Assembly: GCA_013202715.1 (NCBI GenBank) | Contig: JABMRF010000007.1 | Span: 8,566-72,565 of the forward strand | DNA length: 64,000 nt | Source of the DNA: Candidatus Kuenenbacteria bacterium | GTDB taxonomy: Bacteria > Patescibacteriota > Patescibacteriia > UBA11705 > JABHMO01 | Reading direction: 5' to 3' | Shown: positions 1 through 64,000 of the stretch, one piece after another | Position numbering within the stretch: the stretch's first letter is position 1 | Layout of the letters: every line of letters begins with the position of its first letter | The notes under the pieces: model-generated | What the model was told of the DNA's origin: nothing | The model's input: the letters and a program-made list of their open reading frames with translations, nothing else | Databases searched by the model: none | Position numbers and translations under genes: made by a program

Positions 1-201
1 TTCCAGGAATTGAATAAAATGTTTAAACGCATCTAACTGTGAATAGATCATTTGACAAAATGTTAAATTTTAGCTAAAATAGTTAAGTAAATTAAGAAAT
101 AATATTGTCCTCAGAAATTATTAAATATTAAGATAATTTCGCTAAAATTAGATAAATTTTATTAAACTATGTCAAACGATAGCTTGATATTAAGTTTTGT
201 G

Positions 202-229
202 TTGACATATTTTTTAAAACCATTATAAT
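202..229 (+). promoter_or_regulatory. sigma70-like promoter (TTGACA-16-TATAAT) upstream of infA
   Basis: TTGACA at 202-207, 16-nt spacer, TATAAT at 224-229, 17 nt before infA ATG. Confidence 0.55.
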
Positions 230-245
230 TAAATTACTTTAATTC

Positions 246-461
246 ATGGCAAAAAAAGACATCATTGAAATGCGGGGTGTGGTTGATGAACTATTACCTG
301 CAGCAGCTTTCATCGTAACTCTGGAAAATGGGCATACGATTACAGCTCATCTAGCAGGAAAAATGCGAATGAACAGAATCAGAATTCTGGTCGGAGATAA
401 GATAAAGGTGGAATTAACGCCTTATGACTTGTCTCGCGGTCGGATAACATATCGCTTTTAG
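246..461 (+). CDS. infA: translation initiation factor IF-1
   Basis: 71 aa; S1-like OB fold sequence MAKKD..GVV..LPN..F.V.LENGH...AH.SGKMR...I.IL.GD.V..E..PYDL..GRI highly typical of IF-1. Confidence 0.9.
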
Positions 462-529
462 CAAAACTGATCAAAATTTAAAATCCAAGAAAACTTTTTA
501 TTTTTTTAGTATCGTATTTTGAAATATAT

Positions 530-643
530 ATGAAAGTAAGAGCTTCAGTAAAAAAAATGTGTAAAGATTGCAAGGTTGTCCGTCGCGAACGGAGAGTCCA
601 TGTGATTTGTAAAAACCCTAAGCACAAACAGCGTCAGGGCTAA
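530..643 (+). CDS. rpmJ: 50S ribosomal protein L36 (zinc ribbon)
   Basis: 37-aa [40 protein letters not shown] (C-x2-C…C…H); not in ORF track (<60 aa); canonical position between infA and rpsM. Confidence 0.9.
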
Positions 644-649
644 ATTTTT

Positions 650-1036
650 ATGGCTAGAATTGCAGGTGTAAACATTCCAAACGATAAAAGAATAGTCATT
701 GCTCTGACTTATATTTTTGGAATTGGATTAACAACTTCAGGAAAAATTTTAGATACATTGAAGATTGATACGAATATTCGAACAAAAGATTTGAGTGAAG
801 ACCAGGTAAATACCATCCGAATAGAAGTTGAAAAAAAGAAAGTTGAGGGAGCATTGAAGAGAGATGTGATGTCAAACGTAAAAAGAATGAAGGAAATTAA
901 ATCATATAGAGGTTCACGGCACGACAAAAATTTACCATGCCGTGGCCAAAGAACAAAAACGAATAGCAGAAGTGTTCGTGGTAATACTAAAAAAACAGTA
1001 GGAAGTGGCCGAAAGGCGTCAGCGCAAAAAACTTAG
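650..1036 (+). CDS. rpsM: 30S ribosomal protein S13
   Basis: [24 protein letters not shown]…IKSYRG.RH..NLP.RGQRT.TN. signature. Confidence 0.9.
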
Positions 1037-1080
1037 TTGATTAAGTTGATTAGTTAATTAAGTTAATTTAAACGTTTACT

Positions 1081-1704
1081 ATGGCAGACGAAAAAACAAC
1101 AACAAATGAAAAAAAGCCAAAAGAAATTGTAGAGCCTGTACCAGCAGCTGCTCCTGTTGATGATGCATATGATTCAATTGTGAATTCTGCAGCAAGCGTT
1201 GATGATGCTTTTGCTTCAATAACTTCTGGTGGCGATGACAAGAAGGAAGAGGGAGGTCTCGAGTTTTCTGAAGAACCTGTTGAATTGGCAAAAAAGAAAA
1301 AAGAAGGGAAAAAGGGAGCAAAACCAAAAAAAGGGAAAAAGAAAAAAGTATATAGACAAGTAACAGTTGGTGCTGCTTATATAAAGGCGACTTACAACAA
1401 CACAATCGTTTCTTTGACTGATCAGGCTGGAAATGTGATATCTTTTTCAAGCGCTGGCGCAAATGGATTTCGAGGACCGAAAAAAGCTACACCTTATGCT
1501 GCAACTGTAATTGTTCGCGATGCTGCTGAAAAAGCAAAACCATATGGCCTCAAAGATGTAAATGTCTTTGTTCGTGGTGTGGGTATGGGCCGCGAGTCAG
1601 CAGTAAGAGCATTGAATGCAAATGGACTAAATGTATTATCAATAAAAGACGTAACTCCAATTCCGCACAATGGTTGCCGGAAAAGGAAACCTCGTCGAGT
1701 TTAA
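1081..1704 (+). CDS. rpsK: 30S ribosomal protein S11 with ~80-aa N-terminal acidic/lysine-rich extension
   Basis: C-terminal 125 aa match S11 (…AHIKATFNNTIVS.TD..GN..SWSSAG..GF.G.KK.TP.AA…NGCR..K.RRV); N-terminus is low-complexity (A/D/E/K). Confidence 0.85.
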
Positions 1705-1706
1705 AT

Positions 1707-2345
1707 ATGGGAAGAGATTTAACCCAAAAATGTAAACAATGTCGCAGAGAAGGCGTGAAGCTAATGCTGAAAGGCGAACGTTGTGAAAGTACGAAGTGCG
1801 CTCTTGTAAAAAGGAACTATATTCCTGGCGTACATGGTTTGAAATTGGGCCGAGGTGGTCGCATGTCAGGTTATGGAATTCAGCTTCGTGAAAAACAAAA
1901 GGCCAAGAGAACTTATCGACTCATGGAAAAACAGTTTAGAAATTATTTTGATAAAGCGATTAATACAAAAGCTGGAGAAACCGGTGAAAACTTATTCAAT
2001 CTTTTGGAAATGAGAATGGATAATGTAGTATATAAAGCTGGATTTTGTGGAAGTAGAGATTTTGCAAAACAAGCTATTGGCCATGGAGCTTTTCAAGTCA
2101 ATGGAAAAAAACTGGACATCCCATCATATCAAATGAAAGTAAAAGACAAGATAACTATTCGACCGAAAAATCTAAAGATGCCGCAATTTATCGATTTGGC
2201 TGAGAAATTAAAAAAGAGACAACTTCCAGAATGGTTAGCAGTTGATTTGAAGACATTAGAGATCACCGTAATCGGAGTTCCTAATTTACAAAAAGACATT
2301 CCGAGTTTCGATCTAAAGGCAATTATTGAGTTCTATTCTAAATAA
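1707..2345 (+). CDS. rpsD: 30S ribosomal protein S4
   Basis: MGRDLTQKCKQCRREGVKL… Zn-ribbon N-terminus + S4 domain; ATG at 1707 preferred over track start 1674, which overlaps rpsK. Confidence 0.85.
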   Translation: MGRDLTQKCKQCRREGVKLMLKGERCESTKCALVKRNYIPGVHGLKLGRGGRMSGYGIQLREKQKAKRTYRLMEKQFRNYFDKAINTKAGETGENLFNLLEMRMDNVVYKAGFCGSRDFAKQAIGHGAFQVNGKKLDIPSYQMKVKDKITIRPKNLKMPQFIDLAEKLKKRQLPEWLAVDLKTLEITVIGVPNLQKDIPSFDLKAIIEFYSK

Positions 2346-2411
2346 AGATAATTAATCAATATCTGTCGCAGGACAACATAAGTCCGAAGGCAGTATAAAC
2401 ACAAAAAAAAT

Positions 2412-3122
2412 ATGGAAAAGCTACTTTTACCGTCAAAGATCTCTTTTGAAAAATCAAAAGAAGCAAACAAATCTGTTTTTACCGTTGAGCCATGCTATTT
2501 TGGCTACGGAACAACACTGGGTAATGCACTTAGACGCGTATTGCTCTCATCACTTCCTGGCGCAGCAGTTACAGCTGTGAAAATCAAGGGCGCAGACCAA
2601 GAATTTTCATCTATGGAAAATGTAAAGGAAGATGTTTTGAATATTTGTTTGAACCTAAAAGCTTTGAATCTAAAAGTTTTTAGCTCAGAGCCAGTGAAGT
2701 TAACTTTGAAAACTAAAGGAGTAAAAGACGTAACTGCCGCTGATTTTGACAAGAACAGTGATGTTGAAATCATTAATACCGACTTAGTACTAGCAACTCT
2801 TACTGATAAAAACGCTGAAATGGAAATGGAAATTACAGTTGAACAGGGAAGAGGATATAGTCCGACCGAAGAGAGAAGTAAGGATGAAATTGAGATTGGA
2901 ACAATTTTGATCGACGCCTTGTTCTCACCAGTTCAAAAAGTTGGTTATAAAGTTATTCCAGTTCGAGTTGGTGATATCACTAACTATGATAAATTAACAA
3001 TGGAAATTGAAACTGATGGAACGATTACTCCTGAGGAAGCCGTAGATCAGACAGTAAAAATATTAATTGACCATTTTTCTCTATTAACAACTACTAAAGA
3101 AGAAGAAAAAGCCGCGGAATAA
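2412..3122 (+). CDS. rpoA: DNA-directed RNA polymerase alpha subunit, N-terminal (dimerisation/assembly) domain only, 236 aa
   Basis: αNTD motifs (…EPCYFGYGTTLGNALRRVLLSSLPGAAVTAVKI…); ORF ends ~aa 236 with no αCTD (see findings). Confidence 0.85.
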   Translation: MEKLLLPSKISFEKSKEANKSVFTVEPCYFGYGTTLGNALRRVLLSSLPGAAVTAVKIKGADQEFSSMENVKEDVLNICLNLKALNLKVFSSEPVKLTLKTKGVKDVTAADFDKNSDVEIINTDLVLATLTDKNAEMEMEITVEQGRGYSPTEERSKDEIEIGTILIDALFSPVQKVGYKVIPVRVGDITNYDKLTMEIETDGTITPEEAVDQTVKILIDHFSLLTTTKEEEKAAE

Positions 3123-3239
3123 AGCGGATCCAACCCTTCGATAAACTCAGGGCAGGCGCGGATATAGCGGAAAGTGCACAACACATGTTAGCACGATCCG
3201 TATTAATCCGCGTATAATCCGTTAAATCCGCGTTTACAT

Positions 3240-3590
3240 ATGAGACACCATAAAACAACACCAAGTTTAAGCCGAAAAGTAGGCCCAAGAAAAGCATTGC
3301 TAAGAGGATTAGCAACAAGTTTGGTGTTGAATGGAAAAATGAAAACCACTCTGCCAAAGGCAAAAGCAATTCAGCCGATTGTCGAAAAATATGTAACGAC
3401 CAGCAAGAAGAAAAATCTTGCCAATCGAAGACAGTTATTGAAATATTTTTATGAAGAAAAAGCTGTGAATATATTGCTTGATGAATTGGGACCAAAATAC
3501 AAAGAACGTCCAGGTGGTTACACCAGAATTGCAAAACTTGGTAAAAGAAAAGGTGATGACGCTGAAATGGCGCTAATCGAATTCGTGTAA
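3240..3590 (+). CDS. rplQ: 50S ribosomal protein L17
   Basis: MRHHK…LSR…RKALLRGLATSL… typical L17; canonical position after rpoA. Confidence 0.9.
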   Translation: MRHHKTTPSLSRKVGPRKALLRGLATSLVLNGKMKTTLPKAKAIQPIVEKYVTTSKKKNLANRRQLLKYFYEEKAVNILLDELGPKYKERPGGYTRIAKLGKRKGDDAEMALIEFV

Positions 3591-3699
3591 ATCACGAATA
3601 GCACGAATTAGCGCGAATAAGCACGAACATCATTAGCGAAATTAAATAATGTATTTATTGGCGAATATTCGAGTGAATTCGCGAAATTAGTGATTATAT

Positions 3700-4056
3700 A
3701 TGGAAAGAAAATTACACAAAATTGATGCAAATGGTAAAGTCTTGGGGCGTTTAGCTTCAGAGATTGCAATTATATTACATGGAAAACACAAGGTTGAGTA
3801 TCAAGCAAATACAGATATTGGTGATATTGTTGAAGTGACCAACTATGATAAAGTAAAAGTGACCGGTAATAAAGTTAATGATAAATTATACCACCATCAT
3901 TCAGGTTATATTGGAGGATTGAAAACCACCAATTTTAAAAAGAAAATGGAAAAAGATCCAAAGTTTATTTTACACAATGCAGTTTTCCATATGTTGCCAA
4001 AGAATAAGCTGAGAGCGCACATGATTAAACGACTTAAATTTATTGAAACTAAATAA
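3700..4056 (+). CDS. rplM: 50S ribosomal protein L13
   Basis: …DA.G..LGRLAS.IA..L.GKHK….D.GD.V.V.N…V.VTGNK..DK.Y..HSGY.GG.K… L13 signature. Confidence 0.9.
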   Translation: MERKLHKIDANGKVLGRLASEIAIILHGKHKVEYQANTDIGDIVEVTNYDKVKVTGNKVNDKLYHHHSGYIGGLKTTNFKKKMEKDPKFILHNAVFHMLPKNKLRAHMIKRLKFIETK

Positions 4057-4058
4057 AT

Positions 4059-4658
4059 ATGGCCACAGAAAAGAAAACAACTACTAAGACTGAAAAAAAA
4101 CCCCAGCCAAAGACTGATTCGCCTGTGGCGAAGGCAGTTAAAAAACCGGCAGCACCGAAAAAAATAACAAAGAAAAAAGCTGAGCCTAAAACAGCCGCCG
4201 TTAAAGTTGAAAAAAAAGAACCGGTAAAGCCAGCAGAAGTAAAAGAAAAAGTTGTAAAAAAGACAGGTGGTGAATATTTATATGGTGTCGGACGAAGAAA
4301 AACCGGCATTGCGCAGGTTAGAGTTTACAAAAAAGGTACAGGAAAAGTTACTGTTAATGAAAAAGATTCCTTGCATTATTTTCCAACCGCAGAGCAGCAA
4401 GAGCGGATAATGTCTCCTCTGAAAATTGTTGGGCAGGTTGGTAAGCTCGATGTAACCGTGAAAGTTAGTGGTGGTGGGCCGATCGCTCAGGCCGGTGCAA
4501 TTCGTCATGGAATATCTCGCGCACTGTTGCAGCTAAATCCTAATTTCAAAAAACCATTGAAAAAAGCCGGCTATCTGACTCGTGATCCGAGAAAGAAAGA
4601 AAGAAAGAAACCGGGTTTGAAGAGAGCCAGAAAAGCTCCACAGTGGAAGAAACGTTAA
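4059..4658 (+). CDS. rpsI: 30S ribosomal protein S9 with ~70-aa Lys/Pro/Ala-rich (histone H1-like) N-terminal extension
   Basis: C-terminal …YGVGRRKTGIAQVRVYKGTGKVTVN…GGGPIAQAGAIRHGISRAL…KKAGYLTRDPR.KERKKPGLKRARKAPQWKKR = S9. Confidence 0.9.
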   Translation: MATEKKTTTKTEKKPQPKTDSPVAKAVKKPAAPKKITKKKAEPKTAAVKVEKKEPVKPAEVKEKVVKKTGGEYLYGVGRRKTGIAQVRVYKKGTGKVTVNEKDSLHYFPTAEQQERIMSPLKIVGQVGKLDVTVKVSGGGPIAQAGAIRHGISRALLQLNPNFKKPLKKAGYLTRDPRKKERKKPGLKRARKAPQWKKR

Positions 4659-4683
4659 ATATAAGAATCAGATACTATATAAA

Positions 4684-4709
4684 AAACCGCTCCTTTGGGG
4701 CGGTTTTTG
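4684..4709 (+). terminator. rho-independent terminator (AACCGCTCC-loop-GGGGCGGTT + U-run)
   Basis: hairpin followed by TTTTTGG directly after rpsI. Confidence 0.7.
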
Positions 4710-4766
4710 GATTGAGGTCTTAGGAAACATTGCAATTTTAGTATATTTTAGTTATAATTCTTTTAT

Positions 4767-6221
4767 ATGGCTACGGAAACCGTAACAAAAAACACAACTT
4801 ATCTGACCAGTTCCTATATTTGGCAAAAACTTTTGTCGTTTTTTTATTTTGTAATGGTGGCTCGATTTATCGGTGTGGAAAATCTTGGTAAATATGCATT
4901 TGCAATTTCATTTGTAACGCTGTTCGCAGTTTTTGTTGATCTGGGCCTAAATCAGGCTCTGATTCGGGAGTCAGCAAAATTTCAGGAAAAATCAAAAAAT
5001 TACTTGTCTTCAATTTTGTCGGTCAAAGTTTTGGGATCATTTATCGTCTATATAATTGTGGTCGTTTTAATTAATCTCCTCAACTATCCAACTCTCACAA
5101 AAACTCTGGTTTATCTGGCCGGAATTCCAATGATTTTTGACCAGTTTGCAAATACTTTCTGGGCAGTTTTTCGTGGTCATCAAAATCTAAAATGGGAAGC
5201 AATCAGTATTGCCATTAATCAGGTGATAATTTTAGTGATTGGATTGACCGTACTGTATTTGCGTTTGCCTCTGGTCTGGTTAATGCTTCCGTTTATCTGC
5301 GCCAGCTTATTCAGTTTCTTGTTTGCCGGCTATAGCGTTAGAAAGATTTTGAAAGTAAAATATTTATTAAGATTTGACAAAAAGATCTTGCTGTTTCTGT
5401 TTTCAATCGCGGTCCCGTTTGCCCTGATCGCAGTTTTCAGTCGCGTGTATGGATATATTGATACAGTAATGCTCTCTAAAATGATTGGCGACAAAGCGGT
5501 TGGCTGGTATCAGGTGGCCATGAAAATTCCGTTTGCTTTGCAATTTATCCCAGCCGCACTCGCCGCAGCGATCTTTCCGGCCTTTAGTCATCATTTTTTA
5601 CATAATAAAGGACAGCTCAAATTTACTTTTGACCGCGTCATGAAGTTTTTGATGATTATTGTTGTACCGATCTCAGTCGGGGTGGCGGTTTTGGCAAGGC
5701 CAATTATCATGTTCTTTTATGGGCCCGAATATGAGCCTTCGATTCTGCCATTGCAAATCCTAATGGCAGGATTGATTTTTGTGTTTTTGAATTTTCCACT
5801 TGGTTCACTGCTAAATGCTTGCAATAAACACGTTACGAATATGATTTTGGTTGGGGTGATTATGGTTATAAATATCGGGTTAAATATATATTTGATTCCT
5901 GAATATAGTTTTGTTGGAGCAGCTTTTTCATTTTTAGTAAGCCATTGTTTATTATTTATCGTCAGTTTATTTGTTGCAAATAAAATTATTCCGTACAGCA
6001 AATTCAACTTATTGTCCGTTATTTTGAAAACAATGATCAGCGTTTTGGCAATGGGCGTTGTTTTGACGTATTTAATTAGCACGTTGCATTTTATAGTTTT
6101 AATTGCAATTGGCGCCTTGATTTACCTTGGTGTCATGTTTATTATCAGAGGCTTTACCACAAATGATTTAAAATATTTTTGGCAGGTTTTGATAAAAAGA
6201 AAGAAGGTGGGGGATTCCTAA
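4767..6221 (+). CDS. MOP-superfamily (Wzx/MurJ-like) polysaccharide/lipid-linked oligosaccharide flippase
   Basis: 484-aa polytopic membrane protein with 'polysaccharide biosynthesis protein' architecture; adjacent GT4. Confidence 0.6.
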   Translation: MATETVTKNTTYLTSSYIWQKLLSFFYFVMVARFIGVENLGKYAFAISFVTLFAVFVDLGLNQALIRESAKFQEKSKNYLSSILSVKVLGSFIVYIIVVVLINLLNYPTLTKTLVYLAGIPMIFDQFANTFWAVFRGHQNLKWEAISIAINQVIILVIGLTVLYLRLPLVWLMLPFICASLFSFLFAGYSVRKILKVKYLLRFDKKILLFLFSIAVPFALIAVFSRVYGYIDTVMLSKMIGDKAVGWYQVAMKIPFALQFIPAALAAAIFPAFSHHFLHNKGQLKFTFDRVMKFLMIIVVPISVGVAVLARPIIMFFYGPEYEPSILPLQILMAGLIFVFLNFPLGSLLNACNKHVTNMILVGVIMVINIGLNIYLIPEYSFVGAAFSFLVSHCLLFIVSLFVANKIIPYSKFNLLSVILKTMISVLAMGVVLTYLISTLHFIVLIAIGALIYLGVMFIIRGFTTNDLKYFWQVLIKRKKVGDS

Positions 6222-6279
6222 TTTGATTGACAATTCGTCAGATAAAGGATAAGAAGGGAGTGAACAGTTATTCTGATTT

Positions 6280-7419
6280 ATGAAAAGAACACTATTGGTC
6301 ACAATTGATTTTCCGCCAATGTTTGGAGGAGTGGCAAATTATTGGGCAAATTTATGTCGCTGCATGCCAAGCGATAGTTTTGTAGTATTGGCGCAGGAAT
6401 ATGACAATTCCCTAGATTTTGATATCAAGCAAAATTATTTAATATATCGAAAAAATTTAATTTCAAATAATAAATGGCTGTGGCCGAAATGGCTACCGCT
6501 TTTGTATCAAACTTACAAATTAATTCGAAGTGAAAATATAAAGAAACTGGTTGTCGGACATGTCTTGCCAACCGGAACGGTAGCATATATATTAAAAAAA
6601 TTATTACGTGTCCCGTATCTGGTTTCGATTCATGGACTGGACATTGCCATTGCGCAACAGAACAAAAGAAAAAAATGGCTTATGCGAAAAGTGTTTAGTC
6701 AGGCGGAAAAAATTATTACAAATAGTAATTATACAAAAGAACAACTTCTCAAATTGGATTGTTGTGTGAAAGATGATGTTGTTGTTGTCTATCCTTGTCC
6801 GAATAAAACCCTTGGAAAGGGAAGTGAGGAATTTAAACAAAGAGTGTTTCAGAATAATAATTTGCAGAATAAAAAGATCATCTTAACGGTCGGTCGACTG
6901 GTTGAAAGAAAGGGCCATGATAAAGTAATTGAAGCTATGCCTGAGATTTTGGAGAAGATTCCAAATGCAGTTTATATTATTGTTGGTCAGGGGAAGCAAC
7001 TTTCAGATTTAAAAACAAAAGCCGAAGAGATACAGGTAAAAGACAAAGTTTTATTTTTTACAGACATGATGGACAATGAGTTACCTACGTTTTACGAGCT
7101 GGCTGATGTGTTTATCATGCCGTCACGTCAACTTGCCAATGGCGATGTGGAGGGGTTTGGTATAGTCTATTTAGAAGCAAATATCTACGCTAAGCCTGCT
7201 ATTGCCGGAAAGTCCGGTGGAGCAGTTGAGGCGGTAGAGCATAATTTAAATGGATTGTTAGTTGATCCGTTAAATATCAATGAAATCAGCCAGGCAATTG
7301 TTTCAGTTCTTGAAAATCAGACCAAAGCAAAAGAATTGGGGGAGAGAGGGCGTGAGCGCGTAATCGAAAAATTCAATTGGGAAAAACAAGCGGCTGAGTT
7401 AGTGAAGATATTGAGTTAA
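6280..7419 (+). CDS. glycosyltransferase family 4 (GT-B)
   Basis: EGFGIVYLEA…G.P.IA…GG..E.V. motif of GT4 retaining glycosyltransferases. Confidence 0.75.
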   Translation: MKRTLLVTIDFPPMFGGVANYWANLCRCMPSDSFVVLAQEYDNSLDFDIKQNYLIYRKNLISNNKWLWPKWLPLLYQTYKLIRSENIKKLVVGHVLPTGTVAYILKKLLRVPYLVSIHGLDIAIAQQNKRKKWLMRKVFSQAEKIITNSNYTKEQLLKLDCCVKDDVVVVYPCPNKTLGKGSEEFKQRVFQNNNLQNKKIILTVGRLVERKGHDKVIEAMPEILEKIPNAVYIIVGQGKQLSDLKTKAEEIQVKDKVLFFTDMMDNELPTFYELADVFIMPSRQLANGDVEGFGIVYLEANIYAKPAIAGKSGGAVEAVEHNLNGLLVDPLNINEISQAIVSVLENQTKAKELGERGRERVIEKFNWEKQAAELVKILS

Positions 7420-7431
7420 TTAATCATAAAT

Positions 7432-8106
7432 ATGAAAAAATTCGTTCTTGATCTCGGCGGATCAATTGTGGCGCCGGAAAAGTTTGATACTGAGTTTTTG
7501 CAGAAAATGCGAAGTTTGCTGTTGCGTCACATTACAGATAGTCAGTTTTTTGTTGTAATTGGCGGCGGTTATGTTTGCCGAAAATACCTTCAGGGTGCGA
7601 AAAGTGTAACATCCCTTGAGCCAAGTGATTTGGATTGGCTCGGAATTCAGGCCACCAGATTAAATGCCAAATTTTTCCAAACAATAATAGGCGATGCTGC
7701 TTGTTCAGAGATTTTCTTGGATCCAAATGAAATGCCAAAAACTGACAAGAAAATAATTGTTGGTGGGGGATGGGAACCTGGAAATTCAACTGACTATGTG
7801 GCCACCGTCATTGCCAAGAATCAGCAGGTTGATACTTTGGTTGTCCTTACAAATGTGACGCACGTTTACGACAAGGATCCAAACAAATTCGATGATGCTG
7901 AGCAGTTTGATGATATGACATGGTCCGAGCTCAAGGCCATTATTGGCGATGAGTGGATTCCAGGCGCAAAGTTGCCACTTGACCCATTGGCTTGCCAATT
8001 GGCTGAAAAGGCTGGCTTGAAAGTTGTCGTCATGCACGGAGAAAATATCGACAATTTTGAAAAGTTTTTGAATGGTGAGGATTTTGTAGGTACAACAATC
8101 AGCTAG
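7432..8106 (+). CDS. pyrH: archaeal-type UMP kinase (amino-acid kinase fold)
   Basis: LDLGGS…VVIGGG…ARKY…GIQATRLNA…VGGG.PG.STD…LVV.TNV..VY..DP…GTTI(S) collinear with archaeal PyrH (~225 aa). Confidence 0.65.
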   Translation: MKKFVLDLGGSIVAPEKFDTEFLQKMRSLLLRHITDSQFFVVIGGGYVCRKYLQGAKSVTSLEPSDLDWLGIQATRLNAKFFQTIIGDAACSEIFLDPNEMPKTDKKIIVGGGWEPGNSTDYVATVIAKNQQVDTLVVLTNVTHVYDKDPNKFDDAEQFDDMTWSELKAIIGDEWIPGAKLPLDPLACQLAEKAGLKVVVMHGENIDNFEKFLNGEDFVGTTIS

Positions 8107-8179
8107 TTAATAAATATAAGCGCCATGAATTTAAATATATAAATTGCGTTTTTGTTTAATTTTAGCAAATAAATACCTC

Positions 8180-8208
8180 TTGACGCATGTTTTATTTTCT
8201 AGTATACT
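8180..8208 (+). promoter_or_regulatory. sigma70-like promoter (TTGACG-17-TATACT) of rplJ-rplL operon
   Basis: hexamers at 8180-8185 and 8203-8208. Confidence 0.55.
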
Positions 8209-8437
8209 AATAACAACAATAAAACTCCATAGACAGCAGGTGTTCTTTTCAAGAGCTTAATTTCCTGTCGAGGAATAAGTCAACTTAATTAACTCAATTA
8301 ACTTAATTAACTTGAGTTCATGTCTGTGGATGTTTTCACAGATTTTTTTAATTTCGAATTATGGATTTATGTAGATTTTACGGATTAGTTATATCCGCTC
8401 AATCCGCGTTTGATCCGCAATATCCGCGTTATATTAT
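8209..8437 (+). promoter_or_regulatory. rplJ (L10) leader with attenuator hairpin (8323-8350, TCTGTG…CACAGA + U8) and distal ATCCGC word-repeat array
   Basis: 230-nt 5'UTR; terminator-like stem + ATTTTTTT ~90 nt upstream of ATG, as in autoregulated L10 leaders. Confidence 0.5.
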
Positions 8438-8959
8438 ATGCCTAAGACAAAAGAACAAAAAGAGAAAATTGTAAAAGATTTATCAGATATTATATCTTCT
8501 GCTAAGTCTGTTATAATTGCCAATCATGAAGGGCTGACTGTGAACGATGCACAATTGCTCCGCGAAAATTGCAAAGAGCAAAATGTTCAATTCGTTTCAG
8601 TCAAGAAATCTTTATTAAAATTGGCATTCGCTTCTGCTGGACTAAAAGATGTTGATACAAAAGCAATGGAAGGTAGTTTGGCTGTAGCTATTAGTAAAGA
8701 AGACGAAGTTGCTCCGGCAAAGATTCTAAAAGAATTTGCCAAAAAGCACGAGCAGGTAGTTTTCAACGGCGGAGTTTTGGAAGGCGAGATGGTCTCAGTT
8801 GAGCAAATTGAAAAGTTGGCTGAATTACCAAGCAAACAAGAACTTTATGCCAAGATCGTGGGGTCAATCAAGGCGCCAGTTTCCGGATTTGTTAATGTTT
8901 TGAGAGGAAACCTAAGTGGATTAATTAATGTATTGAATTCTATTAAAGAAACAAAGTGA
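8438..8959 (+). CDS. rplJ: 50S ribosomal protein L10
   Basis: N-terminal …K..V..L…..S…V.A.Y.GLTV.D…LR… and position before rplL. Confidence 0.85.
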   Translation: MPKTKEQKEKIVKDLSDIISSAKSVIIANHEGLTVNDAQLLRENCKEQNVQFVSVKKSLLKLAFASAGLKDVDTKAMEGSLAVAISKEDEVAPAKILKEFAKKHEQVVFNGGVLEGEMVSVEQIEKLAELPSKQELYAKIVGSIKAPVSGFVNVLRGNLSGLINVLNSIKETK

Positions 8960-9057
8960 AAAGCAAGACGAGCAAGACAAGCAAGAAAAGCAAGACGAGT
9001 AAATTTGGATACTTGTCTGGCTGGTCTCGCTGGTTTCACTTGTCTCGCTAAAATAAT

Positions 9058-9555
9058 ATGACAGACGAAAAAACAACAGCTCCAGTAGAGGAGAAGAAAG
9101 AAGCAGCTCCAGTAGCTGAGGAAAAAGTATCCACCTCCGCTGAAGCTACGGCGGACAAGGAAGAAACAAAGGATGTAGAAGTTCCAGCAAAGTTCAAATC
9201 TCTAGTTGAAGAAATTGAAAAAATGTCAGTTATGGATTTGGCAGAGCTTGTAAAAATCCTTGAAGAAAAATTTGGTGTCAGCGCTGCTGCTCCAATGATG
9301 GCTATGGCTGCCGGACCTGGCGCTGCAGCTGAAATAGAAGAAAAATCAGAATTCGATGTAGAATTAGTTGCCTGTGGTGAAAACAAAATCGCAGTTATCA
9401 AGGTTGTAAAAGAAATCTCAGGCCTTGGTCTAAAAGATGCAAAAGATCTAGTTGACGCAGCTCCAAAGGTTTTGAAAGAAGCCGTGAAAAAAGAAGAAGC
9501 TGAAGAAATGAAGAAAAAGATCGAAGAAGCTGGTGGTACTGTAAATTTGAAATAA
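9058..9555 (+). CDS. rplL: 50S ribosomal protein L7/L12 with ~40-aa N-terminal extension
   Basis: …[24 protein letters not shown]…[64 protein letters not shown]. Confidence 0.9.
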
Positions 9556-9579
9556 GATTTATACTTCAAAATAAGCAAA

Positions 9580-9606
9580 AAATCCCGCTTTAACCGGGAT
9601 TTTTTG
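9580..9606 (+). terminator. rho-independent terminator (ATCCCG-CTTTAAC-CGGGAT + U6)
   Basis: hairpin + TTTTTTG after rplL; member of the ATCCCG/CGGGAT hairpin family. Confidence 0.75.
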
Positions 9607-9718
9607 TTTGACTTTTCGTCTTTGCTCAGGGTCCTTGACATTGTTTTGTGAATTTGTTAATATTAAAAGTCCGGTGTTCATCAAAAGAATTGAAGTTACA
9701 ATCAATAAGGAGAAGGAA

Positions 9719-9928
9719 ATGGAAAAAGTGAAGCTTGAAAGAAGGGCCACGATAGGAATTAGCGCATTGATAGACATAATGAAGCGTGGTTTCTTTGGAC
9801 AATTTGAAGCGTTTCGACCCGTTGAATGGGAAATAGAAGAAGCACCGAGTAGCGAAAACAAGTTCAAGGTTGATCTCTTGTTGCGTTGCCGTTTGGAAGA
9901 TATTGATTTCAATGAAGTTCTATCATAG
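9719..9928 (+). CDS. hypothetical small protein (69 aa) with strong SD (AAGGAGAAGG)
   Basis: ATG 9719 preceded by AAGGAG; no recognisable family. Confidence 0.35.
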   Translation: MEKVKLERRATIGISALIDIMKRGFFGQFEAFRPVEWEIEEAPSSENKFKVDLLLRCRLEDIDFNEVLS

Positions 9929-10085
9929 CCGTCTGACTGGATCAGCAACTATTCAGGTTTGGGTGAAGACAAGTAATGGCTTGATTCACGGTGATGTTTT
10001 TATGGTTCTGAGGTCTGGTGAAACCATAAAACTCGAGGGCGTGATGGTTCCTCCCGAACCAAGACCACAACTGGCTTTTGACTAA
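9912..10085 (+). CDS. hypothetical small β-rich protein (57 aa), overlapping the previous ORF in another frame
   Basis: ORF track 9870..10085; ATG at 9912; possible frameshifted continuation of 9719 ORF. Confidence 0.25.
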   Translation: MKFYHSRLTGSATIQVWVKTSNGLIHGDVFMVLRSGETIKLEGVMVPPEPRPQLAFD

Positions 10086-10092
10086 ACAGCAA

Positions 10093-10125
10093 AGCGCTCC
10101 GATATCAATCGGGGCGCCTTTTTAT
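10093..10125. terminator. bidirectional terminator (GCGCTCCGAT…ATCGGGGCGC) sharing the AAAGCGCTCCGATA core with 15212
   Basis: hairpin flanked by T-runs on both strands between convergent genes. Confidence 0.65.
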
Positions 10126-10147
10126 TATCCTAATCTAATTTGATTAT

Positions 10148-12367
10148 TTACTTTATGTCAGCCTCGTAAACTTTATTTCCGGAAATCAGATACATTTTGT
10201 TTCCACTAATTACAAAGTCTGCAATCGGGGCTTCTAGAGATTCAAATAAATATTGCTTGGCAAAGTCGCCGTTTTTGTTAGTTAAAATAATGCGTTTACT
10301 TCCGGCTTCGGAAATGTAAATATAGGGAAGCTCTGCTGTAGTGTAAATTTTATTGGCTTCAGCAAGAGCCGGCTCGATCAGCTTCAAGTCAAATTCCTGC
10401 AACTCTCCGGTATAAAATTTATAAACCTTGCCATCACTTGTCAAGACATAAATATCACCGTCAATAGTGAGGCTGGTTGCTTTGGAAAGATCAGCGTCTT
10501 TTTTGTCTTTGATCCAGATTTGTCCGCTACCATAGTTATTACCGCTGGCGCTGTATTTTATAATCTGCTGTCCGTTTGCATCAAGAGCGTAAATGCGCCT
10601 GTTGTAGAGCTCAGCGTGAGTGATCTTCGCGTTATCCGGCCAGGAAATTGATTTGTTTGTGAAGTTCTTTTGATCTGAACTATATGCCACCAGCTTGTTT
10701 TGATTTGTGATGAATGACAGGTTGCCGTCCTCTTCCATGCTTATTGCCAGATCGCCGTGTTCTGAATTTCCGATCGCACTTGAGGTTTTGTCTTCTGGAT
10801 TAACTTCGTAAAGAGTTAAGTCTTTGCTGTGAGTGAAAAGTTTGTCGCCAATCTTTTCAAGTTTCAGAAGATTGATTGGAATATCGTCCGGCCCCACCTT
10901 TGTAATTAATAGCGGGACTATTTTTTCAATATTCAAAAGCTTGTTTTTTATCGTTACGGACTGTTTTTCTAATTCTTCGAAGTTTGCCTTTTGGTTTGCA
11001 GTGGCTTGCGGTAAGTATTTAATAATGTCCTCAGCCTTTTTGATCAGTTCCAGACTCTTGCTGTCGTTTTTGTAAATTAAATTTATTTGAGCATCATTAA
11101 TAAGATCTTTTGCTTGCTGAATCTGAACGGCATAGATGGCTTGTTCCTCTTTTACTTGCTTGCGGTGCTTGACCCAGAAAATACTTGAGACCAATATTAT
11201 CCCAACAATTAACAAAGCAATTAGAATTGTTTTATTTAGCTTGCGCAGAGAAAATAGTTTGTCTTTTGATCGCACAACGGATGTTTCTGGGTGGGTTAGT
11301 GATTCTTTGGCTCGAAATAATTTGAGCTTTTTCTTGCCGGTGATTATTTTGAAAATGACCTTCAGTGCTTTGCCGATCGAAGTGAAGATTATTTTTATGG
11401 CATTAAAAAAATATTTAAGAATACCGAATTTCAATCTAACTGATTTATTTGGCCCTGCTAGCTGGCTTTTATCCACCTTTGATTTTTTGAAGAATTTTCG
11501 AAGGTGGGCTCTGATATTTAAGGCAAATGTTGGCGTGAGGAATTTTTCAGTTGTTTCTTTGGTTGAAATCAGTCGGGCAATTGACTTTTGGGAGACTGGC
11601 TTTTCATCAATTGACCGCTTTTCCTGCATTTTGATGAAAATCGCGCTGTATGTAAGGTGAGAATTATTTTTAACATTGTTAATCAGGCTTTTGAAATATT
11701 CAATGCCGTCACCAAATTCGTTACTGGAAAGGATTTTGTTTACTTTGTGCGGAGGAATATAGTTACTGAAAATTTCTGAACATATGAAGATAGTGTCATG
11801 GTAAAATATTTTTCCGCTGACGGTAGAAGAGAATATTTTTAATTTGCTTCCTTGCTCTTCTTTTAGTTTCGGTGTGTTATCAACAACGTTAATGACTTTG
11901 AAATTGTTCTGTTTTGTTTTGTGAAGAAGATAGGCATTGATTAATCCTTGTTGAGCAAAATAAAAATCAATATCCTTGGTTTGCAAGTTTGGTTTAGCCA
12001 CGGCGATTAAAAAGTTTAGGTTTTCTAAAACTAAACTGATGTGCCCAATCTGGATCATTTCTGTTAATGCAGTGTTGGTCTTTTGAAGAGCATGTTCAAA
12101 AACGGTTTCCAAATTTAATTTTTGAGGTTCGGGCGAAGAGTTGATCTGATCATAATAATTATCCTTCAGAGTATTGATCAGAGTCTGAATAATCTTTTCA
12201 CTCTCTGCAATTGGTGTGGCTCTAATTTCTACGATACCGATCAGGTAGCCGCCATTTTTTTCCTTTCCTTCTGGATAGATTATAAAATCCTCACAAAGGT
12301 AGGTGTCTTTGGCATGTTTTGATGGGATATAGATCTCTTCTAGTGAAATGTCGTGGTTTACTTCCAT
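10148..12367 (-). CDS. large membrane-anchored protein: cytoplasmic N-domain (~370 aa), 1 TM helix, coiled coil, C-terminal β-propeller-like repeat domain
   Basis: 739 aa; TM ILIALLIVGIILVSSIFWV; C-terminus has repeated …G.(I/V)Y(A/V)L(D/T)..G…Y strands. Confidence 0.6.
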   Translation of the reverse strand: MEVNHDISLEEIYIPSKHAKDTYLCEDFIIYPEGKEKNGGYLIGIVEIRATPIAESEKIIQTLINTLKDNYYDQINSSPEPQKLNLETVFEHALQKTNTALTEMIQIGHISLVLENLNFLIAVAKPNLQTKDIDFYFAQQGLINAYLLHKTKQNNFKVINVVDNTPKLKEEQGSKLKIFSSTVSGKIFYHDTIFICSEIFSNYIPPHKVNKILSSNEFGDGIEYFKSLINNVKNNSHLTYSAIFIKMQEKRSIDEKPVSQKSIARLISTKETTEKFLTPTFALNIRAHLRKFFKKSKVDKSQLAGPNKSVRLKFGILKYFFNAIKIIFTSIGKALKVIFKIITGKKKLKLFRAKESLTHPETSVVRSKDKLFSLRKLNKTILIALLIVGIILVSSIFWVKHRKQVKEEQAIYAVQIQQAKDLINDAQINLIYKNDSKSLELIKKAEDIIKYLPQATANQKANFEELEKQSVTIKNKLLNIEKIVPLLITKVGPDDIPINLLKLEKIGDKLFTHSKDLTLYEVNPEDKTSSAIGNSEHGDLAISMEEDGNLSFITNQNKLVAYSSDQKNFTNKSISWPDNAKITHAELYNRRIYALDANGQQIIKYSASGNNYGSGQIWIKDKKDADLSKATSLTIDGDIYVLTSDGKVYKFYTGELQEFDLKLIEPALAEANKIYTTAELPYIYISEAGSKRIILTNKNGDFAKQYLFESLEAPIADFVISGNKMYLISGNKVYEADIK

Positions 12368-12557
12368 GAAAATTAAGAATCAAGAATGAATAATGAAGAA
12401 TGCAGAATTAAGGCTGTGCGCTACTGTAGTCGCTTATTAATTCTATATTCTTCATTGTTAATTTGACTAAAAGTAAGTATCTATATTATACTATACATAT
12501 AAACAATTAATCAACTCAAAACGCCACAATAGGGGGGAAACGGCAAATGCTAAAATT

Positions 12558-13190
12558 ATGTTTGAACAACTATTTGGTTCAAAAACTAGAGTGAAATTAA
12601 TGAGGGTTTTTTTGGATAATCCTGAAAAAAGATATTTTGTCAGGGAACTGACTCGTGAAACGGACTGTCTTATAAATTCAGTACGGCGTGAATTGGATAA
12701 TTTGATCAATTTGAAGCTAATTAACGTTCAAGAACGTCGAGGCAAGGATGGGGATAAAAAGGCCCAAAATGTAAAAAAGTATTATCATTTAAATCAGAAA
12801 AATCTATTTCAACAGGATTTAATCAATTTATTTGCCAAAGGAAAGATATTACTTGAAAAAAAGTTGATTGAAAAAATAAAACGTCTGGGTGACGTTATCT
12901 ATATTTCATTTGGTGGAACTTTTATTGATGACGCAAAAGCGACCACAGACTTATTGATCATTGGTGAATTGGATAAACAAAAAGCCTCAGCAAGTATGAA
13001 AAAATTTGAAAAAGAGATGGGCCGCTCTATTCGTTATACCATTTTAGAAGAAGAAGAGTATATTCTAAGAAGAGATATTGCAGACCGATTTTTGCTTGAT
13101 ATTATAGAAAATGAAAACAATATTGTGGTTGTAGATAGACTTTCCAGAAAGCTAAAATCTAATTTGAATACAGAAATTGTTCAGTTATAG
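12558..13190 (+). CDS. putative wHTH transcriptional regulator with C-terminal nucleotidyltransferase-like domain
   Basis: N-terminal FGSKTRVKLMRVFLDNPEKRYFVRELTRET (archaeal-type wHTH); C-domain GDVIYISFGGTFIDD. Confidence 0.45.
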   Translation: MFEQLFGSKTRVKLMRVFLDNPEKRYFVRELTRETDCLINSVRRELDNLINLKLINVQERRGKDGDKKAQNVKKYYHLNQKNLFQQDLINLFAKGKILLEKKLIEKIKRLGDVIYISFGGTFIDDAKATTDLLIIGELDKQKASASMKKFEKEMGRSIRYTILEEEEYILRRDIADRFLLDIIENENNIVVVDRLSRKLKSNLNTEIVQL

Positions 13191-13232
13191 AGCTGAGGCC
13201 GCGCCTCTCCCTACGTCTGGACTTGTATAATT

Positions 13233-14660
13233 ATGTTTAACAAGAGAATAATTGTTGTCGCGATTGCCTTTGTAGCGGGGGGGATTTTTTTATTTATCCC
13301 GCCACCGGCGGGATTAGCAAATTTTTGTTTAGCTGCAGAAAATGAGCAGGTTGATTTCAAGGTATATTCAGACCAGCTCAAGCTTGAAAAAGATTTGGAC
13401 CTGATTCCGGATGATTTTCAGGGTTCAGCGCGCATGAAGCTTATTGATCTCGGCGGGGACGGACAAAAAGAAGTTGTTGTCAGCTACGGAAACTTTGAAA
13501 ACCCTATGATCAAGCTGTTTCGCCTGGACGGGAGCCTTATCAACGTTTGGAAACCATACGTAGAGGGGTTCACAGGTGAGATTTCAATTGCTGTGGCTGA
13601 TTTGGATAATGATGGAAAGGAAGAGATTATTGCCGGACCTGGGGCCGGTGGCGGACCACAAGTTAGAGTTTTTAATGGATACGGAGCACCGCTCTTTACT
13701 TTTGGGTTTTGGGCTCACGATCAAGATTATCGTAATGGAGTAGAAGTCGCAGCAGGGGATATTGACGGCGATGGGTTCAAAGAAATTATTGTGAGTGTGA
13801 TTAAAGATGATAAAGCATTGGTCAAATTTTTCAATCGTTTTGGCGAACAGTTAGGTGTGCCAATTGAAATCGAACTTGAAAATAATTTTGAGCCGGTTAA
13901 GATTTCTTCTATAGATATTGATAATGATGGTGTTGACGAAATTATTGTCGGTATGGGATCCGGCAATCAGCCCAAGGTTAAAATTTTCAAAAAAGATGGA
14001 ACTGTGCTCGAAGAGTTTTTTGCTTATGGTGAAAACTTTGAGGGCGGAGTGAATTTTTCTATTGTCAATGTAGATTCTAATAATATAATTGTAACTGGCG
14101 CTGGATTTAGCGGTGGGCCCCATGTTCGATTTTTTAATTCAAATGGAGATCCTCTGAAAAAATCAAATTTTTTCAGTTACACGGAAAGTTTTCGTGGTGG
14201 AGTAAATGTTGATTATGCAGATATTGATAATGATGGTGAATTGGAATTAGTAACTTTGCCGCAAATAATTAATAATATCAGTGGTAAGTATTTACATAAG
14301 TATATTGATATTGATATTTCCGAACAAAAGCTTCGTTATTATCAAAATGGAAAACAGGTTGATGAGTTTATAATTTCCAGCGGAAAGGTAAACATGCCTA
14401 CACCGCTTGGCGAATACAAGATTTTCCAGAAAAATCCTCGCGCTTATTCAAGTACTTATGGCTTATATATGCCGTGGTGGATGTCGTTCAAACCAAAATA
14501 CGGACTGCACGAACTTCCGGAATGGCCAAATGGATACAAGGAGGGCCAAGATCACTTGGGTATGCGTGTTTCTCACGGGTGTGTTCGACTAGGTGTTGGT
14601 CCGGCTGAATCTTTGTACAACTGGACGCCGATTGGAACTGCGGTGATTATACATGAATAA
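13233..14660 (+). CDS. secreted FG-GAP/integrin-α-like repeat protein with C-terminal L,D-transpeptidase (YkuD) catalytic domain
   Basis: signal peptide; ≥4 D.DNDG.(E/D)EI(I/V) Ca-binding repeats; C-terminal …HLGMRVSHGCVRLG… = L,D-TPase His/Cys motif. Confidence 0.7.
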   Translation: MFNKRIIVVAIAFVAGGIFLFIPPPAGLANFCLAAENEQVDFKVYSDQLKLEKDLDLIPDDFQGSARMKLIDLGGDGQKEVVVSYGNFENPMIKLFRLDGSLINVWKPYVEGFTGEISIAVADLDNDGKEEIIAGPGAGGGPQVRVFNGYGAPLFTFGFWAHDQDYRNGVEVAAGDIDGDGFKEIIVSVIKDDKALVKFFNRFGEQLGVPIEIELENNFEPVKISSIDIDNDGVDEIIVGMGSGNQPKVKIFKKDGTVLEEFFAYGENFEGGVNFSIVNVDSNNIIVTGAGFSGGPHVRFFNSNGDPLKKSNFFSYTESFRGGVNVDYADIDNDGELELVTLPQIINNISGKYLHKYIDIDISEQKLRYYQNGKQVDEFIISSGKVNMPTPLGEYKIFQKNPRAYSSTYGLYMPWWMSFKPKYGLHELPEWPNGYKEGQDHLGMRVSHGCVRLGVGPAESLYNWTPIGTAVIIHE

Positions 14661-14672
14661 ATAAAATGTAAA

Positions 14673-15119
14673 ATGAAAAATGTAAAACCACAATCAAAAT
14701 TAAAAAAAGAAAAAATAGTTTTAATTTCAACTCCGCAAAATTCACATTTTTCTGTAGCAATCGGTGATGATCAGATTGAAAAGTTTAAGATTGTAAATAA
14801 GCCATACAAGCAATCAGAGTTGCTGTTGCAAACAATTGACGAGCTAGTCAAGAGTCAAAAGTCAAAAGTCAAAAGTCTGTTTGTTGTGAAGGGGCCGGGA
14901 CAGTTTTCTGCGTTAAGGATTGGAATTTCAACCGCTAACGCCCTGGCTTACGGATGGGGGATCCCGGTTGTGGGAATAGAACTGAAAAAGAGCTGGGAAA
15001 AGTTGGAACCAAAAGAAAAGCTCGAAAAAGTTTGGCAAGTTGGAGTTAAAAAATTAAAAAAGACAAAGCCTGGCGTGATTGTTTTGCCGAAGTACGGTAA
15101 AGAACCAAACATAACGTAA
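14673..15119 (+). CDS. tsaB: TsaB (YeaZ)-like tRNA t6A biosynthesis protein, N-terminal domain only (148 aa)
   Basis: GPGQFSALRIGISTANALAYGWGIPVVGI matches TsaB GPGSFTGLRIG…G.P..G motif. Confidence 0.55.
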   Translation: MKNVKPQSKLKKEKIVLISTPQNSHFSVAIGDDQIEKFKIVNKPYKQSELLLQTIDELVKSQKSKVKSLFVVKGPGQFSALRIGISTANALAYGWGIPVVGIELKKSWEKLEPKEKLEKVWQVGVKKLKKTKPGVIVLPKYGKEPNIT

Positions 15120-15211
15120 CGTAATTATGTAAGAATCAAGGAAAAACAGGAATACAAGTAACAGGAAAAAATGCTCGATTAAGCTTGAGTATTTTTTAAT
15201 TTAAAATATAA

Positions 15212-15247
15212 AAGCGCTCCGATAGTTGTCGGAACGCTGTTTTTTTA
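15212..15247. terminator. bidirectional terminator (AGCGCTCCGATA-GTTG-TCGGAACGCT + U7)
   Basis: between convergent tsaB-like (+) and 834-aa ORF (-). Confidence 0.65.
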
Positions 15248-17749
15248 ACGAAGTCTTTTGCCTGAAGGTTCTTTCTCGGTCGGAGGAGACAATTTAGCAA
15301 TTAACTGTTCAAGTAAGTTCTTGAAAGGATCTGGTATATCTTGAGCTGGTATCATTTGCTCAGTTGCCATATCCTTGCGAGCTGAAATCCTTATTTTTGG
15401 TCTAGTAGCAACAATGTTTCCAGCCACTGCAGTTACTGTGCGTTTTTGGCTGGCATTCAAATAACCTGACTCATCTAGGTTGTGAATACCAATAACTGCT
15501 CGACTACAAATTTGTGGAATTTGCGCAAATGATGGATTGCTATCAATACTTTCTGACTTGGGTGGTTCATTTCTAGAAAGAATGTCCACGAACTGTTTAA
15601 GTAGGTATTCAGCAATACCACTAGCCATAAGTTTATTATTAGCCAGTACAGTCAAAGCTTCAATTGCTAGATCGTCTAGCCAAACCTTTTGTAAGGTGGC
15701 TTTGTTAAAAGCAAGCATGTACTTATTATAGATCGTACTATTGATTATAGGTGAACTCATAAGAGCAACAAAGGCTTGAACGATTTCATCCAGAGTTTCT
15801 CGCTCGTTAGTGGAATCTATGATTGCAATGTATTCATGCAAAAGCAAATCCAGTGCTTCAGCTAGTTCGATTTTAGCAGGCTGATCAAGTTGATCATGCT
15901 TAATAGCTGAGAATTTAGCTTTGGCAATGTTTATCCACGTTGTATTACTATATGAGTTTGTTTGGCTAACTACAAAGCCAATCAAGTTTACCAAGAATAG
16001 ATCACCGGTATTGATGAATCTGTCCAAAAATTCCGCATTTTGTTGCAAGATTGCTAGGTTTGGCTGTAGTGCTGGCCAGAATTTTTCTTTGTAAGCTCTA
16101 TTTCTTTTTTCACCCAAAATAAAGGTGGTTAGCAAAACTGCTCTTTGTGTGGCAGTACTTGACGGTTGACGTGCATTTAACAAGTAGAATTTTGCAATTT
16201 TTTTAACAATTTCACCTGGTAACTTACGTTCTTGATAGATTTTGTCCATCAAGTTGATGAAATGAACTTGTGCACCAGCTGTCCATTTTTGGAAGAAAGT
16301 CAAAGCCAGATCAAAAGCTTGATCAATTCGACTAACAAACTGGTTAACAAATTCCAGGGTTATAACTGCTTGAACTTCTGATTTGTCTTGGTTTTTACTT
16401 AGTGCATGACTGAAATAGTCAGCCCAAAGTTGCTCTTCCTGTAAAGCTTTTTGTCGTGGATCAGTTTCTAAGTGGAAAAGCACATGTTTGAAAGTGAAAA
16501 GTACTTGATCGTCATCGGTTAAATCAATATATTGGAGTAGTGGCTCAGTAATAAGTTCTGGTGCCAGTTGTTGGCCAAATTTCACCAAACAAGTTTCAAT
16601 AGTCTGTCTGTAGATTTTAGGATCTTCTACAAGAATTGTTCTGAGTTGGGCAACTAACCTAGTTTCTTGAACGAAATTTGGTAGTCTTCGACAGATCAAC
16701 TCAGCATTGGCTGTCAGGCAATTGATTACATGTAGCCTGACTTGACTTTTGGTGTCAACTTCTAGTAACTTTGCCAGAGTAATAACTGAAACGTTTAGTT
16801 CAACTTCAGTTTTATTTCTGTCCAGGTAGCCAACAATAATGTTGACTGCTTCGATTTGTAGTTTTGCTGAGCGTCCAGATTCGCACAAAAAGCTGATATT
16901 TTCCATTAATGTTGAATTACATCCATGGTCAGATAAAGCTTTTGCCACAATGCCTCGAGATCTAGTCGGACGATTGTGCAAGTTTGTGGTGATTGCGGTA
17001 ACAAAAGTTTCTTCCATTTTACCAAACATAGCTGGGCTGAGGGCATTGACAGTATTTTCAAATTCCTGAGGATCAACCATCATAGGTAAAGTAAACAGTT
17101 TTCTGCCCCACAGAGTAGCTTCTTCCAGCAAGCCTTCTTGCATTCTTTCTTGTACGGCTGGCAAAGCAAAAATGCCATCCTTGCCAGGAGCAGTCAAAGA
17201 CTGTTCTTGTTCCCTTACCGCTAGAGCCATTGTGCTTGAAGTAGCGTCAATCTCATCTTGCAAGGCAAGAATGATTTTGGGGTTGTTTAGTCCAGCGGGA
17301 ATTTCCATTTCTGGTTTGGTGTCTTCTTCTTCAATTTCAAACTCAGCGTCAATAATGTTAGAAGATTGTTCTGGCTCAGGAGTAGAGGAGACTACTCTTA
17401 ATTGCCAATAAATTTGCAAAGCTCGCAAACATTCTTCAGTTGCGGTTTTAGGCGTTAGATTTCTGTATTTTAGTTTGCGTTTAAAAAGAGAAAACAAGGC
17501 TTTGTTGATCAGGGCATCAAGATGGAATTGCGTCAGTATAGGCGAGGTTTTAAATTCTGGGAACATGAGTAAGGTTTCTATGATTTTTTTTGAGTCGTCA
17601 GGTTGATCAGTTTCCAGTAGCTCGATAATGCCTTCACTAATGTGAATGTTGTGCGCTGACAAAGCAATAATTCTTCTAGTTAGACGTTTATTTTTGATCC
17701 TTGCTTCAACTTGTTCTTGCCCAAGTGTAATAGCTGTGGAAATTTCCAT
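15245..17749 (-). CDS. large hypothetical α-helical protein (834 aa), no recognisable motifs
   Basis: uninterrupted 2.5-kb ORF on minus strand; predicted all-helical/repeat-like. Confidence 0.55.
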   Translation of the reverse strand: MEISTAITLGQEQVEARIKNKRLTRRIIALSAHNIHISEGIIELLETDQPDDSKKIIETLLMFPEFKTSPILTQFHLDALINKALFSLFKRKLKYRNLTPKTATEECLRALQIYWQLRVVSSTPEPEQSSNIIDAEFEIEEEDTKPEMEIPAGLNNPKIILALQDEIDATSSTMALAVREQEQSLTAPGKDGIFALPAVQERMQEGLLEEATLWGRKLFTLPMMVDPQEFENTVNALSPAMFGKMEETFVTAITTNLHNRPTRSRGIVAKALSDHGCNSTLMENISFLCESGRSAKLQIEAVNIIVGYLDRNKTEVELNVSVITLAKLLEVDTKSQVRLHVINCLTANAELICRRLPNFVQETRLVAQLRTILVEDPKIYRQTIETCLVKFGQQLAPELITEPLLQYIDLTDDDQVLFTFKHVLFHLETDPRQKALQEEQLWADYFSHALSKNQDKSEVQAVITLEFVNQFVSRIDQAFDLALTFFQKWTAGAQVHFINLMDKIYQERKLPGEIVKKIAKFYLLNARQPSSTATQRAVLLTTFILGEKRNRAYKEKFWPALQPNLAILQQNAEFLDRFINTGDLFLVNLIGFVVSQTNSYSNTTWINIAKAKFSAIKHDQLDQPAKIELAEALDLLLHEYIAIIDSTNERETLDEIVQAFVALMSSPIINSTIYNKYMLAFNKATLQKVWLDDLAIEALTVLANNKLMASGIAEYLLKQFVDILSRNEPPKSESIDSNPSFAQIPQICSRAVIGIHNLDESGYLNASQKRTVTAVAGNIVATRPKIRISARKDMATEQMIPAQDIPDPFKNLLEQLIAKLSPPTEKEPSGKRLR

Positions 17750-17928
17750 TTGGAGCCTCCAGTTTGTGTTTATATGTTAATGAACATTATATTTAATCTT
17801 AGAGAATTTTACCAAAAAAGTCAACAGTAGACAGTGAGGTAATCACTTAAACATATAAACAAAGAAATAAAGTACTTATAATTGTTTTTTGTTTAATTTA
17901 ATTAGAAAAGATATCCACAACTAAAGTG

Positions 17929-17957
17929 TTGATGTATGTATTGAGGTGGGGTATAAT
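17929..17957 (+). promoter_or_regulatory. sigma70-like promoter (TTGATG-17-TATAAT) for mraZ/dcw operon
   Basis: hexamers at 17929-34 and 17952-57; leaves ~160-nt 5'UTR containing ATCCGTA word hairpin. Confidence 0.55.
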
Positions 17958-18121
17958 GTAGGCAGAGTGAAGAAAAGTGGGGAATTGTGGAAGACCCTTT
18001 CATGTTTCTTATTTTCTTCATTTTTAAAATATACTGATTACGGATCAAATACGGATGTACAGATTCGTAACTGTAATCCCAAATCCGTACATCTGTACTA
18101 ATCGGTAATCCGTAAACTATT

Positions 18122-18553
18122 ATGTTTATCGGGCAATACAATTATTCAGTAGATTCAAAAGGCAGGTTAGCTATTCCGGCCAAGTTTCGGTCTGCTTTGA
18201 AATCCGGAGCAGTTGTCACAAAAGGATTGGATAACTGTCTTTTCGTTTACACTAAAACTGAATGGAATACTTATGCCAAAAAATTAGCAGCATTACCAAC
18301 AAGCCAGGCCAATAGCCGGGCTTTTTCTAGATTGATGCTCGCTGGAGCCATGGATGTGAAATTGGATTCACAGGGAAGAATTATGTTGCCTGATTATCTA
18401 AGAGCATATTCAAGTGTAAAGAAAAAGGTTGTCATTGCCGGCTTGTTTAACCGATTGGAAATCTGGGACGAAGCGAAGTGGAATCTTTACAAGAATAGAA
18501 CGGAAAAAGATGGGAATGAAATTGCCGAGCAGTTAGGTGAGCTCGGAGTATGA
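18122..18553 (+). CDS. mraZ: transcriptional regulator MraZ
   Basis: two DxxxR half-domains: VDSKGRLAIP and LDSQGRIMLP. Confidence 0.9.
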   Translation: MFIGQYNYSVDSKGRLAIPAKFRSALKSGAVVTKGLDNCLFVYTKTEWNTYAKKLAALPTSQANSRAFSRLMLAGAMDVKLDSQGRIMLPDYLRAYSSVKKKVVIAGLFNRLEIWDEAKWNLYKNRTEKDGNEIAEQLGELGV

Positions 18554-18728
18554 CGCGAATAATGCGAATATATACGCGAATGACACGAATCGCGAATATC
18601 GCAAATAGGACCTCTATGAATATTATTCGCGATTCGCGACATTAGCGTTATATATAAATAAAATAAAAACAAAAGTATGTTTAAACAATTGTTAAAAGTT
18701 CTTGAATTAATATTTATTTGGTAAAAAT

Positions 18729-19661
18729 GTGCTAACTATCCACAAGCCGGTTCTAATTAATGAAGTGATTGAGTTTTTGTCTCCCAAGAAAAACCAGAAT
18801 TTTGTTGACTGCACCATCGGTGGCGGGGGACACGCAGAAAAAATATTAGAACTTACCGGGCCAAATGGAAGGCTTCTCGGGATGGATTGGGATCCGGGAG
18901 CAATCAAACTTTCTCGGCATCGGTTAGAAAAATTCAAAAAGCGGCTTGTCTTAGTTAACCATTCTTACATAGAATTAAAAAAAGTAGTGTATGATGAAAG
19001 ATTTTTTCACATTAACGGTATTCTTCTTGACCTTGGCTTATCTTCAGATCAGCTACAAGCTTCAGGACGTGGATTTTCTTTTCAGGTAAATGAACCGCTC
19101 GATATGCGGTATTCACCGGAAGAAAATGAATTTACCGCAGCAGACATTATAAATAAGTGGCCGGAAGAAAAAATTAAAAAAATGCTAAAAGAAAACGCAG
19201 AAGAAGGGCATGCCGGCAGAATCGCAAAGGCGATTATTGAAAGACGTAAAGAAGAGGAGATTAAAACAACATTGGAATTAGTGGCGGTAGTTATCAAAAA
19301 TGTTCCTAGAAAAAGATCCAGAATCCATCCGGCGACAAAAACTTTTCAAGCTTTGCGAATGGAAGTTAATAACGAATTAACAAATGTCCGTTTGCTATTA
19401 AAAGATGTATTGGAAATAATGGAACCTGGTTGTCGCCTGGGAATAATCACATTCCATTCTTTGGAAGACCGGATCGTAAAGCAGTTTTTTAAACATGAAA
19501 GTATTGACTGTCACTGTCCGACTGAAATTCCTGTTTGTAGATGCGAGCACAAAGCGCAGTTGAAATTAATTACGAAAAAGCCGGTGGGGCCAAGTGACGA
19601 CGAAATATCTGAGAATTTTCGTTCTCGAAGTGCAAAATTAAGGGTAGTTGAAAAGCTATAA
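18729..19661 (+). CDS. rsmH: 16S rRNA (cytosine1402-N4)-methyltransferase RsmH (MraW); GTG start
   Basis: HKPVL..E…L……DCT.GGGGH…G…DP.A… + SAM-MTase fold; dcw position. Confidence 0.9.
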   Translation: MLTIHKPVLINEVIEFLSPKKNQNFVDCTIGGGGHAEKILELTGPNGRLLGMDWDPGAIKLSRHRLEKFKKRLVLVNHSYIELKKVVYDERFFHINGILLDLGLSSDQLQASGRGFSFQVNEPLDMRYSPEENEFTAADIINKWPEEKIKKMLKENAEEGHAGRIAKAIIERRKEEEIKTTLELVAVVIKNVPRKRSRIHPATKTFQALRMEVNNELTNVRLLLKDVLEIMEPGCRLGIITFHSLEDRIVKQFFKHESIDCHCPTEIPVCRCEHKAQLKLITKKPVGPSDDEISENFRSRSAKLRVVEKL

Positions 19662-19773
19662 GTTACGCGAATATGCATGTATGCGAATATCGCGAATCGC
19701 GAATAAGACGATTATTATTCGCATCATTCGCAATTTGCATCATTCGTATTAATATTCGCGACATTCGCGTCAT

Positions 19774-20121
19774 ATGACAAGATTCACAAAATCATTGAGA
19801 CCAGAAAAAAATTCTAACCTAAAGCGAAAGGTTAGAAAGCTATCGAAGCCAATTCTTTTGGTGGTTTTGGGGATATTTTTTGTGGGAGCGATTGGTATTT
19901 ATTTATTTCAAATAAATTACATTGCGGCAACAGGATTCCAGATTCGCGATTATGAAAAACAAATTTCTGAATTAACATATGAAAACGAGAAGATTCAAAT
20001 GCAAATAATTGAAATGAAATCTATGACAGATTTGTCAGCCAAGGTTGCTGAATTAAATATGGAACCTGTTGGCCAGATTACTTATTATGATACCAGTGGT
20101 CAGGTTGTGGCGCGGAAGTAG
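19774..20121 (+). CDS. ftsL: cell-division protein FtsL-like (single TM + coiled coil)
   Basis: 115 aa, TM helix then heptad-like region; position after rsmH. Confidence 0.6.
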   Translation: MTRFTKSLRPEKNSNLKRKVRKLSKPILLVVLGIFFVGAIGIYLFQINYIAATGFQIRDYEKQISELTYENEKIQMQIIEMKSMTDLSAKVAELNMEPVGQITYYDTSGQVVARK

Positions 20122-20158
20122 TGACTAGCGAATAGCGAATAGGGATTAGTGATTAGTT

Positions 20159-20184
20159 AAAAGCCTGTAGAAGGGGCTTTTTTG
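20159..20184 (+). terminator. rho-independent terminator (AAAGCC-loop-GGCTTT + U)
   Basis: after ftsL. Confidence 0.65.
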
Positions 20185-20190
20185 TTTGTC

Positions 20191-20219
20191 TTGACAAATA
20201 ATTAAAATTCGAGTAAGAT
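20191..20219 (+). promoter_or_regulatory. strong sigma70-like promoter (TTGACA-17-TAAGAT)
   Basis: perfect -35, 17-nt spacer; followed by ~75-nt structured GC-rich 5'UTR and GGAGGAGG SD. Confidence 0.6.
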
Positions 20220-20300
20220 GAATTGTTGAATGGTTCTTTTGACTGATCTCTCGACTGCGCCTTTTCGAGGGCTTCGCTCGAGATCTAGGAGGAGGTGAAC

Positions 20301-20621
20301 ATGTCTGAAAAATGGTTATTTGTGACCAGGCATATGTACGCACTTGTAAATGGTAAATTGAAATCTCGTCCCCGCATGACATCTTTTGGTACGGTTAGTG
20401 GTGAAGAATTGGAAGCAATTTTCGAAGAGCATGGTCTGGAAAAAGAGTCATCGGCATCTGATCCTGATACGGGAGAGCCGTTGTATTTACCCGAAGGAAC
20501 CAAGCTCGAAGAAGTGGATGGGAAATTGGTCATCACACTGGGCAGCGATGTGACAATGAAAGAAGGCGCTTGTATTTACGGGTTCAAAATCACTGAAGTT
20601 GACGGTCCTGAAGAAGATTAA
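20301..20621 (+). CDS. hypothetical acidic protein (106 aa), SD-bearing, compositionally GC-richer
   Basis: ATG 20301 with GGAGGAGG 8 nt upstream; own promoter and terminator. Confidence 0.5.
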   Translation: MSEKWLFVTRHMYALVNGKLKSRPRMTSFGTVSGEELEAIFEEHGLEKESSASDPDTGEPLYLPEGTKLEEVDGKLVITLGSDVTMKEGACIYGFKITEVDGPEED

Positions 20622-20635
20622 ACTTGTTGATTGAA

Positions 20636-20668
20636 ATAATCCTCGCCACGCGGGGATTTTTTTGTGGA
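20636..20668 (+). terminator. rho-independent terminator (AATCCTCGCC-ACG-CGGGGATT + U7)
   Basis: hairpin + TTTTTTTG. Confidence 0.7.
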
Positions 20669-20695
20669 ACAAATTAGAGCCGTAGTAGGTTTTCT

Positions 20696-20908
20696 AAACG
20701 GGGGCTCCATAGTCCCTTTGAAGCTAGACCCGTCCTTTGAAATCGGGATAGGAAGAATGAATAGCGAAGAAGGGCTGTGGAGTCCTTTTTGGGATGTTAT
20801 AAAAGCGACTTGGAAGTTTTTTAAATATCTCCAACAGGACTCCACAGCCTGTTCTTCGTTTCACTTCGAACAGGACTATGGAGCCCTCATTAAAGTAATT
20901 CTCCGTTT
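20696..20908 (+). ncRNA. candidate structured RNA / MITE-like element with two nested 21-bp helices (each: 14 perfect bp + 1x2 internal loop + 7 bp)
   Basis: 20702-20715↔20873-20886 and 20772-20786↔20836-20849 perfect complements; 20716-23↔20864-70 and 20765-71↔20852-58 extend both; ~47% GC; weak ORF potential only. Confidence 0.4.
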
Positions 20909-20984
20909 AGTATTATCGGCCCCTTTTAGTAGATGAGGACTTGATAAATATACAGTTTTGTAGTACCATTGACTAGAAAAGCAT

Positions 20985-22112
20985 ATGTATAAACTAAACG
21001 CAAAAAAATCAAATTCTCGCCGTGGCGAGTTGACCACTAGAAAAGGGGTAATTCAAACCCCTTGTTTTATGCCGATTGCGACCAAGGGAGCAATTAAAAC
21101 TATTACTGCAGATGAGGTTCGCGAGTTGAGTCCGGACGTTATCCTTGGCAATACCTATCATTTGATGCTGAGACCTGGCTCAGATGAGATCAAGGACCTC
21201 GGAGGTCTGCATCGGTTTATGGACTGGGAAAAGCCGATTTTGACCGACTCAGGTGGCTTTCAGGTTTTTTCATTGGCCAAAATACGAAAAATCACTGCCG
21301 AAGGCGTTAAATTCAACTCACATATTAGCGGTAAAGAATTTTTTATGTCGCCGGAAGACTCAATAAAGATTCAAATGAATATCGGCTCAGACATTATGAT
21401 GGTTTTGGACGAATGTGTGGAATTGCCCGCTGAGCGTTCATATTTAGAAAAATCAGTTGATTTGACCACAGTTTGGGCGAAGCGTTGCAAGGATTTTCTT
21501 CTCAATCAACCAATCAACCAGTCAACCAATAAACCTTTGCTGTTCGGAATCGTACAAGGGGGACTGGAATCGGATTTGCGAAAGAAGAGCGCCAAAGATC
21601 TGGTTGAAATCGGATTTGACGGCTATGCGATTGGCGGACTTTCGGTCGGCGAAAGTGAACAAGAAATGTGTTCAACTTTGGATTTTACTTGTCCTGAACT
21701 GCCAGAAAACAGACCGCGATATCTAATGGGAGTTGGCTATCCTCATCAAATTGTTGAGGCTGTTAAACGTGGAATTGACATGTTTGATTGTGTGATCCCT
21801 ACCCGCGAAGCGCGGCACGGCCGTCTTTATCTCTGGAATGATTTATTTCTTGAATCTGATAGAAACATCCTTGATCTGGGCGAATTTAGCAAGGAATTCT
21901 ACAACACTATTAATATCAAAAATGAAGAGTATAAATTTGATTTAAAACCAATAAACTCAAACAGTAAATTCCCTGAACTGCAAAAATATTCCAAAGCTTA
22001 TTTGCGGCATCTGTTTGTTACGGAAGATCCATTGGCGCAGCGATTGTCAACTTTGAATAATTTGGAATTTTATTTGGGCTTAATGGAGAAAATCAGAAAA
22101 GATATTCAATAA
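20985..22112 (+). CDS. tgt: queuine tRNA-ribosyltransferase, zinc-site Cys replaced
   Basis: …LTDSGGFQV…YLMGVGYPHQIVEAVKRGIDMFDCVIPTR.AR.G.L… catalytic motifs present; C-terminal CxCxxC replaced by NSNSKF. Confidence 0.85.
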   Translation: MYKLNAKKSNSRRGELTTRKGVIQTPCFMPIATKGAIKTITADEVRELSPDVILGNTYHLMLRPGSDEIKDLGGLHRFMDWEKPILTDSGGFQVFSLAKIRKITAEGVKFNSHISGKEFFMSPEDSIKIQMNIGSDIMMVLDECVELPAERSYLEKSVDLTTVWAKRCKDFLLNQPINQSTNKPLLFGIVQGGLESDLRKKSAKDLVEIGFDGYAIGGLSVGESEQEMCSTLDFTCPELPENRPRYLMGVGYPHQIVEAVKRGIDMFDCVIPTREARHGRLYLWNDLFLESDRNILDLGEFSKEFYNTINIKNEEYKFDLKPINSNSKFPELQKYSKAYLRHLFVTEDPLAQRLSTLNNLEFYLGLMEKIRKDIQ

Positions 22113-22163
22113 TAAAATTATTCAGCAAAAATACGTAATAAGCGTATTTTTTATTTGAGTGGT

Positions 22164-22192
22164 TTGACAAATAGCCTCAAATTGCTTAAGAT
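22164..22192 (+). promoter_or_regulatory. sigma70-like promoter (TTGACA-17-TAAGAT)
   Basis: same hexamer pair as 20191 promoter; precedes AGGAGG SD. Confidence 0.55.
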
Positions 22193-22230
22193 CTATTATT
22201 AGTATAAATTGTTCTTTTCAGGAGGATTAA

Positions 22231-22662
22231 ATGGCTATTTATCTATATATGGCTTTGGGAGTTGCTTTACTGCTGATACTCTTAGCAATAGTGTTTCGGA
22301 ATTCAATAAAAAAACAATTGAATAGTGGAAAAGACAAAGAAGCAAAGGCTGAGCTTGCGCGGATGGCAGCCATTATTCAGGGATTGTGCCAAAAGGATCC
22401 CAAGTGGAAAAAAAAATGGCCAGCAGCTGGTCGTCTTCACACTTTTATCAATACCAGTATTTTGGAAAAATATAGAGCCAGCAAGGCCTATGTCCGTGAC
22501 AAAGTAGCCAATAGATATGGCTTGGAACATCATAAAGCCAAGATCATGCTGAACTATTATCGTAGTCGCTATCTCCCAGAAGCTGGACGGCTCTATGAAA
22601 AAGAAAAAGCCAAACAAGAAAGGTTAGCGCAAAGAGCTAAAGAAAGAGGAAAAAAGAAGTAA
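22231..22662 (+). CDS. hypothetical N-terminally membrane-anchored basic protein
   Basis: TM ALGVALLLILLAIVF, then K/R-rich helical region; AGGAGG SD. Confidence 0.5.
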   Translation: MAIYLYMALGVALLLILLAIVFRNSIKKQLNSGKDKEAKAELARMAAIIQGLCQKDPKWKKKWPAAGRLHTFINTSILEKYRASKAYVRDKVANRYGLEHHKAKIMLNYYRSRYLPEAGRLYEKEKAKQERLAQRAKERGKKK

Positions 22663-22683
22663 ACAATTGTTAGGGAGGATAGC

Positions 22684-23379
22684 ATGAGTTTTAAATTCAA
22701 GGGCTTAGAGGGTTTTCAGGAAGAGATTCTCAATTACTTGAACGGAAAAGATTGGTGTTTATTGACTGATATTGTGAATACTGTTTTCAAAGACATTCAC
22801 ATAACAGCAGCATTAGTAACTGCAGAAAAGCGTCTTGAAGAATTGTGTGACAGGGGATTGGTAAGAAAGAGCGGAAAAGATAAATATATGATTTGTATTG
22901 ATCATGCTCGTCGGCTTGAGGTCAGAGTTGAACCGCAAGTAGTGAGATATCAGAATGATCCTCTTTCTCCAACCATAACAGCTCATCATGTTCTGGTTGA
23001 AGATGATCTCGGCCTTTTGCGCGAAATGCTGGCCAGGGAAAATGAAGTTGAGGCGTTCAAGCGTGGCTGTCAGGCAATGGCAAGTTTTTCCGGTGTGCAG
23101 TTGATTTTTGATCCGGAAACCTTTGATTATAAACAGATTTATGTTGCGCCAAAATGTGAAAAAGTTGAACTGCAAGTTGGGACCAAAATATTGGGTTCGC
23201 CTGAACTTGATTGTTTTCCGGAAATTGAAATTTATTTGGTTACAGTTTGCGATGATAATGGAGAATGGCAGGAAACATTTGGCTGTAGAAATGAGCTGAA
23301 TGCCTTTGTCCGCGGCTGCAAAGCTGTATGCTCATTTGCAGAAGTTCGCTTGGAAATAACACCGGAGTTTGAACGCTAA
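22684..23379 (+). CDS. hypothetical protein with internal ~25-aa duplication (EAFKRGCQAMASFSGVQLIFDPE / NAFVRGCKAVCSFAEVRLEITPE)
   Basis: 231 aa, GGGAGG SD; no family recognised. Confidence 0.5.
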   Translation: MSFKFKGLEGFQEEILNYLNGKDWCLLTDIVNTVFKDIHITAALVTAEKRLEELCDRGLVRKSGKDKYMICIDHARRLEVRVEPQVVRYQNDPLSPTITAHHVLVEDDLGLLREMLARENEVEAFKRGCQAMASFSGVQLIFDPETFDYKQIYVAPKCEKVELQVGTKILGSPELDCFPEIEIYLVTVCDDNGEWQETFGCRNELNAFVRGCKAVCSFAEVRLEITPEFER

Positions 23380-23389
23380 GGAGGAAAAA

Positions 23390-23689
23390 ATGGCTATCAG
23401 TCCATCAGATGTAAATCCCCTGTCCCCGGAAGATTTGGCGATTGTGCTTCGTTGGGAGAGCGTTATTGACGCTGAGCTTTACAACGAAGAAGATCGCAGG
23501 AATAGTGGAACTGCTCGAATAAAGATTTTATACGAAGAAGGCGAGGAAATACAAGGAACATATATGGACAGATTCACGGAGTTGGAGCGCAGATATCGCA
23601 GGGCCGGTTGGCATGTTGAACGATCTGCTCGAGACTCTGGGCCGGCTTTGGCTATTTGCGTCAACGAACATTGGAAAGCAAATTGGTAA
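23390..23689 (+). CDS. hypothetical protein (99 aa)
   Basis: AAGGAGG SD 7 nt upstream of ATG 23390; translationally coupled to previous. Confidence 0.45.
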   Translation: MAISPSDVNPLSPEDLAIVLRWESVIDAELYNEEDRRNSGTARIKILYEEGEEIQGTYMDRFTELERRYRRAGWHVERSARDSGPALAICVNEHWKANW

Positions 23690-23695
23690 AATGGT

Positions 23696-23722
23696 AATGC
23701 AGTTCAATGAGCTGCATTTTTT
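23696..23722 (+). terminator. rho-independent terminator (AATGCAG-loop-CTGCATT + U6)
   Basis: hairpin + TTTTTTAATTG. Confidence 0.65.
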
Positions 23723-23812
23723 AATTGAAAAAATTGACATTTGCCAAATCAAGCGGATTTGCTATACTGGAAAAAGTAAGCATCTTAGCTAATTATCTAG
23801 TTACCTAAATCT

Positions 23813-24133
23813 ATGCAAGATGATAAATGGCATGATATTTTAGACAGAGTCAAAGAGCAGTTTGAGATTCAGATGCAGGAGACTGAGCCTCATTCTAATA
23901 TAGAACGCGGCCAGGTTGAAACCGTGATTTTTGAGTCGCCTATTGGTAGAATTAAACTGGTCAGAACGACTACGCCGAGAGTTCTTGATAAGAAAACAAT
24001 CTATTCAGCTCGCGCAGGTAGCGACATGAACGTTCAATATGAATATTCTAAAACAGAATATGTGCACGATTTAAAAATATTCAAATGGGATGATGTCCGG
24101 GACGACTGGGTAAATGCTCGTTTTGAAATATAA
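23813..24133 (+). CDS. hypothetical protein (106 aa)
   Basis: preceded by extended -10 TGCTATACT (23760-68). Confidence 0.45.
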   Translation: MQDDKWHDILDRVKEQFEIQMQETEPHSNIERGQVETVIFESPIGRIKLVRTTTPRVLDKKTIYSARAGSDMNVQYEYSKTEYVHDLKIFKWDDVRDDWVNARFEI

Positions 24134-24138
24134 TGAAT

Positions 24139-24225
24139 ACGTGATCTACTGATTTTCTACGTGATCTACTGATGCTAACTGTTTTTAACTCATGTAGATC
24201 AGTAGTAAATCACGTAGATCAAGTA
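24139..24225. promoter_or_regulatory. operator-like array: 2 direct + 2 inverted copies of ~15-bp motif TACGTGATCTACTGAT
   Basis: tacgtgatctactgat ×2, then …catgtagatcagtag… and …cacgtagatca; immediately upstream of lipoprotein gene. Confidence 0.45.
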
Positions 24226-24240
24226 TTATTCAATATACTT

Positions 24241-25305
24241 ATGAACAGAATTTTAAAAGCAGGAGGAACAATTTTAATTTGTATGGCCGTGTTGCTTGCA
24301 ATTACGGGTTGTACACCAAAACCAGAAAAGGTTTTACAGAAAATGATTAAAAAAATGGCCGAGGTAAATTCATACGATCTCAATGTAAAGTTGGGGGTAC
24401 ATGGACAGTTCCCACAGCTAACAACTTTAAATCTCGAGGGAGCAAAACTTTTGCCAGGTGCAATAATTTTTGATCTTATGGGGCCGGTTGATTTAACAAA
24501 AGATTTAGCATACAAATTGAGTGGTAGTGCGAAATATCGTCTCCAAGATTCAGAGATCAAGTTTGTCGGCGATTTGCTATATCAAGGCAATACGCTCTTT
24601 CTAAAATTATCTGAAATCCCGGATTTAAAAATGGCTGACTTGACTGATTTAAAAAATAATTGGTACAAATTTGATTTTGATTCTTTTGCGCTTGCAAAAC
24701 AAATAACTGACCCGAAAGAAACCAAGGTTGATGAGCAGAAAAATAAAAAGCTTAGAAAATTAGTTCAGAAAATTAATTTTTTCGAGATTGTTTCTGATAA
24801 TGGTATTGATAATCTTGACGGGATAAGAACTTATCATTACAGCATAAAAGTAAATAAAGATGCAATGGATAAATTTTTTCACGAGGCAACAGAAATATTT
24901 GAAGAAAGAAAATTAACCGCCCTTGAAGAAAAAGAGCTTGATAAAAACTTGGAAAATTGGAGTCAGATAACCGGTCAGGTTTGGGTTGGAGAAAAGGATT
25001 ATTATTTATACCGAATTGAGCTTGGTACACAAGTGGAAAGTGAAGACTCAGGTACCACTCGATACGATATGGCATTAGATCTTCGGGATTTTAATAAAAA
25101 GTTTGAAATAAATGAACCGGAGAATGTGCGTGAATTTAACATGGCAGAAATCTTTATGCCTGGACTTGATTTAGCCTTGCCAGAAGCTGGAAGTGGGGAC
25201 ATTAACAGTGTTGAAGAAATGCTAAAAGGTATTGAGGGTGTAAGTGACGAAGAACTACAGAAAAAATTAGATGAATTGAAAATTGAATTAGATAAAGTTA
25301 AATAA
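24241..25305 (+). CDS. hypothetical lipoprotein (lipobox LAITGC)
   Basis: MNRILKAGGTILICMAVLLAITGC… signal peptidase II site; ATG 24241 preferred. Confidence 0.55.
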   Translation: MNRILKAGGTILICMAVLLAITGCTPKPEKVLQKMIKKMAEVNSYDLNVKLGVHGQFPQLTTLNLEGAKLLPGAIIFDLMGPVDLTKDLAYKLSGSAKYRLQDSEIKFVGDLLYQGNTLFLKLSEIPDLKMADLTDLKNNWYKFDFDSFALAKQITDPKETKVDEQKNKKLRKLVQKINFFEIVSDNGIDNLDGIRTYHYSIKVNKDAMDKFFHEATEIFEERKLTALEEKELDKNLENWSQITGQVWVGEKDYYLYRIELGTQVESEDSGTTRYDMALDLRDFNKKFEINEPENVREFNMAEIFMPGLDLALPEAGSGDINSVEEMLKGIEGVSDEELQKKLDELKIELDKVK

Positions 25306-25375
25306 ATTGTTAAATTGTTAGATTGTTATATTGTTAAAACAATTTAGCAATATGGCAATTTAGCAATATAATTTT

Positions 25376-26137
25376 ATGTGGATTTACATTATCGGTGCGA
25401 TCGTTTTTGTGATCGTCATCAGTCTTCGTCAGATCAATGCTTACCAGCGTGGCGTCATGTTTACCATGGGTCGATTTACTGGTATCAAAAAAGCGGGTTG
25501 GCGAATCGTGTTCCCAGTTTTTCAGCAAATGACAAAGGTGGATATGCGTACCAAAGCTGTGGACGTGCCAGACCAGAAAGCAATTACAAAAGATAATATT
25601 TCAGTTGGCGTGAATGCCGTGATTTATTACAAAGTAGTTGATGCGGACAAAGCAGTTTTAGAAGTAGAAAATTTTTATTACGCGACTTCTCAATTGGCTC
25701 AGACAACAATGAGAAATGTTGTCGGTGAAGTTGAGCTCGATGACCTATTGAGTCAGAGGGAAAAGATTTCCGAGAAAATTAAACTGATTGTTGATAAAGC
25801 AACGGATCCATGGGGGATTAGAGTCGAAAATGTAGAACTAAAAGACGTATCTTTGCCAGAAAATATGGAGCGAACAATCGCCAAGCAGGCAGAGGCGGAA
25901 AGAGAAAAAAGAGCTGTCATTATCAAGGCTGAAGGTGAAGTTCAGGCAGCATCAAATATGGCTGCAGCTGCGAAAACATTAGCTGGATCGGTTGGAGCTC
26001 TTCATCTTCGAACTTTACAATCTCTAAACGATTTAAGTTCAGATCAGTCCAATACAGTTGTATTCGCCTTACCGATTGAGATATTGCGAGCGTTTGAAGG
26101 ATTTGCAGGTAAGATGAAAAAGGATATTGGTGAGTAA
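25376..26137 (+). CDS. SPFH/Band-7 (stomatin-like) membrane protein
   Basis: N-terminal TM + …YQRGVMFTMGRFTGIKKAGWRIVFP…DVP.Q.AITKDN..V.V.AV.Y… stomatin signature. Confidence 0.8.
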   Translation: MWIYIIGAIVFVIVISLRQINAYQRGVMFTMGRFTGIKKAGWRIVFPVFQQMTKVDMRTKAVDVPDQKAITKDNISVGVNAVIYYKVVDADKAVLEVENFYYATSQLAQTTMRNVVGEVELDDLLSQREKISEKIKLIVDKATDPWGIRVENVELKDVSLPENMERTIAKQAEAEREKRAVIIKAEGEVQAASNMAAAAKTLAGSVGALHLRTLQSLNDLSSDQSNTVVFALPIEILRAFEGFAGKMKKDIGE

Positions 26138-26280
26138 ATTGAAATTTTATAGAAATAGGAAAGCGGGCTGGATGTTGTCCGCTTTTCAGTTTGAAAAATG
26201 ATGAAATTTTGCTATACTATTACAGCATGTCGATCCTAATTAAACAAAAAAAACGAGTCAGAATTCATTCTGGCTTTTCC

Positions 26281-28161
26281 ATGGCTTCAACAAAAAATAG
26301 ACGAGATTATCGCCTGGCTTTATTGATGTTGTTTTTTATTGTATTTGCTTTACTAATGCTTGGTCGACTATTCAAATTACAAATAATTGATCGTGATTAT
26401 TATCTAGCCCTAGCTTCTGGTCAGCATGAAATTTTCAAACAGTTGTATCCAGATAGGGGCACTATTTACGTAAAAGATAAGGAGGGAGATTTTACTAAGG
26501 GCGCTCAGAGTGTTTATCCTGTGGCAATCAATAAGAGTATGTATTTATTGTACGCAGTGCCACAAGATATTAGAGATCCAGAAACCGTACTTGGCGCCTT
26601 GAAAGAGGTTTTTGAGATAAAGGATGAAGTTTCAGCTGACGAAGTTGTACCTACGGAAGAAGTAGCAACTGAGGAGCAGACTGAAGAGGCAAAGCAATTG
26701 GAAGATATTGAGGGATTAAATCCGTTAACGGTTGATGAAGAAAATCAGTTGTTGGCTGAAGGATGGAAATATAAATTAAACAAAACAGATGACCCTTATG
26801 AGCCATTGAAGCATCTAGTCGACGAAAAGGAAATTGAAAAAATTAAAGCCTATAATCTGGAGGGAATATATTGGACAAAGGAGGTTTCCAGATATTATCC
26901 GGAAAAGAATATTGGTAGTCAGCTGATTGGTTTTGTCGGCAAACAGGCGGAAAATAACATGCTCAAGGGATATTATGGACTTGAGGGTTGCTATAACAAG
27001 GAATTAGGAGGAGATGCTGGATTTTTGCGTTCAGAATTGGACACTTTTGGACGCTGGATTGCCGTAGCTGGCAAAGATTTTAGGAAAGCTGAAGATGGTT
27101 ACAGTTTAGTTTTGACAATAGATAAGTCGATTCAATATTATGCTTGTGATCAATTGAACAAATTTGTTGTTCAGTTTGATGCTGAGGGCGGTAGTTTAAT
27201 CGCCATGGATCCGATAACTGGCGAAATTATGGCCATGTGTAATAATCCTGATTTTGATCCCAATCTTTATAATAAAGTTGAAGATATCAGTGTTTTTAAT
27301 AATTCCAGCCTATTGGCAAATTATGAACCCGGCTCAGTGTTTAAACCTCTCACTATGGCTGCGGCGCTTGACACTGGCAAGGTTGATCCATTTACAGGAT
27401 TTCAGGATACCGGTGAAGTGAAAATCGGACCACACACAATTAGAAATTCAGATTTCAAAGCCAATGGTTGGCAGACTATGACTGAGGTATTGGAAAAATC
27501 ATTAAATACGGGCGCAGTATTTGCTGCGCGACAAGTGGGACTTTCAGAATTCAAAAGATATATAGAAGGGTTTGGTTTTGGAGAAAAAACCAATGCTGGA
27601 TTGTGTAATGAGGGAAGCGGTGATCTTCGTTCATTGGATGAAAAAGGAGATATTTATTTGGCAACCGCCTCATTTGGTCAGGGAATAACAACAACCCCAA
27701 TTCAATTAGTTCGCGCCTATGCGGCAATTGCCAATGAAGGAAAACTTGTAGAACCCTACGTTGTTGATTCAATTGTAGATGACAAAGGAAATGTGATTCA
27801 AAAAACAGAACCAAAAGTTATTGGCCAGGTTATTTCACCTCAAACTGCAAGATTACTTGGCAGTATGTTGGTTTCAGTTGTAAAGTCCGGGCATGCGAAA
27901 AAAGCGGGAATCCCAGGATATCTAGCTGCCGGAAAAACCGGAACAGCGCAGGTGCCTGATCCAATAAAGGGAGGCTATAGCGACAAAACAATTCACACCT
28001 TCCTTGGTTTTGCACCGTATAATCAGCCCAAGTTTGCAATGATTGTTAAACTGGATAATCCAACTGCCGTAGAATTTGCTGCAGATTCTGCAACTCCACT
28101 ATTTAGTAAAGTAGGGAAGTTTATTCTTGATTATTATGAAGTTCCAACAGAAGTAAAGTAA
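26281..28161 (+). CDS. ftsI: peptidoglycan D,D-transpeptidase FtsI/PBP2 (class B PBP)
   Basis: SVFKP (SxxK), KSLNTG (SxN), KTGTA (KTG) motifs; TM anchor; dcw context. Start 26281 (alt 26191/26227). Confidence 0.85.
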   Translation: MASTKNRRDYRLALLMLFFIVFALLMLGRLFKLQIIDRDYYLALASGQHEIFKQLYPDRGTIYVKDKEGDFTKGAQSVYPVAINKSMYLLYAVPQDIRDPETVLGALKEVFEIKDEVSADEVVPTEEVATEEQTEEAKQLEDIEGLNPLTVDEENQLLAEGWKYKLNKTDDPYEPLKHLVDEKEIEKIKAYNLEGIYWTKEVSRYYPEKNIGSQLIGFVGKQAENNMLKGYYGLEGCYNKELGGDAGFLRSELDTFGRWIAVAGKDFRKAEDGYSLVLTIDKSIQYYACDQLNKFVVQFDAEGGSLIAMDPITGEIMAMCNNPDFDPNLYNKVEDISVFNNSSLLANYEPGSVFKPLTMAAALDTGKVDPFTGFQDTGEVKIGPHTIRNSDFKANGWQTMTEVLEKSLNTGAVFAARQVGLSEFKRYIEGFGFGEKTNAGLCNEGSGDLRSLDEKGDIYLATASFGQGITTTPIQLVRAYAAIANEGKLVEPYVVDSIVDDKGNVIQKTEPKVIGQVISPQTARLLGSMLVSVVKSGHAKKAGIPGYLAAGKTGTAQVPDPIKGGYSDKTIHTFLGFAPYNQPKFAMIVKLDNPTAVEFAADSATPLFSKVGKFILDYYEVPTEVK

Positions 28162-28298
28162 AGATCAAGGAGCAAAGATCAAAGAGCAAAGTAGGCGTAA
28201 AGCATAAAGATAAAAGCATAAAGAAGTGGCTCATAGGAATCCTTCTTTAGTCTTTTTCCTTGCTCTTTTATCTTCCTTTGATCTTAGCCCCTTGATCT
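28162..28298. repeat. word-hairpin spacer: (GCAAAGATCAARG)n forward then reverse complement
   Basis: aaagatcaaggagcaaagatcaaagagcaaag … ctttgatcttagccccttgatctttgc. Confidence 0.7.
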
Positions 28299-28328
28299 TT
28301 GCCCTTAAAACTGCTATACTTACGAAAT

Positions 28329-29606
28329 ATGAAACAAATCCTAGAAAAATTATTAGCAATACTGGCTCGAGCGATTATTCGGAAATATAAACCGAAAGTA
28401 ATTGGAATTACCGGGTCAATGGGGAAGACTTCTGCCAAGGAGGCTGTTTTTTCGGTTCTAGAGAGCAAGTTTAATGTGCGCAAGAATATTAAAAACTATA
28501 ATAATGAAATTGGAGTTCCTCTCACTATTATCGGATTGGAAAGCGGTGGAAAATCCCCGATCAAATGGGGGATAGTCTTTGCAAGCGCACTGAAACAAAT
28601 TTTAATTAAAAATAAGAAATATCCAGAGATGCTTGTTTTGGAAATGGGGGCGGACAAGCCGGGAGATATTGAATACTTAGTGAAGATTTCTCCTTGTGAT
28701 ATCGGTGTTGTAACATCGATTGGCCCAGCTCATTTAGAGGAATTCAAAACTATAGAAAATATTGCTAAGGAAAAACAAAAGATTGTTACGCATTTGAATA
28801 AAAATAATACTGCAATTCTAAATCGTGATGATGAATTGGTCAAGAAAATGCATCAGAGAGTCAAAGCAAATATAATATATTTTGGTTATGATGAGGCTGC
28901 TAATATCCGCGCAATAGATATGCATCACCATGGAGAAGGGCTTGATCTCTCTGGAATAAAATTCAAAATAGCATTTGGTGGAAGTACAGTCCCGGTCATG
29001 GTACCAGGAGTCGTTGGTGCTCATCAGATCAATTCCGCTCTCATTGGCGCTGCGGTAGGTGTCGCTGTCGGGATGAATTTGATAGAAGTTTCTGAAGGAC
29101 TGAAGAATTACAAGTCCCCTAATGGCCGAATGAGTTTGGTTCCGGGCGCGAATAACACCCTTATCATTGATGACACTTATAATTCATCACCTCGCGCGGC
29201 TCATGCGGCTCTGGATACGCTTGATAAGCTCAATATTGAGCAGGTAGAGCGGAAGGTTGCTATTTTGGGGGATATGCTCGAGCTTGGCGATTATTCAGAC
29301 GAGGCGCACATTGAGCTTGGTAAAAAGGCGGTAGAGTCTGGAGTTGATCTTCTGATTTCTGTCGGAAAGTTCAGAGACTTAGTTTTACAGGGCGCAAAGG
29401 CTGCTGGGTTAAGTGAACAAAATATGTGTTCATTTGAAGATTCAATAAAAGCAACTGAACAAATAAATGAACTGATTAAAGCTAATGATTTGATACTTGT
29501 AAAAGGCTCTCAAGGGTCTCGAATGGAGCGAGTTGTGAAGAAATTGATGAAAGAGCCAGAAAAAGCTGAACAATTGCTGGTGCGGCAAGATGATAGCTGG
29601 AAATAA
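28329..29606 (+). CDS. murF: UDP-N-acetylmuramoyl-tripeptide--D-alanyl-D-alanine ligase (Mur ligase, MurF-like)
   Basis: GITGSMGKTS P-loop, …DDTYNSSP… C-domain motif. Confidence 0.8.
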   Translation: MKQILEKLLAILARAIIRKYKPKVIGITGSMGKTSAKEAVFSVLESKFNVRKNIKNYNNEIGVPLTIIGLESGGKSPIKWGIVFASALKQILIKNKKYPEMLVLEMGADKPGDIEYLVKISPCDIGVVTSIGPAHLEEFKTIENIAKEKQKIVTHLNKNNTAILNRDDELVKKMHQRVKANIIYFGYDEAANIRAIDMHHHGEGLDLSGIKFKIAFGGSTVPVMVPGVVGAHQINSALIGAAVGVAVGMNLIEVSEGLKNYKSPNGRMSLVPGANNTLIIDDTYNSSPRAAHAALDTLDKLNIEQVERKVAILGDMLELGDYSDEAHIELGKKAVESGVDLLISVGKFRDLVLQGAKAAGLSEQNMCSFEDSIKATEQINELIKANDLILVKGSQGSRMERVVKKLMKEPEKAEQLLVRQDDSWK

Positions 29607-29681
29607 GGCCCCATCGTCTAGTGGTTAGGACGCATGGTTCTCATCCATGTAACCGGAGTTCGATTCTCCGTGGGGTCACCA
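29607..29681 (+). tRNA. tRNA-Glu (anticodon CUC)
   Basis: cloverleaf: acceptor GGCCCCA/TGGGGTC, D-arm CGTC-AGTGGTTA-GGAC, anticodon stem CATGG/CCATG loop TTCTCAT, T-arm CGGAG-TTCGATT-CTCCG, encoded CCA; starts 1 nt after murF stop. Confidence 0.85.
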
Positions 29682-29779
29682 CTTTAAAAATGAACAATGA
29701 ATAATGAATAATTCGCTCAATAGGTAGAAATATGGTGTAAAATTTGCCAGTTAAATGTTTTATGTTATAATGAATTTAT

Positions 29780-30211
29780 ATGCAGGACAATAATAACAAT
29801 GAAATTACCTTAGAAAAAATCTGGCAGTATCTTCAGGAACACATGGTAACCAAAAAAGAACATGCGCAGTTAAGTGGCAAGGTTGATGTTATCAATGAGG
29901 AAGTTGGAAGATTAAGAGAGGATGTTACTGTTCTTAAGGCGGATGTTTCGGTTTTAAAAGAAGATGTTGGTATTTTGAAAGAAGATATGGCTGATATAAA
30001 ACCGCGGGTTGGCCATTTGCAAAATCAAATGGTAACCAAAGAGTATCTTGATAAAAAAACAGCAATTATTTTAGCGGAATCTGGCGCCAGACTAATGCGG
30101 CACGCAGAAAAAGATAAAACTTTTCGGCAAAAACTGGTTGATATATTCCGCAGTAAAACTTTTCCAAGTGAAGAGGGTGTGCGACAGTTGGAAGATTTGG
30201 CTAAGCAGTAA
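29780..30211 (+). CDS. hypothetical coiled-coil protein (heptad repeats EDV.VLK)
   Basis: 143 aa; REDVTVLKADVSVLKEDVGILKEDMADIK. Confidence 0.5.
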   Translation: MQDNNNNEITLEKIWQYLQEHMVTKKEHAQLSGKVDVINEEVGRLREDVTVLKADVSVLKEDVGILKEDMADIKPRVGHLQNQMVTKEYLDKKTAIILAESGARLMRHAEKDKTFRQKLVDIFRSKTFPSEEGVRQLEDLAKQ

Positions 30212-30286
30212 CAATCTGTCTAAAATTTGTTTTGAAGGAAATCTCCACGGTTGGTGGGGCTTTTTTATTTTTCTTTTAATAAAAAA

Positions 30287-30332
30287 TCTCCCCCGCGATG
30301 CGGGGGAGAATGAGGAGACCATGGTCTCCTCG
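30287..30332 (-). terminator. tandem GC-rich hairpins (GAGGAGACC/GGTCTCCTC and TCTCCCCCGC-GAT-GCGGGGGAGA) + U-run on minus strand
   Basis: downstream of minus-strand lipoprotein gene; second hairpin resembles 34344 terminator. Confidence 0.65.
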
Positions 30333-30339
30333 CGTTCGT

Positions 30340-31287
30340 TTATTTCTTTGTCTTCATGGCCGTCTCGATCCGGACGATGTTGGCAATGCCGATATCTTTG
30401 ACTGAACCGAGAAGGTCTTCTCGGACAGCCTCATAGGGAATATCATGCTTTGCCATCAATTTGAGAAGTCCGCCGATATTGCCCTCCATGGCATAGAGCA
30501 CGACCAGGGATGTGGCTGTATGTCTTACCGCGTCCGCGCAAACCTTGTATTTGTCATGCAAGGACAGAACGGTCCAGTTTGAGTAGATGCTGGTTTCCGT
30601 TTGGAAATACTCGCAGCGTCTCTCGGCGACAGGAACTCTGAGGTTCATAGGGAGGTTGTACTTCTCCCCAAGGGTGAATTTGTCTTCGTCGTTGGTTTCT
30701 TCGTCATTGAATGCTTCGAGTGCCAGCGGGACAATCATCCTCTCATAATCCAGAGAAAATGCCACGCTAATCGAAAGCCTGCTTTCATAGCTTCTCTCGG
30801 GATCATTGAAGAGCTTCATGACCAGTGGCAAGACTTTTTTATCGCGGTCCATACCGGAGTTGTTGGCAACGATGGCAGCCTCTTGCCAACGCTTACGGCT
30901 GACCAAGTAATCATAATAATCGTTGGCAATCTGGAGTTTGGCTTCGGGTGAAAACGAGTCAATAAGATATTCACTACAGGTTGCAATGTAAATAGCGCTT
31001 GGGCTACTCATACTGATTTTTTCCAGGGAGTCTTTGACTTCCTCTTTTATCAGCAGTTGCAAGTAGGCTCTGGCAGCTTCGACTGCATATTTATTCCCGT
31101 CCCGACTGAACCCATTATCTACTGGCCAGTTTTTCTCTCCATAGGTAGTACTCGCATACAGCATCGCATTCCAGTACATCCCATCTTCCATGAGCTCATC
31201 GTAGTGTGTCTGCCCTTCTGATTGGCAGCCGGCAAAAGCCAGCATTCCAACAACAATCAACGTCAGCTTGATACACAGATTTTTCAT
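30340..31287 (-). CDS. hypothetical lipoprotein (lipobox LAFAGC), GC-rich (~50%) gene
   Basis: MKNLCIKLTLIVVGMLAFAGC…; AAGGAG SD; composition far above window average. Confidence 0.6.
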   Translation of the reverse strand: MKNLCIKLTLIVVGMLAFAGCQSEGQTHYDELMEDGMYWNAMLYASTTYGEKNWPVDNGFSRDGNKYAVEAARAYLQLLIKEEVKDSLEKISMSSPSAIYIATCSEYLIDSFSPEAKLQIANDYYDYLVSRKRWQEAAIVANNSGMDRDKKVLPLVMKLFNDPERSYESRLSISVAFSLDYERMIVPLALEAFNDEETNDEDKFTLGEKYNLPMNLRVPVAERRCEYFQTETSIYSNWTVLSLHDKYKVCADAVRHTATSLVVLYAMEGNIGGLLKLMAKHDIPYEAVREDLLGSVKDIGIANIVRIETAMKTKK

Positions 31288-31493
31288 ACCTTTACTCCTT
31301 GTTTGATTTGTCAAAAAACTTCTAACCTGAACAAATCATTATAGCAGAAAAACAAAATTCTGTCAAGGGATGTGCAATTTTAGACAAAATATATGGATAT
31401 TTTGGCTTCTTCATTTTTTATTTTTTTGACTTTCACCCCACAAACAGTTAAGCTAGAATATAATATGTTATTTAACAATATAAGAGGTGCACC

Positions 31494-33245
31494 ATGCTGG
31501 AATTTGAATTTTTGGACTCAGAAAAACTTGAAAGCAGATATTTTCAGCTAGAAGACGCGGAGATCATGATTGATCGCGGTCTGAAAGGTGAAAATTGCGG
31601 ATTGGTTTATCCAACTGGAATTGGAAAAACTATTGTCGCTTTTTTTGTTATGGATCATTATCTGCGTAGCGGCAAAAAGGTCCTTTTTCTGGCTCATACC
31701 ACAGCGCTGATAAATCAGCACATGGAATCAGCCAGATCCTTGTTCAAGTTGCCGGACGAGAAGATCAATAAGATTACCGGCCGGATTTCAGAGAAAAAGC
31801 GGGTCAAGCTTTGGGGAGAAAGCAGAATTATTTTTGCCACTCCGCAAACCATTGATAATGAAATTAAAAAGGGAACAATTGACTTTGATAATGTCGGCTT
31901 TGTAGTTTTCGATGAAATGCACATGGCTGACAAAAAGTATGCTTATGTCGCACTAGCCAAGTTGGCAAAAGAAAAGGACATTCGAACAATTGGACTTACC
32001 GCATCGAGTGGTCGAGCAAAACGGATTGAAGTTCTGGAAGACAATTATAATATCAAATGGTGGGTCTATCGATCGGCTGAAGAATTAAAAAAGTTTGTTT
32101 TCCCGAAGCAACATCTGCCGATCATTATTGACTATCCTCGATTGCACCGACACGCCATGAAGTTCCTGCGAAGTAAAATTGTTTTAATCCATAACGAACT
32201 GGCCTCAACTGGCTTGATTGATCGGATTGAGGCAACTGAAGATACTGATAGGCGCTTTCCGTTTTATCGTTTGACCGAATTGAACAAGTTGTACCCACCA
32301 TTAAAGCGTTGGCTGGATAACCAAAAAAAGGAAAAACCATATTTTACAGATCCTATTAATGGCAAGAGAAGTTCCTGGCAGCATTTCATGGTGATGTATA
32401 TTGCTTATTACAAGCTGATGCATCTTCTTCACGTTTTTGTGACGGAAGGCTATGAAGTGTCACTGGAATACGTTGAAAAGATTCGATGTGAATTGGTAAA
32501 TAAAGGCACTCCAGAGCGACCGCACTACAGATATAATGCCGCTTTTGTGATTTTGTTTGATTACAATACCGAGCGTTTCATAAAGGGGCTCCATTATTTC
32601 ATTGATAATGAGATTGCCCATCCGAAGATTGCCAGGATTTTGGAATTGATTGAGGAATATAAAGATAGAAATTATCGGATGTTGGTTTTTTCAAATTTTG
32701 AAAGCACAGTGAAGGCTCTCAAAGAGTATCTAACGAAAATGGGCTATACGGTTGAAACTATTGCTGGCTCTAAGTTCATGAAGCCAAAAGAACAGCAAGC
32801 TGTTTTGGCCAGATTCAAAGAGCGCGAATTTCAAATTTTGTTGTCAACAACTGTGGTAGAGGCCGGCATTGATGTACCCAAGATCGATGTGGTGATTAAC
32901 TATTCAATGCCACTTACCGGTATTGCTCGGATTCAGCGAGGCGGTCGAGCCGGCAGAACTGCAGTTGGTTTGGTTTACTATTTGATCATGGAAAATTCAA
33001 ATGACAGCAGTTTGTACTATGCTGCCCGGTCAGATAATGTGGCTATGGTAAAGGAACTCAAAAAGCGTTTGACGATTCAAGCGCTCAGAGAGCAGGGACA
33101 TTTCTACCCAATCAGAGTGGTTCAGCACACATTACTGTTTGCTTCTGGATTTGAAGAAAGGGAAGAGTTGACTACTCGGCAAAGAGAGTCAAAAGGGCGT
33201 CGAGCACCAAGCAAGAAAAAGATTGTGAATCCCAAATTGCTATAA
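31494..33245 (+). CDS. SF2 helicase of the Hef/RIG-I/FANCM-like family (PTGxGKT Walker A, DEMH box)
   Basis: YPTGIGKT (motif I), VVFDEMH (II), …LLSTTVVEAGIDVP.IDVVINYS (V), QRGGRAGR (VI); ~190-aa insertion between RecA-like domains; no fused nuclease. Confidence 0.7.
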   Translation: MLEFEFLDSEKLESRYFQLEDAEIMIDRGLKGENCGLVYPTGIGKTIVAFFVMDHYLRSGKKVLFLAHTTALINQHMESARSLFKLPDEKINKITGRISEKKRVKLWGESRIIFATPQTIDNEIKKGTIDFDNVGFVVFDEMHMADKKYAYVALAKLAKEKDIRTIGLTASSGRAKRIEVLEDNYNIKWWVYRSAEELKKFVFPKQHLPIIIDYPRLHRHAMKFLRSKIVLIHNELASTGLIDRIEATEDTDRRFPFYRLTELNKLYPPLKRWLDNQKKEKPYFTDPINGKRSSWQHFMVMYIAYYKLMHLLHVFVTEGYEVSLEYVEKIRCELVNKGTPERPHYRYNAAFVILFDYNTERFIKGLHYFIDNEIAHPKIARILELIEEYKDRNYRMLVFSNFESTVKALKEYLTKMGYTVETIAGSKFMKPKEQQAVLARFKEREFQILLSTTVVEAGIDVPKIDVVINYSMPLTGIARIQRGGRAGRTAVGLVYYLIMENSNDSSLYYAARSDNVAMVKELKKRLTIQALREQGHFYPIRVVQHTLLFASGFEEREELTTRQRESKGRRAPSKKKIVNPKLL

Positions 33246-33330
33246 TAATAATACATGATTTAAAATTAACAAGATTAAGGCCTTCTTCGCTTTGTACTTT
33301 GTCGGAGCTTCGAAGGCCGCAGGAGGAAAA

Positions 33331-34335
33331 ATGGAAGAAAAAACTTCACTATTTTCCGGTATACATAAGCATGACGGAACTTGGGTCAAGGATTTGCCAG
33401 ATCGAGTTGGCGAAACGATTTTTGAGCGGTTCATGGTCTATGAGCCACCTGAAATTCGAGAGTCAAAGAACGATACGTTCTTTTTGTCAGTTGTGATCGG
33501 AGACAAAACCGGTCGCATCAAACTGACTATGTGGCAAGTTCCCATCTTTGACAAAGCAAAAGCACTGGCTATGTTTGAAGTTGAAAAGGTCTACACCCTT
33601 GAGGCCAGAGTTCGTCTATATCGAGGTCAGATCAACTTGAGCTTGAGCTATGCTGGCAAGGAATCCAAGCTTTGGCTTTGTGAACATTCAGATGACGAAA
33701 GTAAATCTGATTATCAATTTGCGGATTACTGTCAGGTCCCAAATGACTGGACAGTTGTCCCTGTTCAGGAAATGATTGAATTTGTGACAGATGTGATTCA
33801 GAATGTCGAACATGATGCATACAACAGGATTCTTCGGTCCCTTTGGGAAGATGAAGAATGGCGTGCTCAGTTCATAAAATGGCCGGCTGCCAAGTGGTAT
33901 CATCATGCCTATTACGGCGGATTACTTGAACACGTTTACGAAATGCTTCAGGGAGTGAACACATTTATTGTTCATTATCCGAACTTGAATCTGGACCTAC
34001 TCCGAACCGCAATCATTCTCCATGATGTAGGGAAGTTCAAGGAGTATCGTGTAGGAGTTCAGATTGAAACCGTGAAAAGAGCCTATAGAATCGGCCACAT
34101 GGTATATATTCTTTTGCAAGTCGATCGGCTTGTTCGTAAAAAGGAAATTGAAATTACTGAGGAAGATTTGGAAGATCTGATTCATTTGATTATTTCTCAT
34201 CACGGCGAAGTCGAGCTTGGCTTTGGCTCAGCTGTAAGCCCAGACCTACCGGAGGCAAAGATCCTTTACCAATTGGATCAGCTGTCCTCAAAAACCAATC
34301 AAGAGTACTTGAAATCAAGGCGCGAAGCGCTTTAG
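33331..34335 (+). CDS. OB-fold + HD-domain nuclease, YhaM (3'-5' exonuclease)-like
   Basis: N-terminal OB fold; HD motifs H.AYYGGLLEH, ILHDVGK, SHHG; AGGAGG SD; 85 nt after helicase stop. Confidence 0.6.
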   Translation: MEEKTSLFSGIHKHDGTWVKDLPDRVGETIFERFMVYEPPEIRESKNDTFFLSVVIGDKTGRIKLTMWQVPIFDKAKALAMFEVEKVYTLEARVRLYRGQINLSLSYAGKESKLWLCEHSDDESKSDYQFADYCQVPNDWTVVPVQEMIEFVTDVIQNVEHDAYNRILRSLWEDEEWRAQFIKWPAAKWYHHAYYGGLLEHVYEMLQGVNTFIVHYPNLNLDLLRTAIILHDVGKFKEYRVGVQIETVKRAYRIGHMVYILLQVDRLVRKKEIEITEEDLEDLIHLIISHHGEVELGFGSAVSPDLPEAKILYQLDQLSSKTNQEYLKSRREAL

Positions 34336-34343
34336 ACAAGTTA

Positions 34344-34374
34344 AGTCCCCCCCGCATTGCGGGGGGGACTTTTA
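34344..34374 (+). terminator. rho-independent terminator (GTCCCCCCCGC-ATT-GCGGGGGGGAC + U4)
   Basis: 11-bp GC stem + TTTT. Confidence 0.75.
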
Positions 34375-34582
34375 AAATCCAAAATGCAAAATGCCGTTCG
34401 GCCTCGAGCTCACGGCCGAGAGGTAAAACCACAGTTAAAATTCAGAATAAAAAATATTTTTTAAATTTATTATTTAAGGTATGTGGTTTTACATTTTTCA
34501 TTTTACATTCTGCAGCTCTTGCATTATTTATAAAAATATACTACAATAATACAAGATAAATAATCGGAGAGAATTAATAAAT

Positions 34583-34768
34583 ATGTTTGGATTTGAACAA
34601 CTAGGATTTAAAAGAGATAAGGAGGTTGCGCTTGGTAACCCTGTTTCTGCTTTAATTAAGGAGTTAGAGACCATTCCTGACGGAGAAAGAGTAGAGGCTG
34701 GCCAGATTATTCATGGATTAAATAGTGATGTAGCTAGCTTTTTATTTGAAAATAAAGATTCTTTATGA
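34583..34768 (+). CDS. hypothetical small protein (61 aa)
   Basis: GGAGA SD; stop overlaps next start (ATGA). Confidence 0.35.
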   Translation: MFGFEQLGFKRDKEVALGNPVSALIKELETIPDGERVEAGQIIHGLNSDVASFLFENKDSL

Positions 34769-35049
34769 ACGATACTCAAGTAGCTCAAATCGAAGGGCTT
34801 TTGAAAAATTCAGAATTAGATAATCGCTCGCAGGAGTTGATGCGGCAGTTTTTTAATTCTATTGCCGAACAGCCACAATATCCTAAGATCGTCAGTTTGC
34901 TGGAAAGATTTCCTTCTGTTTTTGAAAACTTTTGCAACTGCTTTCAGGTGAAGCGAGATTTTCTTAAACAAGGAAAAAGTGAAGAAGAATGGAATACTTT
35001 TGTTGCAAAGGAAGATGAGATGTTTGAGCAGATGGAGAAGGAAGAATAG
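34765..35049 (+). CDS. hypothetical small acidic protein (94 aa)
   Basis: translationally coupled to 34583 ORF. Confidence 0.35.
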   Translation: MNDTQVAQIEGLLKNSELDNRSQELMRQFFNSIAEQPQYPKIVSLLERFPSVFENFCNCFQVKRDFLKQGKSEEEWNTFVAKEDEMFEQMEKEE

Positions 35050-35244
35050 GTAATAGGTAATAGGTAATAGGTAATAGCTTATAGACTGAAGGGCTAAAAG
35101 GTCCTTTTTTTGTTTTTAAATAGTTATCCACAGGTGATCCTTGCTGTTCGTATTTTGTTCGGTTATAATAAATATATACGAACAGAAACCGAACTGGAGA
35201 ATAAAATTTTCAATTTCCAATTTCTAGTTTACAATAAATTTTCA

Positions 35245-35631
35245 ATGACAAAATTTTCAAATATGAGTAGTAATAATAACAAATATGATTTAGAAGAAAG
35301 GACCGCCAAGTTTGGTGAGGATATTATTGATTTGTGTCAAAAGATAGAGAAAGATTTCATTAATCGTCCAATACTAAATCAATTACTTCGTTCAGGAACC
35401 TCTATTGGGGCGAACTATATGGAAGCAAATGGTGCCAGTTCAAAAAAAGATTTTCGTAATAAGATTTTTATTTGCAAAAAAGAAGCTCAAGAGACAAAGC
35501 ATTGGCTGCGTATGACTAAAAAGGCTATTTCAATTGAAAATCAAAAAGTAGAATATTTGGCAAATGAAGGACAAGAATTGATATTCATTTTTCAAAAGAT
35601 AACGAGTTCCTTGGACAGTAAAAAGGTTTGA
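35245..35631 (+). CDS. four-helix-bundle protein (TIGR02436 / '23S rRNA intervening-sequence protein' family), copy 1
   Basis: …FINRPILNQLLRSGTSIGANYMEA……EAQETKHWL… family hallmarks; start uncertain (35110/35245/35263). Confidence 0.6.
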   Translation: MTKFSNMSSNNNKYDLEERTAKFGEDIIDLCQKIEKDFINRPILNQLLRSGTSIGANYMEANGASSKKDFRNKIFICKKEAQETKHWLRMTKKAISIENQKVEYLANEGQELIFIFQKITSSLDSKKV

Positions 35632-35697
35632 AAATTAAAAATTGTAAATTTAATGAAAATTGTAAAATTGAAAATTATAAATTAACCATCATATCGT

Positions 35698-36300
35698 ATG
35701 ACTCTCACAAAACGTCAAAGTGAAGTACTCAAATTTGTAAAAACATTTATCAAAGATTATGACTATTCGCCGAGCTATCGGGAGGTCGCAGATGGCCTAG
35801 GATTGTCCTCTCCAGCAACTGTGCATCAGCATTTGCAGACTTTGAAGAGTAAAGGATATTTAAATATGGATCCGGAGTCAGCTCGTGGACTTGAGCTGAC
35901 AAGTAAAGTAATGAGGCTGGCGAAATCAATTGAACTGCCTCTGGTTGGTTTGATCACTGCGGGTGCTCCAATTGAAGCGGTTGAAGAAAATGAAACTATG
36001 GCTGTGCCGGCTGATCTTGTTCCAGATGAAAATGCCTTTGTGCTGAAAGTCAGTGGAGAGTCAATGATCGAAGAAGGAATTTTGGACGGCGACTTCGTCG
36101 TAGTCGAACGTAATCATTCTCCTCAAAATGGAGATGTCGTGGTGGCTTTGCTAAATAATGCCTTTGCAACTTTGAAAAAATTCTACCGTGAAACAAATCG
36201 TATTCGTCTGCAACCGGCTAATTCTGCCATGAAACCGATTTATTGCAGAGATGTAGCGATTCGCGGAGTTGTGCGAGCTATAATTCGTAAGTTCAACTAA
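35698..36300 (+). CDS. lexA: LexA repressor (S24 peptidase)
   Basis: N-terminal wHTH; AG cleavage site (ITAGAP), GESM Ser and LKKF Lys catalytic dyad. Confidence 0.9.
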   Translation: MTLTKRQSEVLKFVKTFIKDYDYSPSYREVADGLGLSSPATVHQHLQTLKSKGYLNMDPESARGLELTSKVMRLAKSIELPLVGLITAGAPIEAVEENETMAVPADLVPDENAFVLKVSGESMIEEGILDGDFVVVERNHSPQNGDVVVALLNNAFATLKKFYRETNRIRLQPANSAMKPIYCRDVAIRGVVRAIIRKFN

Positions 36301-36301
36301 T

Positions 36302-36769
36302 ATGTGCGCAGGAATTACATTCCCAATCGATACAATAGATGCTTTTGAGCTGGATCAGTTTTTTACACCGGAAGAATTCAGAAAACAAAGAAAAGGGGAT
36401 TCAATTCAAACGTTCTTTTGGCAAAATAAACCCTTTTTACCGGCAGAGGATGAATCAGGAAATATTCATCTCTATCCTTGGGGCAATCGAGACAAGCTCT
36501 TGAAAATGCCAAAAACTGGTTGGGCCAGACTGGAATCAATTCAGGATGGCCGGTGGGACTACTTAGCGCCAAAAGCTGTCTGGATTCCAAGTCTGATGGG
36601 TTATGAAAAACGCAAATGGTTCAAAACCCCGGGAGGCCTCAAGGGCGTCCGCGTTCGTCTCCATAATACAACGCGGGTTTACATGTTAACAACAAAGGCC
36701 AATCAAGAATTTAGAGAATATACGGGGCATGATAGGATGCCGGTTGGAAAAATAGTTTATTTGAAATAA
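36302..36769 (+). CDS. hypothetical protein with Met-Cys N-terminus; possibly truncated SRAP (SOS-response-associated peptidase)-like
   Basis: MCAG… N-terminus and …YPWGNRDKLLKMPKTGWARLESI… resembling SRAP WG…INARAE segment; 2 nt after lexA stop. Confidence 0.35.
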   Translation: MCAGITFPIDTIDAFELDQFFTPEEFRKQRKGDSIQTFFWQNKPFLPAEDESGNIHLYPWGNRDKLLKMPKTGWARLESIQDGRWDYLAPKAVWIPSLMGYEKRKWFKTPGGLKGVRVRLHNTTRVYMLTTKANQEFREYTGHDRMPVGKIVYLK

Positions 36770-37096
36770 TTAATAAAATATGGCAAGGGAGTTGAATATT
36801 TACAAGCCCCGAACCACTTACGTACTTTGTTCGTTTGGGTTCAGGGCAAGCATGGATATTTAACTCCGCTCTTGCCGGAAAAAAAGTATGTCTAAAAGAA
36901 AAATAAAAAAAGCTTACAGAGAAGTCAAATGTTTTTGGCAAGATTTAACAATTAACATCTAAATTTATGAAACAAGTTACTTTCGTTCCGCTAACTCCGG
37001 ATTTAATTATTAAGATTAAAGTTTAATTATGACAAACGAGGAGCTTAAAAAGTCGATTCTTACGTTTTTGAGGAGATTGGTGGAATAAAAAAATTT

Positions 37097-37757
37097 CTGC
37101 CCCACTTTAGTGGTTTCAACTCCCTCTCATTGTGTTTTTGCTATGGGCTATAAATATTACCCTAACAACATGTATTTTATTACTTATAAAACCTTCATGG
37201 GAAAAAAGTTTTTTGATACAGATGAGAAAAAGGGGATAATTACAGGGCAAATCAAAAAAGCTCAAGAAAAATTAGAATTGGATGTAAGAGCTTTTGCTGT
37301 GATGTCTAATCACTATACTATCATCTTCTAGTTAAATGTATTTATGGATTAAATATTACAAAGTCTTTACAATTGATAAATGGCGGCGGATCCTTTTTGC
37401 TTAAAAAAATAACAGGAATTCATCAAAGTTTATGGGGAGAAGAAAAATTTAGCAAACTTCTCTATGATGAAGATTCTTATTGGCGAGTTTTTGTATATAT
37501 TATTGGTAATCCATTGAAACATAATTTAGTGAAGGATTTAAACGAATTAGAAAATTATAAACATTGTAATTATGGAGAACGCCTAAAAGAGTCTGATAAG
37601 GAGTCTTTGCATAATTTAATTTTGGAAAATCAGAAATTTGATTTTGAAACAGACGAGGCCTGGAAGAAGTTATATGGTAGTGCGGAAGAAACCACTAAAG
37701 TGGGGCAGAAATTGTTTAATTAGGATTGGTGTGGAAGAAACCACTAAAGTGGGGCAG
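37097..37757 (+). mobile_element. degraded REPtron-like element: RAYT/IS200-like Y1 transposase remnant flanked by inverted REP-like palindromes (CCACTAAAGTGG core)
   Basis: left ctgccccactttagtggtttc (37097-37117) is the reverse complement of right gaaaccactaaagtggggcag, present twice (37686-37708, 37734-37757). Confidence 0.6.
37110..37723 (+). pseudogene. RAYT/IS200-like tyrosine (Y1) transposase, disrupted by frameshift (two ORFs 37110-37331 and 37373-37723)
   Basis: …LDVRAFAVMSNHYTIIF* (HxH-like motif, cf. …YAYCLMPNHVHLL) then …SLWGEEKFSKLLYDEDSYWRVFVYIIGNPLKHNLV… (Y-containing C-terminal half) in a different frame. Confidence 0.55.
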
Positions 37758-38007
37758 AAATTTATTTATATGCTCGAACAAATCAACCAACAAATTGAAG
37801 TTTTAGTTGCATTTATGAAGGGCAAGGTCCTCCCCTTGTCTTTTTGTTGGAATGATAAAAAGTACAGCATCAACAAAGTCAATTTAGTTCACAGTGAAAG
37901 AATTGGCCGTGATAAATATTATTATTTTTCAGTGAGCGCAGGCGAGGATTATTTTAAATTACAATTTAATACCGAAAACAACAAATGGTTGCTAGCCGAA
38001 GCGTATT

Positions 38008-39222
38008 ATGCCAGCTAGAATTATTTTCCACATCGACATGGACTCTTATTTCGCGACCGTTGAACAGCAAGCCCGACCCTATCTTCGAGGCAAGCCAATT
38101 GTGGTCAGTGGAAAGGAGGGATCTCGGAGCGTGATTGTTGCTTCTTCAAAAGAAGCAAAAAAGTTGGGCGTCAAAACTGCCATGCTGCATCACGAAGCTA
38201 GAAAGCTTTGTCCGAACTTAACTTTTGTAGAAGGCGATGGTGTGAAATACGGATATTTATCTGGGCAAATGATTGAGGTTTTCAAGAATTATACAGATAA
38301 GGTTGAGGTTTTTAGTATAGACGAAGCTTTTCTTGATATGACTGGCCATTGTCAAAGTTTCAAACAGGCAATCGATAAAGCAAAGCAAATAAAAGCACAC
38401 GTCAAACAGAAACTTGGAGAGTGGGTAACTGCCTCGGTTGGAATAGCGAATAATAAACTGCTCGCCAAATTAGCATCAGGACTAGATAAGCCGGACGGCT
38501 TATTTTTGATTGACCAAAATAATTTGGATCAAGTCTTAAAAAAAATAAAACTAACTGACTTTTGTGGCATCGGAAAGAGAACTGAAAGTAATTTAGCGCA
38601 GTTAGGAATTGATAGCATTGAAAAATTGCAATCGTGGAAGCTCGACCCCTTGGTCAAAGTTTTTGGGCCGTCTTATGGAAATAAGCTTTATAATATGGCG
38701 CGCGGGATTTGTCATGATCCGGTTGTGTCTTATTTGAACCGACCTGAAGCGAAATCAGTCGGCCGGTCATATACTCTATCAAAAAATACTTATGATAAAC
38801 AAGAAATACTGACAGTTTTGTTACATTTGTGTGAAAAGGTGGGTCGCGAGCTTCGCCGAAAAAAATTGGCCGGCAAAACCGTAGTTGTTTACTGGCGATA
38901 TGAGGATTTTACTCATGCCGGAGCTCGGAAAACTTTTTTGGGTTACTTGAATGATAGCCAAGCCTTTTTTAATCTTGGAGAAGATCGAATTAAGAAATAT
39001 ATATTTCCCAAGGCCGTTCGCTTGGTCGGTATTCATGTCAGTAACCTGATCAAGGATTATAAACAGCTCCCGCTCTGGCTCGGCGAGAGAAAACAAATTG
39101 AACTTTTGCCAGCACTGGACAAAATAAATGATACTTATGGTGAATTGACAATCAAGCCGGCATATTTATTGAAATTAAAAAGGTTGAAGAAAAAAGTGGG
39201 TGGATTTAAGCTGCCTGATTAA
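38008..39222 (+). CDS. dinB: DNA polymerase IV (Y-family, DinB)
   Basis: IIFHIDMDSYFATVEQ…SIDEAFLDMTG… catalytic motifs. Confidence 0.9.
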   Translation: MPARIIFHIDMDSYFATVEQQARPYLRGKPIVVSGKEGSRSVIVASSKEAKKLGVKTAMLHHEARKLCPNLTFVEGDGVKYGYLSGQMIEVFKNYTDKVEVFSIDEAFLDMTGHCQSFKQAIDKAKQIKAHVKQKLGEWVTASVGIANNKLLAKLASGLDKPDGLFLIDQNNLDQVLKKIKLTDFCGIGKRTESNLAQLGIDSIEKLQSWKLDPLVKVFGPSYGNKLYNMARGICHDPVVSYLNRPEAKSVGRSYTLSKNTYDKQEILTVLLHLCEKVGRELRRKKLAGKTVVVYWRYEDFTHAGARKTFLGYLNDSQAFFNLGEDRIKKYIFPKAVRLVGIHVSNLIKDYKQLPLWLGERKQIELLPALDKINDTYGELTIKPAYLLKLKRLKKKVGGFKLPD

Positions 39223-39264
39223 ATATGCTATAATGTGGTCAGATAACACATAACTTTTTGTCCT

Positions 39265-39351
39265 ATGAAATGCAAAAAATGTAGATGTCAGACGTGTAAA
39301 TGCAAATCCAAATGCACAGATTGTGACTGTAAACCCTGTAAGTGTAAATAA
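39265..39351 (+). CDS. 28-aa Cys/Lys-rich peptide (MKCKKCRCQTCKCKSKCTDCDCKPCKCK), metallothionein-like
   Basis: not in ORF track (<60 aa); 10 Cys in CxC/CxxC spacing; extended -10 TGCTATAAT at 39226-34 and hairpin terminator 39362-39395. Confidence 0.3.
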   Translation: MKCKKCRCQTCKCKSKCTDCDCKPCKCK

Positions 39352-39425
39352 CGGTATTTGAAGGAGTGACTTAACCACAATTCGCTCCTTTTGTTTTACA
39401 AAGAATTTTGCTATAATCTGACTAT

Positions 39426-40385
39426 ATGAAACAACCTGAAATTAACAAATTTTTAGCCAAATTGCTTGGTCAGGGTTTAGTTTACGCTCCAGTGAGAAAA
39501 GGGCCGGTTGTTTTGGTTGAACAAGTCGACTCGATTGATAGAATTGATTGGTCGGGCGATATACCGATTACAACTTTTAAATCTGTTTTTCTTCCACCAA
39601 AGGAAGTTCTGTTTGATAATAATAAAGCGGAGTTTGCAGACAAAATAAAAAAATTCGCCTGGGGTATGAATGTTCTTGACCTTCAGGCTTTTAGTTTATT
39701 TGAACAGGTTTTTGAAAAAGATATCTATTATCAGAAGCGACGACAAAATATTTTCATTATTGGATTTACAAATGGAATTGAAGACGATTTTCGAAAGTAT
39801 AAAGTCTTCCATCAAAAGTATGAGGAGAATGTCCTTGAGCATTTGATTTTTGATGTCTTCATCGAGCGACAGAAAAATGGCAACATGATTGTGTTTTCTG
39901 GTTCTGAAAAAGGACAACAGTTGCTCGAACAAAACGGAATCAAGGATTATGAAAATATCGAGTTTGCCGGATTAGTTCCTGAACAAGGAATTAATCCCAT
40001 AATTACTCGAAATCGTCAGGCAGTTGAGCTTGGTCGTGATAATCCAATTTGGGATGAGCTGGCAGAAATCTGTTTAGCTTGCGGGAAATGTTCAATCCAC
40101 TGCCCAACCTGTTTTTGTTTTGATGAGAAGGATCAGGCTGAGTTTGATTCTGTAAAAAAGGTCCGACAGTGGGGATCTTGCTTTTACCCTGAATTTTCAA
40201 AGACTGCCGGTGGAAACAAGGACTTGGATTCAGTGAAAAAGAAATTATATTTTTGGTACGAACATAAATTTGTGAGGATTCCTGATGAATTTAGTTATTA
40301 TGGCTGTGTGAGTTGTATGAGATGTTTCAAGGTTTGTCCTGTGGAAATAAATATTGCCAAGAATCTGCAAGCATTAAATAAATAA
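39426..40385 (+). CDS. hydB: group 3b [NiFe]-hydrogenase β subunit (2×[4Fe-4S] ferredoxin-like, HydB-like)
   Basis: CLACGKCSIHCP and CVSCMRCFKVCP cluster motifs; operon context. Confidence 0.65.
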   Translation: MKQPEINKFLAKLLGQGLVYAPVRKGPVVLVEQVDSIDRIDWSGDIPITTFKSVFLPPKEVLFDNNKAEFADKIKKFAWGMNVLDLQAFSLFEQVFEKDIYYQKRRQNIFIIGFTNGIEDDFRKYKVFHQKYEENVLEHLIFDVFIERQKNGNMIVFSGSEKGQQLLEQNGIKDYENIEFAGLVPEQGINPIITRNRQAVELGRDNPIWDELAEICLACGKCSIHCPTCFCFDEKDQAEFDSVKKVRQWGSCFYPEFSKTAGGNKDLDSVKKKLYFWYEHKFVRIPDEFSYYGCVSCMRCFKVCPVEINIAKNLQALNK

Positions 40386-40425
40386 AAAAAATCGCGCCCA
40401 AGATTGAGCGCGAAGTGGTTGTAGG

Positions 40426-40734
40426 TTATGGAAGCTGTTTTGATAGATCCTGATAGAACTTGTCTAACAGTTCATCCTCACTTTCAAATCCGGCAACAGC
40501 ATTGCCATGGTCTAGTTGCCAAGAAACATCAAACATACCGTTGTGAAAAATAAATCCAAGTTCGAACTCAGCAGTGTCCGGTTCACAACAGTACCAGGCT
40601 TGAAGACTTTTTCTGTTTTCTTGAAAGGCTTTTAAGATGTCCTCTCTTGTTTCAGAAGAGTTTGTCAATAGTTGTTTTGCCCTTTCCAGCAGTTTCATTC
40701 CCAAACATTCAACGATACTTTTTTGGTCATTCAT
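40426..40734 (-). CDS. hypothetical acidic protein (102 aa) antisense to hydrogenase operon
   Basis: only minus-strand ORF within the hyd cluster; no family recognised. Confidence 0.4.
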   Translation of the reverse strand: MNDQKSIVECLGMKLLERAKQLLTNSSETREDILKAFQENRKSLQAWYCCEPDTAEFELGFIFHNGMFDVSWQLDHGNAVAGFESEDELLDKFYQDLSKQLP

Positions 40735-40857
40735 GTTCGCCTCTCCAACTAGAGTAAGTTTAGTATTATATCATATAAATTGACCATTAGTGAATTATAT
40801 CACATAAAATTTATTTTGTCAATGGAGGATTATCTCGTTGTCTAATTTTACCAAAAA

Positions 40858-41655
40858 ATGAAGAATATTTACGAATTAAAACCGGCCCATGTTACAAAAG
40901 TAATTAAAGAAAATTCGATTACTAATACTTTTAATTTTAAATTAAAGAATCAAAATGAGTTCAAATTTTTAGCTGGCCAGTTTATGATGATTGGTGTGCC
41001 GGGATTTGGCGAGTGTCCGATTTCTATTTCATCCAATCCAAAGGACTCTACAAGGCATTTTAGTTTAACAATCCGAAGTGTTGGGGAATTGAGCGGTAAG
41101 TTAAATTCCCTTAAAGTTGGCGATAACGTTCTTGTGCGTGGTCCATTTGGAAATGGCTTTCCAGAAGTTACCAAAAATTTGATTCTGATTGGTGGCGGGT
41201 GTGGATTTATTCCACTTAGAAGTGTGTTTGAAGAAAATCGAAACCGTAAAGACATTAAACTTCAGGTTTTAGTTGGTTGTGCGACTCAGGATTCATTAGT
41301 ATTTAAAAGAGAATATTTAAAAATAAAAAATAAACACGATTTTGGATTAATTTTGGAACATGAAACAATGCCGGGATTTGCCAGACAAAAAGGATTTGTG
41401 ACGGATCTAATTAAGAAGAAAAAGCTGTTAAAAGATGCGCAAATCTTTGTTTGCGGGCCAGAGGTAATGTACAAGTTTGTTGCCAAGGAATTACTGGCAA
41501 AAAAAGTTGATCCAGCCAATATGTTTTTTTCACTTGAAAAAAGAATGCACTGCGGAGTTGGCGTTTGTCAACATTGCGCCATAGGAACAAAGTATGTTTG
41601 CAAGGATGGTCCTGTATTTTCGTATGATTTTTTGAAATTAAGTAAGTATTTATAA
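40858..41655 (+). CDS. hydG: group 3b hydrogenase γ subunit (FAD/NAD(P)-binding + C-terminal [2Fe-2S], PyrK/HydG-like)
   Basis: ferredoxin-NADP reductase-like fold; C-terminal CGVGVCQHCA cluster. Confidence 0.65.
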   Translation: MKNIYELKPAHVTKVIKENSITNTFNFKLKNQNEFKFLAGQFMMIGVPGFGECPISISSNPKDSTRHFSLTIRSVGELSGKLNSLKVGDNVLVRGPFGNGFPEVTKNLILIGGGCGFIPLRSVFEENRNRKDIKLQVLVGCATQDSLVFKREYLKIKNKHDFGLILEHETMPGFARQKGFVTDLIKKKKLLKDAQIFVCGPEVMYKFVAKELLAKKVDPANMFFSLEKRMHCGVGVCQHCAIGTKYVCKDGPVFSYDFLKLSKYL

Positions 41656-41667
41656 CTCTGAATTATT

Positions 41668-42141
41668 ATGAACATCATTTATAAGGAAAAAGTTCCAACT
41701 TATGTTTTTGTAACGGCAATTTTACTCATTACCTGTATTATTTTATTAATTATTTTAATGTCACAGCTCACCAGCAAGCCGATTGTGCTGGATCTGGGCG
41801 GAAAAGTTATTTTGTTGATTGTTTTGATTTTTAATATCGTAGTTTTGTTTTATTTTCGTGAACTGGTTATTATTGTTACTGAGAGCAGAATTCTGTTTGG
41901 TTTTGGGAAGTTTAGAAAAAAGTTTTATACCGGAAATATTGAAAGTATTGAGATTGACGATTATAAATTTTCAAATTATCTTGGCTATGGTATTCGATAT
42001 GGTCGTGATAAATCAATCGGCTATGTTCCCCGTGGTGGCAAAGGACTGAGAATGAAATTCAAAAATGAAAAGCGGATTTATTTTTTCTCAACTGACAGAC
42101 CTGATGAACTGAAGTTGCTTTTGGAAAAATATATTAAATAA
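41668..42141 (+). CDS. hypothetical membrane protein (2 TM + soluble C-domain)
   Basis: inserted between hydG and hydD. Confidence 0.45.
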   Translation: MNIIYKEKVPTYVFVTAILLITCIILLIILMSQLTSKPIVLDLGGKVILLIVLIFNIVVLFYFRELVIIVTESRILFGFGKFRKKFYTGNIESIEIDDYKFSNYLGYGIRYGRDKSIGYVPRGGKGLRMKFKNEKRIYFFSTDRPDELKLLLEKYIK

Positions 42142-42143
42142 TT

Positions 42144-42896
42144 ATGAAAAAAAGTAAAGTCAAAATCGGAATTTTTCCACTTACTGGCTGTGAAGGATGC
42201 TGTGTGGCGATTTTAGATTTGCCGGGAAAACTTTTAGAATTGCAAAGTAAGATTGAAATTGTTAACTTTCGTTTAATGGAAGAGGAAAGTCATTTGGAAA
42301 CAGAATCGTATGATATTGTTTTTGTCGAGGGTAGTCCGCTGACAGTGCATGACATTCAACTCTTGAAGCGTGTTCGAAAGCATTCAAAATATGTTATTTC
42401 AATCGGCTCTTGTGCTCACATAGGTGGAATTTATCATATGAAGCAGTATCATGATACAGATAAGATTCATAATTATGTTTATCGTGGAAAAAAAGGAATT
42501 GAAAATATTGATGTAAAACCACTAAGTGCATACGTTAAAGTCGATTTTGCACTGCCAGGATGTCCAATTACCGGCGAAGAGTTTTACGATTTTGTTTATC
42601 AACTCTTAATTGGTAAAGCGCCAAGTATTACTCAAAATCCGGTTTGCTATGAATGTCAAATCCAGGGCAATCAATGTTTATTGCAGCATGGCGATGTTTG
42701 CCTGGGTCCAATAACGCAGGGAGGCTGCTCAGCAATTTGTCTCAAATCAAAACAAGGCTGTTGGGGGTGTCGAGGCTTGGTTGAAGATGCAGAAGTGAGT
42801 AACTTAGTAAAAAAATTAAGAGAAAAATATTCGGATAAAGAAATTGCAAAGTTTTTTGAGGTGTTTGGGGTAAAAGAAATGATAAATAAAAAATGA
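42144..42896 (+). CDS. hydD: [NiFe]-hydrogenase small (δ) subunit
   Basis: GIFPLTGCEGCCVAILD… NuoB-like FeS-binding N-terminus, further Cys clusters. Confidence 0.75.
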   Translation: MKKSKVKIGIFPLTGCEGCCVAILDLPGKLLELQSKIEIVNFRLMEEESHLETESYDIVFVEGSPLTVHDIQLLKRVRKHSKYVISIGSCAHIGGIYHMKQYHDTDKIHNYVYRGKKGIENIDVKPLSAYVKVDFALPGCPITGEEFYDFVYQLLIGKAPSITQNPVCYECQIQGNQCLLQHGDVCLGPITQGGCSAICLKSKQGCWGCRGLVEDAEVSNLVKKLREKYSDKEIAKFFEVFGVKEMINKK

Positions 42897-42899
42897 TTT

Positions 42900-43349
42900 A
42901 TGGATAAAAAATTTCCAAAGGTGGGAATGGGGGTTATGATAATGCGTGATAATAAAGTTTTACTTGGTCTGCGTCAGGGTTCACATGGGGCAGGTGAATG
43001 GTCATTTCCTGGTGGGCATTTAGACTTTGGTGAATCTCTATTTACAGGTATCAAACGTGAGGCGATGGAAGAGACCGGATTAGAAATTGATGATTTGGAA
43101 GTAGTATCAGTTTCTGATGATTTTCGATACATTAAATCTGATGGAAAGCATCATTTAACGGTTGGAGTAAGAGCTAATTCGGTTGAAGGTGAATCCAGAA
43201 TCATGGAGCCTAATAAATGTCAGGAATGGCGCTGGTTTGGCTTGGAGGAATTACCAGAAGACTTGTTCGAAGCAACAGAAACAATGATTAATAATTACAA
43301 AAATAACCGACTTTATAAAGAAAATATTGATAATTATGAAAACCATTAA
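42900..43349 (+). CDS. NUDIX hydrolase
   Basis: Nudix box GGHLDFGESLFTGIKREAMEETGL. Confidence 0.8.
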   Translation: MDKKFPKVGMGVMIMRDNKVLLGLRQGSHGAGEWSFPGGHLDFGESLFTGIKREAMEETGLEIDDLEVVSVSDDFRYIKSDGKHHLTVGVRANSVEGESRIMEPNKCQEWRWFGLEELPEDLFEATETMINNYKNNRLYKENIDNYENH

Positions 43350-44598
43350 AATAAATCACATCGCTAAAACTGAAGGCCACCTAAGTTTTGTCGGCGCTAT
43401 GCTGGACAATAATTTTGCGCAGGCACATATTGAAACTGAGGAAGGCGCGCGCTTGATTGAAGGAATCTTGCTGGGCCGGAAATATTACGAGGCACCGATC
43501 ATAACTTCCAGAATTTGCGGAGTTTGTCCGATTGTGCACAATCTAACTTCAATCAAAGCAATGGAAAGTGCTTTGAATGTCAAGGTCACACCGGAAATAA
43601 TATTGCTCAGAAAAATTCTAGAAAATGCGCAGATAATTCACAGCCATGCTATCCATGCTTACTTTTTTTCCTTTCCGGATATTATTGGCGTTTCTAATAA
43701 TTTCAATTTGATAAATAAATTTCCCAAGGAGTCGAAAATTGCGCTCGAAGTACGAGATTGGGGCGTGCAATTGGCTCGAATTATCGGTGGCAGAACTGTG
43801 CATCCGATCAATAGCGTGATTGGTGGGTTCAACGTTGAGCCGGATTTGAAAGAGCTTGATGAATTTATGGCTATGAAAGATGAAGTTTTGAAAAAGGCGG
43901 CTCAGATCTACAATTTTGTAATTAAGTACAAGCTTCCTAAATTTCAGCGACCGACAAATTATGTTAGCCTGAAATCAAATAGTGAGTACGCTGTTTATGA
44001 TGGCAAAATATATTTTTCAGACAACAAGAGCTATGATTCAGCGGAAACATTTTTGAGGGATGTGCAGGAAATAGTTTTACCTCATGAAAAGGTAAAGCGA
44101 ACGCAACATTTGGAGCGTGCCTTTATGGTCGGCGCACTGGCGCGACTGAATAACAGTTTTGACCAATTAAATCCAGAAGCCAAGAAGGCTTGGAACAAAT
44201 TGAAAATTAAACTGCCATGTTACAATTCATTTTATAATATTTTGGCGCAGGTGGTTGAAATTGTAAATTGTATTGAGGAACTCGAGAAGGATTATAAGCT
44301 ATATAAGAAAATCAGCGACAAGAAATTGTTGGTTGAAGTCAAACCGCGATCCGGAAAGGGATACGCAGTGATGGAAGCTCCTCGTGGACTTTTGTATCAT
44401 GAATATGAATTAAATGCGCAGGGAAATATTTTGCACTGCAATGTGATTACACCAACTGCCATGTTTTTGGCCAACTTGGAAAAGGATCTGGAACAGTTAT
44501 TGCCACAAATCAAAAATTATTCTGACAAAAAACAAAAAGATTTGATCAAAACCTTAATTCGCGCCTATGATCCTTGCATCAGTTGCGCAACCCATTAG
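43336..44598 (+). CDS. hydA: [NiFe]-hydrogenase large (α) subunit
   Basis: N-terminal RICGVCPIVH (RxCGxCxxxH) and C-terminal DPCISCATH (DPCxxCxxH) Ni-Fe ligands. Confidence 0.85.
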   Translation: MKTIKINHIAKTEGHLSFVGAMLDNNFAQAHIETEEGARLIEGILLGRKYYEAPIITSRICGVCPIVHNLTSIKAMESALNVKVTPEIILLRKILENAQIIHSHAIHAYFFSFPDIIGVSNNFNLINKFPKESKIALEVRDWGVQLARIIGGRTVHPINSVIGGFNVEPDLKELDEFMAMKDEVLKKAAQIYNFVIKYKLPKFQRPTNYVSLKSNSEYAVYDGKIYFSDNKSYDSAETFLRDVQEIVLPHEKVKRTQHLERAFMVGALARLNNSFDQLNPEAKKAWNKLKIKLPCYNSFYNILAQVVEIVNCIEELEKDYKLYKKISDKKLLVEVKPRSGKGYAVMEAPRGLLYHEYELNAQGNILHCNVITPTAMFLANLEKDLEQLLPQIKNYSDKKQKDLIKTLIRAYDPCISCATH

Positions 44599-44642
44599 TC
44601 ATGAATCCTGAAACATGAAACATAAATCATAGGGCTTGAGGT

Positions 44643-45020
44643 TTGAAACATGAAGCAATTACTTATATGATTGAAACATATCACCAAGCATTAAGGAAAA
44701 AAATGAATGATTATGCTCATTTGGTTTATAAGATCACAAGGGACTTTCCAAGAGAGGAATTGTACGGTGTTACAAGTCAGTTGAGAAGAGCTTCTCTTTC
44801 GGTAATTTTAAATTATATTGAGGGATATGCTCGGATTAAGGATAAAGTGCATAAGAATTTTTTAGAGATATCCTATGGTTCCTTGAAAGAATCTGATTAT
44901 TTGTTGGAATTTTCAAAAGACGAAAAGTATATCAATAGCGACCAAGATTATATAGTAGCCAGAAAGCTAGCAGATGAAATTGGCGCTATGCTTTGGTCTA
45001 CAATAAAAGGACTCGATTAA
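44643..45020 (+). CDS. four-helix-bundle protein (TIGR02436 family), copy 2, flanked by inverted repeats
   Basis: …ELYGVTSQLRRASLSVILNYIEGYAR……SLKESDYLLEF…; flanks 44599-44642 / 45021-45088 share CATGAAACAT-type words in inverted orientation. Confidence 0.6.
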   Translation: MKHEAITYMIETYHQALRKKMNDYAHLVYKITRDFPREELYGVTSQLRRASLSVILNYIEGYARIKDKVHKNFLEISYGSLKESDYLLEFSKDEKYINSDQDYIVARKLADEIGAMLWSTIKGLD

Positions 45021-45088
45021 AGACATAAAATGTGAATCGTTGTTAACATTTATGATTCAAGTTTTATGCTTCATGTTCCAAGACTAAT

Positions 45089-45349
45089 ATGCATGATTTA
45101 CATGTTGCTGACAAAATTCACAAACTTGTTATTGAACAAGCACAAAAAAATAACCTTAAACAAGTTAAAAGTGTTATAATTGATTTAGGTTCAGTAATTG
45201 AGCACGGTGCTGATATTAGTTCGGAAAATTTGGAATTCAATTTAAAAATGCTCAGCAAAAATACGATTGCCGAAAACGTGAAAGTTAAGATAAATCGAGT
45301 GGACGGCAATTCATGGAAGTTAATTTCAATAACTGGCGATGAAAAATAA
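45089..45349 (+). CDS. hypA: HypA-like hydrogenase Ni-insertion protein, N-terminal domain only (no Zn-binding Cys)
   Basis: MHDLHVADKI… (MHE-type Ni-binding N-terminus); 86 aa, zero cysteines. Confidence 0.45.
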   Translation: MHDLHVADKIHKLVIEQAQKNNLKQVKSVIIDLGSVIEHGADISSENLEFNLKMLSKNTIAENVKVKINRVDGNSWKLISITGDEK

Positions 45350-46511
45350 ATTGAGAACAATCAAGAGCGTAAATTTGAAAAACAAGCATATTGTACTGCG
45401 GGTAGATTTTAATGTTCCTGTGAAAAATGGGAAAGTCCTAGATGATACAAAAATTGAACGGGCCCTGCCAACCATTAAATATTTACTTAAACAAAGATGC
45501 AAGTTGGCAATTGTTTCTCACTTTGGACGGCCGGAAGGACGACAAGTCAAGAAATTAAGTTTAGAGCCGGTTTACGCAGTTTTAAAAAATAAACTGCCAA
45601 AGGCAGCGATACAATTTAAAAATGGAATTCCCAAGTTGGCCTCTTCAGTTCTTGCTCAAAATGATATCGTTCTTCTTGAGAATATTCGTTTTGACAAGAG
45701 AGAAGATGAGAACTCAGTTGTCCTGGCAAAAGAATTAGCAAAGATGGGAGAAGTATTTGTAAACGAAGCATTCGCTTTTGCGCATAGAAAGACAGCTTCT
45801 ACAGTTGCAATTACAAAATTGCTGCCAAGCTATGCCGGGTTAAACTTTGCAGATGAAGTTAAGTTTCTGACAAAGGCGCTAACTCCAAAAAAACCGGCAG
45901 TAGCTCTGATTGGTGGAGCAAAAGTAAAAACAAAATTTGAAGTTGTGGAGAATTTCTTGAAAATATATTCAAAAGTGATGGTGGCTGGTGGCGTAGCGAA
46001 TACATTTTTGGCGGCCCAGGGATATGATATTGGCGATTCAATATCTGATCCATCAAAAATTTCTAAAGCAAAAAAATTATTAAAATCCACGAAGATGTTA
46101 TTGCCGCGTGACGTCTTAGTTAGCAATAAAAATCAACGAAAAGTAAGGGTTGTTAAAATTGAAAAGCAAAAAGTTTTGTGTAAAAAGGGCGAGCAGATTA
46201 TGGATATTGGACCGGAAACAATAAAATACTATTCGCAGCAAATCAAAAAAGCGAAAACAATAGTTTGGGGTGGTCCGCTTGGCATGTTTGAAAAACCAAA
46301 GTTTAGTCATGGAACACTTGCAATAGCAAAACTAATTGGTTCACGCGGTTCAAAACATGCGATTGTTATCGCCGGTGGCGGAGAAACAACACTCGCAATT
46401 GAAATGTCAAAGATGGAGAAGTATTATGATTTTATTTCTACCGGTGGAGGTGCAATGTTAGAATTTCTAAGTGGAAATATTTTGCCCGGAATTAAATCAT
46501 TATTAAAATAA
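45339..46511 (+). CDS. pgk: phosphoglycerate kinase
   Basis: …K.VL.RVDFNVP……HLGRP.G… and hinge motifs. Confidence 0.9.
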   Translation: MKNKLRTIKSVNLKNKHIVLRVDFNVPVKNGKVLDDTKIERALPTIKYLLKQRCKLAIVSHFGRPEGRQVKKLSLEPVYAVLKNKLPKAAIQFKNGIPKLASSVLAQNDIVLLENIRFDKREDENSVVLAKELAKMGEVFVNEAFAFAHRKTASTVAITKLLPSYAGLNFADEVKFLTKALTPKKPAVALIGGAKVKTKFEVVENFLKIYSKVMVAGGVANTFLAAQGYDIGDSISDPSKISKAKKLLKSTKMLLPRDVLVSNKNQRKVRVVKIEKQKVLCKKGEQIMDIGPETIKYYSQQIKKAKTIVWGGPLGMFEKPKFSHGTLAIAKLIGSRGSKHAIVIAGGGETTLAIEMSKMEKYYDFISTGGGAMLEFLSGNILPGIKSLLK

Positions 46512-46515
46512 TTTT

Positions 46516-47775
46516 ATGAGGATTAAGAAGATTTTTGCCAGAGAAATTTTAGATTCTCGTGGCAACCCAACAGTGCAAGCAACCGTGGAATTAGTTAATG
46601 GAATAATGGCAACTGCTTCAGTTCCGTCAGGTGCGTCAACAGGAATTCATGAAGCATTGGAGTTGAGAGATGGAAATAAAAAAAGGTATGGTGGAAAAGG
46701 TGTTTTGAAGGCAATAAACAATGTCAATAATAAAATTGCCCCAAAATTGAAAGGCATGAACGTTACTCAACAAGAAAAGATTGATCAATTTATGCTTGAT
46801 CTTGATGGCACACCAAACAAAGCCAAATTTGGAGCTAATGCGATATTGTCCGTTTCTTTGGCTTGTGCCAGAGCTGGAGCTCTCACCTCAAAAATGCCGC
46901 TGTATAAATATATTCGAAAAACCTACAAGCTCCGAGAAAAAGGTTGGAAGATGCCTTTGCCCACCATGAATATTATTAACGGAGGAAAACACGCTGATAA
47001 TTCAGTTACTGTTCAGGAGTTTATGGTTGTGCCAAAAGCCAGGACAATCGCCAAGCGTGTGCGAATTGGAACTGAAATTTTTCACGCTTTGGAAGAGTTG
47101 TTACAGGTTGCTGGCTATCAAACTTTAGTTGGTGACGAGGGTGGATTTGCGCCAAATCTGAAATCCAATGAGGAAGCCTTTGAATTCATTATAAAAGCGA
47201 TAAAAAAGGCAGGTTATAAGCCAGGCAAAGATGCGTTTTTAGCATCAGATTTAGCATTGTCAGAATATTTCGATAAAAAATCCGGTAAGTACTCGCTCAA
47301 TGACAAAACAGGGAAAAAGAAAGTTACTGCAGATGAAGTTATCAAAACGTTAGACAAGTGGGTGAAAAAATATCCGATCATTTCCCTTGAAGATCCATTG
47401 GACGAAGATGACTGGCTGAACTGGATGAAGGCTACCGGATTTCTGGGCTCTGGGGTTACTTTGATTGGCGATGATTTGTTTGTAACTAATGTGGAGCGAT
47501 TGCAAAAGGGAATTGATATGGGAGTTGGTAATGGAATCTTGATTAAACTAAATCAGATCGGAAGTTTGACTGAAACTATTGCTGCGATTTATTTAGCAAA
47601 GAAAAATAAATATAAAGTAAGTATTTCTCATCGCTCTGGAGAAACCAGTGATACCTTTATCGCAGACCTCGCTGTTGCTGTAAATGCCGACTTTATAAAG
47701 ACCGGTTCTCTGTCTCGCTCTGAGAGAGTAGCAAAGTATAATCGGCTAATGTCAATAGAGGAGGATTTGAAGTAA
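46516..47775 (+). CDS. eno: enolase
   Basis: …IL.AREILDSRGNPTV…SVPSGASTG.HEA.ELRD… signature. Confidence 0.95.
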   Translation: MRIKKIFAREILDSRGNPTVQATVELVNGIMATASVPSGASTGIHEALELRDGNKKRYGGKGVLKAINNVNNKIAPKLKGMNVTQQEKIDQFMLDLDGTPNKAKFGANAILSVSLACARAGALTSKMPLYKYIRKTYKLREKGWKMPLPTMNIINGGKHADNSVTVQEFMVVPKARTIAKRVRIGTEIFHALEELLQVAGYQTLVGDEGGFAPNLKSNEEAFEFIIKAIKKAGYKPGKDAFLASDLALSEYFDKKSGKYSLNDKTGKKKVTADEVIKTLDKWVKKYPIISLEDPLDEDDWLNWMKATGFLGSGVTLIGDDLFVTNVERLQKGIDMGVGNGILIKLNQIGSLTETIAAIYLAKKNKYKVSISHRSGETSDTFIADLAVAVNADFIKTGSLSRSERVAKYNRLMSIEEDLK

Positions 47776-47776
47776 G

Positions 47777-49336
47777 TTGTTACATTGTTTTATGAATCCA
47801 ATAGTTTTATTAATCCTAGACGGGTGGGGAATTGCACCCAAAAGTAAAGGAAATGCAATTGAATTGGCAAAAAAGCCGAACTTTGATTTGCTTTGGAAAA
47901 AATATCCTCATGCACTATTAAATGCACACGGATTAAATGTTGGTTTGCCAAAATATTATGTTGGAAATTCTGAGGCCGGGCATATTAATATTGGCGCCGG
48001 CAGGATTGTTAAGGATGATGCAGTTGAAATTTCTGAAGATATTTTAAATGGGAAGTTCAAGAAAAACTTGGCTCTAGTTCAAACAATTGAATCAGTAGCA
48101 AAAAACAAGTCAGCTTTGCATTTGATGGGAATGGTTTCGGACGGAGAAAGTCCTCATTCCTCACTGGATCATTTATATTCATTAGTTGATTTGGCATATA
48201 ATAAAGGACTTAGAAAAATTTACTTACATTTATTTACGGACGGGAGAGATGCTCCTCAATTTCACGCGCTTAAAATTGTGGATGAGGTTTTGAAAAATGT
48301 TTATGGAAAAGCTGTGATTGTCAGTTTAATCGGTCGATATTATGCCATGGATCGTGGAAAAAACTGGAAGCGAACTCAAAAGGCATATGAATGCATGGCG
48401 AGTGGCAAAGGCGTATTTTTTCGAGATTATCGAGATGCGATTATTCATTCATACAATAAAAAAGTAACTGATGAATTTATTGAGCCGTCAATTATTGGAA
48501 AAGATAAAAAGCAGGCGACTGAAGCTAGAATAAAAGACGGTGACGGCGTAATATTTTTTAACGCTCGATCTGATCGCGCGCGTCAACTTGCAAAATGTTT
48601 TGTACAAAAAGAGTTTAATAAGTTAAATCCTGGTGCGTTTAAACGAAGCAAAGTTTACAATAAGTTATCGTTTTGCGCTTTAACAGATTTCGGCCCGGAC
48701 TTGGACCATATTCTTACTGCTTATCCTTCGGCCGATCTTGATTTTACATTACCAAAAGTTCTGAAGGACACGAAACAGCTCTATCTCGCAGAAACGGAAA
48801 AATATGCTCATGTGACTTACTTTATGAATGGTGGAAGTGCGGATCCGGTTAATGGAGAAAAAAGAGTTCGAATTGATTCTCCTAGAGTAAAAAGTTATGC
48901 TCAAAAACCGGAAATGAGTGTTTATAAGATTACCAATACTTTGAAGCGCGCACTTGAGCAAAAGAAATATGATTTTGTCGCTGTAAATTTTGCAAATCCG
49001 GATATGCTGGGGCATACTGGAAATATAAAAGCAACTATTGATGCGATTCAGCACGTGGATAAATGTGTTAAAGAGTTGGCCGATTTGATCATAAAACAAA
49101 AAGGAACATTAATTATAACAGCAGATCATGGAAATGCTGAGAAAATGATTAATCTCGAGAATAATGAGATATGGACCGGCCACACAACAAATCCTGTACC
49201 CTTTGTTTTGGTTGCCGATGAATTCAAGGGGGCAAGATTGAAAACTGGTGTCCTCGGAGATATTGCGCCGACAATTTATCAAATACTAAACATGAAAAAA
49301 TTACCTAAAAAAATAAATAAAGGATTAATTAAATAA
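47777..49336 (+). CDS. gpmI: 2,3-bisphosphoglycerate-independent phosphoglycerate mutase, paralogue 1
   Basis: LLILDGWG…GNSEAGHINIGAG…TDGRD…ADHGN. Confidence 0.85.
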   Translation: MLHCFMNPIVLLILDGWGIAPKSKGNAIELAKKPNFDLLWKKYPHALLNAHGLNVGLPKYYVGNSEAGHINIGAGRIVKDDAVEISEDILNGKFKKNLALVQTIESVAKNKSALHLMGMVSDGESPHSSLDHLYSLVDLAYNKGLRKIYLHLFTDGRDAPQFHALKIVDEVLKNVYGKAVIVSLIGRYYAMDRGKNWKRTQKAYECMASGKGVFFRDYRDAIIHSYNKKVTDEFIEPSIIGKDKKQATEARIKDGDGVIFFNARSDRARQLAKCFVQKEFNKLNPGAFKRSKVYNKLSFCALTDFGPDLDHILTAYPSADLDFTLPKVLKDTKQLYLAETEKYAHVTYFMNGGSADPVNGEKRVRIDSPRVKSYAQKPEMSVYKITNTLKRALEQKKYDFVAVNFANPDMLGHTGNIKATIDAIQHVDKCVKELADLIIKQKGTLIITADHGNAEKMINLENNEIWTGHTTNPVPFVLVADEFKGARLKTGVLGDIAPTIYQILNMKKLPKKINKGLIK

Positions 49337-49337
49337 T

Positions 49338-50921
49338 ATGAAGTCAATACCAAAGCCAGTAGCATTAATTGTTTTGGACGGATGGGGCGTTGCTCCGGAG
49401 TCGGAAGGAAATGGAGTCACTCTAGCGAAAACTCCGAACTATGATAAGTATGTTTCCAGTTACCCGGCAATGACCTTGCTTGCGTCAGGTGAAGCCGTTG
49501 GTTTGTCTTGGGGTGAAATGGGGAATTCAGAAGTAGGTCATTTGAATCTGGGAGTTGGGAAAATATTTTATCAGAATTTACCGCGAATTGATAAAGCAAT
49601 TGAGGATAACAGTTTTTTTGAAAATGAAGTTTTGAAAAAAGCGATTGAGCATACCAAGAAACATAATTCAAAATTACACTTATTGGGTATAATTAGTCAA
49701 GGAAAGGTACATGGTGTGAATACTCACTGCTATGCACTGTTGGAATTGGCAAAAAAACAGGGAGTAAAAGACGTTTTTGTCCACGCGTTTCTAGACGGTC
49801 GAGATTCAAAGTTTGACAGCGGAAAAACTTTTATCAAGGAACTGGAAGAGAAAATAAAAGAAATTAAAGTTGGTGAAATTGCTTCTTTGCACGGACGGCT
49901 CTATGCAATGGATCGTGATAATCGTTGGGAGCGTGTTGAAAAAACATTTAAAGTTTTAGTTGAAGGCAAAAGTGAAGAATATGATAAAAATCCGGTTAGT
50001 TCGATTGAAAAGTCCTACAAGGACAAGGTTTACGATGAAGAATTTGTTCCGGTTGTGATTGGAAAGGAAGGTGCTCCTACCGCCGTAATTGAAGATAATG
50101 ACGCTGTGATTTGTTTCAATTACAGAGCTGATCGAGCCAGGCAATTAGCACATGCGTTTGTTCTAGATAAGTTTGATAAATTTGATCGTGGAGAAAAGAT
50201 AAAGAATCTATTTTTTGCATCAATGACTGAATATGAAAAAGGTTTACCTGTGGAAGTTATTTTTCCAAAAGAAGAAATTAAAACTTCACTACCGAAAGTA
50301 ATCAGTGAAAAAGGGTTTAAACAACTTCATATTGCTGAGACTGAAAAATATGCTCATATTACCTTCTTTTTTGCTGGTGGAGTGGAAGATCCATATGAAG
50401 GAGAAGATCGGATTGTGATTCCATCACCAAAAGTAGCTTCTTATGATGAAAAACCAGAAATGTCTGCGCGAAAAGTTACAGATGATTTGCTAAAAGAAAT
50501 ATTAAGTGAAAAACATGATTTCATTATTTTGAATTATGCTAATCCGGACATGGTCGGGCACACCGGACAAATTAAGGAAACGGTAAAATCCATTGAAACC
50601 ATTGATAAATACTTGGGGGAAGTTGTTGAAATGATTTTATCAAAAAACGGTTTGGCGATTATTGTTGCTGATCATGGAAATGCTGAGGAGCTGACAAATT
50701 TGCAGACCGGTGAAAAAGACAAAGAGCACAGTACGAATCCTGTTCCTTGTTTGATAATAGGAAAAGATTATGAAGGCAAAACAATTGAAGATGTTCAAAC
50801 GGTTGGTAATGATTTGAGTTTAGTTCAACCAACTGGATTGCTGTCCGATGTTGCGCCAACAATTTTGAAAATAATGGGAATTGATGCACCAGATGATATG
50901 ACCGGTCGACCTCTAATTTAA
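49338..50921 (+). CDS. gpmI: 2,3-bisphosphoglycerate-independent phosphoglycerate mutase, paralogue 2
   Basis: LIVLDGWG…GNSEVGHLNLGVG…LDGRD…ADHGN; divergent from paralogue 1. Confidence 0.85.
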   Translation: MKSIPKPVALIVLDGWGVAPESEGNGVTLAKTPNYDKYVSSYPAMTLLASGEAVGLSWGEMGNSEVGHLNLGVGKIFYQNLPRIDKAIEDNSFFENEVLKKAIEHTKKHNSKLHLLGIISQGKVHGVNTHCYALLELAKKQGVKDVFVHAFLDGRDSKFDSGKTFIKELEEKIKEIKVGEIASLHGRLYAMDRDNRWERVEKTFKVLVEGKSEEYDKNPVSSIEKSYKDKVYDEEFVPVVIGKEGAPTAVIEDNDAVICFNYRADRARQLAHAFVLDKFDKFDRGEKIKNLFFASMTEYEKGLPVEVIFPKEEIKTSLPKVISEKGFKQLHIAETEKYAHITFFFAGGVEDPYEGEDRIVIPSPKVASYDEKPEMSARKVTDDLLKEILSEKHDFIILNYANPDMVGHTGQIKETVKSIETIDKYLGEVVEMILSKNGLAIIVADHGNAEELTNLQTGEKDKEHSTNPVPCLIIGKDYEGKTIEDVQTVGNDLSLVQPTGLLSDVAPTILKIMGIDAPDDMTGRPLI

Positions 50922-50934
50922 TTATATTTAAAAA

Positions 50935-50968
50935 AAGAAAATTTCTCCACTGCAGGAGAAATTTTCTT
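50935..50968. terminator. bidirectional terminator (GAAAATTTCTCC-ACTGCA-GGAGAAATTTTC)
   Basis: 12-bp perfect stem between convergent genes. Confidence 0.7.
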
Positions 50969-50981
50969 GATTTGTGAATTG

Positions 50982-51410
50982 CTAAAAAATTAAAATATAC
51001 GATACTACAATTACTGCTCCGACTAAAGAACCAAAGAAAAGCTCCAGTGGTGTATGGCCCATTCGCTCTTTCAAGTGGGGGTATTTGTAGGATTCAGTTG
51101 ATTTGAGATTGTGAATCAGCTGGTTCAATTCCTGTGCATGCCTGCCTAATACCTGACGAAAACCACCAGCATCACGGATAACGATGATTCCCAGGATCAG
51201 GGCCAGGGCAGCTGCTGCCGAGTCCCATCCCTCAAAATAACCGGCCATTGCAAACAAGGCGGTCACTAACGCCGCATGAGACGATGGCATTCCTCCATAA
51301 CTGTTTAGGTCTTTCCAGGTAAACTGGCCTTTGATTCCGTTAATAATCAATTTAATAATCTGAGCAATGATCGCCGCGATGAGCGGGATTAAAATTAGTT
51401 GATAACTCAT
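50982..51410 (-). CDS. divergent PAP2-family membrane protein (YuiD/DUF212-like)
   Basis: …YGGMPSSHAALVTALFAMAG… typical. Confidence 0.7.
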   Translation of the reverse strand: MSYQLILIPLIAAIIAQIIKLIINGIKGQFTWKDLNSYGGMPSSHAALVTALFAMAGYFEGWDSAAAALALILGIIVIRDAGGFRQVLGRHAQELNQLIHNLKSTESYKYPHLKERMGHTPLELFFGSLVGAVIVVSYILIF

Positions 51411-51536
51411 ATTAAGAGCAGTTAAAAGGTAAAATGTCCCGCGTGACGGGATCCCGCTACGCGGGATAAAAGTTAAAAGTAATCGATTTATTGTCTTTGT
51501 ACTATTAACTTTGAACTTTGAGCTTTTAACTAATGT

Positions 51537-52349
51537 ATGTTATATATTTATTCGTTAATTCTTGGAATTGTCCAGGGCATAACTGAGTTTGTACCAGTTT
51601 CAAGTTCTGGGCATCTTGTAGTTCTTCACGACATTATTAATTTCAATGTCGTGGATAGCCTGGCTTTTGATGTTGCGCTTCATTTAGGTACTGTTCTCGC
51701 TGTGATTATCTTTTTTAGAATTGAGATACTTCGTTATATTGTTGCGATTTTGGAAATATTTATTCCAAAGCGAAAAGTTAATCGCCAGGATTTGAGTGAA
51801 GTCCTTTTGATAATTTACGCTACAATCCCGGCGGCCATAATTGGTTTTTTGTTTGAAGATGCAATCAAGAAATTGTTTAGAAATACAATCACTGTGATTA
51901 TTACGTTGGTACTCGGGGCTATGTTATTTTTCTTGGTTGAAAAATATGCAAAGCATTATAAAAATTTTTCCGGGATGGGGATTGGCAGAGCACTTTATAT
52001 TGGTTTGGCGCAAGCTCTAGCTTTGATCCCAGGAGTTTCCCGATCCGGCATAACCATTGTAGCAGGAATGAGTGTAAAATTAAAGCGCAGTGAAGCAGCT
52101 CGTTTCTCTTTTTTACTTAGCGCCCCGATCATCCTTGGTGCAGGTGTTCTTAAATTAAGGGAAATTGAGTGGTCTCTTTTGCCCGCGGAAGAAATTGGAA
52201 TGTTTATAATTGGATTCATTAGCTCATTTATTGTTGGATTTTTTGTTATTAAATATTTTCTTAAATTTTTACAGCATCACAATTTGAATGTGTTTGGGTG
52301 GTATCGAATTGGACTTGCTCTTCTCTTATCTGCCTGGTTGATTTTTTAA
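51537..52349 (+). CDS. uppP: undecaprenyl-diphosphatase
   Basis: …GITEFVPVSSSGHL… and …SRSG.TI… BacA motifs. Confidence 0.85.
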   Translation: MLYIYSLILGIVQGITEFVPVSSSGHLVVLHDIINFNVVDSLAFDVALHLGTVLAVIIFFRIEILRYIVAILEIFIPKRKVNRQDLSEVLLIIYATIPAAIIGFLFEDAIKKLFRNTITVIITLVLGAMLFFLVEKYAKHYKNFSGMGIGRALYIGLAQALALIPGVSRSGITIVAGMSVKLKRSEAARFSFLLSAPIILGAGVLKLREIEWSLLPAEEIGMFIIGFISSFIVGFFVIKYFLKFLQHHNLNVFGWYRIGLALLLSAWLIF

Positions 52350-52374
52350 GTAAAATGAGTTAAGGTTCATACAT

Positions 52375-53460
52375 ATGAAAATTATCATTCTCGCTGGTGG
52401 TGGCGGTACTCGCCTGTGGCCACTAAGCCGAGAAAAAAAACCAAAACAATTTTGTCAGATCGTTGGAGAAAAAACCATGTTTGAGCAAACCGTAGAGCGG
52501 TTTTTGCAGGATTTTGATATCAAAGATATATATGTTTGCCTGAATAAAGATCTTGCTCAAACAGCGCAAAGTTTAATGCCAAGTATTCTTCAGGAAAATT
52601 ACATTATTGAACCGGAAAAAAGAGACACCGCACCGGCTATGGGATTGATCGCTGCAAAATTGTACCTTGATTTCCCGGATGAGCCTATTGCCTATATTCC
52701 ATCTGATCATTCTATTACTGATGTTGATAAGTTTATAAGGATGATAAAAAGGGCCGATGAACTAATTTGGCAAACTGGTAAAATGTTTGACATCGCAATT
52801 CACCCAACATTTCCAAGTACAGTTCTTGGTTATACCAGGATCGGGAAGAAGACTGAGCTCAGCAGTAATGGAATTCAAATCTTTGAATTTAAAGGCCATA
52901 CCGAAAAACCTGAATTTGAGATTGCGAAACAGTATTTAGAAGATGGCGATTGTTTATGGCATGCGAATTATTACATGTGGACACCGCGAAAGATTCTCGA
53001 AGCATTCAAAGATTACAGCCCAGGTCACTATGTTTATCTGGAGCAAATAGTAGAAGCTCTTGGAGCGCAGGATTCTGAAAAGGCAAATTGGGCTTTTTCG
53101 CAAATGGAAAAAACATCTTTTGATTACGCTATCACTGAAAAGATCAGCCCGGAAAATGTTTTGATTATAAAAGGCGATTTTGGCTGGAGCGATGTTGGCG
53201 CATTTGATGTCTTGTATGAAGCGCAAAAATCAAAAGGTGACAAAAATGGCAATGTTGTAAAAGGAAATTATATTTCAAAGGACAGTGCGAATAATTTAAT
53301 TTATGGAAAAGCGAATAAACTAATTGCTGGAATTGAAATTGAAGATTTGATTATAATCGATACAGATGATGTGCTTCTTGTTTGTCCAAAATCCAAAGCG
53401 CAAAAGGTCAAAAAAATAGTTGAGAAATTAAAAGAACAGAATAAGTTAGAGTATTTATAA
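52375..53460 (+). CDS. mannose-1-phosphate guanylyltransferase-like nucleotidyltransferase
   Basis: N-terminal ILAGGGGTRLWPLS…KQF pyrophosphorylase signature. Confidence 0.75.
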   Translation: MKIIILAGGGGTRLWPLSREKKPKQFCQIVGEKTMFEQTVERFLQDFDIKDIYVCLNKDLAQTAQSLMPSILQENYIIEPEKRDTAPAMGLIAAKLYLDFPDEPIAYIPSDHSITDVDKFIRMIKRADELIWQTGKMFDIAIHPTFPSTVLGYTRIGKKTELSSNGIQIFEFKGHTEKPEFEIAKQYLEDGDCLWHANYYMWTPRKILEAFKDYSPGHYVYLEQIVEALGAQDSEKANWAFSQMEKTSFDYAITEKISPENVLIIKGDFGWSDVGAFDVLYEAQKSKGDKNGNVVKGNYISKDSANNLIYGKANKLIAGIEIEDLIIIDTDDVLLVCPKSKAQKVKKIVEKLKEQNKLEYL

Positions 53461-53461
53461 A

Positions 53462-54094
53462 ATGGAAGAGTTTCTTACAAATATCTATCATTACATTAAC
53501 TATTTGCCCCTAAAGGGCTATGGTGTAATATTTTTATTTTCGTTTCTAGAAGCTTTTGCTTTCGTCGGAATTTTATTTCCCGGAACAATAATTATTGTTT
53601 TGATTGGTCTTTTGTCATATCTTGGTCACTTTAATATTGCTTTAGCCTTTGCCGCAGCCGTACTTGGCGCCCTGGCGGGTGACTTGGGCAGTTATTATTT
53701 GGGCAAGAAAAAAGGACTTGATTTGAAATTAGGAGACAAAGGAATATTCAAATTTCTATACATGCCTGAAGCCGGAGAGTTCTTGCTTGAAGGCGGCGGA
53801 ATAAGTATTATTACTGGTAGATTTATTGGTCCTACGCGAGCATTTGTTCCGTTTTATATGGGCGCAGCAGGTGAAAAAGAAAAAAAGTTTATTATTTACG
53901 ATGTGGTTGGCGTTCTTGTTTGGGCAGCTTTTTATTTAATGCTTGGATATGTTTTCGGTAATTCGTATGAATTTGTAAAACAATTTATCAGTGGTTTGCA
54001 GTTTTTTGTAATTCTTTTTATAGTTCTTACTGTTGGATCCTTGGTTTTAACAAAATTATTTAAAAAGAAGTTACCAGATTCAGGTAAAAAGTAA
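53462..54094 (+). CDS. DedA/VTT-domain membrane protein
   Basis: …GYGVIFLFSFLEAF…LFPG… DedA motif. Confidence 0.7.
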   Translation: MEEFLTNIYHYINYLPLKGYGVIFLFSFLEAFAFVGILFPGTIIIVLIGLLSYLGHFNIALAFAAAVLGALAGDLGSYYLGKKKGLDLKLGDKGIFKFLYMPEAGEFLLEGGGISIITGRFIGPTRAFVPFYMGAAGEKEKKFIIYDVVGVLVWAAFYLMLGYVFGNSYEFVKQFISGLQFFVILFIVLTVGSLVLTKLFKKKLPDSGKK

Positions 54095-54166
54095 ATTGTT
54101 ATACTGTTGTATTGTTATATTGTTCAAAAACAGTATAGCAGTATGGCAATATAACAGTATAATCCG

Positions 54167-55162
54167 ATGAAAAAGTATTTAATTGTAGTAATTTTAATTA
54201 TAATAATATTTGCGTTCTATTTTGCAAATCAGATTTATAATTTTAATGACAATCAGTTTGGAGATAAGGTTTTTGTAATTGAAAAAGGTCAGAGTGTTGA
54301 GCAGATTGCAAAAAACTTGCAGGAGCAGGGAATTATTAAAAGCTCTTTTTGGTTCAAAGTTTATGTTTTTTCTACTGGCAACAAAGCCAAATTTGTTGAC
54401 GGTGAATTTAGTTTACGCACGGATACAAATTTGAAAACGATTGCCCATGAATTATTAACCCAAAGAGAGACAAATGAAGAGGTTGATATAACATTACTGG
54501 AAGGATGGACCATCGAACAGATGGATGAATACTTAGCCGTAAAATTATTGATCGAGCAGGGGGACCTCATTGATTACACAAAGAAATTTAACGATAAAAG
54601 TTGGTTTTTCTTAATTGATAGACCGAAAAAGGCCAGCCTGGAGGGATATCTTTATCCAGATACGTATCGAGTATACCAGCAAACAACGCCGGAGCAGATT
54701 GTAAAAAAAATGTTGGATAATCTGGAGACAAAATTAACTGAAGAATTGAGAGCGCAGATAAAGGCACAGGACATGTCCGTCTTTGAGATAATTACCCTGG
54801 CCAGCATTGTTGAGCGAGAAATGTTTGGCTATGAAAATCGTCGTGTTGTCGCAGAAATATTTTTGAAAAGACTAAAGATAGGAATGGCCTTACAATCGGA
54901 TGCAACTGTTAATTATGTAACTAGAAAGGGGATTGCCGCCCCCAGTCATGATGATATTCGAGTTGATAATCTATATAATACATACATGTATCCAGGCCTG
55001 CCGCCAGGTCCAATTTCAAATCCAAGTATTGAGTCGATCAGAGCTGTATTAAATCCAACAAAAACAGATTACTGGTATTTCCTGAATACACCTGAAGGCG
55101 ATATCATTTTTAGCAAAGACCATGATGAGCACGTAGCAAATAAATTTAAATACTTAAAATAG
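54167..55162 (+). CDS. mltG: endolytic murein transglycosylase MltG (YceG-like)
   Basis: LEGYLYPDTYRV and downstream …SIVEREM… motifs; N-terminal TM. Confidence 0.8.
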   Translation: MKKYLIVVILIIIIFAFYFANQIYNFNDNQFGDKVFVIEKGQSVEQIAKNLQEQGIIKSSFWFKVYVFSTGNKAKFVDGEFSLRTDTNLKTIAHELLTQRETNEEVDITLLEGWTIEQMDEYLAVKLLIEQGDLIDYTKKFNDKSWFFLIDRPKKASLEGYLYPDTYRVYQQTTPEQIVKKMLDNLETKLTEELRAQIKAQDMSVFEIITLASIVEREMFGYENRRVVAEIFLKRLKIGMALQSDATVNYVTRKGIAAPSHDDIRVDNLYNTYMYPGLPPGPISNPSIESIRAVLNPTKTDYWYFLNTPEGDIIFSKDHDEHVANKFKYLK

Positions 55163-55237
55163 TCTTGAGTCAAAATTCAGAAGTCTTGAGTTGTTAACTC
55201 CAGACTTTTGACCCTAGACTTTTGACTGGTAGTAAAT

Positions 55238-55813
55238 ATGTTAGACAAGAAATTTTGGAAAAAAACATTGGAAGACCAAAGTGAATATGATATTTCACGA
55301 CGGAAAATTATTAGTGAAGCTTCTGGTGCTCAGCATTTGGCGAAGCAGGCTATCTTTGCATTGCAAAGAGATGATAAACAAGAGGCAGAAGAAAAAATCG
55401 CTGTAGCAAAAGAAGGCTTGATAAGTTTAGAAAAAAGATTTGGTAAGGATGGGAAACTTAGAACTGAGGGCGTGTGGAAAGCGGCCGTGGAAGAGTTTGT
55501 GGAAGCAAAGTTGTTCATGGATTTTATTAAAAAAAAGGATATTCAAGGCATTGAAGAGTTTTTTGTTTTGCCGGATGAGTATATCGGGGGATTATCCGAT
55601 GTTACAGGCGAAATCCTGAGAATGATGGTGCTTTGGACTACAAAAGGCAACATTGAAGAAGTTAAAAATTCAGCGGAAGTGATCAGTGAAATAATTCATG
55701 AGTTGATGCAGTACAATTATGGCGGATATTTGCGCACAAAGTTTGATCAGGCAAAAAGATCTCTTCAAAAAGCAGAACAAATTCTTTACGATCTTAGTAT
55801 TCGGAAAAAATAG
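55238..55813 (+). CDS. translin-family protein
   Basis: C-terminus …YIGGLSDVTGEILRM……ILYDLSIRKK matches human translin …YGLYLSAELMRL……VVYDLSIRGF. Confidence 0.7.
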   Translation: MLDKKFWKKTLEDQSEYDISRRKIISEASGAQHLAKQAIFALQRDDKQEAEEKIAVAKEGLISLEKRFGKDGKLRTEGVWKAAVEEFVEAKLFMDFIKKKDIQGIEEFFVLPDEYIGGLSDVTGEILRMMVLWTTKGNIEEVKNSAEVISEIIHELMQYNYGGYLRTKFDQAKRSLQKAEQILYDLSIRKK

Positions 55814-55825
55814 TATATTTAATTT

Positions 55826-56326
55826 ATGAAACATTCTTCAGAAAAAACAAAACGTGAGCAGGAGTATGCCCAAATGAATCGGGAGTATGTTGAGGATAAA
55901 CGTAGTCAGCTGAAAGATTTAAACCCAAAAGAGAAAGGCGGTAAAAAAGGTATTTTGGGAAAAAGAAGTACGAGGATGTATTGTTGTTTGTTTATAGTTT
56001 TAATTGTTGCTGTTGCTGCTTACATTATTTATTTTTTTGTGATGGACGTTAAGTATAATGTATATAAAGATAAAAAAGAACAGGTCGAAGAAGCTCTGCC
56101 TCAAGCGAAACAGGAAGTGAAAACCGGAATTGAACAAGGCGAGCAACTTTACAATGATACAAAAGAAAATATTGAAGACATTCAAGAAAAATACAACAAA
56201 GCAAAGGACACAATTGAAGATGTGGAAGAAAAATATGATCAGGTGAAAGGAACAATTGAGGACGTTGAGAATAAATATGATCAGGCAAAGGAAGCTTTTG
56301 AAGATGTCAAAGATTTGGTAAATTAA
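55826..56326 (+). CDS. hypothetical membrane-anchored coiled-coil protein with three 14-aa repeats (TIEDVEEKYDQVKG)
   Basis: TM CCLFIVLIVAVAAYIIYFFV then repeats. Confidence 0.5.
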   Translation: MKHSSEKTKREQEYAQMNREYVEDKRSQLKDLNPKEKGGKKGILGKRSTRMYCCLFIVLIVAVAAYIIYFFVMDVKYNVYKDKKEQVEEALPQAKQEVKTGIEQGEQLYNDTKENIEDIQEKYNKAKDTIEDVEEKYDQVKGTIEDVENKYDQAKEAFEDVKDLVN

Positions 56327-56338
56327 AAATTTTGCAAA

Positions 56339-56362
56339 TCCCGCCGTTGCCGGGATAAATAA
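56339..56362. terminator. terminator hairpin ATCCCG-CCGTTGC-CGGGAT (ATCCCG/CGGGAT family), bidirectional
   Basis: between convergent genes, followed by A/T runs. Confidence 0.6.
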
Positions 56363-56394
56363 AAAACAGAGGCTTGAATGGCCTTTGTTTTAGT

Positions 56395-56988
56395 TTAAAT
56401 TCCGATTTGAAGTCTTAATTTGTTTAAGGCACTTTGGCGGTGGTTGAGCTCTCGATGTTCCTCTCCGGATAAATCTGTAAACATTTTATTGAATTTAGGG
56501 ATGAGCATTATAGATCGGAAAGGATAGCCTTTTATAATTGGCGTTATCTGTTTTTCTGTAATAATACTTTCAATCGCCCCTTCGCTAAAAAGAGGTCCTT
56601 TGTTTTCTGAAATGAAACACAAAACAAGTTTTAATCTGGCAGTTCGTTTTTCGGCTGGAACTCCTTGAAGTTTTTCCAAAGTATAATCAACCATTTCCTG
56701 ATCGGTCATTGGATAGCCTTTCCATCTGCGGCTTTTGACGCCCGGCTCGCCATTTAAAAAATCAATTTCAAATCCACCGTCATCTGCAATAGTAGGGAGG
56801 CCGGCTAATTTATAAGCAAATTTAGCTTTGATTAACGCGTTTTCCTGGAATGTTTTGCCTGTTTCTTCCACATCATCCTTGATTCCAATCTCTTCCAATC
56901 CAAATATTTCAAATGGCCAGTCCTGCGTTTGTTTTTTGAACTCATTAACCTTACCTGGATTGTGAGAGGCGATAATTAGTTTCTTCAT
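56395..56988 (-). CDS. rdgB: non-canonical purine NTP pyrophosphatase (RdgB/Ham1)
   Basis: MKKLIIASHNPGKV…EETG.TF.ENA.IKA……DDGG… Ham1 motifs; M11 start. Confidence 0.85.
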   Translation of the reverse strand: MKKLIIASHNPGKVNEFKKQTQDWPFEIFGLEEIGIKDDVEETGKTFQENALIKAKFAYKLAGLPTIADDGGFEIDFLNGEPGVKSRRWKGYPMTDQEMVDYTLEKLQGVPAEKRTARLKLVLCFISENKGPLFSEGAIESIITEKQITPIIKGYPFRSIMLIPKFNKMFTDLSGEEHRELNHRQSALNKLRLQIGI

Positions 56989-57103
56989 ATACCTTAATTT
57001 TACAGTTAAATAAGGCAAAAGTCAAAGGTAATTGACAAATCAAAAAAAGTATGTTATCTTATAGGGTGATGTTTATTGAAAAGACTGAACAAAGGGGGAT
57101 TCA

Positions 57104-57955
57104 ATGACCAAAGTTCATGAAGAATGGATTACAGAGATGATGGAGCGTCATGCTTGGGTAAATGATCTGGCCAGAGAATTTTGGGACAACAGTTTTCGCC
57201 ATGAACAAGTGCTTGAGTTGAATAGTGCTATCAGTGCTGGAAGAGAAGAAAGGGTGAAGGAACTCCATGCACGATTGATTAGCTCTATTCATTGTAATGT
57301 TTGTGGGACGAAGATTGCACGCGGTTGTATGGGTGCTGAGCAGTTTGGCAAGCGACGTAAATGCGATGACTGCCTTGAGGCTGAGCGCGAGTCTGATGGA
57401 AAAAAGTATTGCCGGCATTGTGGTCGGATTTATACGAAAAAAGAGCATTATGCTGGAATGAAGCAGCCACTTGATCCTAAGTCATTTGCCGCCATCAGTT
57501 GTTGTCCTGATTGTAAGACATTTGCGATTACCATTGCCAAGACCTGTGAAAGGCTAGCGAGGGAAAGTGTGCAGCCACTGATGGAAAGAAGAGATGATTT
57601 GAAGCGACCTGTATGCAGACCTGAGTTGTCTGTCGGAGATCAGGCTATTTTTGATCAGTATGGTGTAGACCATTCACTTTTCTTCAAGGGAACAAAGCCG
57701 CTTTTTATTCAAGGGATTGCCAAGGGTCATCGACCTCTGTTGCGTGCACTTGAACAAGGGTTTGTTCCTCGGTGTCGAATACGACACAAGGAATATGGAT
57801 ATGAAGGTGAGCTTCAATCTCTCACTCCTGTGATCAGAAAAGATGGGATGGGAACATTCATGACAAAACTGTTGAAGGCCAAAGTCTATTACGATGGAAG
57901 ACTGGCATTTACGGTTATTGGTGAATTCAAGATTGATGAATTTGAAGTAATGTAA
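57104..57955 (+). CDS. hypothetical protein with two CxxC…CxxC Zn-ribbon pairs; GC-rich gene; candidate restriction-endonuclease partner of adjacent MTase
   Basis: CNVCG…CDDC and CRHCG…CPDC; AAGGGGGA SD; ~47% GC; convergent with MTase. Confidence 0.45.
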   Translation: MTKVHEEWITEMMERHAWVNDLAREFWDNSFRHEQVLELNSAISAGREERVKELHARLISSIHCNVCGTKIARGCMGAEQFGKRRKCDDCLEAERESDGKKYCRHCGRIYTKKEHYAGMKQPLDPKSFAAISCCPDCKTFAITIAKTCERLARESVQPLMERRDDLKRPVCRPELSVGDQAIFDQYGVDHSLFFKGTKPLFIQGIAKGHRPLLRALEQGFVPRCRIRHKEYGYEGELQSLTPVIRKDGMGTFMTKLLKAKVYYDGRLAFTVIGEFKIDEFEVM

Positions 57956-58005
57956 CAGAAAAGCAGAACTAAACCAGTTCTGCTTTTAAAATATTTGAAT
58001 TTAGT

Positions 58006-58854
58006 TTATTTTTGTAATCTTTTTTGACAAAGTATATAAAATTTCTTCTCAATTTCAAATCCTAAATACTTTCTTTTGAGCTTTTTGGCAACAACCGCAG
58101 TTGTGCCGGATCCCATAAACGGATCGAAAACAAGCTCGCCTTCGTTTGAGCTGGCCAAAATTATTCGCTCAATAAGTTTTTCCGGTTTTTGAGTTGGATG
58201 TTCAGTGTTTTCTGGCATAGACCAAAAGGGGACAGTGAGATCAGTCCAGATATTGGATGGGTGAGTCATACGAAATTTTTCGCCGTTAATTTCCTGCCAG
58301 TCCTTTGGTTTTCCTTTTTCGTCAACATATGGAGCAATGACCGCCTTCTTTACTTTGACGTCATCCAGATTGAAAGTATAATTATCACCTTTGGTTGCAA
58401 ACCAAATATCCTCCATGTTATTTTTCCAGTTTCGTTTCGCTCCGCGTCCCTTGTCGCGTTTCCAGGTAATTCGATTTCTAACTGTAAAATGTTTTTTAAG
58501 AATCGATTCAATAATAGAAGACGCTTCCCAGTTTATGCAAATGTAAATTGAACCGTTTGACTTAAGAATTCGATGGCACTGCTTAATCCAATTTTCGCAC
58601 CAGCTAATGAATTCTTTTTCCTTGACTGAAACTGTCCCTTTACCAAAATCTTTTCGAATTGTATATGGCGGATCGGTGACAATTAAGTCAATGATATCGT
58701 TTGGTAGTTTATTTGTTTCTTCAAGTGAATCGCCAAAGAATATATTATTTTCTAAATTGTTAATTCTTAATCCTTCATTCTTAATTTCAAAAACGGGAAA
58801 ACTGCTCAGGTCTTCTTTTGTAACTGTAATAGTTTTGTTGCGTTTTGACTTCAT
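58006..58854 (-). CDS. β-class DNA N6-adenine/N4-cytosine methyltransferase
   Basis: DPPY (motif IV) near N-terminus precedes FMGSGTT (motif I). Confidence 0.8.
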   Translation of the reverse strand: MKSKRNKTITVTKEDLSSFPVFEIKNEGLRINNLENNIFFGDSLEETNKLPNDIIDLIVTDPPYTIRKDFGKGTVSVKEKEFISWCENWIKQCHRILKSNGSIYICINWEASSIIESILKKHFTVRNRITWKRDKGRGAKRNWKNNMEDIWFATKGDNYTFNLDDVKVKKAVIAPYVDEKGKPKDWQEINGEKFRMTHPSNIWTDLTVPFWSMPENTEHPTQKPEKLIERIILASSNEGELVFDPFMGSGTTAVVAKKLKRKYLGFEIEKKFYILCQKRLQK

Positions 58855-59348
58855 TAATTTGATTATAGCAAATTTTCACAAAAAAAATAGCACCGGCTAT
58901 TTTGTGCAATCCTTGTTTGTCATTTCTCTTGGTTTGACCCAGTGATTTCAGGCTTTTTATCACCTGTTATTTGGTGTCCAGTGACCAGTATGACGGGATT
59001 GCAACGAAGCTCGGTGCTCTGTTTGGTTTGCTGCGCGACGGGTCGTGGCGTCTTCTCGCAGACTAAGATCCCTAGTGGGTCTCTTCCGTGTTCGGACTAA
59101 TTGTCAGTAACTCTTGGCATCGCCCTCCTTTTTGAATTCGAAGCCAGGATGTAAGATTGTGCCCACTTTTCACATGGGCACAAGCATTGTAACGAATTAT
59201 TTTCTCAATGTCAATCGCTTTTGTGGATAAAAAAAAGAGCGCTGAGGTGAATCAGCGCTCGAGGTGCGGTTTTTAGCCGCAAATCATAGTTTGCCTCCCT
59301 GTTTCTTGATGCTCTTGTCCTTATCAGGACCTAGATCAGTGACTGCAT

Positions 59349-59415
59349 TATAGCATACACATGGGCCTTTGTCAAGACCCTGAGCGACTAGCAGGAGTCG
59401 AAGGGTCAAGGCCTT
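59349..59415 (+). repeat. direct repeat copy 1 (~65 bp: …TTATAGCATAC…TTGTCAAGACCCTGAGCGACTAGCAGGAGTCGAAGGGTCAAG + U-run)
   Basis: hairpin GACCCT-GAGCGACTAGCAGGAGTCGA-AGGGTC followed by TTTTTT; matches 59798-59865. Confidence 0.7.
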
Positions 59416-59797
59416 TTTTAAAAAAAAATGGAGCATCACGATGATCGTGATGCTCCGGTGAAGATACCCAGGGTCTAGCCTATCCTGGGATGGCTCGACT
59501 GGCACGTCCTTCAAAACGTACTATGCCGCTACAGTCATTCTACGAGGTCTGTAGTTCTCGTCACGCTCTCGCCGGATTGCGCTCTTTTTCTCGTTTGTGT
59601 TGACGGATGGGATGTTCCGTCTTGGTCAGGTCCAGGTCATTATCCATGTCCTCCTGTGGAAGGGGTATGGCCGTTCCCGAAGCTTCAAACTTCGGGCAGC
59701 CTGTCCGTTTGCGTTAGGGCCAGTGCATACCGTCCTCTCGTCGTTCGGGCCTTTGGCGATGTCTGTCTGAAGCTTCTAACTTCTTGACATGTAACCG

Positions 59798-59865
59798 CAT
59801 TATAGCATACTTTTGTAATCTTGTCAAGACCCTGAGCGACTAGCAGGAGTCGAAGTGTCAAGTGC
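59798..59865 (+). repeat. direct repeat copy 2 (hairpin-terminator module)
   Basis: 47/50 identity to copy 1 over the hairpin core; followed by TTTTTTT. Confidence 0.7.
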
Positions 59866-60045
59866 TTTGTGTTTTTTTCTCTAAAATTAGATAAATGTTT
59901 ACTTTTAGATTCCAATCGAAACGTAGATTGTTTTGCAAGTCATAGACAAAATTGTCAAATTTGGTATAATTCATTCAAGAAAACAAAAAAGCATGAAAAC
60001 AAGAACTCAGCCTGAAGGATTCATTGTTTTTTTGTTTTTTACTAT

Positions 60046-60690
60046 ATGTTATATATCGTAGGTACACCAATTGGAAATATGCAGGATATGACAATGCGCG
60101 CTATTGAAACCCTAAAAGGCGTTGATGTTATCCTCTGCGAGGATACAAGACAAACCAGCAAACTGGTTGTTCGCTTTGAATTGAACAAAAAACTGGTCAG
60201 CTTGCATCAGCATACATCGGACGACAAGACGAAAATGCTTTTGGAAGAATATGAAAATATTGCTTATGTAAGTGATGCCGGAACTCCAGGGATTTCAGAC
60301 CCGGGCGGGAAATTAGTTCAGCTTGCAATTGAAGCGGGGCACGACGTTGTTCCGATTCCAGGACCGAGTGCAGTTGCAACCGCACTCAGTGTTTCAGCAT
60401 TTCCCGCTGATAAGTTTTTCTTTTTGGGTTTTATGCCCAAGAAGGGGCAACAAAGAACATTTGATTTAATTAAAGATTCACAATATACAGTTTGTTTTTA
60501 CGAATCACCGCACCGCATTATCAAAACATTAGAAAAATTAAAAACTGAACTGGAATCTGATCGACAGATGATGGTGGCGCGTGAATTAACAAAAAAATTT
60601 GAAACAATATATCGCGGAACAGCAGAGCAAATCCTCGAGCAAGTAAAAGAAAAGGGTGAGTTCACAATTGTTATTTCGCCAAAAAAATAA
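60046..60690 (+). CDS. rsmI: 16S rRNA (cytidine1402-2'-O)-methyltransferase RsmI
   Basis: MLYIVGTPIGN..D.T.RA…L…D.I.CEDTR.T..L tetrapyrrole-methylase fold. Confidence 0.85.
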   Translation: MLYIVGTPIGNMQDMTMRAIETLKGVDVILCEDTRQTSKLVVRFELNKKLVSLHQHTSDDKTKMLLEEYENIAYVSDAGTPGISDPGGKLVQLAIEAGHDVVPIPGPSAVATALSVSAFPADKFFFLGFMPKKGQQRTFDLIKDSQYTVCFYESPHRIIKTLEKLKTELESDRQMMVARELTKKFETIYRGTAEQILEQVKEKGEFTIVISPKK

Positions 60691-60691
60691 T

Positions 60692-62215
60692 ATGGAAAAA
60701 AATAAATTTTACATTACAACCCCCATTTACTATGTAAATGACCGCCCGCACATAGGTCACGCTTACACAACGGTGATCGCAGATGTGCTGGCAAGATACA
60801 ATCGGTTCAAAATTGGAAGCGACAAGGTTTGGTTTCTGACCGGTACAGATGAGCACGGCGCCAAAGTTGCGCAGTCAGCTGAGGCTGAAGGAAAAGAACC
60901 ACAAGCATTTGTTGATGAAATTTCAGAGGAATACAAGAATAAATGGGAAAAGTTAAATATTTCTTATGATGATTTTATCCGAACTACTGAGGCACGGCAC
61001 GAAACAGTTGTAAAAGAAATTTTAACCAAATTGAAATCAGCAAAAACCCCGCAAGGAAAAGACGTTATTTTCAAAGATACCTATGAAGGACTCTATTGCG
61101 TCGGTTGTGAAGCTTACAAAAAAGAAGAAGACTTGGAGGACGGAAAATGTCCAGATCATGGCAAAGCTCCTGAAACCTTGTCCGAAGAAAATTGGTATTT
61201 TCGATTGTCTGATTATACGGACGAATTGAAACAAAAAATTGAATCAGATGAAATAAAAATCTTACCGGCTGACAAAAAGAAAGAAGTTTTGAGTTTTATC
61301 GCCCAAGGGTTAGAAGATATTGCTATTAGTCGCGCAAATGTTGATTGGGGAATTCCAGTTCCGTTTGACAAAGAGCAAACTATTTATGTCTGGGTTGATG
61401 CGCTCATTAATTATATTTCTGCAATTGGTTATCCAGATGACGAGAAGTTCAAAAAGTTCTGGCCGGCGAATGTCCATTTGCTAGCAAAAGACATATTAAA
61501 GTTCCATTGTATCATCTGGCCGGCAATGCTTCTGGCCGCAGAGATTGAACAGCCAAAAGAGTTGTTTGTCCATGGGTATTTTACTTTGAGTGGCAAGAAA
61601 ATGAGTAAGACCCTCGGAAATGTAATTGACCCGGACGAATTGGTTGAAGAATACGGAGCTGATGCTGCTCGTTATCTTATAATTTCGCAATTTGTTTTTG
61701 GCCAAGATGGTAATGTGAAAGTTGACGAGTTTCCAATCAAATACAACGCAGATCTGGCAAATGGAATTGGCAATCTTGCCAGTCGTGTGCTCAGTATGGC
61801 TGAAAAGTATTGTGAAGGAAAAGTTCCGGATAAAAAGTTTGATGCGGATTTGGATTTGAAAAAGATCTGGCAAAAGATTGACAAAGGCTTTTCGGATTAT
61901 AAAATTTTTGAAAATCTGAAAGAAATCTGGGAAGTAATTCGCTGGTCTGACACATACATTGACGAAACTAAACCATGGGTTCTTGGAAAAGAAAGTAAAC
62001 AAGAGGAACTTGATCAAATCATCTATAATCTTCTGGAAATACTTCGTCATTTGGGCTGGCTTATCAAACCAATCCTGCCTGAAACTTCAGACGAAATTTT
62101 GAAGCGACTTGGTGAATCAGAGTCAGATTGTTCTTACTCCGATGCAATAGCTGTTGGCAAAATTAAATCTGGAACAAAAGTTGAGAAGGGCGAAGCACTT
62201 TTTGCACGGAAATAA
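60692..62215 (+). CDS. metG: methionine--tRNA ligase
   Basis: HIGH (PHIGHAYT) and KMSKT motifs. Confidence 0.9.
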   Translation: MEKNKFYITTPIYYVNDRPHIGHAYTTVIADVLARYNRFKIGSDKVWFLTGTDEHGAKVAQSAEAEGKEPQAFVDEISEEYKNKWEKLNISYDDFIRTTEARHETVVKEILTKLKSAKTPQGKDVIFKDTYEGLYCVGCEAYKKEEDLEDGKCPDHGKAPETLSEENWYFRLSDYTDELKQKIESDEIKILPADKKKEVLSFIAQGLEDIAISRANVDWGIPVPFDKEQTIYVWVDALINYISAIGYPDDEKFKKFWPANVHLLAKDILKFHCIIWPAMLLAAEIEQPKELFVHGYFTLSGKKMSKTLGNVIDPDELVEEYGADAARYLIISQFVFGQDGNVKVDEFPIKYNADLANGIGNLASRVLSMAEKYCEGKVPDKKFDADLDLKKIWQKIDKGFSDYKIFENLKEIWEVIRWSDTYIDETKPWVLGKESKQEELDQIIYNLLEILRHLGWLIKPILPETSDEILKRLGESESDCSYSDAIAVGKIKSGTKVEKGEALFARK

Positions 62216-62266
62216 CCTCCCCCAACCATGAACTATAACTCGTTACGCTCGTTAAATTCATGGCAA

Positions 62267-62291
62267 GCCCCCTCCTTGGTAAGGAGGGGGC
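62267..62291 (+). promoter_or_regulatory. 11-bp perfect GC-rich hairpin (GCCCCCTCCTT-GGT-AAGGAGGGGGC) sequestering an AAGGAGG SD 13 nt upstream of tatD ATG
   Basis: arms 62267-77 / 62281-91; second hairpin 62226-62263 (CCATGAA…TTCATGG) just upstream. Confidence 0.5.
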
Positions 62292-62300
62292 TAAGAAGAT

Positions 62301-63131
62301 ATGTTTGATACTCACGCCCACGTAAACTTCAACGCGTACAAGGATGACGCAGATGAAGTGATTAAACGCGCGCAAGATAAAGGCGTCAGTGTTATTTTAG
62401 TTGGCTCACAATTTTCAACAAGTGAGCGGGCAATAAAAATGGCGGAAAAATATGACAATGTTTATTCTGCAGTTGCCCTGCATCCAATCCATCTCGAAGA
62501 GCAAGTGATTGCAAACAAGGTTGATAATGATGAAACTGTTGAGTTTGTTTCTCGGGCGGAAGAATTTGATTACCGGAAATATTTACAGCTGGCAAAATCA
62601 AATGCTAATGTTGTTGCTGTTGGAGAAACCGGTTTGGATTATTTTCATTTAAAAGAAGATGCTCGAGATCTGCAGATTGAAAAACAAAAACAAGTTTTTA
62701 TTAAACATATTGAATTGGCAAATGAATTAAATCTGCCAATGATAATTCATTGCCGGGAAGCTTATACAGAGCTGATCGAAATTTTGAAACAAAACAAAGT
62801 GAATAAAGGCGGAGTGATTCATTGTTTCATTGGCAACTTAATCCAAGGAAAAAAATTATTGGACATGGGCTTTTATCTAGGGTTCAATGGTGTGATCACA
62901 TTCAAAAAAGCAGAACCATATTTAGCCGCTCTGAAATTGGTCCCGCTGGACAAAATTTTGATTGAAACTGACTGTCCTTATCTGACTCCAGTGCCAAATC
63001 GTGGCAAGCGAAACGAACCGTCATTTGTTGAGTTTATAATAAAAAAAATAGCGGATGTAAAAGGACTTTCTTTTGAGGAAGTTGAAAAACAAACTGATAA
63101 AAATGCAAAATCGTTGTTTAATCTTTTGTAA
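62301..63131 (+). CDS. tatD: TatD-family metal-dependent DNase/hydrolase
   Basis: MFDTHAHVNF… TIM-barrel TatD motifs. Confidence 0.85.
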   Translation: MFDTHAHVNFNAYKDDADEVIKRAQDKGVSVILVGSQFSTSERAIKMAEKYDNVYSAVALHPIHLEEQVIANKVDNDETVEFVSRAEEFDYRKYLQLAKSNANVVAVGETGLDYFHLKEDARDLQIEKQKQVFIKHIELANELNLPMIIHCREAYTELIEILKQNKVNKGGVIHCFIGNLIQGKKLLDMGFYLGFNGVITFKKAEPYLAALKLVPLDKILIETDCPYLTPVPNRGKRNEPSFVEFIIKKIADVKGLSFEEVEKQTDKNAKSLFNLL

Positions 63132-63274
63132 AATAAGTAGATAGAGGTTCCCAAATTTTAATGTTTGGATTTTTTATTTCGCTTAAATTAGGAATTTATT
63201 TTTACTTTATGTTTTATGTGTACAAATGTACTTGAAGTTTTTTTGTATTCATGATAGAATAAGGTTGCTTTTAT

Positions 63275-63538
63275 ATGCCAGGACAGATAAAACAAGACAA
63301 GTTGTGGTGGAAGCCGGCAATTGAGTTATTTGCCCAGGTTTCTTGCTGGATTGTTTTCCCAATTATCATTGGGCTTTATTTGGGACGCTGGTTAGACGAG
63401 AAGTATAGTAGCGAGCCGCTTTACCTAATTGTTTGTTTGGGAGTGGCTTTTTTAATTACCAATGTTGGTTTAATTGTGCAAACACTGAAAACTGCTAAGA
63501 AGATGGACAAAACGGAAAAGGAAAACAAAAAAGTATGA
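63275..63538 (+). CDS. small 2-TM membrane protein, AtpZ/AtpI-like (ATP synthase protein I)
   Basis: 87 aa, two TM helices, immediately upstream of and overlapping (ATGA) atpB. Confidence 0.45.
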   Translation: MPGQIKQDKLWWKPAIELFAQVSCWIVFPIIIGLYLGRWLDEKYSSEPLYLIVCLGVAFLITNVGLIVQTLKTAKKMDKTEKENKKV

Positions 63539-64000
63539 CTACCCAAAACCAACCTGTAGAAAACCGAGAGAGCGAGGTTCACGTTTTGGATGAAGCTGTT
63601 GTTCTTGAAGTTTCATCTGAACAAGAAACACACGCGACCGAAGAACATGTTGGACATGAGATATCTCTTGGCGCGGAACCAATTGCGCATGTTGGAAATT
63701 TTACTATCACGAATTCGCTTTTAAATACCTGGATTGTTGTCGTGGCGTTGGTAGTTCTGGCGGTCGTAATAAGATTGAAATTAAAAAAAATACCAAAGGG
63801 AATTCAAAATATTTTTGAAATGATAGTTGAAGGAGGAGTAAATCTTTGTGACTCTGTTACGGGTGATCGCAAAAAGTCGATGAAGATTTTTCCTATTGTC
63901 TTGTCGTTTTTTATATTTATTTTGGTAAACAATTGGTTGGGACTTTTCCCAGGTATCGGATCAATTGGTTTTCTCGAGGGCGGTGCAGGGCATCAAGTTT
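63535..64000 (+). CDS. atpB: F0F1 ATP synthase subunit a (partial, runs off window end)
   Basis: …NSLLNTWIVVVALVVLAVV……IVEGGVNLCDSVTGDRKKSMKIFPIVLSFFIFILVNNWLGLFPG… typical subunit a N-terminal half. Confidence 0.7.
   Translation, partial: MTTQNQPVENRESEVHVLDEAVVLEVSSEQETHATEEHVGHEISLGAEPIAHVGNFTITNSLLNTWIVVVALVVLAVVIRLKLKKIPKGIQNIFEMIVEGGVNLCDSVTGDRKKSMKIFPIVLSFFIFILVNNWLGLFPGIGSIGFLEGGAGHQV

Follow-up and report, generated by a model that had tools for sequence, protein, structure and literature searches.

The intervening sequence (IVS) of the Coxiella 23S rRNA gene combines a 28-bp terminal inverted-repeat stem with a decaying open reading frame (ORF) for an S23p four-helix-bundle protein, and the GACAGAT heptamers of its stem number two or three among strains, with RNase III cutting within the stem at the first heptamer (PMC4990558). 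In CPR bacteria, rRNA genes contain 23S_rRNA_IVP ORFs and, at IVS sites, short insertions that lack an ORF (PMC11270868), and rnc, rnj, and pnp, encoding RNase III, RNase J, and PNPase, are kept (PMC12641178). Heptamers are also found in intergenic DNA. In Xanthomonas, 70-75 of the GGGAATC arrays in each genome form convergent inverted pairs (Rehm et al. 2015, PMC4692102), intergenic TAACTGA heptamers end beside start codons (PMC4679880), and a general excess of heptamers in bacterial intergenic DNA is put down to polymerase slippage in work cited in PMC4692102. A literature search returned no description in Patescibacteria of the hairpins reported here, nor of four-helix-bundle genes flanked by heptamer arrays outside rRNA.

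The 64,000-nucleotide stretch analyzed here (hereafter, the window) comes from a Candidatus Falkowbacteria-like organism (Patescibacteria) and has a G+C content of ~37%, and its genes lie almost all on the plus strand. MurF encoded in the window is closest to proteins of Candidatus Falkowbacteria and other Patescibacteria (nearest relative 73% identical; ~50% identity for murF against other Patescibacteria), and the top match to the window in a contig scan was likewise in murF, at 73% identity. The window contains no rRNA genes, and every element described below lies between protein-coding genes; their neighbors are syntenic housekeeping genes (mraZ-rsmH-ftsI-murF, and ORFs adjoining the L10 leader). 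Most genes have a TATAAT-like box 3-10 nt 5' of the ATG, while a Shine-Dalgarno-like motif was present in only ~11 of 69. Hence, the mRNAs of this organism appear to be mostly leaderless or to have very short leaders.

The target of this study is a hairpin in the gap upstream of murF:

28158-28304, plus strand: target stuttered palindrome, with left arm 28158-28226, loop at about 28227-28241, and right arm 28242-28304

It starts on the TAA stop codon of a PBP_dimer/Transpeptidase (PBP/FtsI-like) gene (26191-28161) and ends 25 nt 5' of the ATG of murF (Mur ligase) at 28329. The left arm opens with 2.3 copies of the 14-mer AAAGATCAARGAGC, reading AAAGATCAAGGAGC AAAGATCAAAGAGC, and continues as degenerate AAAGNNN 7-mers, and the right arm is its imperfect reverse complement. 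A first-pass annotation had read a single word three times in each direction; the repeated arms are there, but instead of three clean copies, the 14-mer decays to 7-mers after 2.3. When the minimum free energy (MFE) of the RNA was compared with that of 200 dinucleotide shuffles, as for all fold z-scores below, the segment 28156-28305 formed one hairpin of 57 pairs (-51.6 kcal/mol, z -6.1), and none of the shuffles folded as well. A murF promoter-like element (TTGATC-17-TATACT, with a TG-TATACT -10 box) at 28292-28320 ends 8 nt before the ATG, and its TTGATC -35 comes from the last word of the right arm.

The same design recurs throughout the window:

8962-9049, plus strand: stuttered palindrome, GCAAGACRA x4, then CTTGTCTSG-type words x4, period 9
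12375-12467, no strand assigned: stuttered palindrome of AAGAATN words, period 7, in a divergent gap
25303-25372, plus strand: stuttered palindrome, ATTGTTAN x4, then NAGCAATW x4
54092-54164, plus strand: stuttered palindrome upstream of the YceG-family gene 54167-55162, fold z -8.9
55160-55228, plus strand: stuttered palindrome, AGTCTTGAG words, then AGACTTTTGAC words, period 14
24136-24227, plus strand: stuttered palindrome, TACGTGATCTACTGATTTTC x2, then its reverse complement, fold z -7.2
18552-18655, plus strand: palindrome of CGCGAATA / ACGAAT words, fold z -5.1
19662-19775, plus strand: weaker palindrome, GCGAATAT, then ATTCGC words, fold z only -2.5
3588-3699, plus strand: weaker palindrome of CACGAATTAG words, fold z -2.8
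18030-18115, plus strand: palindrome of ACGGAT / ATCCGT words in a divergent gap, abutting the start of gene 18122-18553
51418-51536, plus strand: palindrome, GTTAAAAG, then CTTTGAAC words, enclosing a GC-rich inner hairpin
1030-1064: site of the same design, not listed in the first-pass annotation

The first of these separates ORF 8438-8959, which comes after the L10 leader, from ORF 9058-9555 (z -6.0 for 8958-9052; periodicity p 0.001 in both arms), and 12375-12467 abuts the start of the minus-strand gene 10148-12367 (z -4.4 for the segment 12366-12470). The right arm of 25303-25372 (z -8.5 for 25300-25372) holds a TTAGCA-17-TATAAT element that ends 3 nt before the ATG at 25376. This hairpin has six G-U pairs on the plus strand and none on the minus strand, and 54092-54164 also has six, on the sense strand only; the two sites (25306 and 54095) are paralogous copies with 83% identity over 72 nt (E 2e-8). 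The hairpin at 55160-55228 separates the YceG-family gene from a Translin-family gene (z -5.5 for 55160-55232), and 51418-51536 ends at the ATG at 51537 of a divergent gap (z -6.7 for the whole gap). A 17-mer is common to 18552-18655 and 19662-19775, and the word of 24136-24227 was found again upstream of murF in L006, one of the related loci (numbered here with the prefix L).

All six sites of the first-pass annotation (8960, 12368, 25306, 28162, 54095, and 55163) were recovered where it had placed them and, apart from the copy number at 28162, with the words it had read. About ten further gaps of the same design were absent from it, including two hairpins that enclose genes (35205-35683 and 44594-45088). 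More than ten different words occur within the 64 kb, with clear relatedness only for 25306 and 54095. The annotation's view that each spacer has its own word thus describes most gaps, but not this 83%-identical pair or the CGAAT and ATCCG words, which return in several gaps of the window.

Across the six sites, the fold z-score lay between -4.4 and -8.9, and at none of them did any of the 200 shuffles fold as well, so the excess of folding energy over dinucleotide shuffles, on which the annotation had staked its reading, is real. Stems in the window hairpins comprise 25-57 pairs, with word periods of 7, 8, 9, 14, and 16. The left arms were periodic at lags of 6-16 when compared with 1000 shuffles (p<=0.001 at five sites, p=0.02 at 55163), and 25 of 43 merged tandem blocks (period 6-16) fell within the intergenic 13% of the window, an approximately nine-fold enrichment. 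Two other detection approaches were less useful: a 7-mer detector allowing one mismatch was too permissive (reverse-complement matches equaled controls), and self-BLAST with an autocorrelation filter was too strict, recovering only 2 window sites. Position was surveyed for 55 strictly defined hairpins from the window and 163 related loci. Typically, the left arm begins -6 to +13 nt from the upstream stop codon and the right arm ends -7 to +20 nt from the next start. Rfam searches in gathering and E-value modes gave no match at the stuttered hairpins; the only Rfam matches were generic miRNA-precursor models on an unrelated long hairpin at 20748-20871.

The first-pass annotation had also raised the possibility that the hairpins terminate transcripts. 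No T run follows 8960, 28162, 54095, 55163, 24134, or 18554, and a terminator scan flagged only 25317-25364 among the stuttered hairpins. Three hairpins (12368, 18030, and 51418) lie beside gene starts in divergent gaps, and classical GC-stem plus T-run terminators occur separately, mainly in convergent gaps. Hence, these long, A/T-rich stems, mostly without a T run, are not ordinary intrinsic (Rho-independent) terminators.

Both genes of the four-helix-bundle (23S-rRNA-intervening-sequence-protein) family in the window lie inside stuttered hairpins:

44594-45088, plus strand: cassette 1, with left arm 44594-44631, four-helix-bundle ORF 44703-45020, and right arm 45051-45088
35205-35683, plus strand: cassette 2, with left arm 35205-35261, four-helix-bundle ORF 35245-35631, and right arm 35627-35683

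The left arm of cassette 1 (CATGAAAC words) overlaps the upstream TAG stop codon, and the right arm extends up to the ATG at 45089; the ORF matches TIGR02436 (E 2e-27), and the unit has an inverted-repeat score of 22, with the outer stem retained in the MFE fold. Cassette 2, whose ORF also has an HMM match, separates the conserved lexA promoter/LexA-box region from the lexA ATG at 35698 (inverted-repeat score 26 vs 15 for the direct control). An HMM census of non-redundant loci returned 14 four-helix-bundle genes, 13 of which lie within inverted arrays: scores were at least 21 in 11 genes, 26 in one (35245-35631, after correction of a mis-called start), 15 in one, and 12 in one, for which the inverted repeat was not convincing. 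As background, scores of at least 20 were obtained for 26 of 648 genes shorter than 200 aa and for 7 of 1124 larger genes, and the top-scoring small genes that could be identified were mostly four-helix-bundle or GxxExxY genes, plus one GIY-YIG-like gene. Both GxxExxY genes in related loci (2/2) are in inverted arrays. One of them, in L001 (TIGR04256, E 2e-27), is enclosed by a stuttered palindrome as a 544-nt unit. In the window and L002, the corresponding lexA junction lacks this unit altogether.

Similar arrangements were found beyond these loci, in cultured organisms. Stuttered inverted arrays flank plasmid 'S23 ribosomal protein'/four-helix-bundle genes of Calothrix PCC 7716 and Gemmatirosa kalamazoonensis (Gemmatimonadota), and also such a gene between cmr2 and cmr3 on a plasmid of Picosynechococcus PCC 7003. 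A Pseudanabaena copy lies between cas6 and cas4 with a (TAAAGC-type) heptamer hairpin directly upstream, and no flanking arrays were seen for one Nostoc copy.

The arm word travels with the gene. Homologues of the window four-helix-bundle protein in Wolfebacteria, Paceibacterota, and Aminicenantia are 65-76% identical to it, a far closer relationship than that of housekeeping MurF. Moreover, the cassette homologues in Wolfebacteria and Aminicenantia (72-73% identical) have the same NTGAAAC / GTTTCAN arm word, with the arm running from just after the upstream stop into the first ORF codons; the word has been inherited with the gene across phyla. CTAATTN arms are common to a second lineage (L018, L108, and L104).

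Gene-less hairpins can be connected to gene-carrying ones. The hairpin at 12396-12496 in the MraY-MurD gap of L064 and the left arm of a GxxExxY cassette in L145, which occupies a different gap, share 92% identity over 36 nt (E 3e-10), and a gene-less hairpin in the PBP-murF gap of L001, a junction orthologous to that of the target, matches the right arm of a cassette in L004. L021 retains both arms together with the first ~10 and last ~15 codons of a four-helix-bundle ORF, at a junction downstream of murF where L104 has this ORF intact; the case reveals the direction of change, an ORF deletion. Gene-less and gene-carrying hairpins thus belong to one family. The first-pass annotation had taken the locus-specific words to argue for local generation rather than a dispersed mobile repeat. 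The exclusion of a dispersed mobile repeat is not supported, given the paralogy of 25306 and 54095, the homology of gene-less arms to cassette arms elsewhere, and a word passed on with a four-helix-bundle gene across phyla.

We propose that the stuttered palindromes are the terminal stems of IVS-like, selfish, hairpin-bounded mini-cassettes and of their ORF-less remnants, shaped by slippage of units, and we put the chance that this reading is correct at about even. A complete cassette would consist of two arms on either side of a small ORF, with each arm a tandem array of a 7-9-nt word and the ORF encoding either a four-helix-bundle 'S23p/IVS protein' or a GxxExxY PD-(D/E)xK protein, and would fit exactly into the interval from a stop codon to the next promoter or start. 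Cassettes would spread horizontally with the word retained, and subsequent deletion of the ORF would yield gene-less hairpins such as 28158-28304. The stutter would be made and renewed by replication slippage of whole units, and either correction of one arm against the other or selection for pairing would keep the arms complementary. The analogy with rRNA IVS leads us to infer that the long stem, when transcribed, is cut by RNase III; the cut would separate the flanking RNAs harmlessly, and the residual stem could shield the 3' end of the upstream mRNA from PNPase. Insertions would be tolerated and accumulate because nearly every ATG has its own promoter nearby and the separation of the RNAs would, on the same analogy, do no harm.

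The likeness to 23S rRNA IVS (Coxiella burnetii helix-45, Leptospira, Salmonella) extends to the long terminal inverted-repeat stem, the optional S23p/four-helix-bundle ORF in the loop, the stem heptamers that vary in number between strains (here, in relatives of the window organism), the decaying ORF, and the existence of ORF-less versions (PMC4990558, PMC11270868). Loop ORFs are present in 44594-45088 and 35205-35683, and the target is ORF-less, as are ORF-less IVS. In contrast to IVS, which reside in rRNA helices, the window elements are found between protein-coding genes or separate a promoter from its gene, and their arms are long multi-unit arrays. As location in rRNA is a defining feature of IVS, we call the elements IVS-like rather than IVS.

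For the target itself, we hold the cassette reading with less confidence than for the class because it has no traceable relative: sequence comparison with cassette arms detected neither an arm homologue nor an ORF remnant, so that shared design is what places 28158-28304 in the family. Other observations also weigh against the cassette reading. No transposase or other mobility mechanism was identified with the cassettes, the 41 hairpins between co-directional genes have no sense-strand G-U bias, most words are unique and so also consistent with local generation, and no copy-number variation was seen within the organism's own, clonal population.

The arrays are nonetheless dynamic in related Patescibacteria, where slippage by whole units, as the first-pass annotation had envisaged, was observed. 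Exactly one TAACGCA unit separates L035 from L107, at 99.9% identity; between L034 and L035 the difference is 56 nt, or two 28-nt units; and L038, at 90% identity, carries ~17 units compared with 4 in L035 and has a completely different PBP-murF spacer. The variation in copy number that the annotation had proposed to look for was thus found among relatives, but not in the window organism, for which no difference was seen at 25306, 54095, or 55163 in 4-5 clonal assemblies from five samples (99.94-100% identical), a comparison with almost no power. In Pyrinomonadaceae, L064 and L073 (80-86% identity) keep a hairpin at 5 of 6 orthologous junctions, although the two arms switch to a new word in step (TCATTTA to TCAGTTG; GAAAATN to GTGAACN) and the number of units also changes in both. 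Such concerted change fits either arm-to-arm homogenization or selection for pairing.

These dynamics bear on an alternative in which the hairpins are generated locally, by slippage and quasi-palindrome correction, and kept as RNA stems that insulate, terminate, or stabilize the neighboring transcripts, with the cassette genes lodging in or beside hairpins that already existed. The mostly unique words, the observed unit slippage, and the L064-L073 junctions are what it would predict, as are unrelated words at a single junction across genomes, which we found at the PBP-murF junction (window, L001, and L057) and upstream of Band_7 (window and L002). The six sense-strand-only G-U pairs each in 25306 and 54095 point the same way, and much better folding of the sense strand was seen only at these two sites and at 1037. 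Across the 41 hairpins between co-directional genes, however, G-U and A-C mismatches were balanced (42 vs 45; 42 vs 35 for the window alone), and bulk support for RNA-level selection is thus absent. As the mismatches are symmetric, complementarity is kept strand-symmetrically, which fits slippage and arm-to-arm correction at the DNA level and neither supports nor excludes an RNA function. Local generation also accounts poorly for the lack of a T run at most hairpins alongside separate classical terminators, for hairpins in divergent gaps, which should contain no 3' end, for the deletion of an ORF within the L021 cassette (rather than insertion into a hairpin), and for arms that travel with genes across phyla. 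We consider it rather unlikely, although it is partly compatible with the cassette account.

The same partial compatibility applies to the idea that the palindromes are neutral by-products of heptamer slippage hot spots and template switching, arising in any non-coding DNA and having no function or mobility. Period 7 leads the tandem repeats of all loci (275 rows vs 143 for period 8 and 40 for period 6) and accounts for 57 of 107 hairpin blocks, and both this dominance and the strand symmetry of mismatches would be expected of such a process, as would the fast turnover of spacers between 90%-identical genomes. Left unexplained would be the almost invariable enclosure of four-helix-bundle and GxxExxY genes, the homologous arms at other junctions and in other phyla, and the exact fit from stop to start. 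We therefore regard a purely neutral origin as improbable. Inverted pairing itself exceeds controls: a reverse-complement partner was found within 220 nt for 107 of 590 non-redundant tandem blocks, compared with 19 in reversed and 28 in complemented controls. Block density is alike, at ~5-6 per 100 kb, in Falkowbacteria-like loci, other Patescibacteria, and Acidobacteriota (Pyrinomonadaceae, Blastocatellia, and Chloracidobacterium), with very clean stuttered hairpins in L064 and L080. Heptamers shared between loci were not used as evidence because many coincidences are expected among 275 A/T-rich period-7 blocks, and short A/T-rich heptamers common to loci are partly what chance would produce.

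Mobile hairpins of known kinds were also weighed. REPINs, too, are hairpins located after stop codons, and REP/REPIN-like elements could be mobilized by a RAYT or IS200/IS605-type tyrosine transposase acting on single-stranded DNA hairpins. Two collinear weak matches to a REP-associated tyrosine transposase (37110-37331 and 37373-37723, E ~1e-6, below the curated cut-off) and CTAC/GTAG within some words hint at such a system, yet the RAYT-like gene is fragmented, below threshold, and without a Pfam match, the 64 kb hold more than ten unrelated words instead of one conserved palindrome in many copies, and no flanking tetranucleotide is conserved across sites. Mobilization of this kind is very improbable. 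The window elements resemble MITEs and REPINs in being short, intergenic, hairpin-forming, non-autonomous derivatives of a gene-carrying element, but differ in that no transposase or conserved terminal sequence was found and the enclosed genes are not known transposases. Internal deletion between shared termini, as in MITEs, is seen in L021 relative to L104 and in L064 relative to L145, pairs that do not extend to the target. Integron attC sites were rejected, given that the flanking genes are syntenic housekeeping genes and arms stand on both sides of the small ORF. A CRISPR reading was likewise considered and set aside.

Among described heptamer repeats, the Xanthomonas GGGAATC arrays are similar in that an intergenic heptamer array is closely followed by an inverted one and array length varies between close species. 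They consist of one G-rich, quadruplex-forming word genome-wide, whereas the window has many A/T-rich words, and a link to enclosed genes was not reported for them. Cyanobacterial STRR (Mazel 1990, cited in PMC4692102) and TAACTGA repeats (PMC4679880) are also intergenic-only heptamers that often end beside start codons, and such arrays flank four-helix-bundle genes on cyanobacterial plasmids. They are presented mainly as direct repeats with few words genome-wide, and neither hairpin pairing nor a relation to cassettes was described for them. The restriction to one or few words genome-wide that STRR, TAACTGA, and GGGAATC arrays have in common was not found in the window.

A broader reading is possible, which we advance tentatively and as a single joint proposal. 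The hairpins may represent a widespread, undescribed class of selfish mini-cassettes, in which a four-helix-bundle or GxxExxY gene lies within inverted arrays of lineage-specific heptamers or octamers; this class may insert at stop/start junctions (including cas6-cas4, cmr2-cmr3, and lexA promoter-lexA) and move between phyla, being rendered harmless, by analogy, through stem cleavage in the transcript. The rRNA IVS and STRR-type arrays might then be special cases or debris of the class, and the gene-less palindromes of Patescibacteria and Acidobacteriota its remnants. If true, this would give two very large families of unknown function (four-helix-bundle/S23p and GxxExxY) a genomic context and a testable hypothesis, would join rRNA intervening sequences, intergenic heptamer repeats, and inverted heptamer arrays, hitherto separate oddities, and would account for much of the non-coding DNA that streamlined Patescibacteria genomes carry.

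The hairpins also have practical consequences, as they break assemblies and mislead gene callers. Several ORF starts in the window were called inside hairpin arms. L003, which resembled a strain variant, is a fold-back chimera, and at the target hairpin one public contig of the strain to which the window belongs is chimeric in this way.

Upstream of lexA, a conserved LexA-box-like pair (GTTCGTATTTTGTTCGGTTATAAT...ACGAACAGAAACCGAAC) was found both in the window (35130-35200) and in the related locus L001 (17500-17558). A four-helix-bundle cassette of 480 nt, i.e., a small gene of the S23p/IVS protein family between inverted tandem-word arms, keeps this pair apart from the lexA start codon (ATG) in the window, so the lexA transcript must either cross the cassette or begin elsewhere. 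Further along, a structured region is conserved among three genomes:

Window 36770-37109, structured region
L001 19174-19529, structured region in a related genome
L002 14691-14911, structured region in a second related genome

It comprises a hairpin (GGGAGTTGAATATTTA...GGATATTTAACTCC) with compensatory differences among genomes, followed by a conserved micro-ORF of ~19 codons (MTNEELKKSILTFLRRLVE), and is flanked, together with this micro-ORF, by a lexA-linked 155-aa gene and a DinB-family gene. Two weak, collinear matches to the REP-associated tyrosine transposase model NF047646 (E ~1e-6, under the curated cut-off) were detected at 37110-37331 (N-terminal positions 6-62) and 37373-37723 (C-terminal positions 101-142); Pfam gave zero matches. 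They look like a degraded IS200/RAYT-like gene 5' of the DinB-family gene. The putative RAYT-like gene shares no homology with the ORF of 81-82 aa occupying the same position in L001 and L002.

The 5' part of a tRNA-Glu gene is present three times in L002 (11279-12260). A GIY-YIG gene comes after each of the first two copies, and the last copy is the intact tRNA; the arrangement looks as if a GIY-YIG element had inserted serially into the tRNA gene. Four-helix-bundle genes were located inside CRISPR-Cas operons on plasmids of Pseudanabaena (L182) and Picosynechococcus (L185), between cas6 and cas4 and between cas10/cmr2 and cmr3, respectively.

The target hairpin, a stuttered palindrome (28158-28304) in the PBP-murF gap, is represented in a public 1505-bp contig from the same strain (L003; JGI Ga0335114_11658450). 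This contig opens (positions 1-170) with window ~28185-28340 in reverse-complement orientation, fused to the hairpin's right arm. The contig is a fold-back chimera (assembly or library) at the palindrome and was rejected as a strain variant. In L038 (3545-3640), a patescibacterial relative, the PBP-murF spacer contains a tandem series of four short hairpins whose loops are TTTA/TAAA:

First hairpin, CCGAGC-TTTA-GCTCGG
Second hairpin, GTGAAGC-TTTA-GCTTCAC
Third hairpin, GGCGGC-TAAA-GCCGCC
Fourth hairpin, CCGACTT-AAA-AGTCGG

A heptamer hairpin occupies the corresponding position in L035, which is 90% identical to L038. At the stuttered palindrome 3' of the YceG-family gene (55160-55228), one of only two SNPs that separate population assemblies over 3.4 kb (L178 1323, window 55160) converts the YceG stop codon from TAG to CAG, so that the ORF runs two codons further, into the hairpin's left arm.

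A very long hairpin, richer in G+C and without stutter, lies within the gap at 20622-20984 (z-score of the gap -8.4), with a classical terminator upstream and the TGT gene downstream:

Window 20697-20891, nested hairpin
20697-20715/20873-20891, outer arms
20773-20804/20818-20849, inner arms

Rfam searches of this hairpin returned only generic miRNA-precursor matches. Separately, ~800 nt (58855-59283 and 59515-59684) contain few genes and have negative GC skew. The first segment folds strongly (z -5.5), Rfam gave zero matches even at E<=1, and the stretch may represent an unannotated minus-strand RNA.

In most window genes, the ATG is preceded at 3-10 nt by a TATAAT-like box, for example in these stretches:

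Window 12546-12557, TATAAT-like box
Window 13225-13232, TATAAT-like box
Window 25364-25375, TATAAT-like box
Window 39410-39425, TATAAT-like box

Because the boxes are this close to the ATG and Shine-Dalgarno-like motifs are few (only ~11/69 window genes), the data suggest that mRNAs in this Falkowbacteria-like organism are predominantly leaderless.

Follow-up and report, generated by a model that had tools for sequence, protein, structure and literature searches.

A helicase gene and a nuclease gene, lying side by side in a 64-kb stretch of DNA from a Candidatus Kuenenbacteria (CPR) genome (hereafter the window), are most likely a chromosomal replication-fork repair module and not an anti-phage system. 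With moderate confidence we read the pair as a vertically inherited replication/repair unit in which a clamp-tethered fork helicase would act with a 3'→5' single-stranded DNA (ssDNA) exonuclease. Stalled-fork repair was one option of the original prediction, and it gains support from the affinity of the helicase to Hef and FANCM, from the tail motif of its clade and from synteny with lexA and dinB. The argument draws on the following features, in window coordinates.

29607..29681, + strand: tRNA-Glu(CTC), directly after murF, the left anchor of the slot; also in other loci
29780..31314, both strands: variable insert with an ORF for a coiled-coil protein of 143 aa (+) and a gene for a lipoprotein of 324 aa (-), from locus comparison
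31432..31464, + strand: putative promoter region TTCACC-16-TAGAAT with an overlapping TATAAT at 31459-31464, from a consensus scan and the sequence
31467..31479, + strand: 13-nt element GTTATTTAACAAT (family pattern GTTMDTTRACAAT), conserved in position across loci
31494..33245, + strand: Hef/FANCM-type SF2 helicase, 583 aa, from the ORF list and from profile and structure matches
33114..33242, + strand: disordered basic C-terminal tail of the helicase, residues 541-583, with pLDDT <50 over this range
33228-33242, + strand: NPKLL, the last five helicase residues, where relatives have QxxLF
33321..33326, + strand: Shine-Dalgarno AGGAGG of the nuclease gene, from the sequence
33331..34335, + strand: YhaM-type OB-fold and HD-domain nuclease, 334 aa, from profile, PDB, AF2 and alignment
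34343..34375, + strand: strong predicted intrinsic terminator closing the unit of two genes, with a G+C stem of 13 bp, a loop of 3 nt and a U run, from folding
34583..35049, + strand: two small ORFs (61 and 94 aa) that overlap, kept between the helicase (or helicase and HD gene) and lexA in eight lineages
35146..35194, no strand assigned: twin GTTC-N7-GTTC boxes on either side of the -10 in the promoter of the lexA unit, a candidate LexA operator, from the sequence
35698..36300, + strand: lexA, from the ORF list and locus comparison
38008..39222, + strand: dinB (Y-family polymerase), from the ORF list and locus comparison

The first gene encodes, by its motifs and matches, an SF2 helicase of the Hef/FANCM clade without a nuclease, for which ATPase or unwinding activity on forked or branched DNA is predicted. 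Its domains follow one another as RecA1, a helical insertion domain, RecA2, a long C-terminal helix and the disordered basic tail. The ATPase motifs, YPTGIGKT (motif I), FDEMHMA (motif II), TAS (motif III) and QRGGRAGR (motif VI), are all intact, and they are invariant across 18 homologues except for DEMQ in three. The NCBIfam Hef model PRK13766 matches with an E-value of 7e-82 and 275.7 bits, under its equivalog cut-off of 610 bits, and the match spans model positions 6-513 of 781 only, so that the ERCC4 nuclease part is missing; Pfam finds no ERCC4 domain either, and the full-length Hef architecture (ERCC4/XPF plus HhH2) is thus absent. The top PDB sequence match is the P. furiosus Hef helicase (1wp9; 1e-61, 30% identity), followed by FANCM, LGP2 and RIG-I, and Foldseek places the AF2 model (pLDDT 81) on 1wp9 with an E-value of 2e-33 and a TM of 0.81 over 517 columns. 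RecG models match on the RecA2 domain only. The RLRs share 18-20% identity with the protein, and their C-terminal RNA-end-binding domain is missing here. In sequence and fold the helicase is nearer to the DNA-fork enzymes (Hef, then FANCM) than to the RIG-I/MDA5/Dicer RNA sensors. The original prediction had recognised a Walker A motif, a DEMH box, Hef-clade membership and the lack of a fused nuclease, and the motifs, the PRK13766 and 1wp9 matches, the end of the profile match and the missing Pfam domain agree with it on each count. It had also singled out a large insertion between the RecA-like domains; an all-helical insertion is present at about residues 213-375 (helices 216-371 in the AF2 model), but it is typical of the family and nothing odd.

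The second gene product is, judging from profile and alignment, a divergent YhaM subfamily and not an orthologue of Firmicute YhaM. The NCBIfam YhaM model PRK13480 matches with an E-value of 6e-35 and 120.8 bits, under its equivalog cut-off of 460 bits, and YhaM in the PDB (9h3f) aligns at 3e-27 across residues 26-324 with ~30% identity. The OB region aligns to the YhaM OB in 9h3f and 9o7t, and the tRNA_anti-codon OB profile reaches an E-value of 0.0012 on the protein, under the Pfam cut-off. In the AF2 monomer model an OB fold and an HD fold are seen, with a β-barrel at 29-106 that matches SSB/RPA OB folds. Six metal ligands, H201, H231, D232, H290, H291 and D316, align to H163, H193, D194, H250, H251 and D274 of B. 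subtilis YhaM (B. subtilis residues from PMC12107432); over the CPR clade and canonical YhaM, H291 is kept in at least 90% of rows and the other five are invariant, and the OB aromatic positions of YhaM are kept as well. The CPR-specific subfamily is set apart by a 13-aa N-terminal extension, an insertion after the OB fold and the lack of the canonical C-terminal tail. From membership of the YhaM family we would predict Mn2+-dependent 3'-5' exonuclease activity and a hexameric ring. The B. subtilis enzyme, a 3' exonuclease specific to ssDNA, is controlled by LexA; the authors of that study postulate an unidentified partner for it, and the yhaM mutant shows no DNA-damage sensitivity; YhaM enzymes of several species act on RNA too (PMC12107432).

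The nuclease most likely starts at ATG 33331, 85 nt past the helicase stop, and its homologues all begin at the equivalent Met; TTG 33292, the start listed by the ORF finder, is probably unused. The gap, the AGGAGG within it and the assignment to the OB plus HD nucleases of YhaM type had all been part of the original prediction, and they hold, the last by virtue of PRK13480, 9h3f, the six ligands and the AF2 folds. Helicase and nuclease appear to form one promoter-to-terminator unit and are predicted to be co-transcribed, in line with the operon-like pairing and the GC-rich terminator that had been proposed: one promoter region precedes the pair, the gap is short, and a single terminator follows the nuclease, where the fold of 34330-34440 has -45.4 kcal/mol and z = -5.6. 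Across loci the intergenic gap varies from -8 to 85 nt, the reading frames overlapping at the tightest. A hairpin at 33279-33317 in the intergenic region was considered as a regulatory element and set aside, being no better than shuffles (z = -1.3).

The 13-nt element is a candidate operator or leader element. It begins 3 nt past the -10, and 15 nt separate it from the helicase ATG. At distances of 24-50 nt ahead of the helicase start it recurs in L001, L003, L006, L010, L012, L093, L095, L096, L101, L102 and L104, loci among which the surrounding DNA is otherwise unalignable. The window holds one exact copy; the pattern was derived from these same loci, and the evidence is its conserved position and not the number of matches. 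With up to 3 mismatches allowed, the candidate GTTC-N7-GTTC operator has no counterpart ahead of the helicase, and LexA control of the helicase operon was rejected on that account; there is no sign of SOS induction of the operon, because no LexA-box-like site precedes it.

The end of the helicase tail carries a further clue. QxxLF stands there in 16 of 25 CPR helicases, against 1 of 672 background windows, in peptides of the QLDLF, QPELF and QLSLF types, and QL[SD]LF is an established bacterial β-clamp-binding consensus. This enrichment within the clade points to a putative role of the tail as a β-clamp-binding peptide. The window's own helicase has the degenerate NPKLL in its place, and clamp binding is least certain for this member of the clade because its tail motif is degenerate. 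The closest archaeal homologues, helicase-only proteins of Micrarchaeota, have a basic tail in which a PIP box, GQxx[LIM]xDF, takes the terminal place that QxxLF has in the CPR proteins, and among 70 more distant helicase-only homologues the last 20 residues hold a strict PIP in 10 and QxxLF in 11. Three further proteins of ~30% identity (P0027, P0030 and P0043), of ambiguous taxonomic context, have no YhaM neighbour, and two of the three end in QLSLF. Archaeal Hef is known to bind PCNA (PMC7776575).

The pair occupies a slot with the order murF, tRNA-Glu, variable genes, helicase, HD gene where present, small ORFs, lexA and dinB. The same tRNA-Glu(CTC) is found in L001, L003, L006, L008, L010, L094 and L098; in L094 and L098 the helicase follows it directly, and other loci hold other genes at that point. 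The insert at 29780..31314 is outside the helicase-nuclease module. Its lipoprotein gene, which the original prediction put at ~50% GC and took as a boundary of the module, is indeed the compositional outlier of the window, but at a GC of 0.471, and as a variable-slot insert behind tRNA-Glu it marks no boundary. The small ORFs and lexA expected downstream are in place, and most loci that reach far enough downstream show the small-ORF/lexA/dinB cluster linked to the helicase; L001 and L002, with none of these genes in ~6 kb downstream, are the exception. In L099 MutS lies 3.7 kb upstream. For p155, the ORF after lexA, an SRAP/YedK-type identity, suggested by its N-terminus starting MC and an HDRMP motif, drew no Pfam, PDB or BLASTP support and is a tentative lead at most.

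The helicase and nuclease genes are neighbours in 8 of 12 related CPR lineages, in which the proteins are only 41-56% identical. In the remaining 4 of 12 the helicase has no adjacent HD gene, and neither Pfam nor tblastn found a replacement nuclease in these loci; the nuclease is therefore dispensable or encoded elsewhere in them. Three of the four HD-less lineages are basal in a rough NJ tree, so that the HD gene may have entered the helicase locus at a later stage. Wherever context is available, the CPR-specific YhaM subfamily is met only beside this helicase. Since the position of the slot is fixed in lineages only about 40-50% identical, the pair appears to be of old vertical inheritance in Kuenenbacteria, Falkowbacteria and relatives, in a housekeeping slot beside lexA and dinB; because gene order is strongly conserved in small CPR genomes, the lexA/dinB linkage may partly reflect ancestry rather than function. 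The original prediction had set its module against two unpaired housekeeping proteins of vertical descent: the pairing is conserved, but descent is vertical and the slot is a housekeeping one.

A contig scan with the single helicase protein gave no match; a profile search over one genome for each of 185,579 species did, and its best 80 loci were 4 from CPR bacteria and 76 from archaea. The clade is thus as rare in bacteria as had been claimed. The nearest relatives outside the CPR bacteria are archaeal helicase-only Hefs of about 27-32% identity, a YhaM-type neighbour is absent in all 76 archaeal loci, and we infer an archaeal origin of the helicase. A possible but tentative history is that one CPR lineage captured a DPANN-type archaeal helicase-only Hef, that the PIP box became QxxLF, and that a remodelled YhaM was recruited as dedicated partner; if so, these bacteria would hold their own version of the Hef/FANCM fork-rescue pathway, and the pair may replace RecG/RecQ-type functions in reduced genomes.

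We suggest that the favoured fork-repair module might work as follows. The helicase, as a helicase-only dsDNA translocase of Hef/FANCM type, would be brought by its tail clamp peptide to branch points marked by the clamp, stalled forks among them, where it would remodel or unwind the branch by fork regression or strand displacement. The co-transcribed nuclease would serve as a YhaM-type metal-dependent 3'→5' exonuclease, its OB fold capturing the 3'-ended single strand that the helicase exposes, such as a 3' flap or the nascent leading strand, while the HD site degrades it. The pair would then operate like Hef-HAN-PCNA, the HD nuclease taking the part of the RecJ-like HAN and the β clamp that of PCNA. 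We infer that DNA and not RNA is the substrate and that the two proteins are coupled physically or functionally.

That coupling would be dispensed with if an independent fork helicase and a general 3' exonuclease merely shared a transcription unit in a frozen gene order, as the four lineages without the HD gene, the basal place of three of them with its hint of a later insertion, and the very conserved synteny of the whole region would allow. The confinement of the CPR YhaM subfamily to the side of this helicase argues against it, as do the tight spacing down to overlapping frames, the precedent of Hef and HAN (PMC5717133), and the clade-specific N-terminal peptide and insertion, which suggest adaptation to a partner; we consider it improbable. 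An RNA-decay or surveillance module, unlikely but to be given slightly more weight, would join a RIG-I/Dicer-related RNA helicase to a YhaM-type 3'-5' exoribonuclease in the manner of a degradosome or exosome, or, as a variant, would remove R-loops at forks, the helicase stripping off RNA that YhaM degrades. The helicase clade does include RNA-dependent ATPases, the operon promoter has no LexA box, and YhaM, first described as a 3'-exoribonuclease, has a share in the 3' trimming of nanoRNA and mRNA (PMC2731908, PMC12107432). Yet Hef (30% identity, TM 0.81) and FANCM are the best matches by a wide margin over the RLRs (18-20%), whose RNA-end-binding domain is absent, a clamp-type tail motif is hard to square with an RNA-decay factor, and lexA and dinB are constant neighbours.

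These neighbours, and a tail that points to the replication clamp, also speak against a DNA-uptake module, in which the nuclease would trim 3' ends of incoming ssDNA, as YhaM does during B. subtilis transformation, and the helicase would be a ComFA-like motor in DNA-scavenging CPR cells. These bacteria are believed to rely on nucleic acids from outside. Transformation of B. subtilis requires YhaM (PMC12107432), but neither the window nor any locus has competence genes close to the pair, and we regard this as quite doubtful. Least probable by our reckoning, and very improbable, is the horizontally acquired anti-phage system with Cas3-like logic that had been offered as the other option. Cas3, too, combines an SF2 helicase with an HD nuclease, the helicase belongs to a clade foreign to bacteria, and PADLOC and NCBIfam return weak Cas3/HD and generic helicase matches; these stay under threshold, however (cas3_core 37.7 with a cut-off of 102, cas3_HD 18.8 with a cut-off of 43), and with PADLOC-DB 2.0 the matches are partial, confined to the generic RecA2 or HD portions of a wide range of unrelated models, and none is to a system-specific one. 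A scan of viral contigs found no phage relatives, a tandem-repeat check found no CRISPR array and Pfam annotation of the surroundings no cas genes, the absence of CRISPR context having been correctly foreseen. Core metabolism and cell-wall genes lie all around, and in lineages only ~40-50% identical the slot keeps its place between murF/tRNA-Glu and lexA. Recent horizontal acquisition is rejected on composition, the GC of the pair (0.41/0.43) falling inside the host range of 0.312-0.44 spanned by the window's other ORFs, with the lipoprotein gene as sole outlier.

Hef/FANCM-type fork remodellers are regarded as an archaeal and eukaryotic speciality, bacteria using RecG and others. A bacterial Hef that is vertically kept and bears a bacterial-type clamp peptide would exemplify a cross-domain transplant rewired to the host clamp, and it yields a concrete hypothesis, open to test, on how CPR bacteria, with their poorly understood repair repertoire, deal with DNA damage. 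Among bacterial systems, RecG, RecQ-RecJ and B. subtilis MrfA-MrfB follow the same logic of pairing an exonuclease with an SF2 motor for branched or damaged DNA, and MrfAB is, like the pair here, a two-gene unit of helicase and 3'-5' exonuclease; homology is limited to the generic SF2 core, however, and the nuclease families are DnaQ-like and DHH. Cas3 shares the pairing of HD and SF2 helicase domains, but the HD domain here is YhaM-type with an OB fold, the matches are sub-threshold, and Cascade/cas genes and an array are missing. YhaM/Cbf1 of B. subtilis and S. aureus has the same OB plus HD architecture and six metal ligands, and in B. subtilis a LexA-linked genomic biology (PMC12107432), whereas the CPR nuclease is partnered with a helicase, has a promoter without a LexA box and carries the clade-specific N-terminal peptide and post-OB insertion. 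Our pair suggests a helicase as the type of partner for YhaM-family nucleases that was proposed in PMC12107432.

On the helicase side, FANCM (9el5) is the second-best match in structure and sequence, and is a fork-remodelling dsDNA translocase that interacts with PCNA (cited in PMC7776575); it is far larger, with a degenerate ERCC4 domain, many partner proteins and only about 20% identity. The helicase-only Hefs of DPANN and Nitrososphaerota (~500-520 aa) share the architecture and the basic C-terminal tail, with a clamp-type end in Micrarchaeota, but that end is a PIP box in the Micrarchaeota loci examined, and they have a match to the Pfam insert domain PF21210 that the CPR clade lacks. A further comparison is with Hef-HAN-PCNA of Pyrococcus, Thermococcus and Haloferax. 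The original prediction had drawn its analogy to a Hef helicase with fused ERCC4 nuclease; the parallel with Hef stands, but the closer counterpart is HAN, a partner encoded apart from Hef. This 3'-5' exonuclease, specific to single strands, associates with Hef, which stimulates it on regressed-fork substrates (PMC5717133). The CPR helicase lacks the ERCC4/XPF endonuclease and HhH2 domains, its exonuclease is OB plus HD and YhaM-type where HAN is DHH/RecJ-like, its clamp motif is the bacterial QxxLF and not a PIP box, and helicase and exonuclease share an operon, in a bacterial host. Common to both are a helicase core that is homologous throughout, with the helical insertion domain, a single-strand-specific 3'-5' exonuclease as partner (predicted in the window), a short clamp-binding peptide in a disordered region (putative in CPR) and a proposed role at stalled forks (PMC7776575, PMC5717133). 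Joining a non-homologous 3'-5' exonuclease to the same helicase would amount to convergent assembly of a pathway.

Both genes named in the original prediction are real, and the first of them encodes a Hef/FANCM-type helicase. The 583-residue product of ORF 31494-33245 (+) contains YPTGIGKT, FDEMHMA, TAS and QRGGRAGR, and an identical protein has been deposited as a 'DEAD/DEAH box helicase family protein' of Candidatus Kuenenbacteria bacterium, so the window comes from a CPR/Patescibacteria genome. Against the NCBIfam 'Hef nuclease' model the helicase reaches an E value of 7e-82 and 275.7 bits, below the equivalog cut-off of 610, and the alignment covers model positions 6-513 of 781 only; Pfam and NCBIfam searches found no ERCC4 domain. 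The closest solved relative in a PDB sequence search is the helicase domain of P. furiosus Hef (1wp9, E 1e-61), followed by FANCM, then LGP2, RIG-I, Dicer and MDA5. In an AF2 model built from 18 homologues (pLDDT 81, pTM 0.70), RecA1 and RecA2 are separated by an insertion made entirely of helices (216-371), and a long helix at 503-533 precedes a tail that is disordered over 541-583. The model's top Foldseek match is again 1wp9 (E 2e-33, TM 0.81 on target, 30% identity), with FANCM in second place and the RNA sensors at 18-20% identity. The 'large insertion' between the RecA-like domains is thus present but is no oddity, since the fit to Hef and FANCM identifies it as the ordinary insertion domain of the clade.

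Past residue ~540, the CPR helicases (18 aligned) are basic and unconserved except for a terminal peptide, which reads QLDLF, QPELF, QLSLF, QLNLF, QMDLF or QGNLF. Of 25 CPR proteins, 16 have an exact QxxLF among their 20 C-terminal residues; of 672 control windows of that length taken elsewhere in the same proteins, 1 does. Most of the remaining tails carry the near-variants WPELF, EPELF or LPELF. QL[SD]LF is the well-established bacterial beta-clamp-binding motif. It is weakest in the window's own helicase, which ends in the degenerate form NPKLL. The nearest archaeal relatives (Micrarchaeota and others) are helicase-only proteins of 500-520 residues with a similarly basic tail, and their ends (GQSRLSDF, GQARVTDF, GQAKMTDFF and similar) are PIP boxes at the same position; among more distant archaeal helicase-only homologues only about one third have a strict PIP or QxxLF pattern. 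Full-length Hefs with a nuclease domain have no C-terminal clamp-type motif, and they are reported to contact PCNA through the interdomain linker (PMC7776575). We infer that the CPR tail is a putative clamp-tethering peptide, which may have been fitted to the host clamp after transfer between domains.

The best start of the second gene is ATG 33331 rather than TTG 33292, the start given in the ORF list; this ATG has AGGAGG 4 nt 5' of it, and the equivalent Met is the start in all homologues. The gene (33331-34335, +, 334 residues) then follows the helicase after the predicted 85 nt. Its product matches the YhaM model PRK13480 of NCBIfam (E 6e-35, 120.8 bits against a cut-off of 460) and, over residues 26-324, the solved YhaM/Cbf1 structures 9h3f (E 3e-27) and 9o7t (E 4e-22). 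The six metal ligands of B. subtilis YhaM, H163, H193, D194, H250, H251 and D274 (PMC12107432), align with H201, H231, D232, H290, H291 and D316; in an alignment of the CPR clade with canonical YhaMs, five of them are invariant and the sixth, H291, is present in at least 90% of rows. The AF2 model (pLDDT 81) combines an OB barrel at residues 29-106 with a helical HD domain, with YhaM as the top fold match and SSB/RPA folds matching the OB part. Unlike canonical YhaM, the CPR subfamily is extended at the N-terminus by 13 residues that include a conserved peptide, TSQFxGKHK (disordered in the model), carries a ~20-residue insertion after the OB fold, and lacks the canonical C-terminal tail.

Judged by sequence, the two proteins each belong to a narrow CPR-specific clade that stands far apart from all other sequences. 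Helicase relatives form ~25 CPR clusters at 39-53% identity (Kuenenbacteria, Falkowbacteria, 'Parcubacteria'), with archaeal Hefs next at ~30%, while nuclease relatives form eight clusters at 44-56%, with ordinary YhaMs next at ~33%. The best 80 helicase loci in a profile scan of one genome per species (185,579 species) comprise 4 from CPR and 76 from archaea, and none of these 76 has a YhaM-type neighbour. Conservation of the pair as neighbours, which the original prediction named as a check, holds in eight of the 12 distinct lineages with sufficient flanking DNA, where the HD gene lies directly 3' of the helicase (the window and the homologous CPR loci L001, L003, L006, L010, L012, L094 and L098; spacing from an 8-nt overlap to 85 nt), and fails in four (L008, L013, L097, L099), where the HD gene is absent.

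The shared gene order is PBP2, murF, tRNA-Glu(CTC), variable genes, helicase, (HD gene), variable genes, two small ORFs, (four-helix IVP-family gene), lexA, a 155-aa gene and dinB. The window features in and around this order are as follows.

Features flanking the helicase and nuclease genes in the window
29607-31314: tRNA-Glu(CTC), directly after murF, then a lineage-variable slot
29780-31314: coiled-coil ORF and lipoprotein gene, in the slot after the tRNA
31454-31464: -10-like sequence TAGAATATAAT, 5' of the helicase
31467-31479: 13-nt element GTTATTTAACAAT, 3 nt after the -10-like sequence
34343-34375: strong terminator (z = -5.6), 3' of the HD gene
34583-34768 and 34765-35049: overlapping small ORFs, 61 and 94 aa
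35045-35077: perfect heptamer repeat (AATAGGT) x 4.7, directly 3' of the 94-aa ORF stop
35088-35107: terminator-like hairpin after the repeat
35245-35631: 23S-rRNA-intervening-sequence-family (IVP) gene, four-helix bundle, PF05635, between the candidate LexA operator and lexA
36302-36769: 155-aa gene, immediately 3' of lexA
36790-36850: CCCCGAACCACTTACGTACTTTGTTCGTTTGGGTTCAGGGC, rich in G+C and containing GAAC/GTTC elements, within the long non-coding gap 3' of the 155-aa gene; no Rfam match
37110-37723: pair of neighbouring short ORFs (73 and 116 aa) 3' of the 155-aa gene and 5' of dinB; no Pfam match
37773-38018: 81-aa ORF overlapping the dinB start
39426-44598 and 47777-50921: NiFe-hydrogenase-related cluster (Fer4_22, FAD/NAD-binding subunit, NiFeSe large subunit) and two cofactor-independent phosphoglycerate mutase (iPGM) paralogues in tandem

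In L010 the HD gene is followed directly by lexA, and in L008, L097 and L099 the helicase leads directly to the small ORFs and lexA. Three HD-less helicases are basal in the CPR clade of a rough NJ tree without support values, so the linkage to lexA may be older than the pairing with the HD gene. The significance of the linkage to lexA and dinB looks inflated by the conserved gene order of small CPR genomes. L099 also has a MutS gene (42-1343), 3.7 kb 5' of its HD-less helicase, whose C-terminal linker contains QATLPL, like a hexapeptide clamp-binding motif.

The lipoprotein gene, proposed as a module boundary, turned out to form, with the coiled-coil ORF, a lineage-specific insert in a variable slot, since in L094 and L098 the helicase directly follows the tRNA. 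At a GC of 0.471, ~3.4 sd above the other ORFs (mean 0.378, sd 0.027), it is the sole compositional outlier, which suggests a recent insertion beside the tRNA; the helicase (0.410) and nuclease (0.431) lie inside the host range. Downstream, eight lineages share the 94-aa protein at 43-74% identity, always between helicase(/HD) and lexA; it has no family assignment, its weak matches being meaningless. Falkowbacteria L003 (8993-11893; also L004 and L005) carries between the HD gene and the small ORFs a 966-aa, major-vault-protein-like protein with Pfam MVP_shoulder and Vault_3 matches. The IVP gene is also present in L003/L005. The 155-aa protein is 68-71% identical in L010, L097 and L099, and its invariant N-terminal MCAG together with its C-terminal GHDRMP is reminiscent of SRAP/YedK-type proteins; Pfam, PDB and BLASTP gave this assignment no support. 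The 73- and 116-aa ORFs look like halves of one disrupted gene, and the 81-aa ORF keeps its position in L010, L097 and L099 (51-65% identity; DUF6504 match weak and sub-threshold).

In at least 10 other loci from several lineages the 13-mer pattern GTTMDTTRACAAT precedes the helicase start by 24-50 nt, within intergenic DNA that is otherwise unalignable, and the exact 13-mer occurs once in the window; it may be an operator or leader element for some regulator. The lexA unit, with which the IVP gene is probably co-transcribed, has its own promoter with two GTTC-N7-GTTC boxes, the first within the -35/-10 spacer and the second just past the -10, kept in three other lineages. Its layout is conserved in four loci (window 35120-35200, L003 12650-12745, L005 8990-9085, L010 8833-8928): GTTATCCACAG, a perfect DnaA-box-like 9-mer, then -35 TTGC/TTGAC, GTTCGnnTTnTGTTCGG in the spacer, TATAAT and the second GTTC-N7-GTTC copy, inverted. 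These boxes are a candidate CPR LexA operator of direct-repeat type, like that known from Alphaproteobacteria (PMC8565304). SOS control of the pair is not supported, because no such site, even at three mismatches, precedes the helicase.

We tentatively propose the following mechanism, inferred throughout from sequence. By homology with Hef and FANCM the helicase would be a dsDNA translocase that works on forked or branched DNA, kept by its tail peptide at clamps left on stalled forks or gaps. The OB fold of the nuclease would take the 3' single strand bared by remodelling, and the binuclear HD site would digest it 3'->5'. A variant on the same anatomy would be R-loop clearing, in which RNA stripped by the helicase is degraded by the YhaM-type enzyme. 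It is also possible that the pair is an RNA-decay module, given that YhaM degrades RNA too and that RNA sensors stand within the wider helicase clade, but the best matches, tail motif and neighbours all favour DNA. Mere co-location of uncoupled genes, another possible reading, would suit the four HD-less lineages; against it, the CPR YhaM subfamily, in all loci with flanking sequence, is seen only beside the helicase, and it has clade-specific surface features.

A role in DNA uptake has little or no support, and the same is true of defence. The suggestion of a horizontally acquired defence system was not borne out: PADLOC models match only generic RecA2 or HD portions, a viral-contig scan found no close relatives, and the window, as predicted, has no CRISPR-like array. 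The neighbours are housekeeping genes, the window also encoding, among others, rsmH, tgt, an SPFH protein, PBP2, murF, lexA, dinB, hydrogenase subunits, pgk, eno, two iPGM genes, mltG/yceG and metG. Moreover, the position of the locus is fixed across lineages whose proteins are only 40-50% identical, which argues for long vertical inheritance.

A literature search of incomplete coverage found no published link between YhaM and Hef, nor bacterial Hef-type helicases of the CPR kind. The proposed mechanism has two experimental precedents. B. subtilis YhaM is a ring-shaped, ssDNA-specific 3' exonuclease under LexA control for which its authors expect a partner (PMC12107432). In Thermococcus, Hef binds the single-strand-specific 3'-5' exonuclease HAN and stimulates its action on the nascent leading strand at a regressed fork; PCNA is bound by each of the two (PMC5717133; PMC7776575). 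Hef-clade helicases, YhaM nucleases and helicase-exonuclease repair pairs are already known, and the CPR pair is a variant of these. The CPR pair would serve the same pathway as Hef-HAN-PCNA, with an exonuclease that is non-homologous and a clamp that is bacterial.
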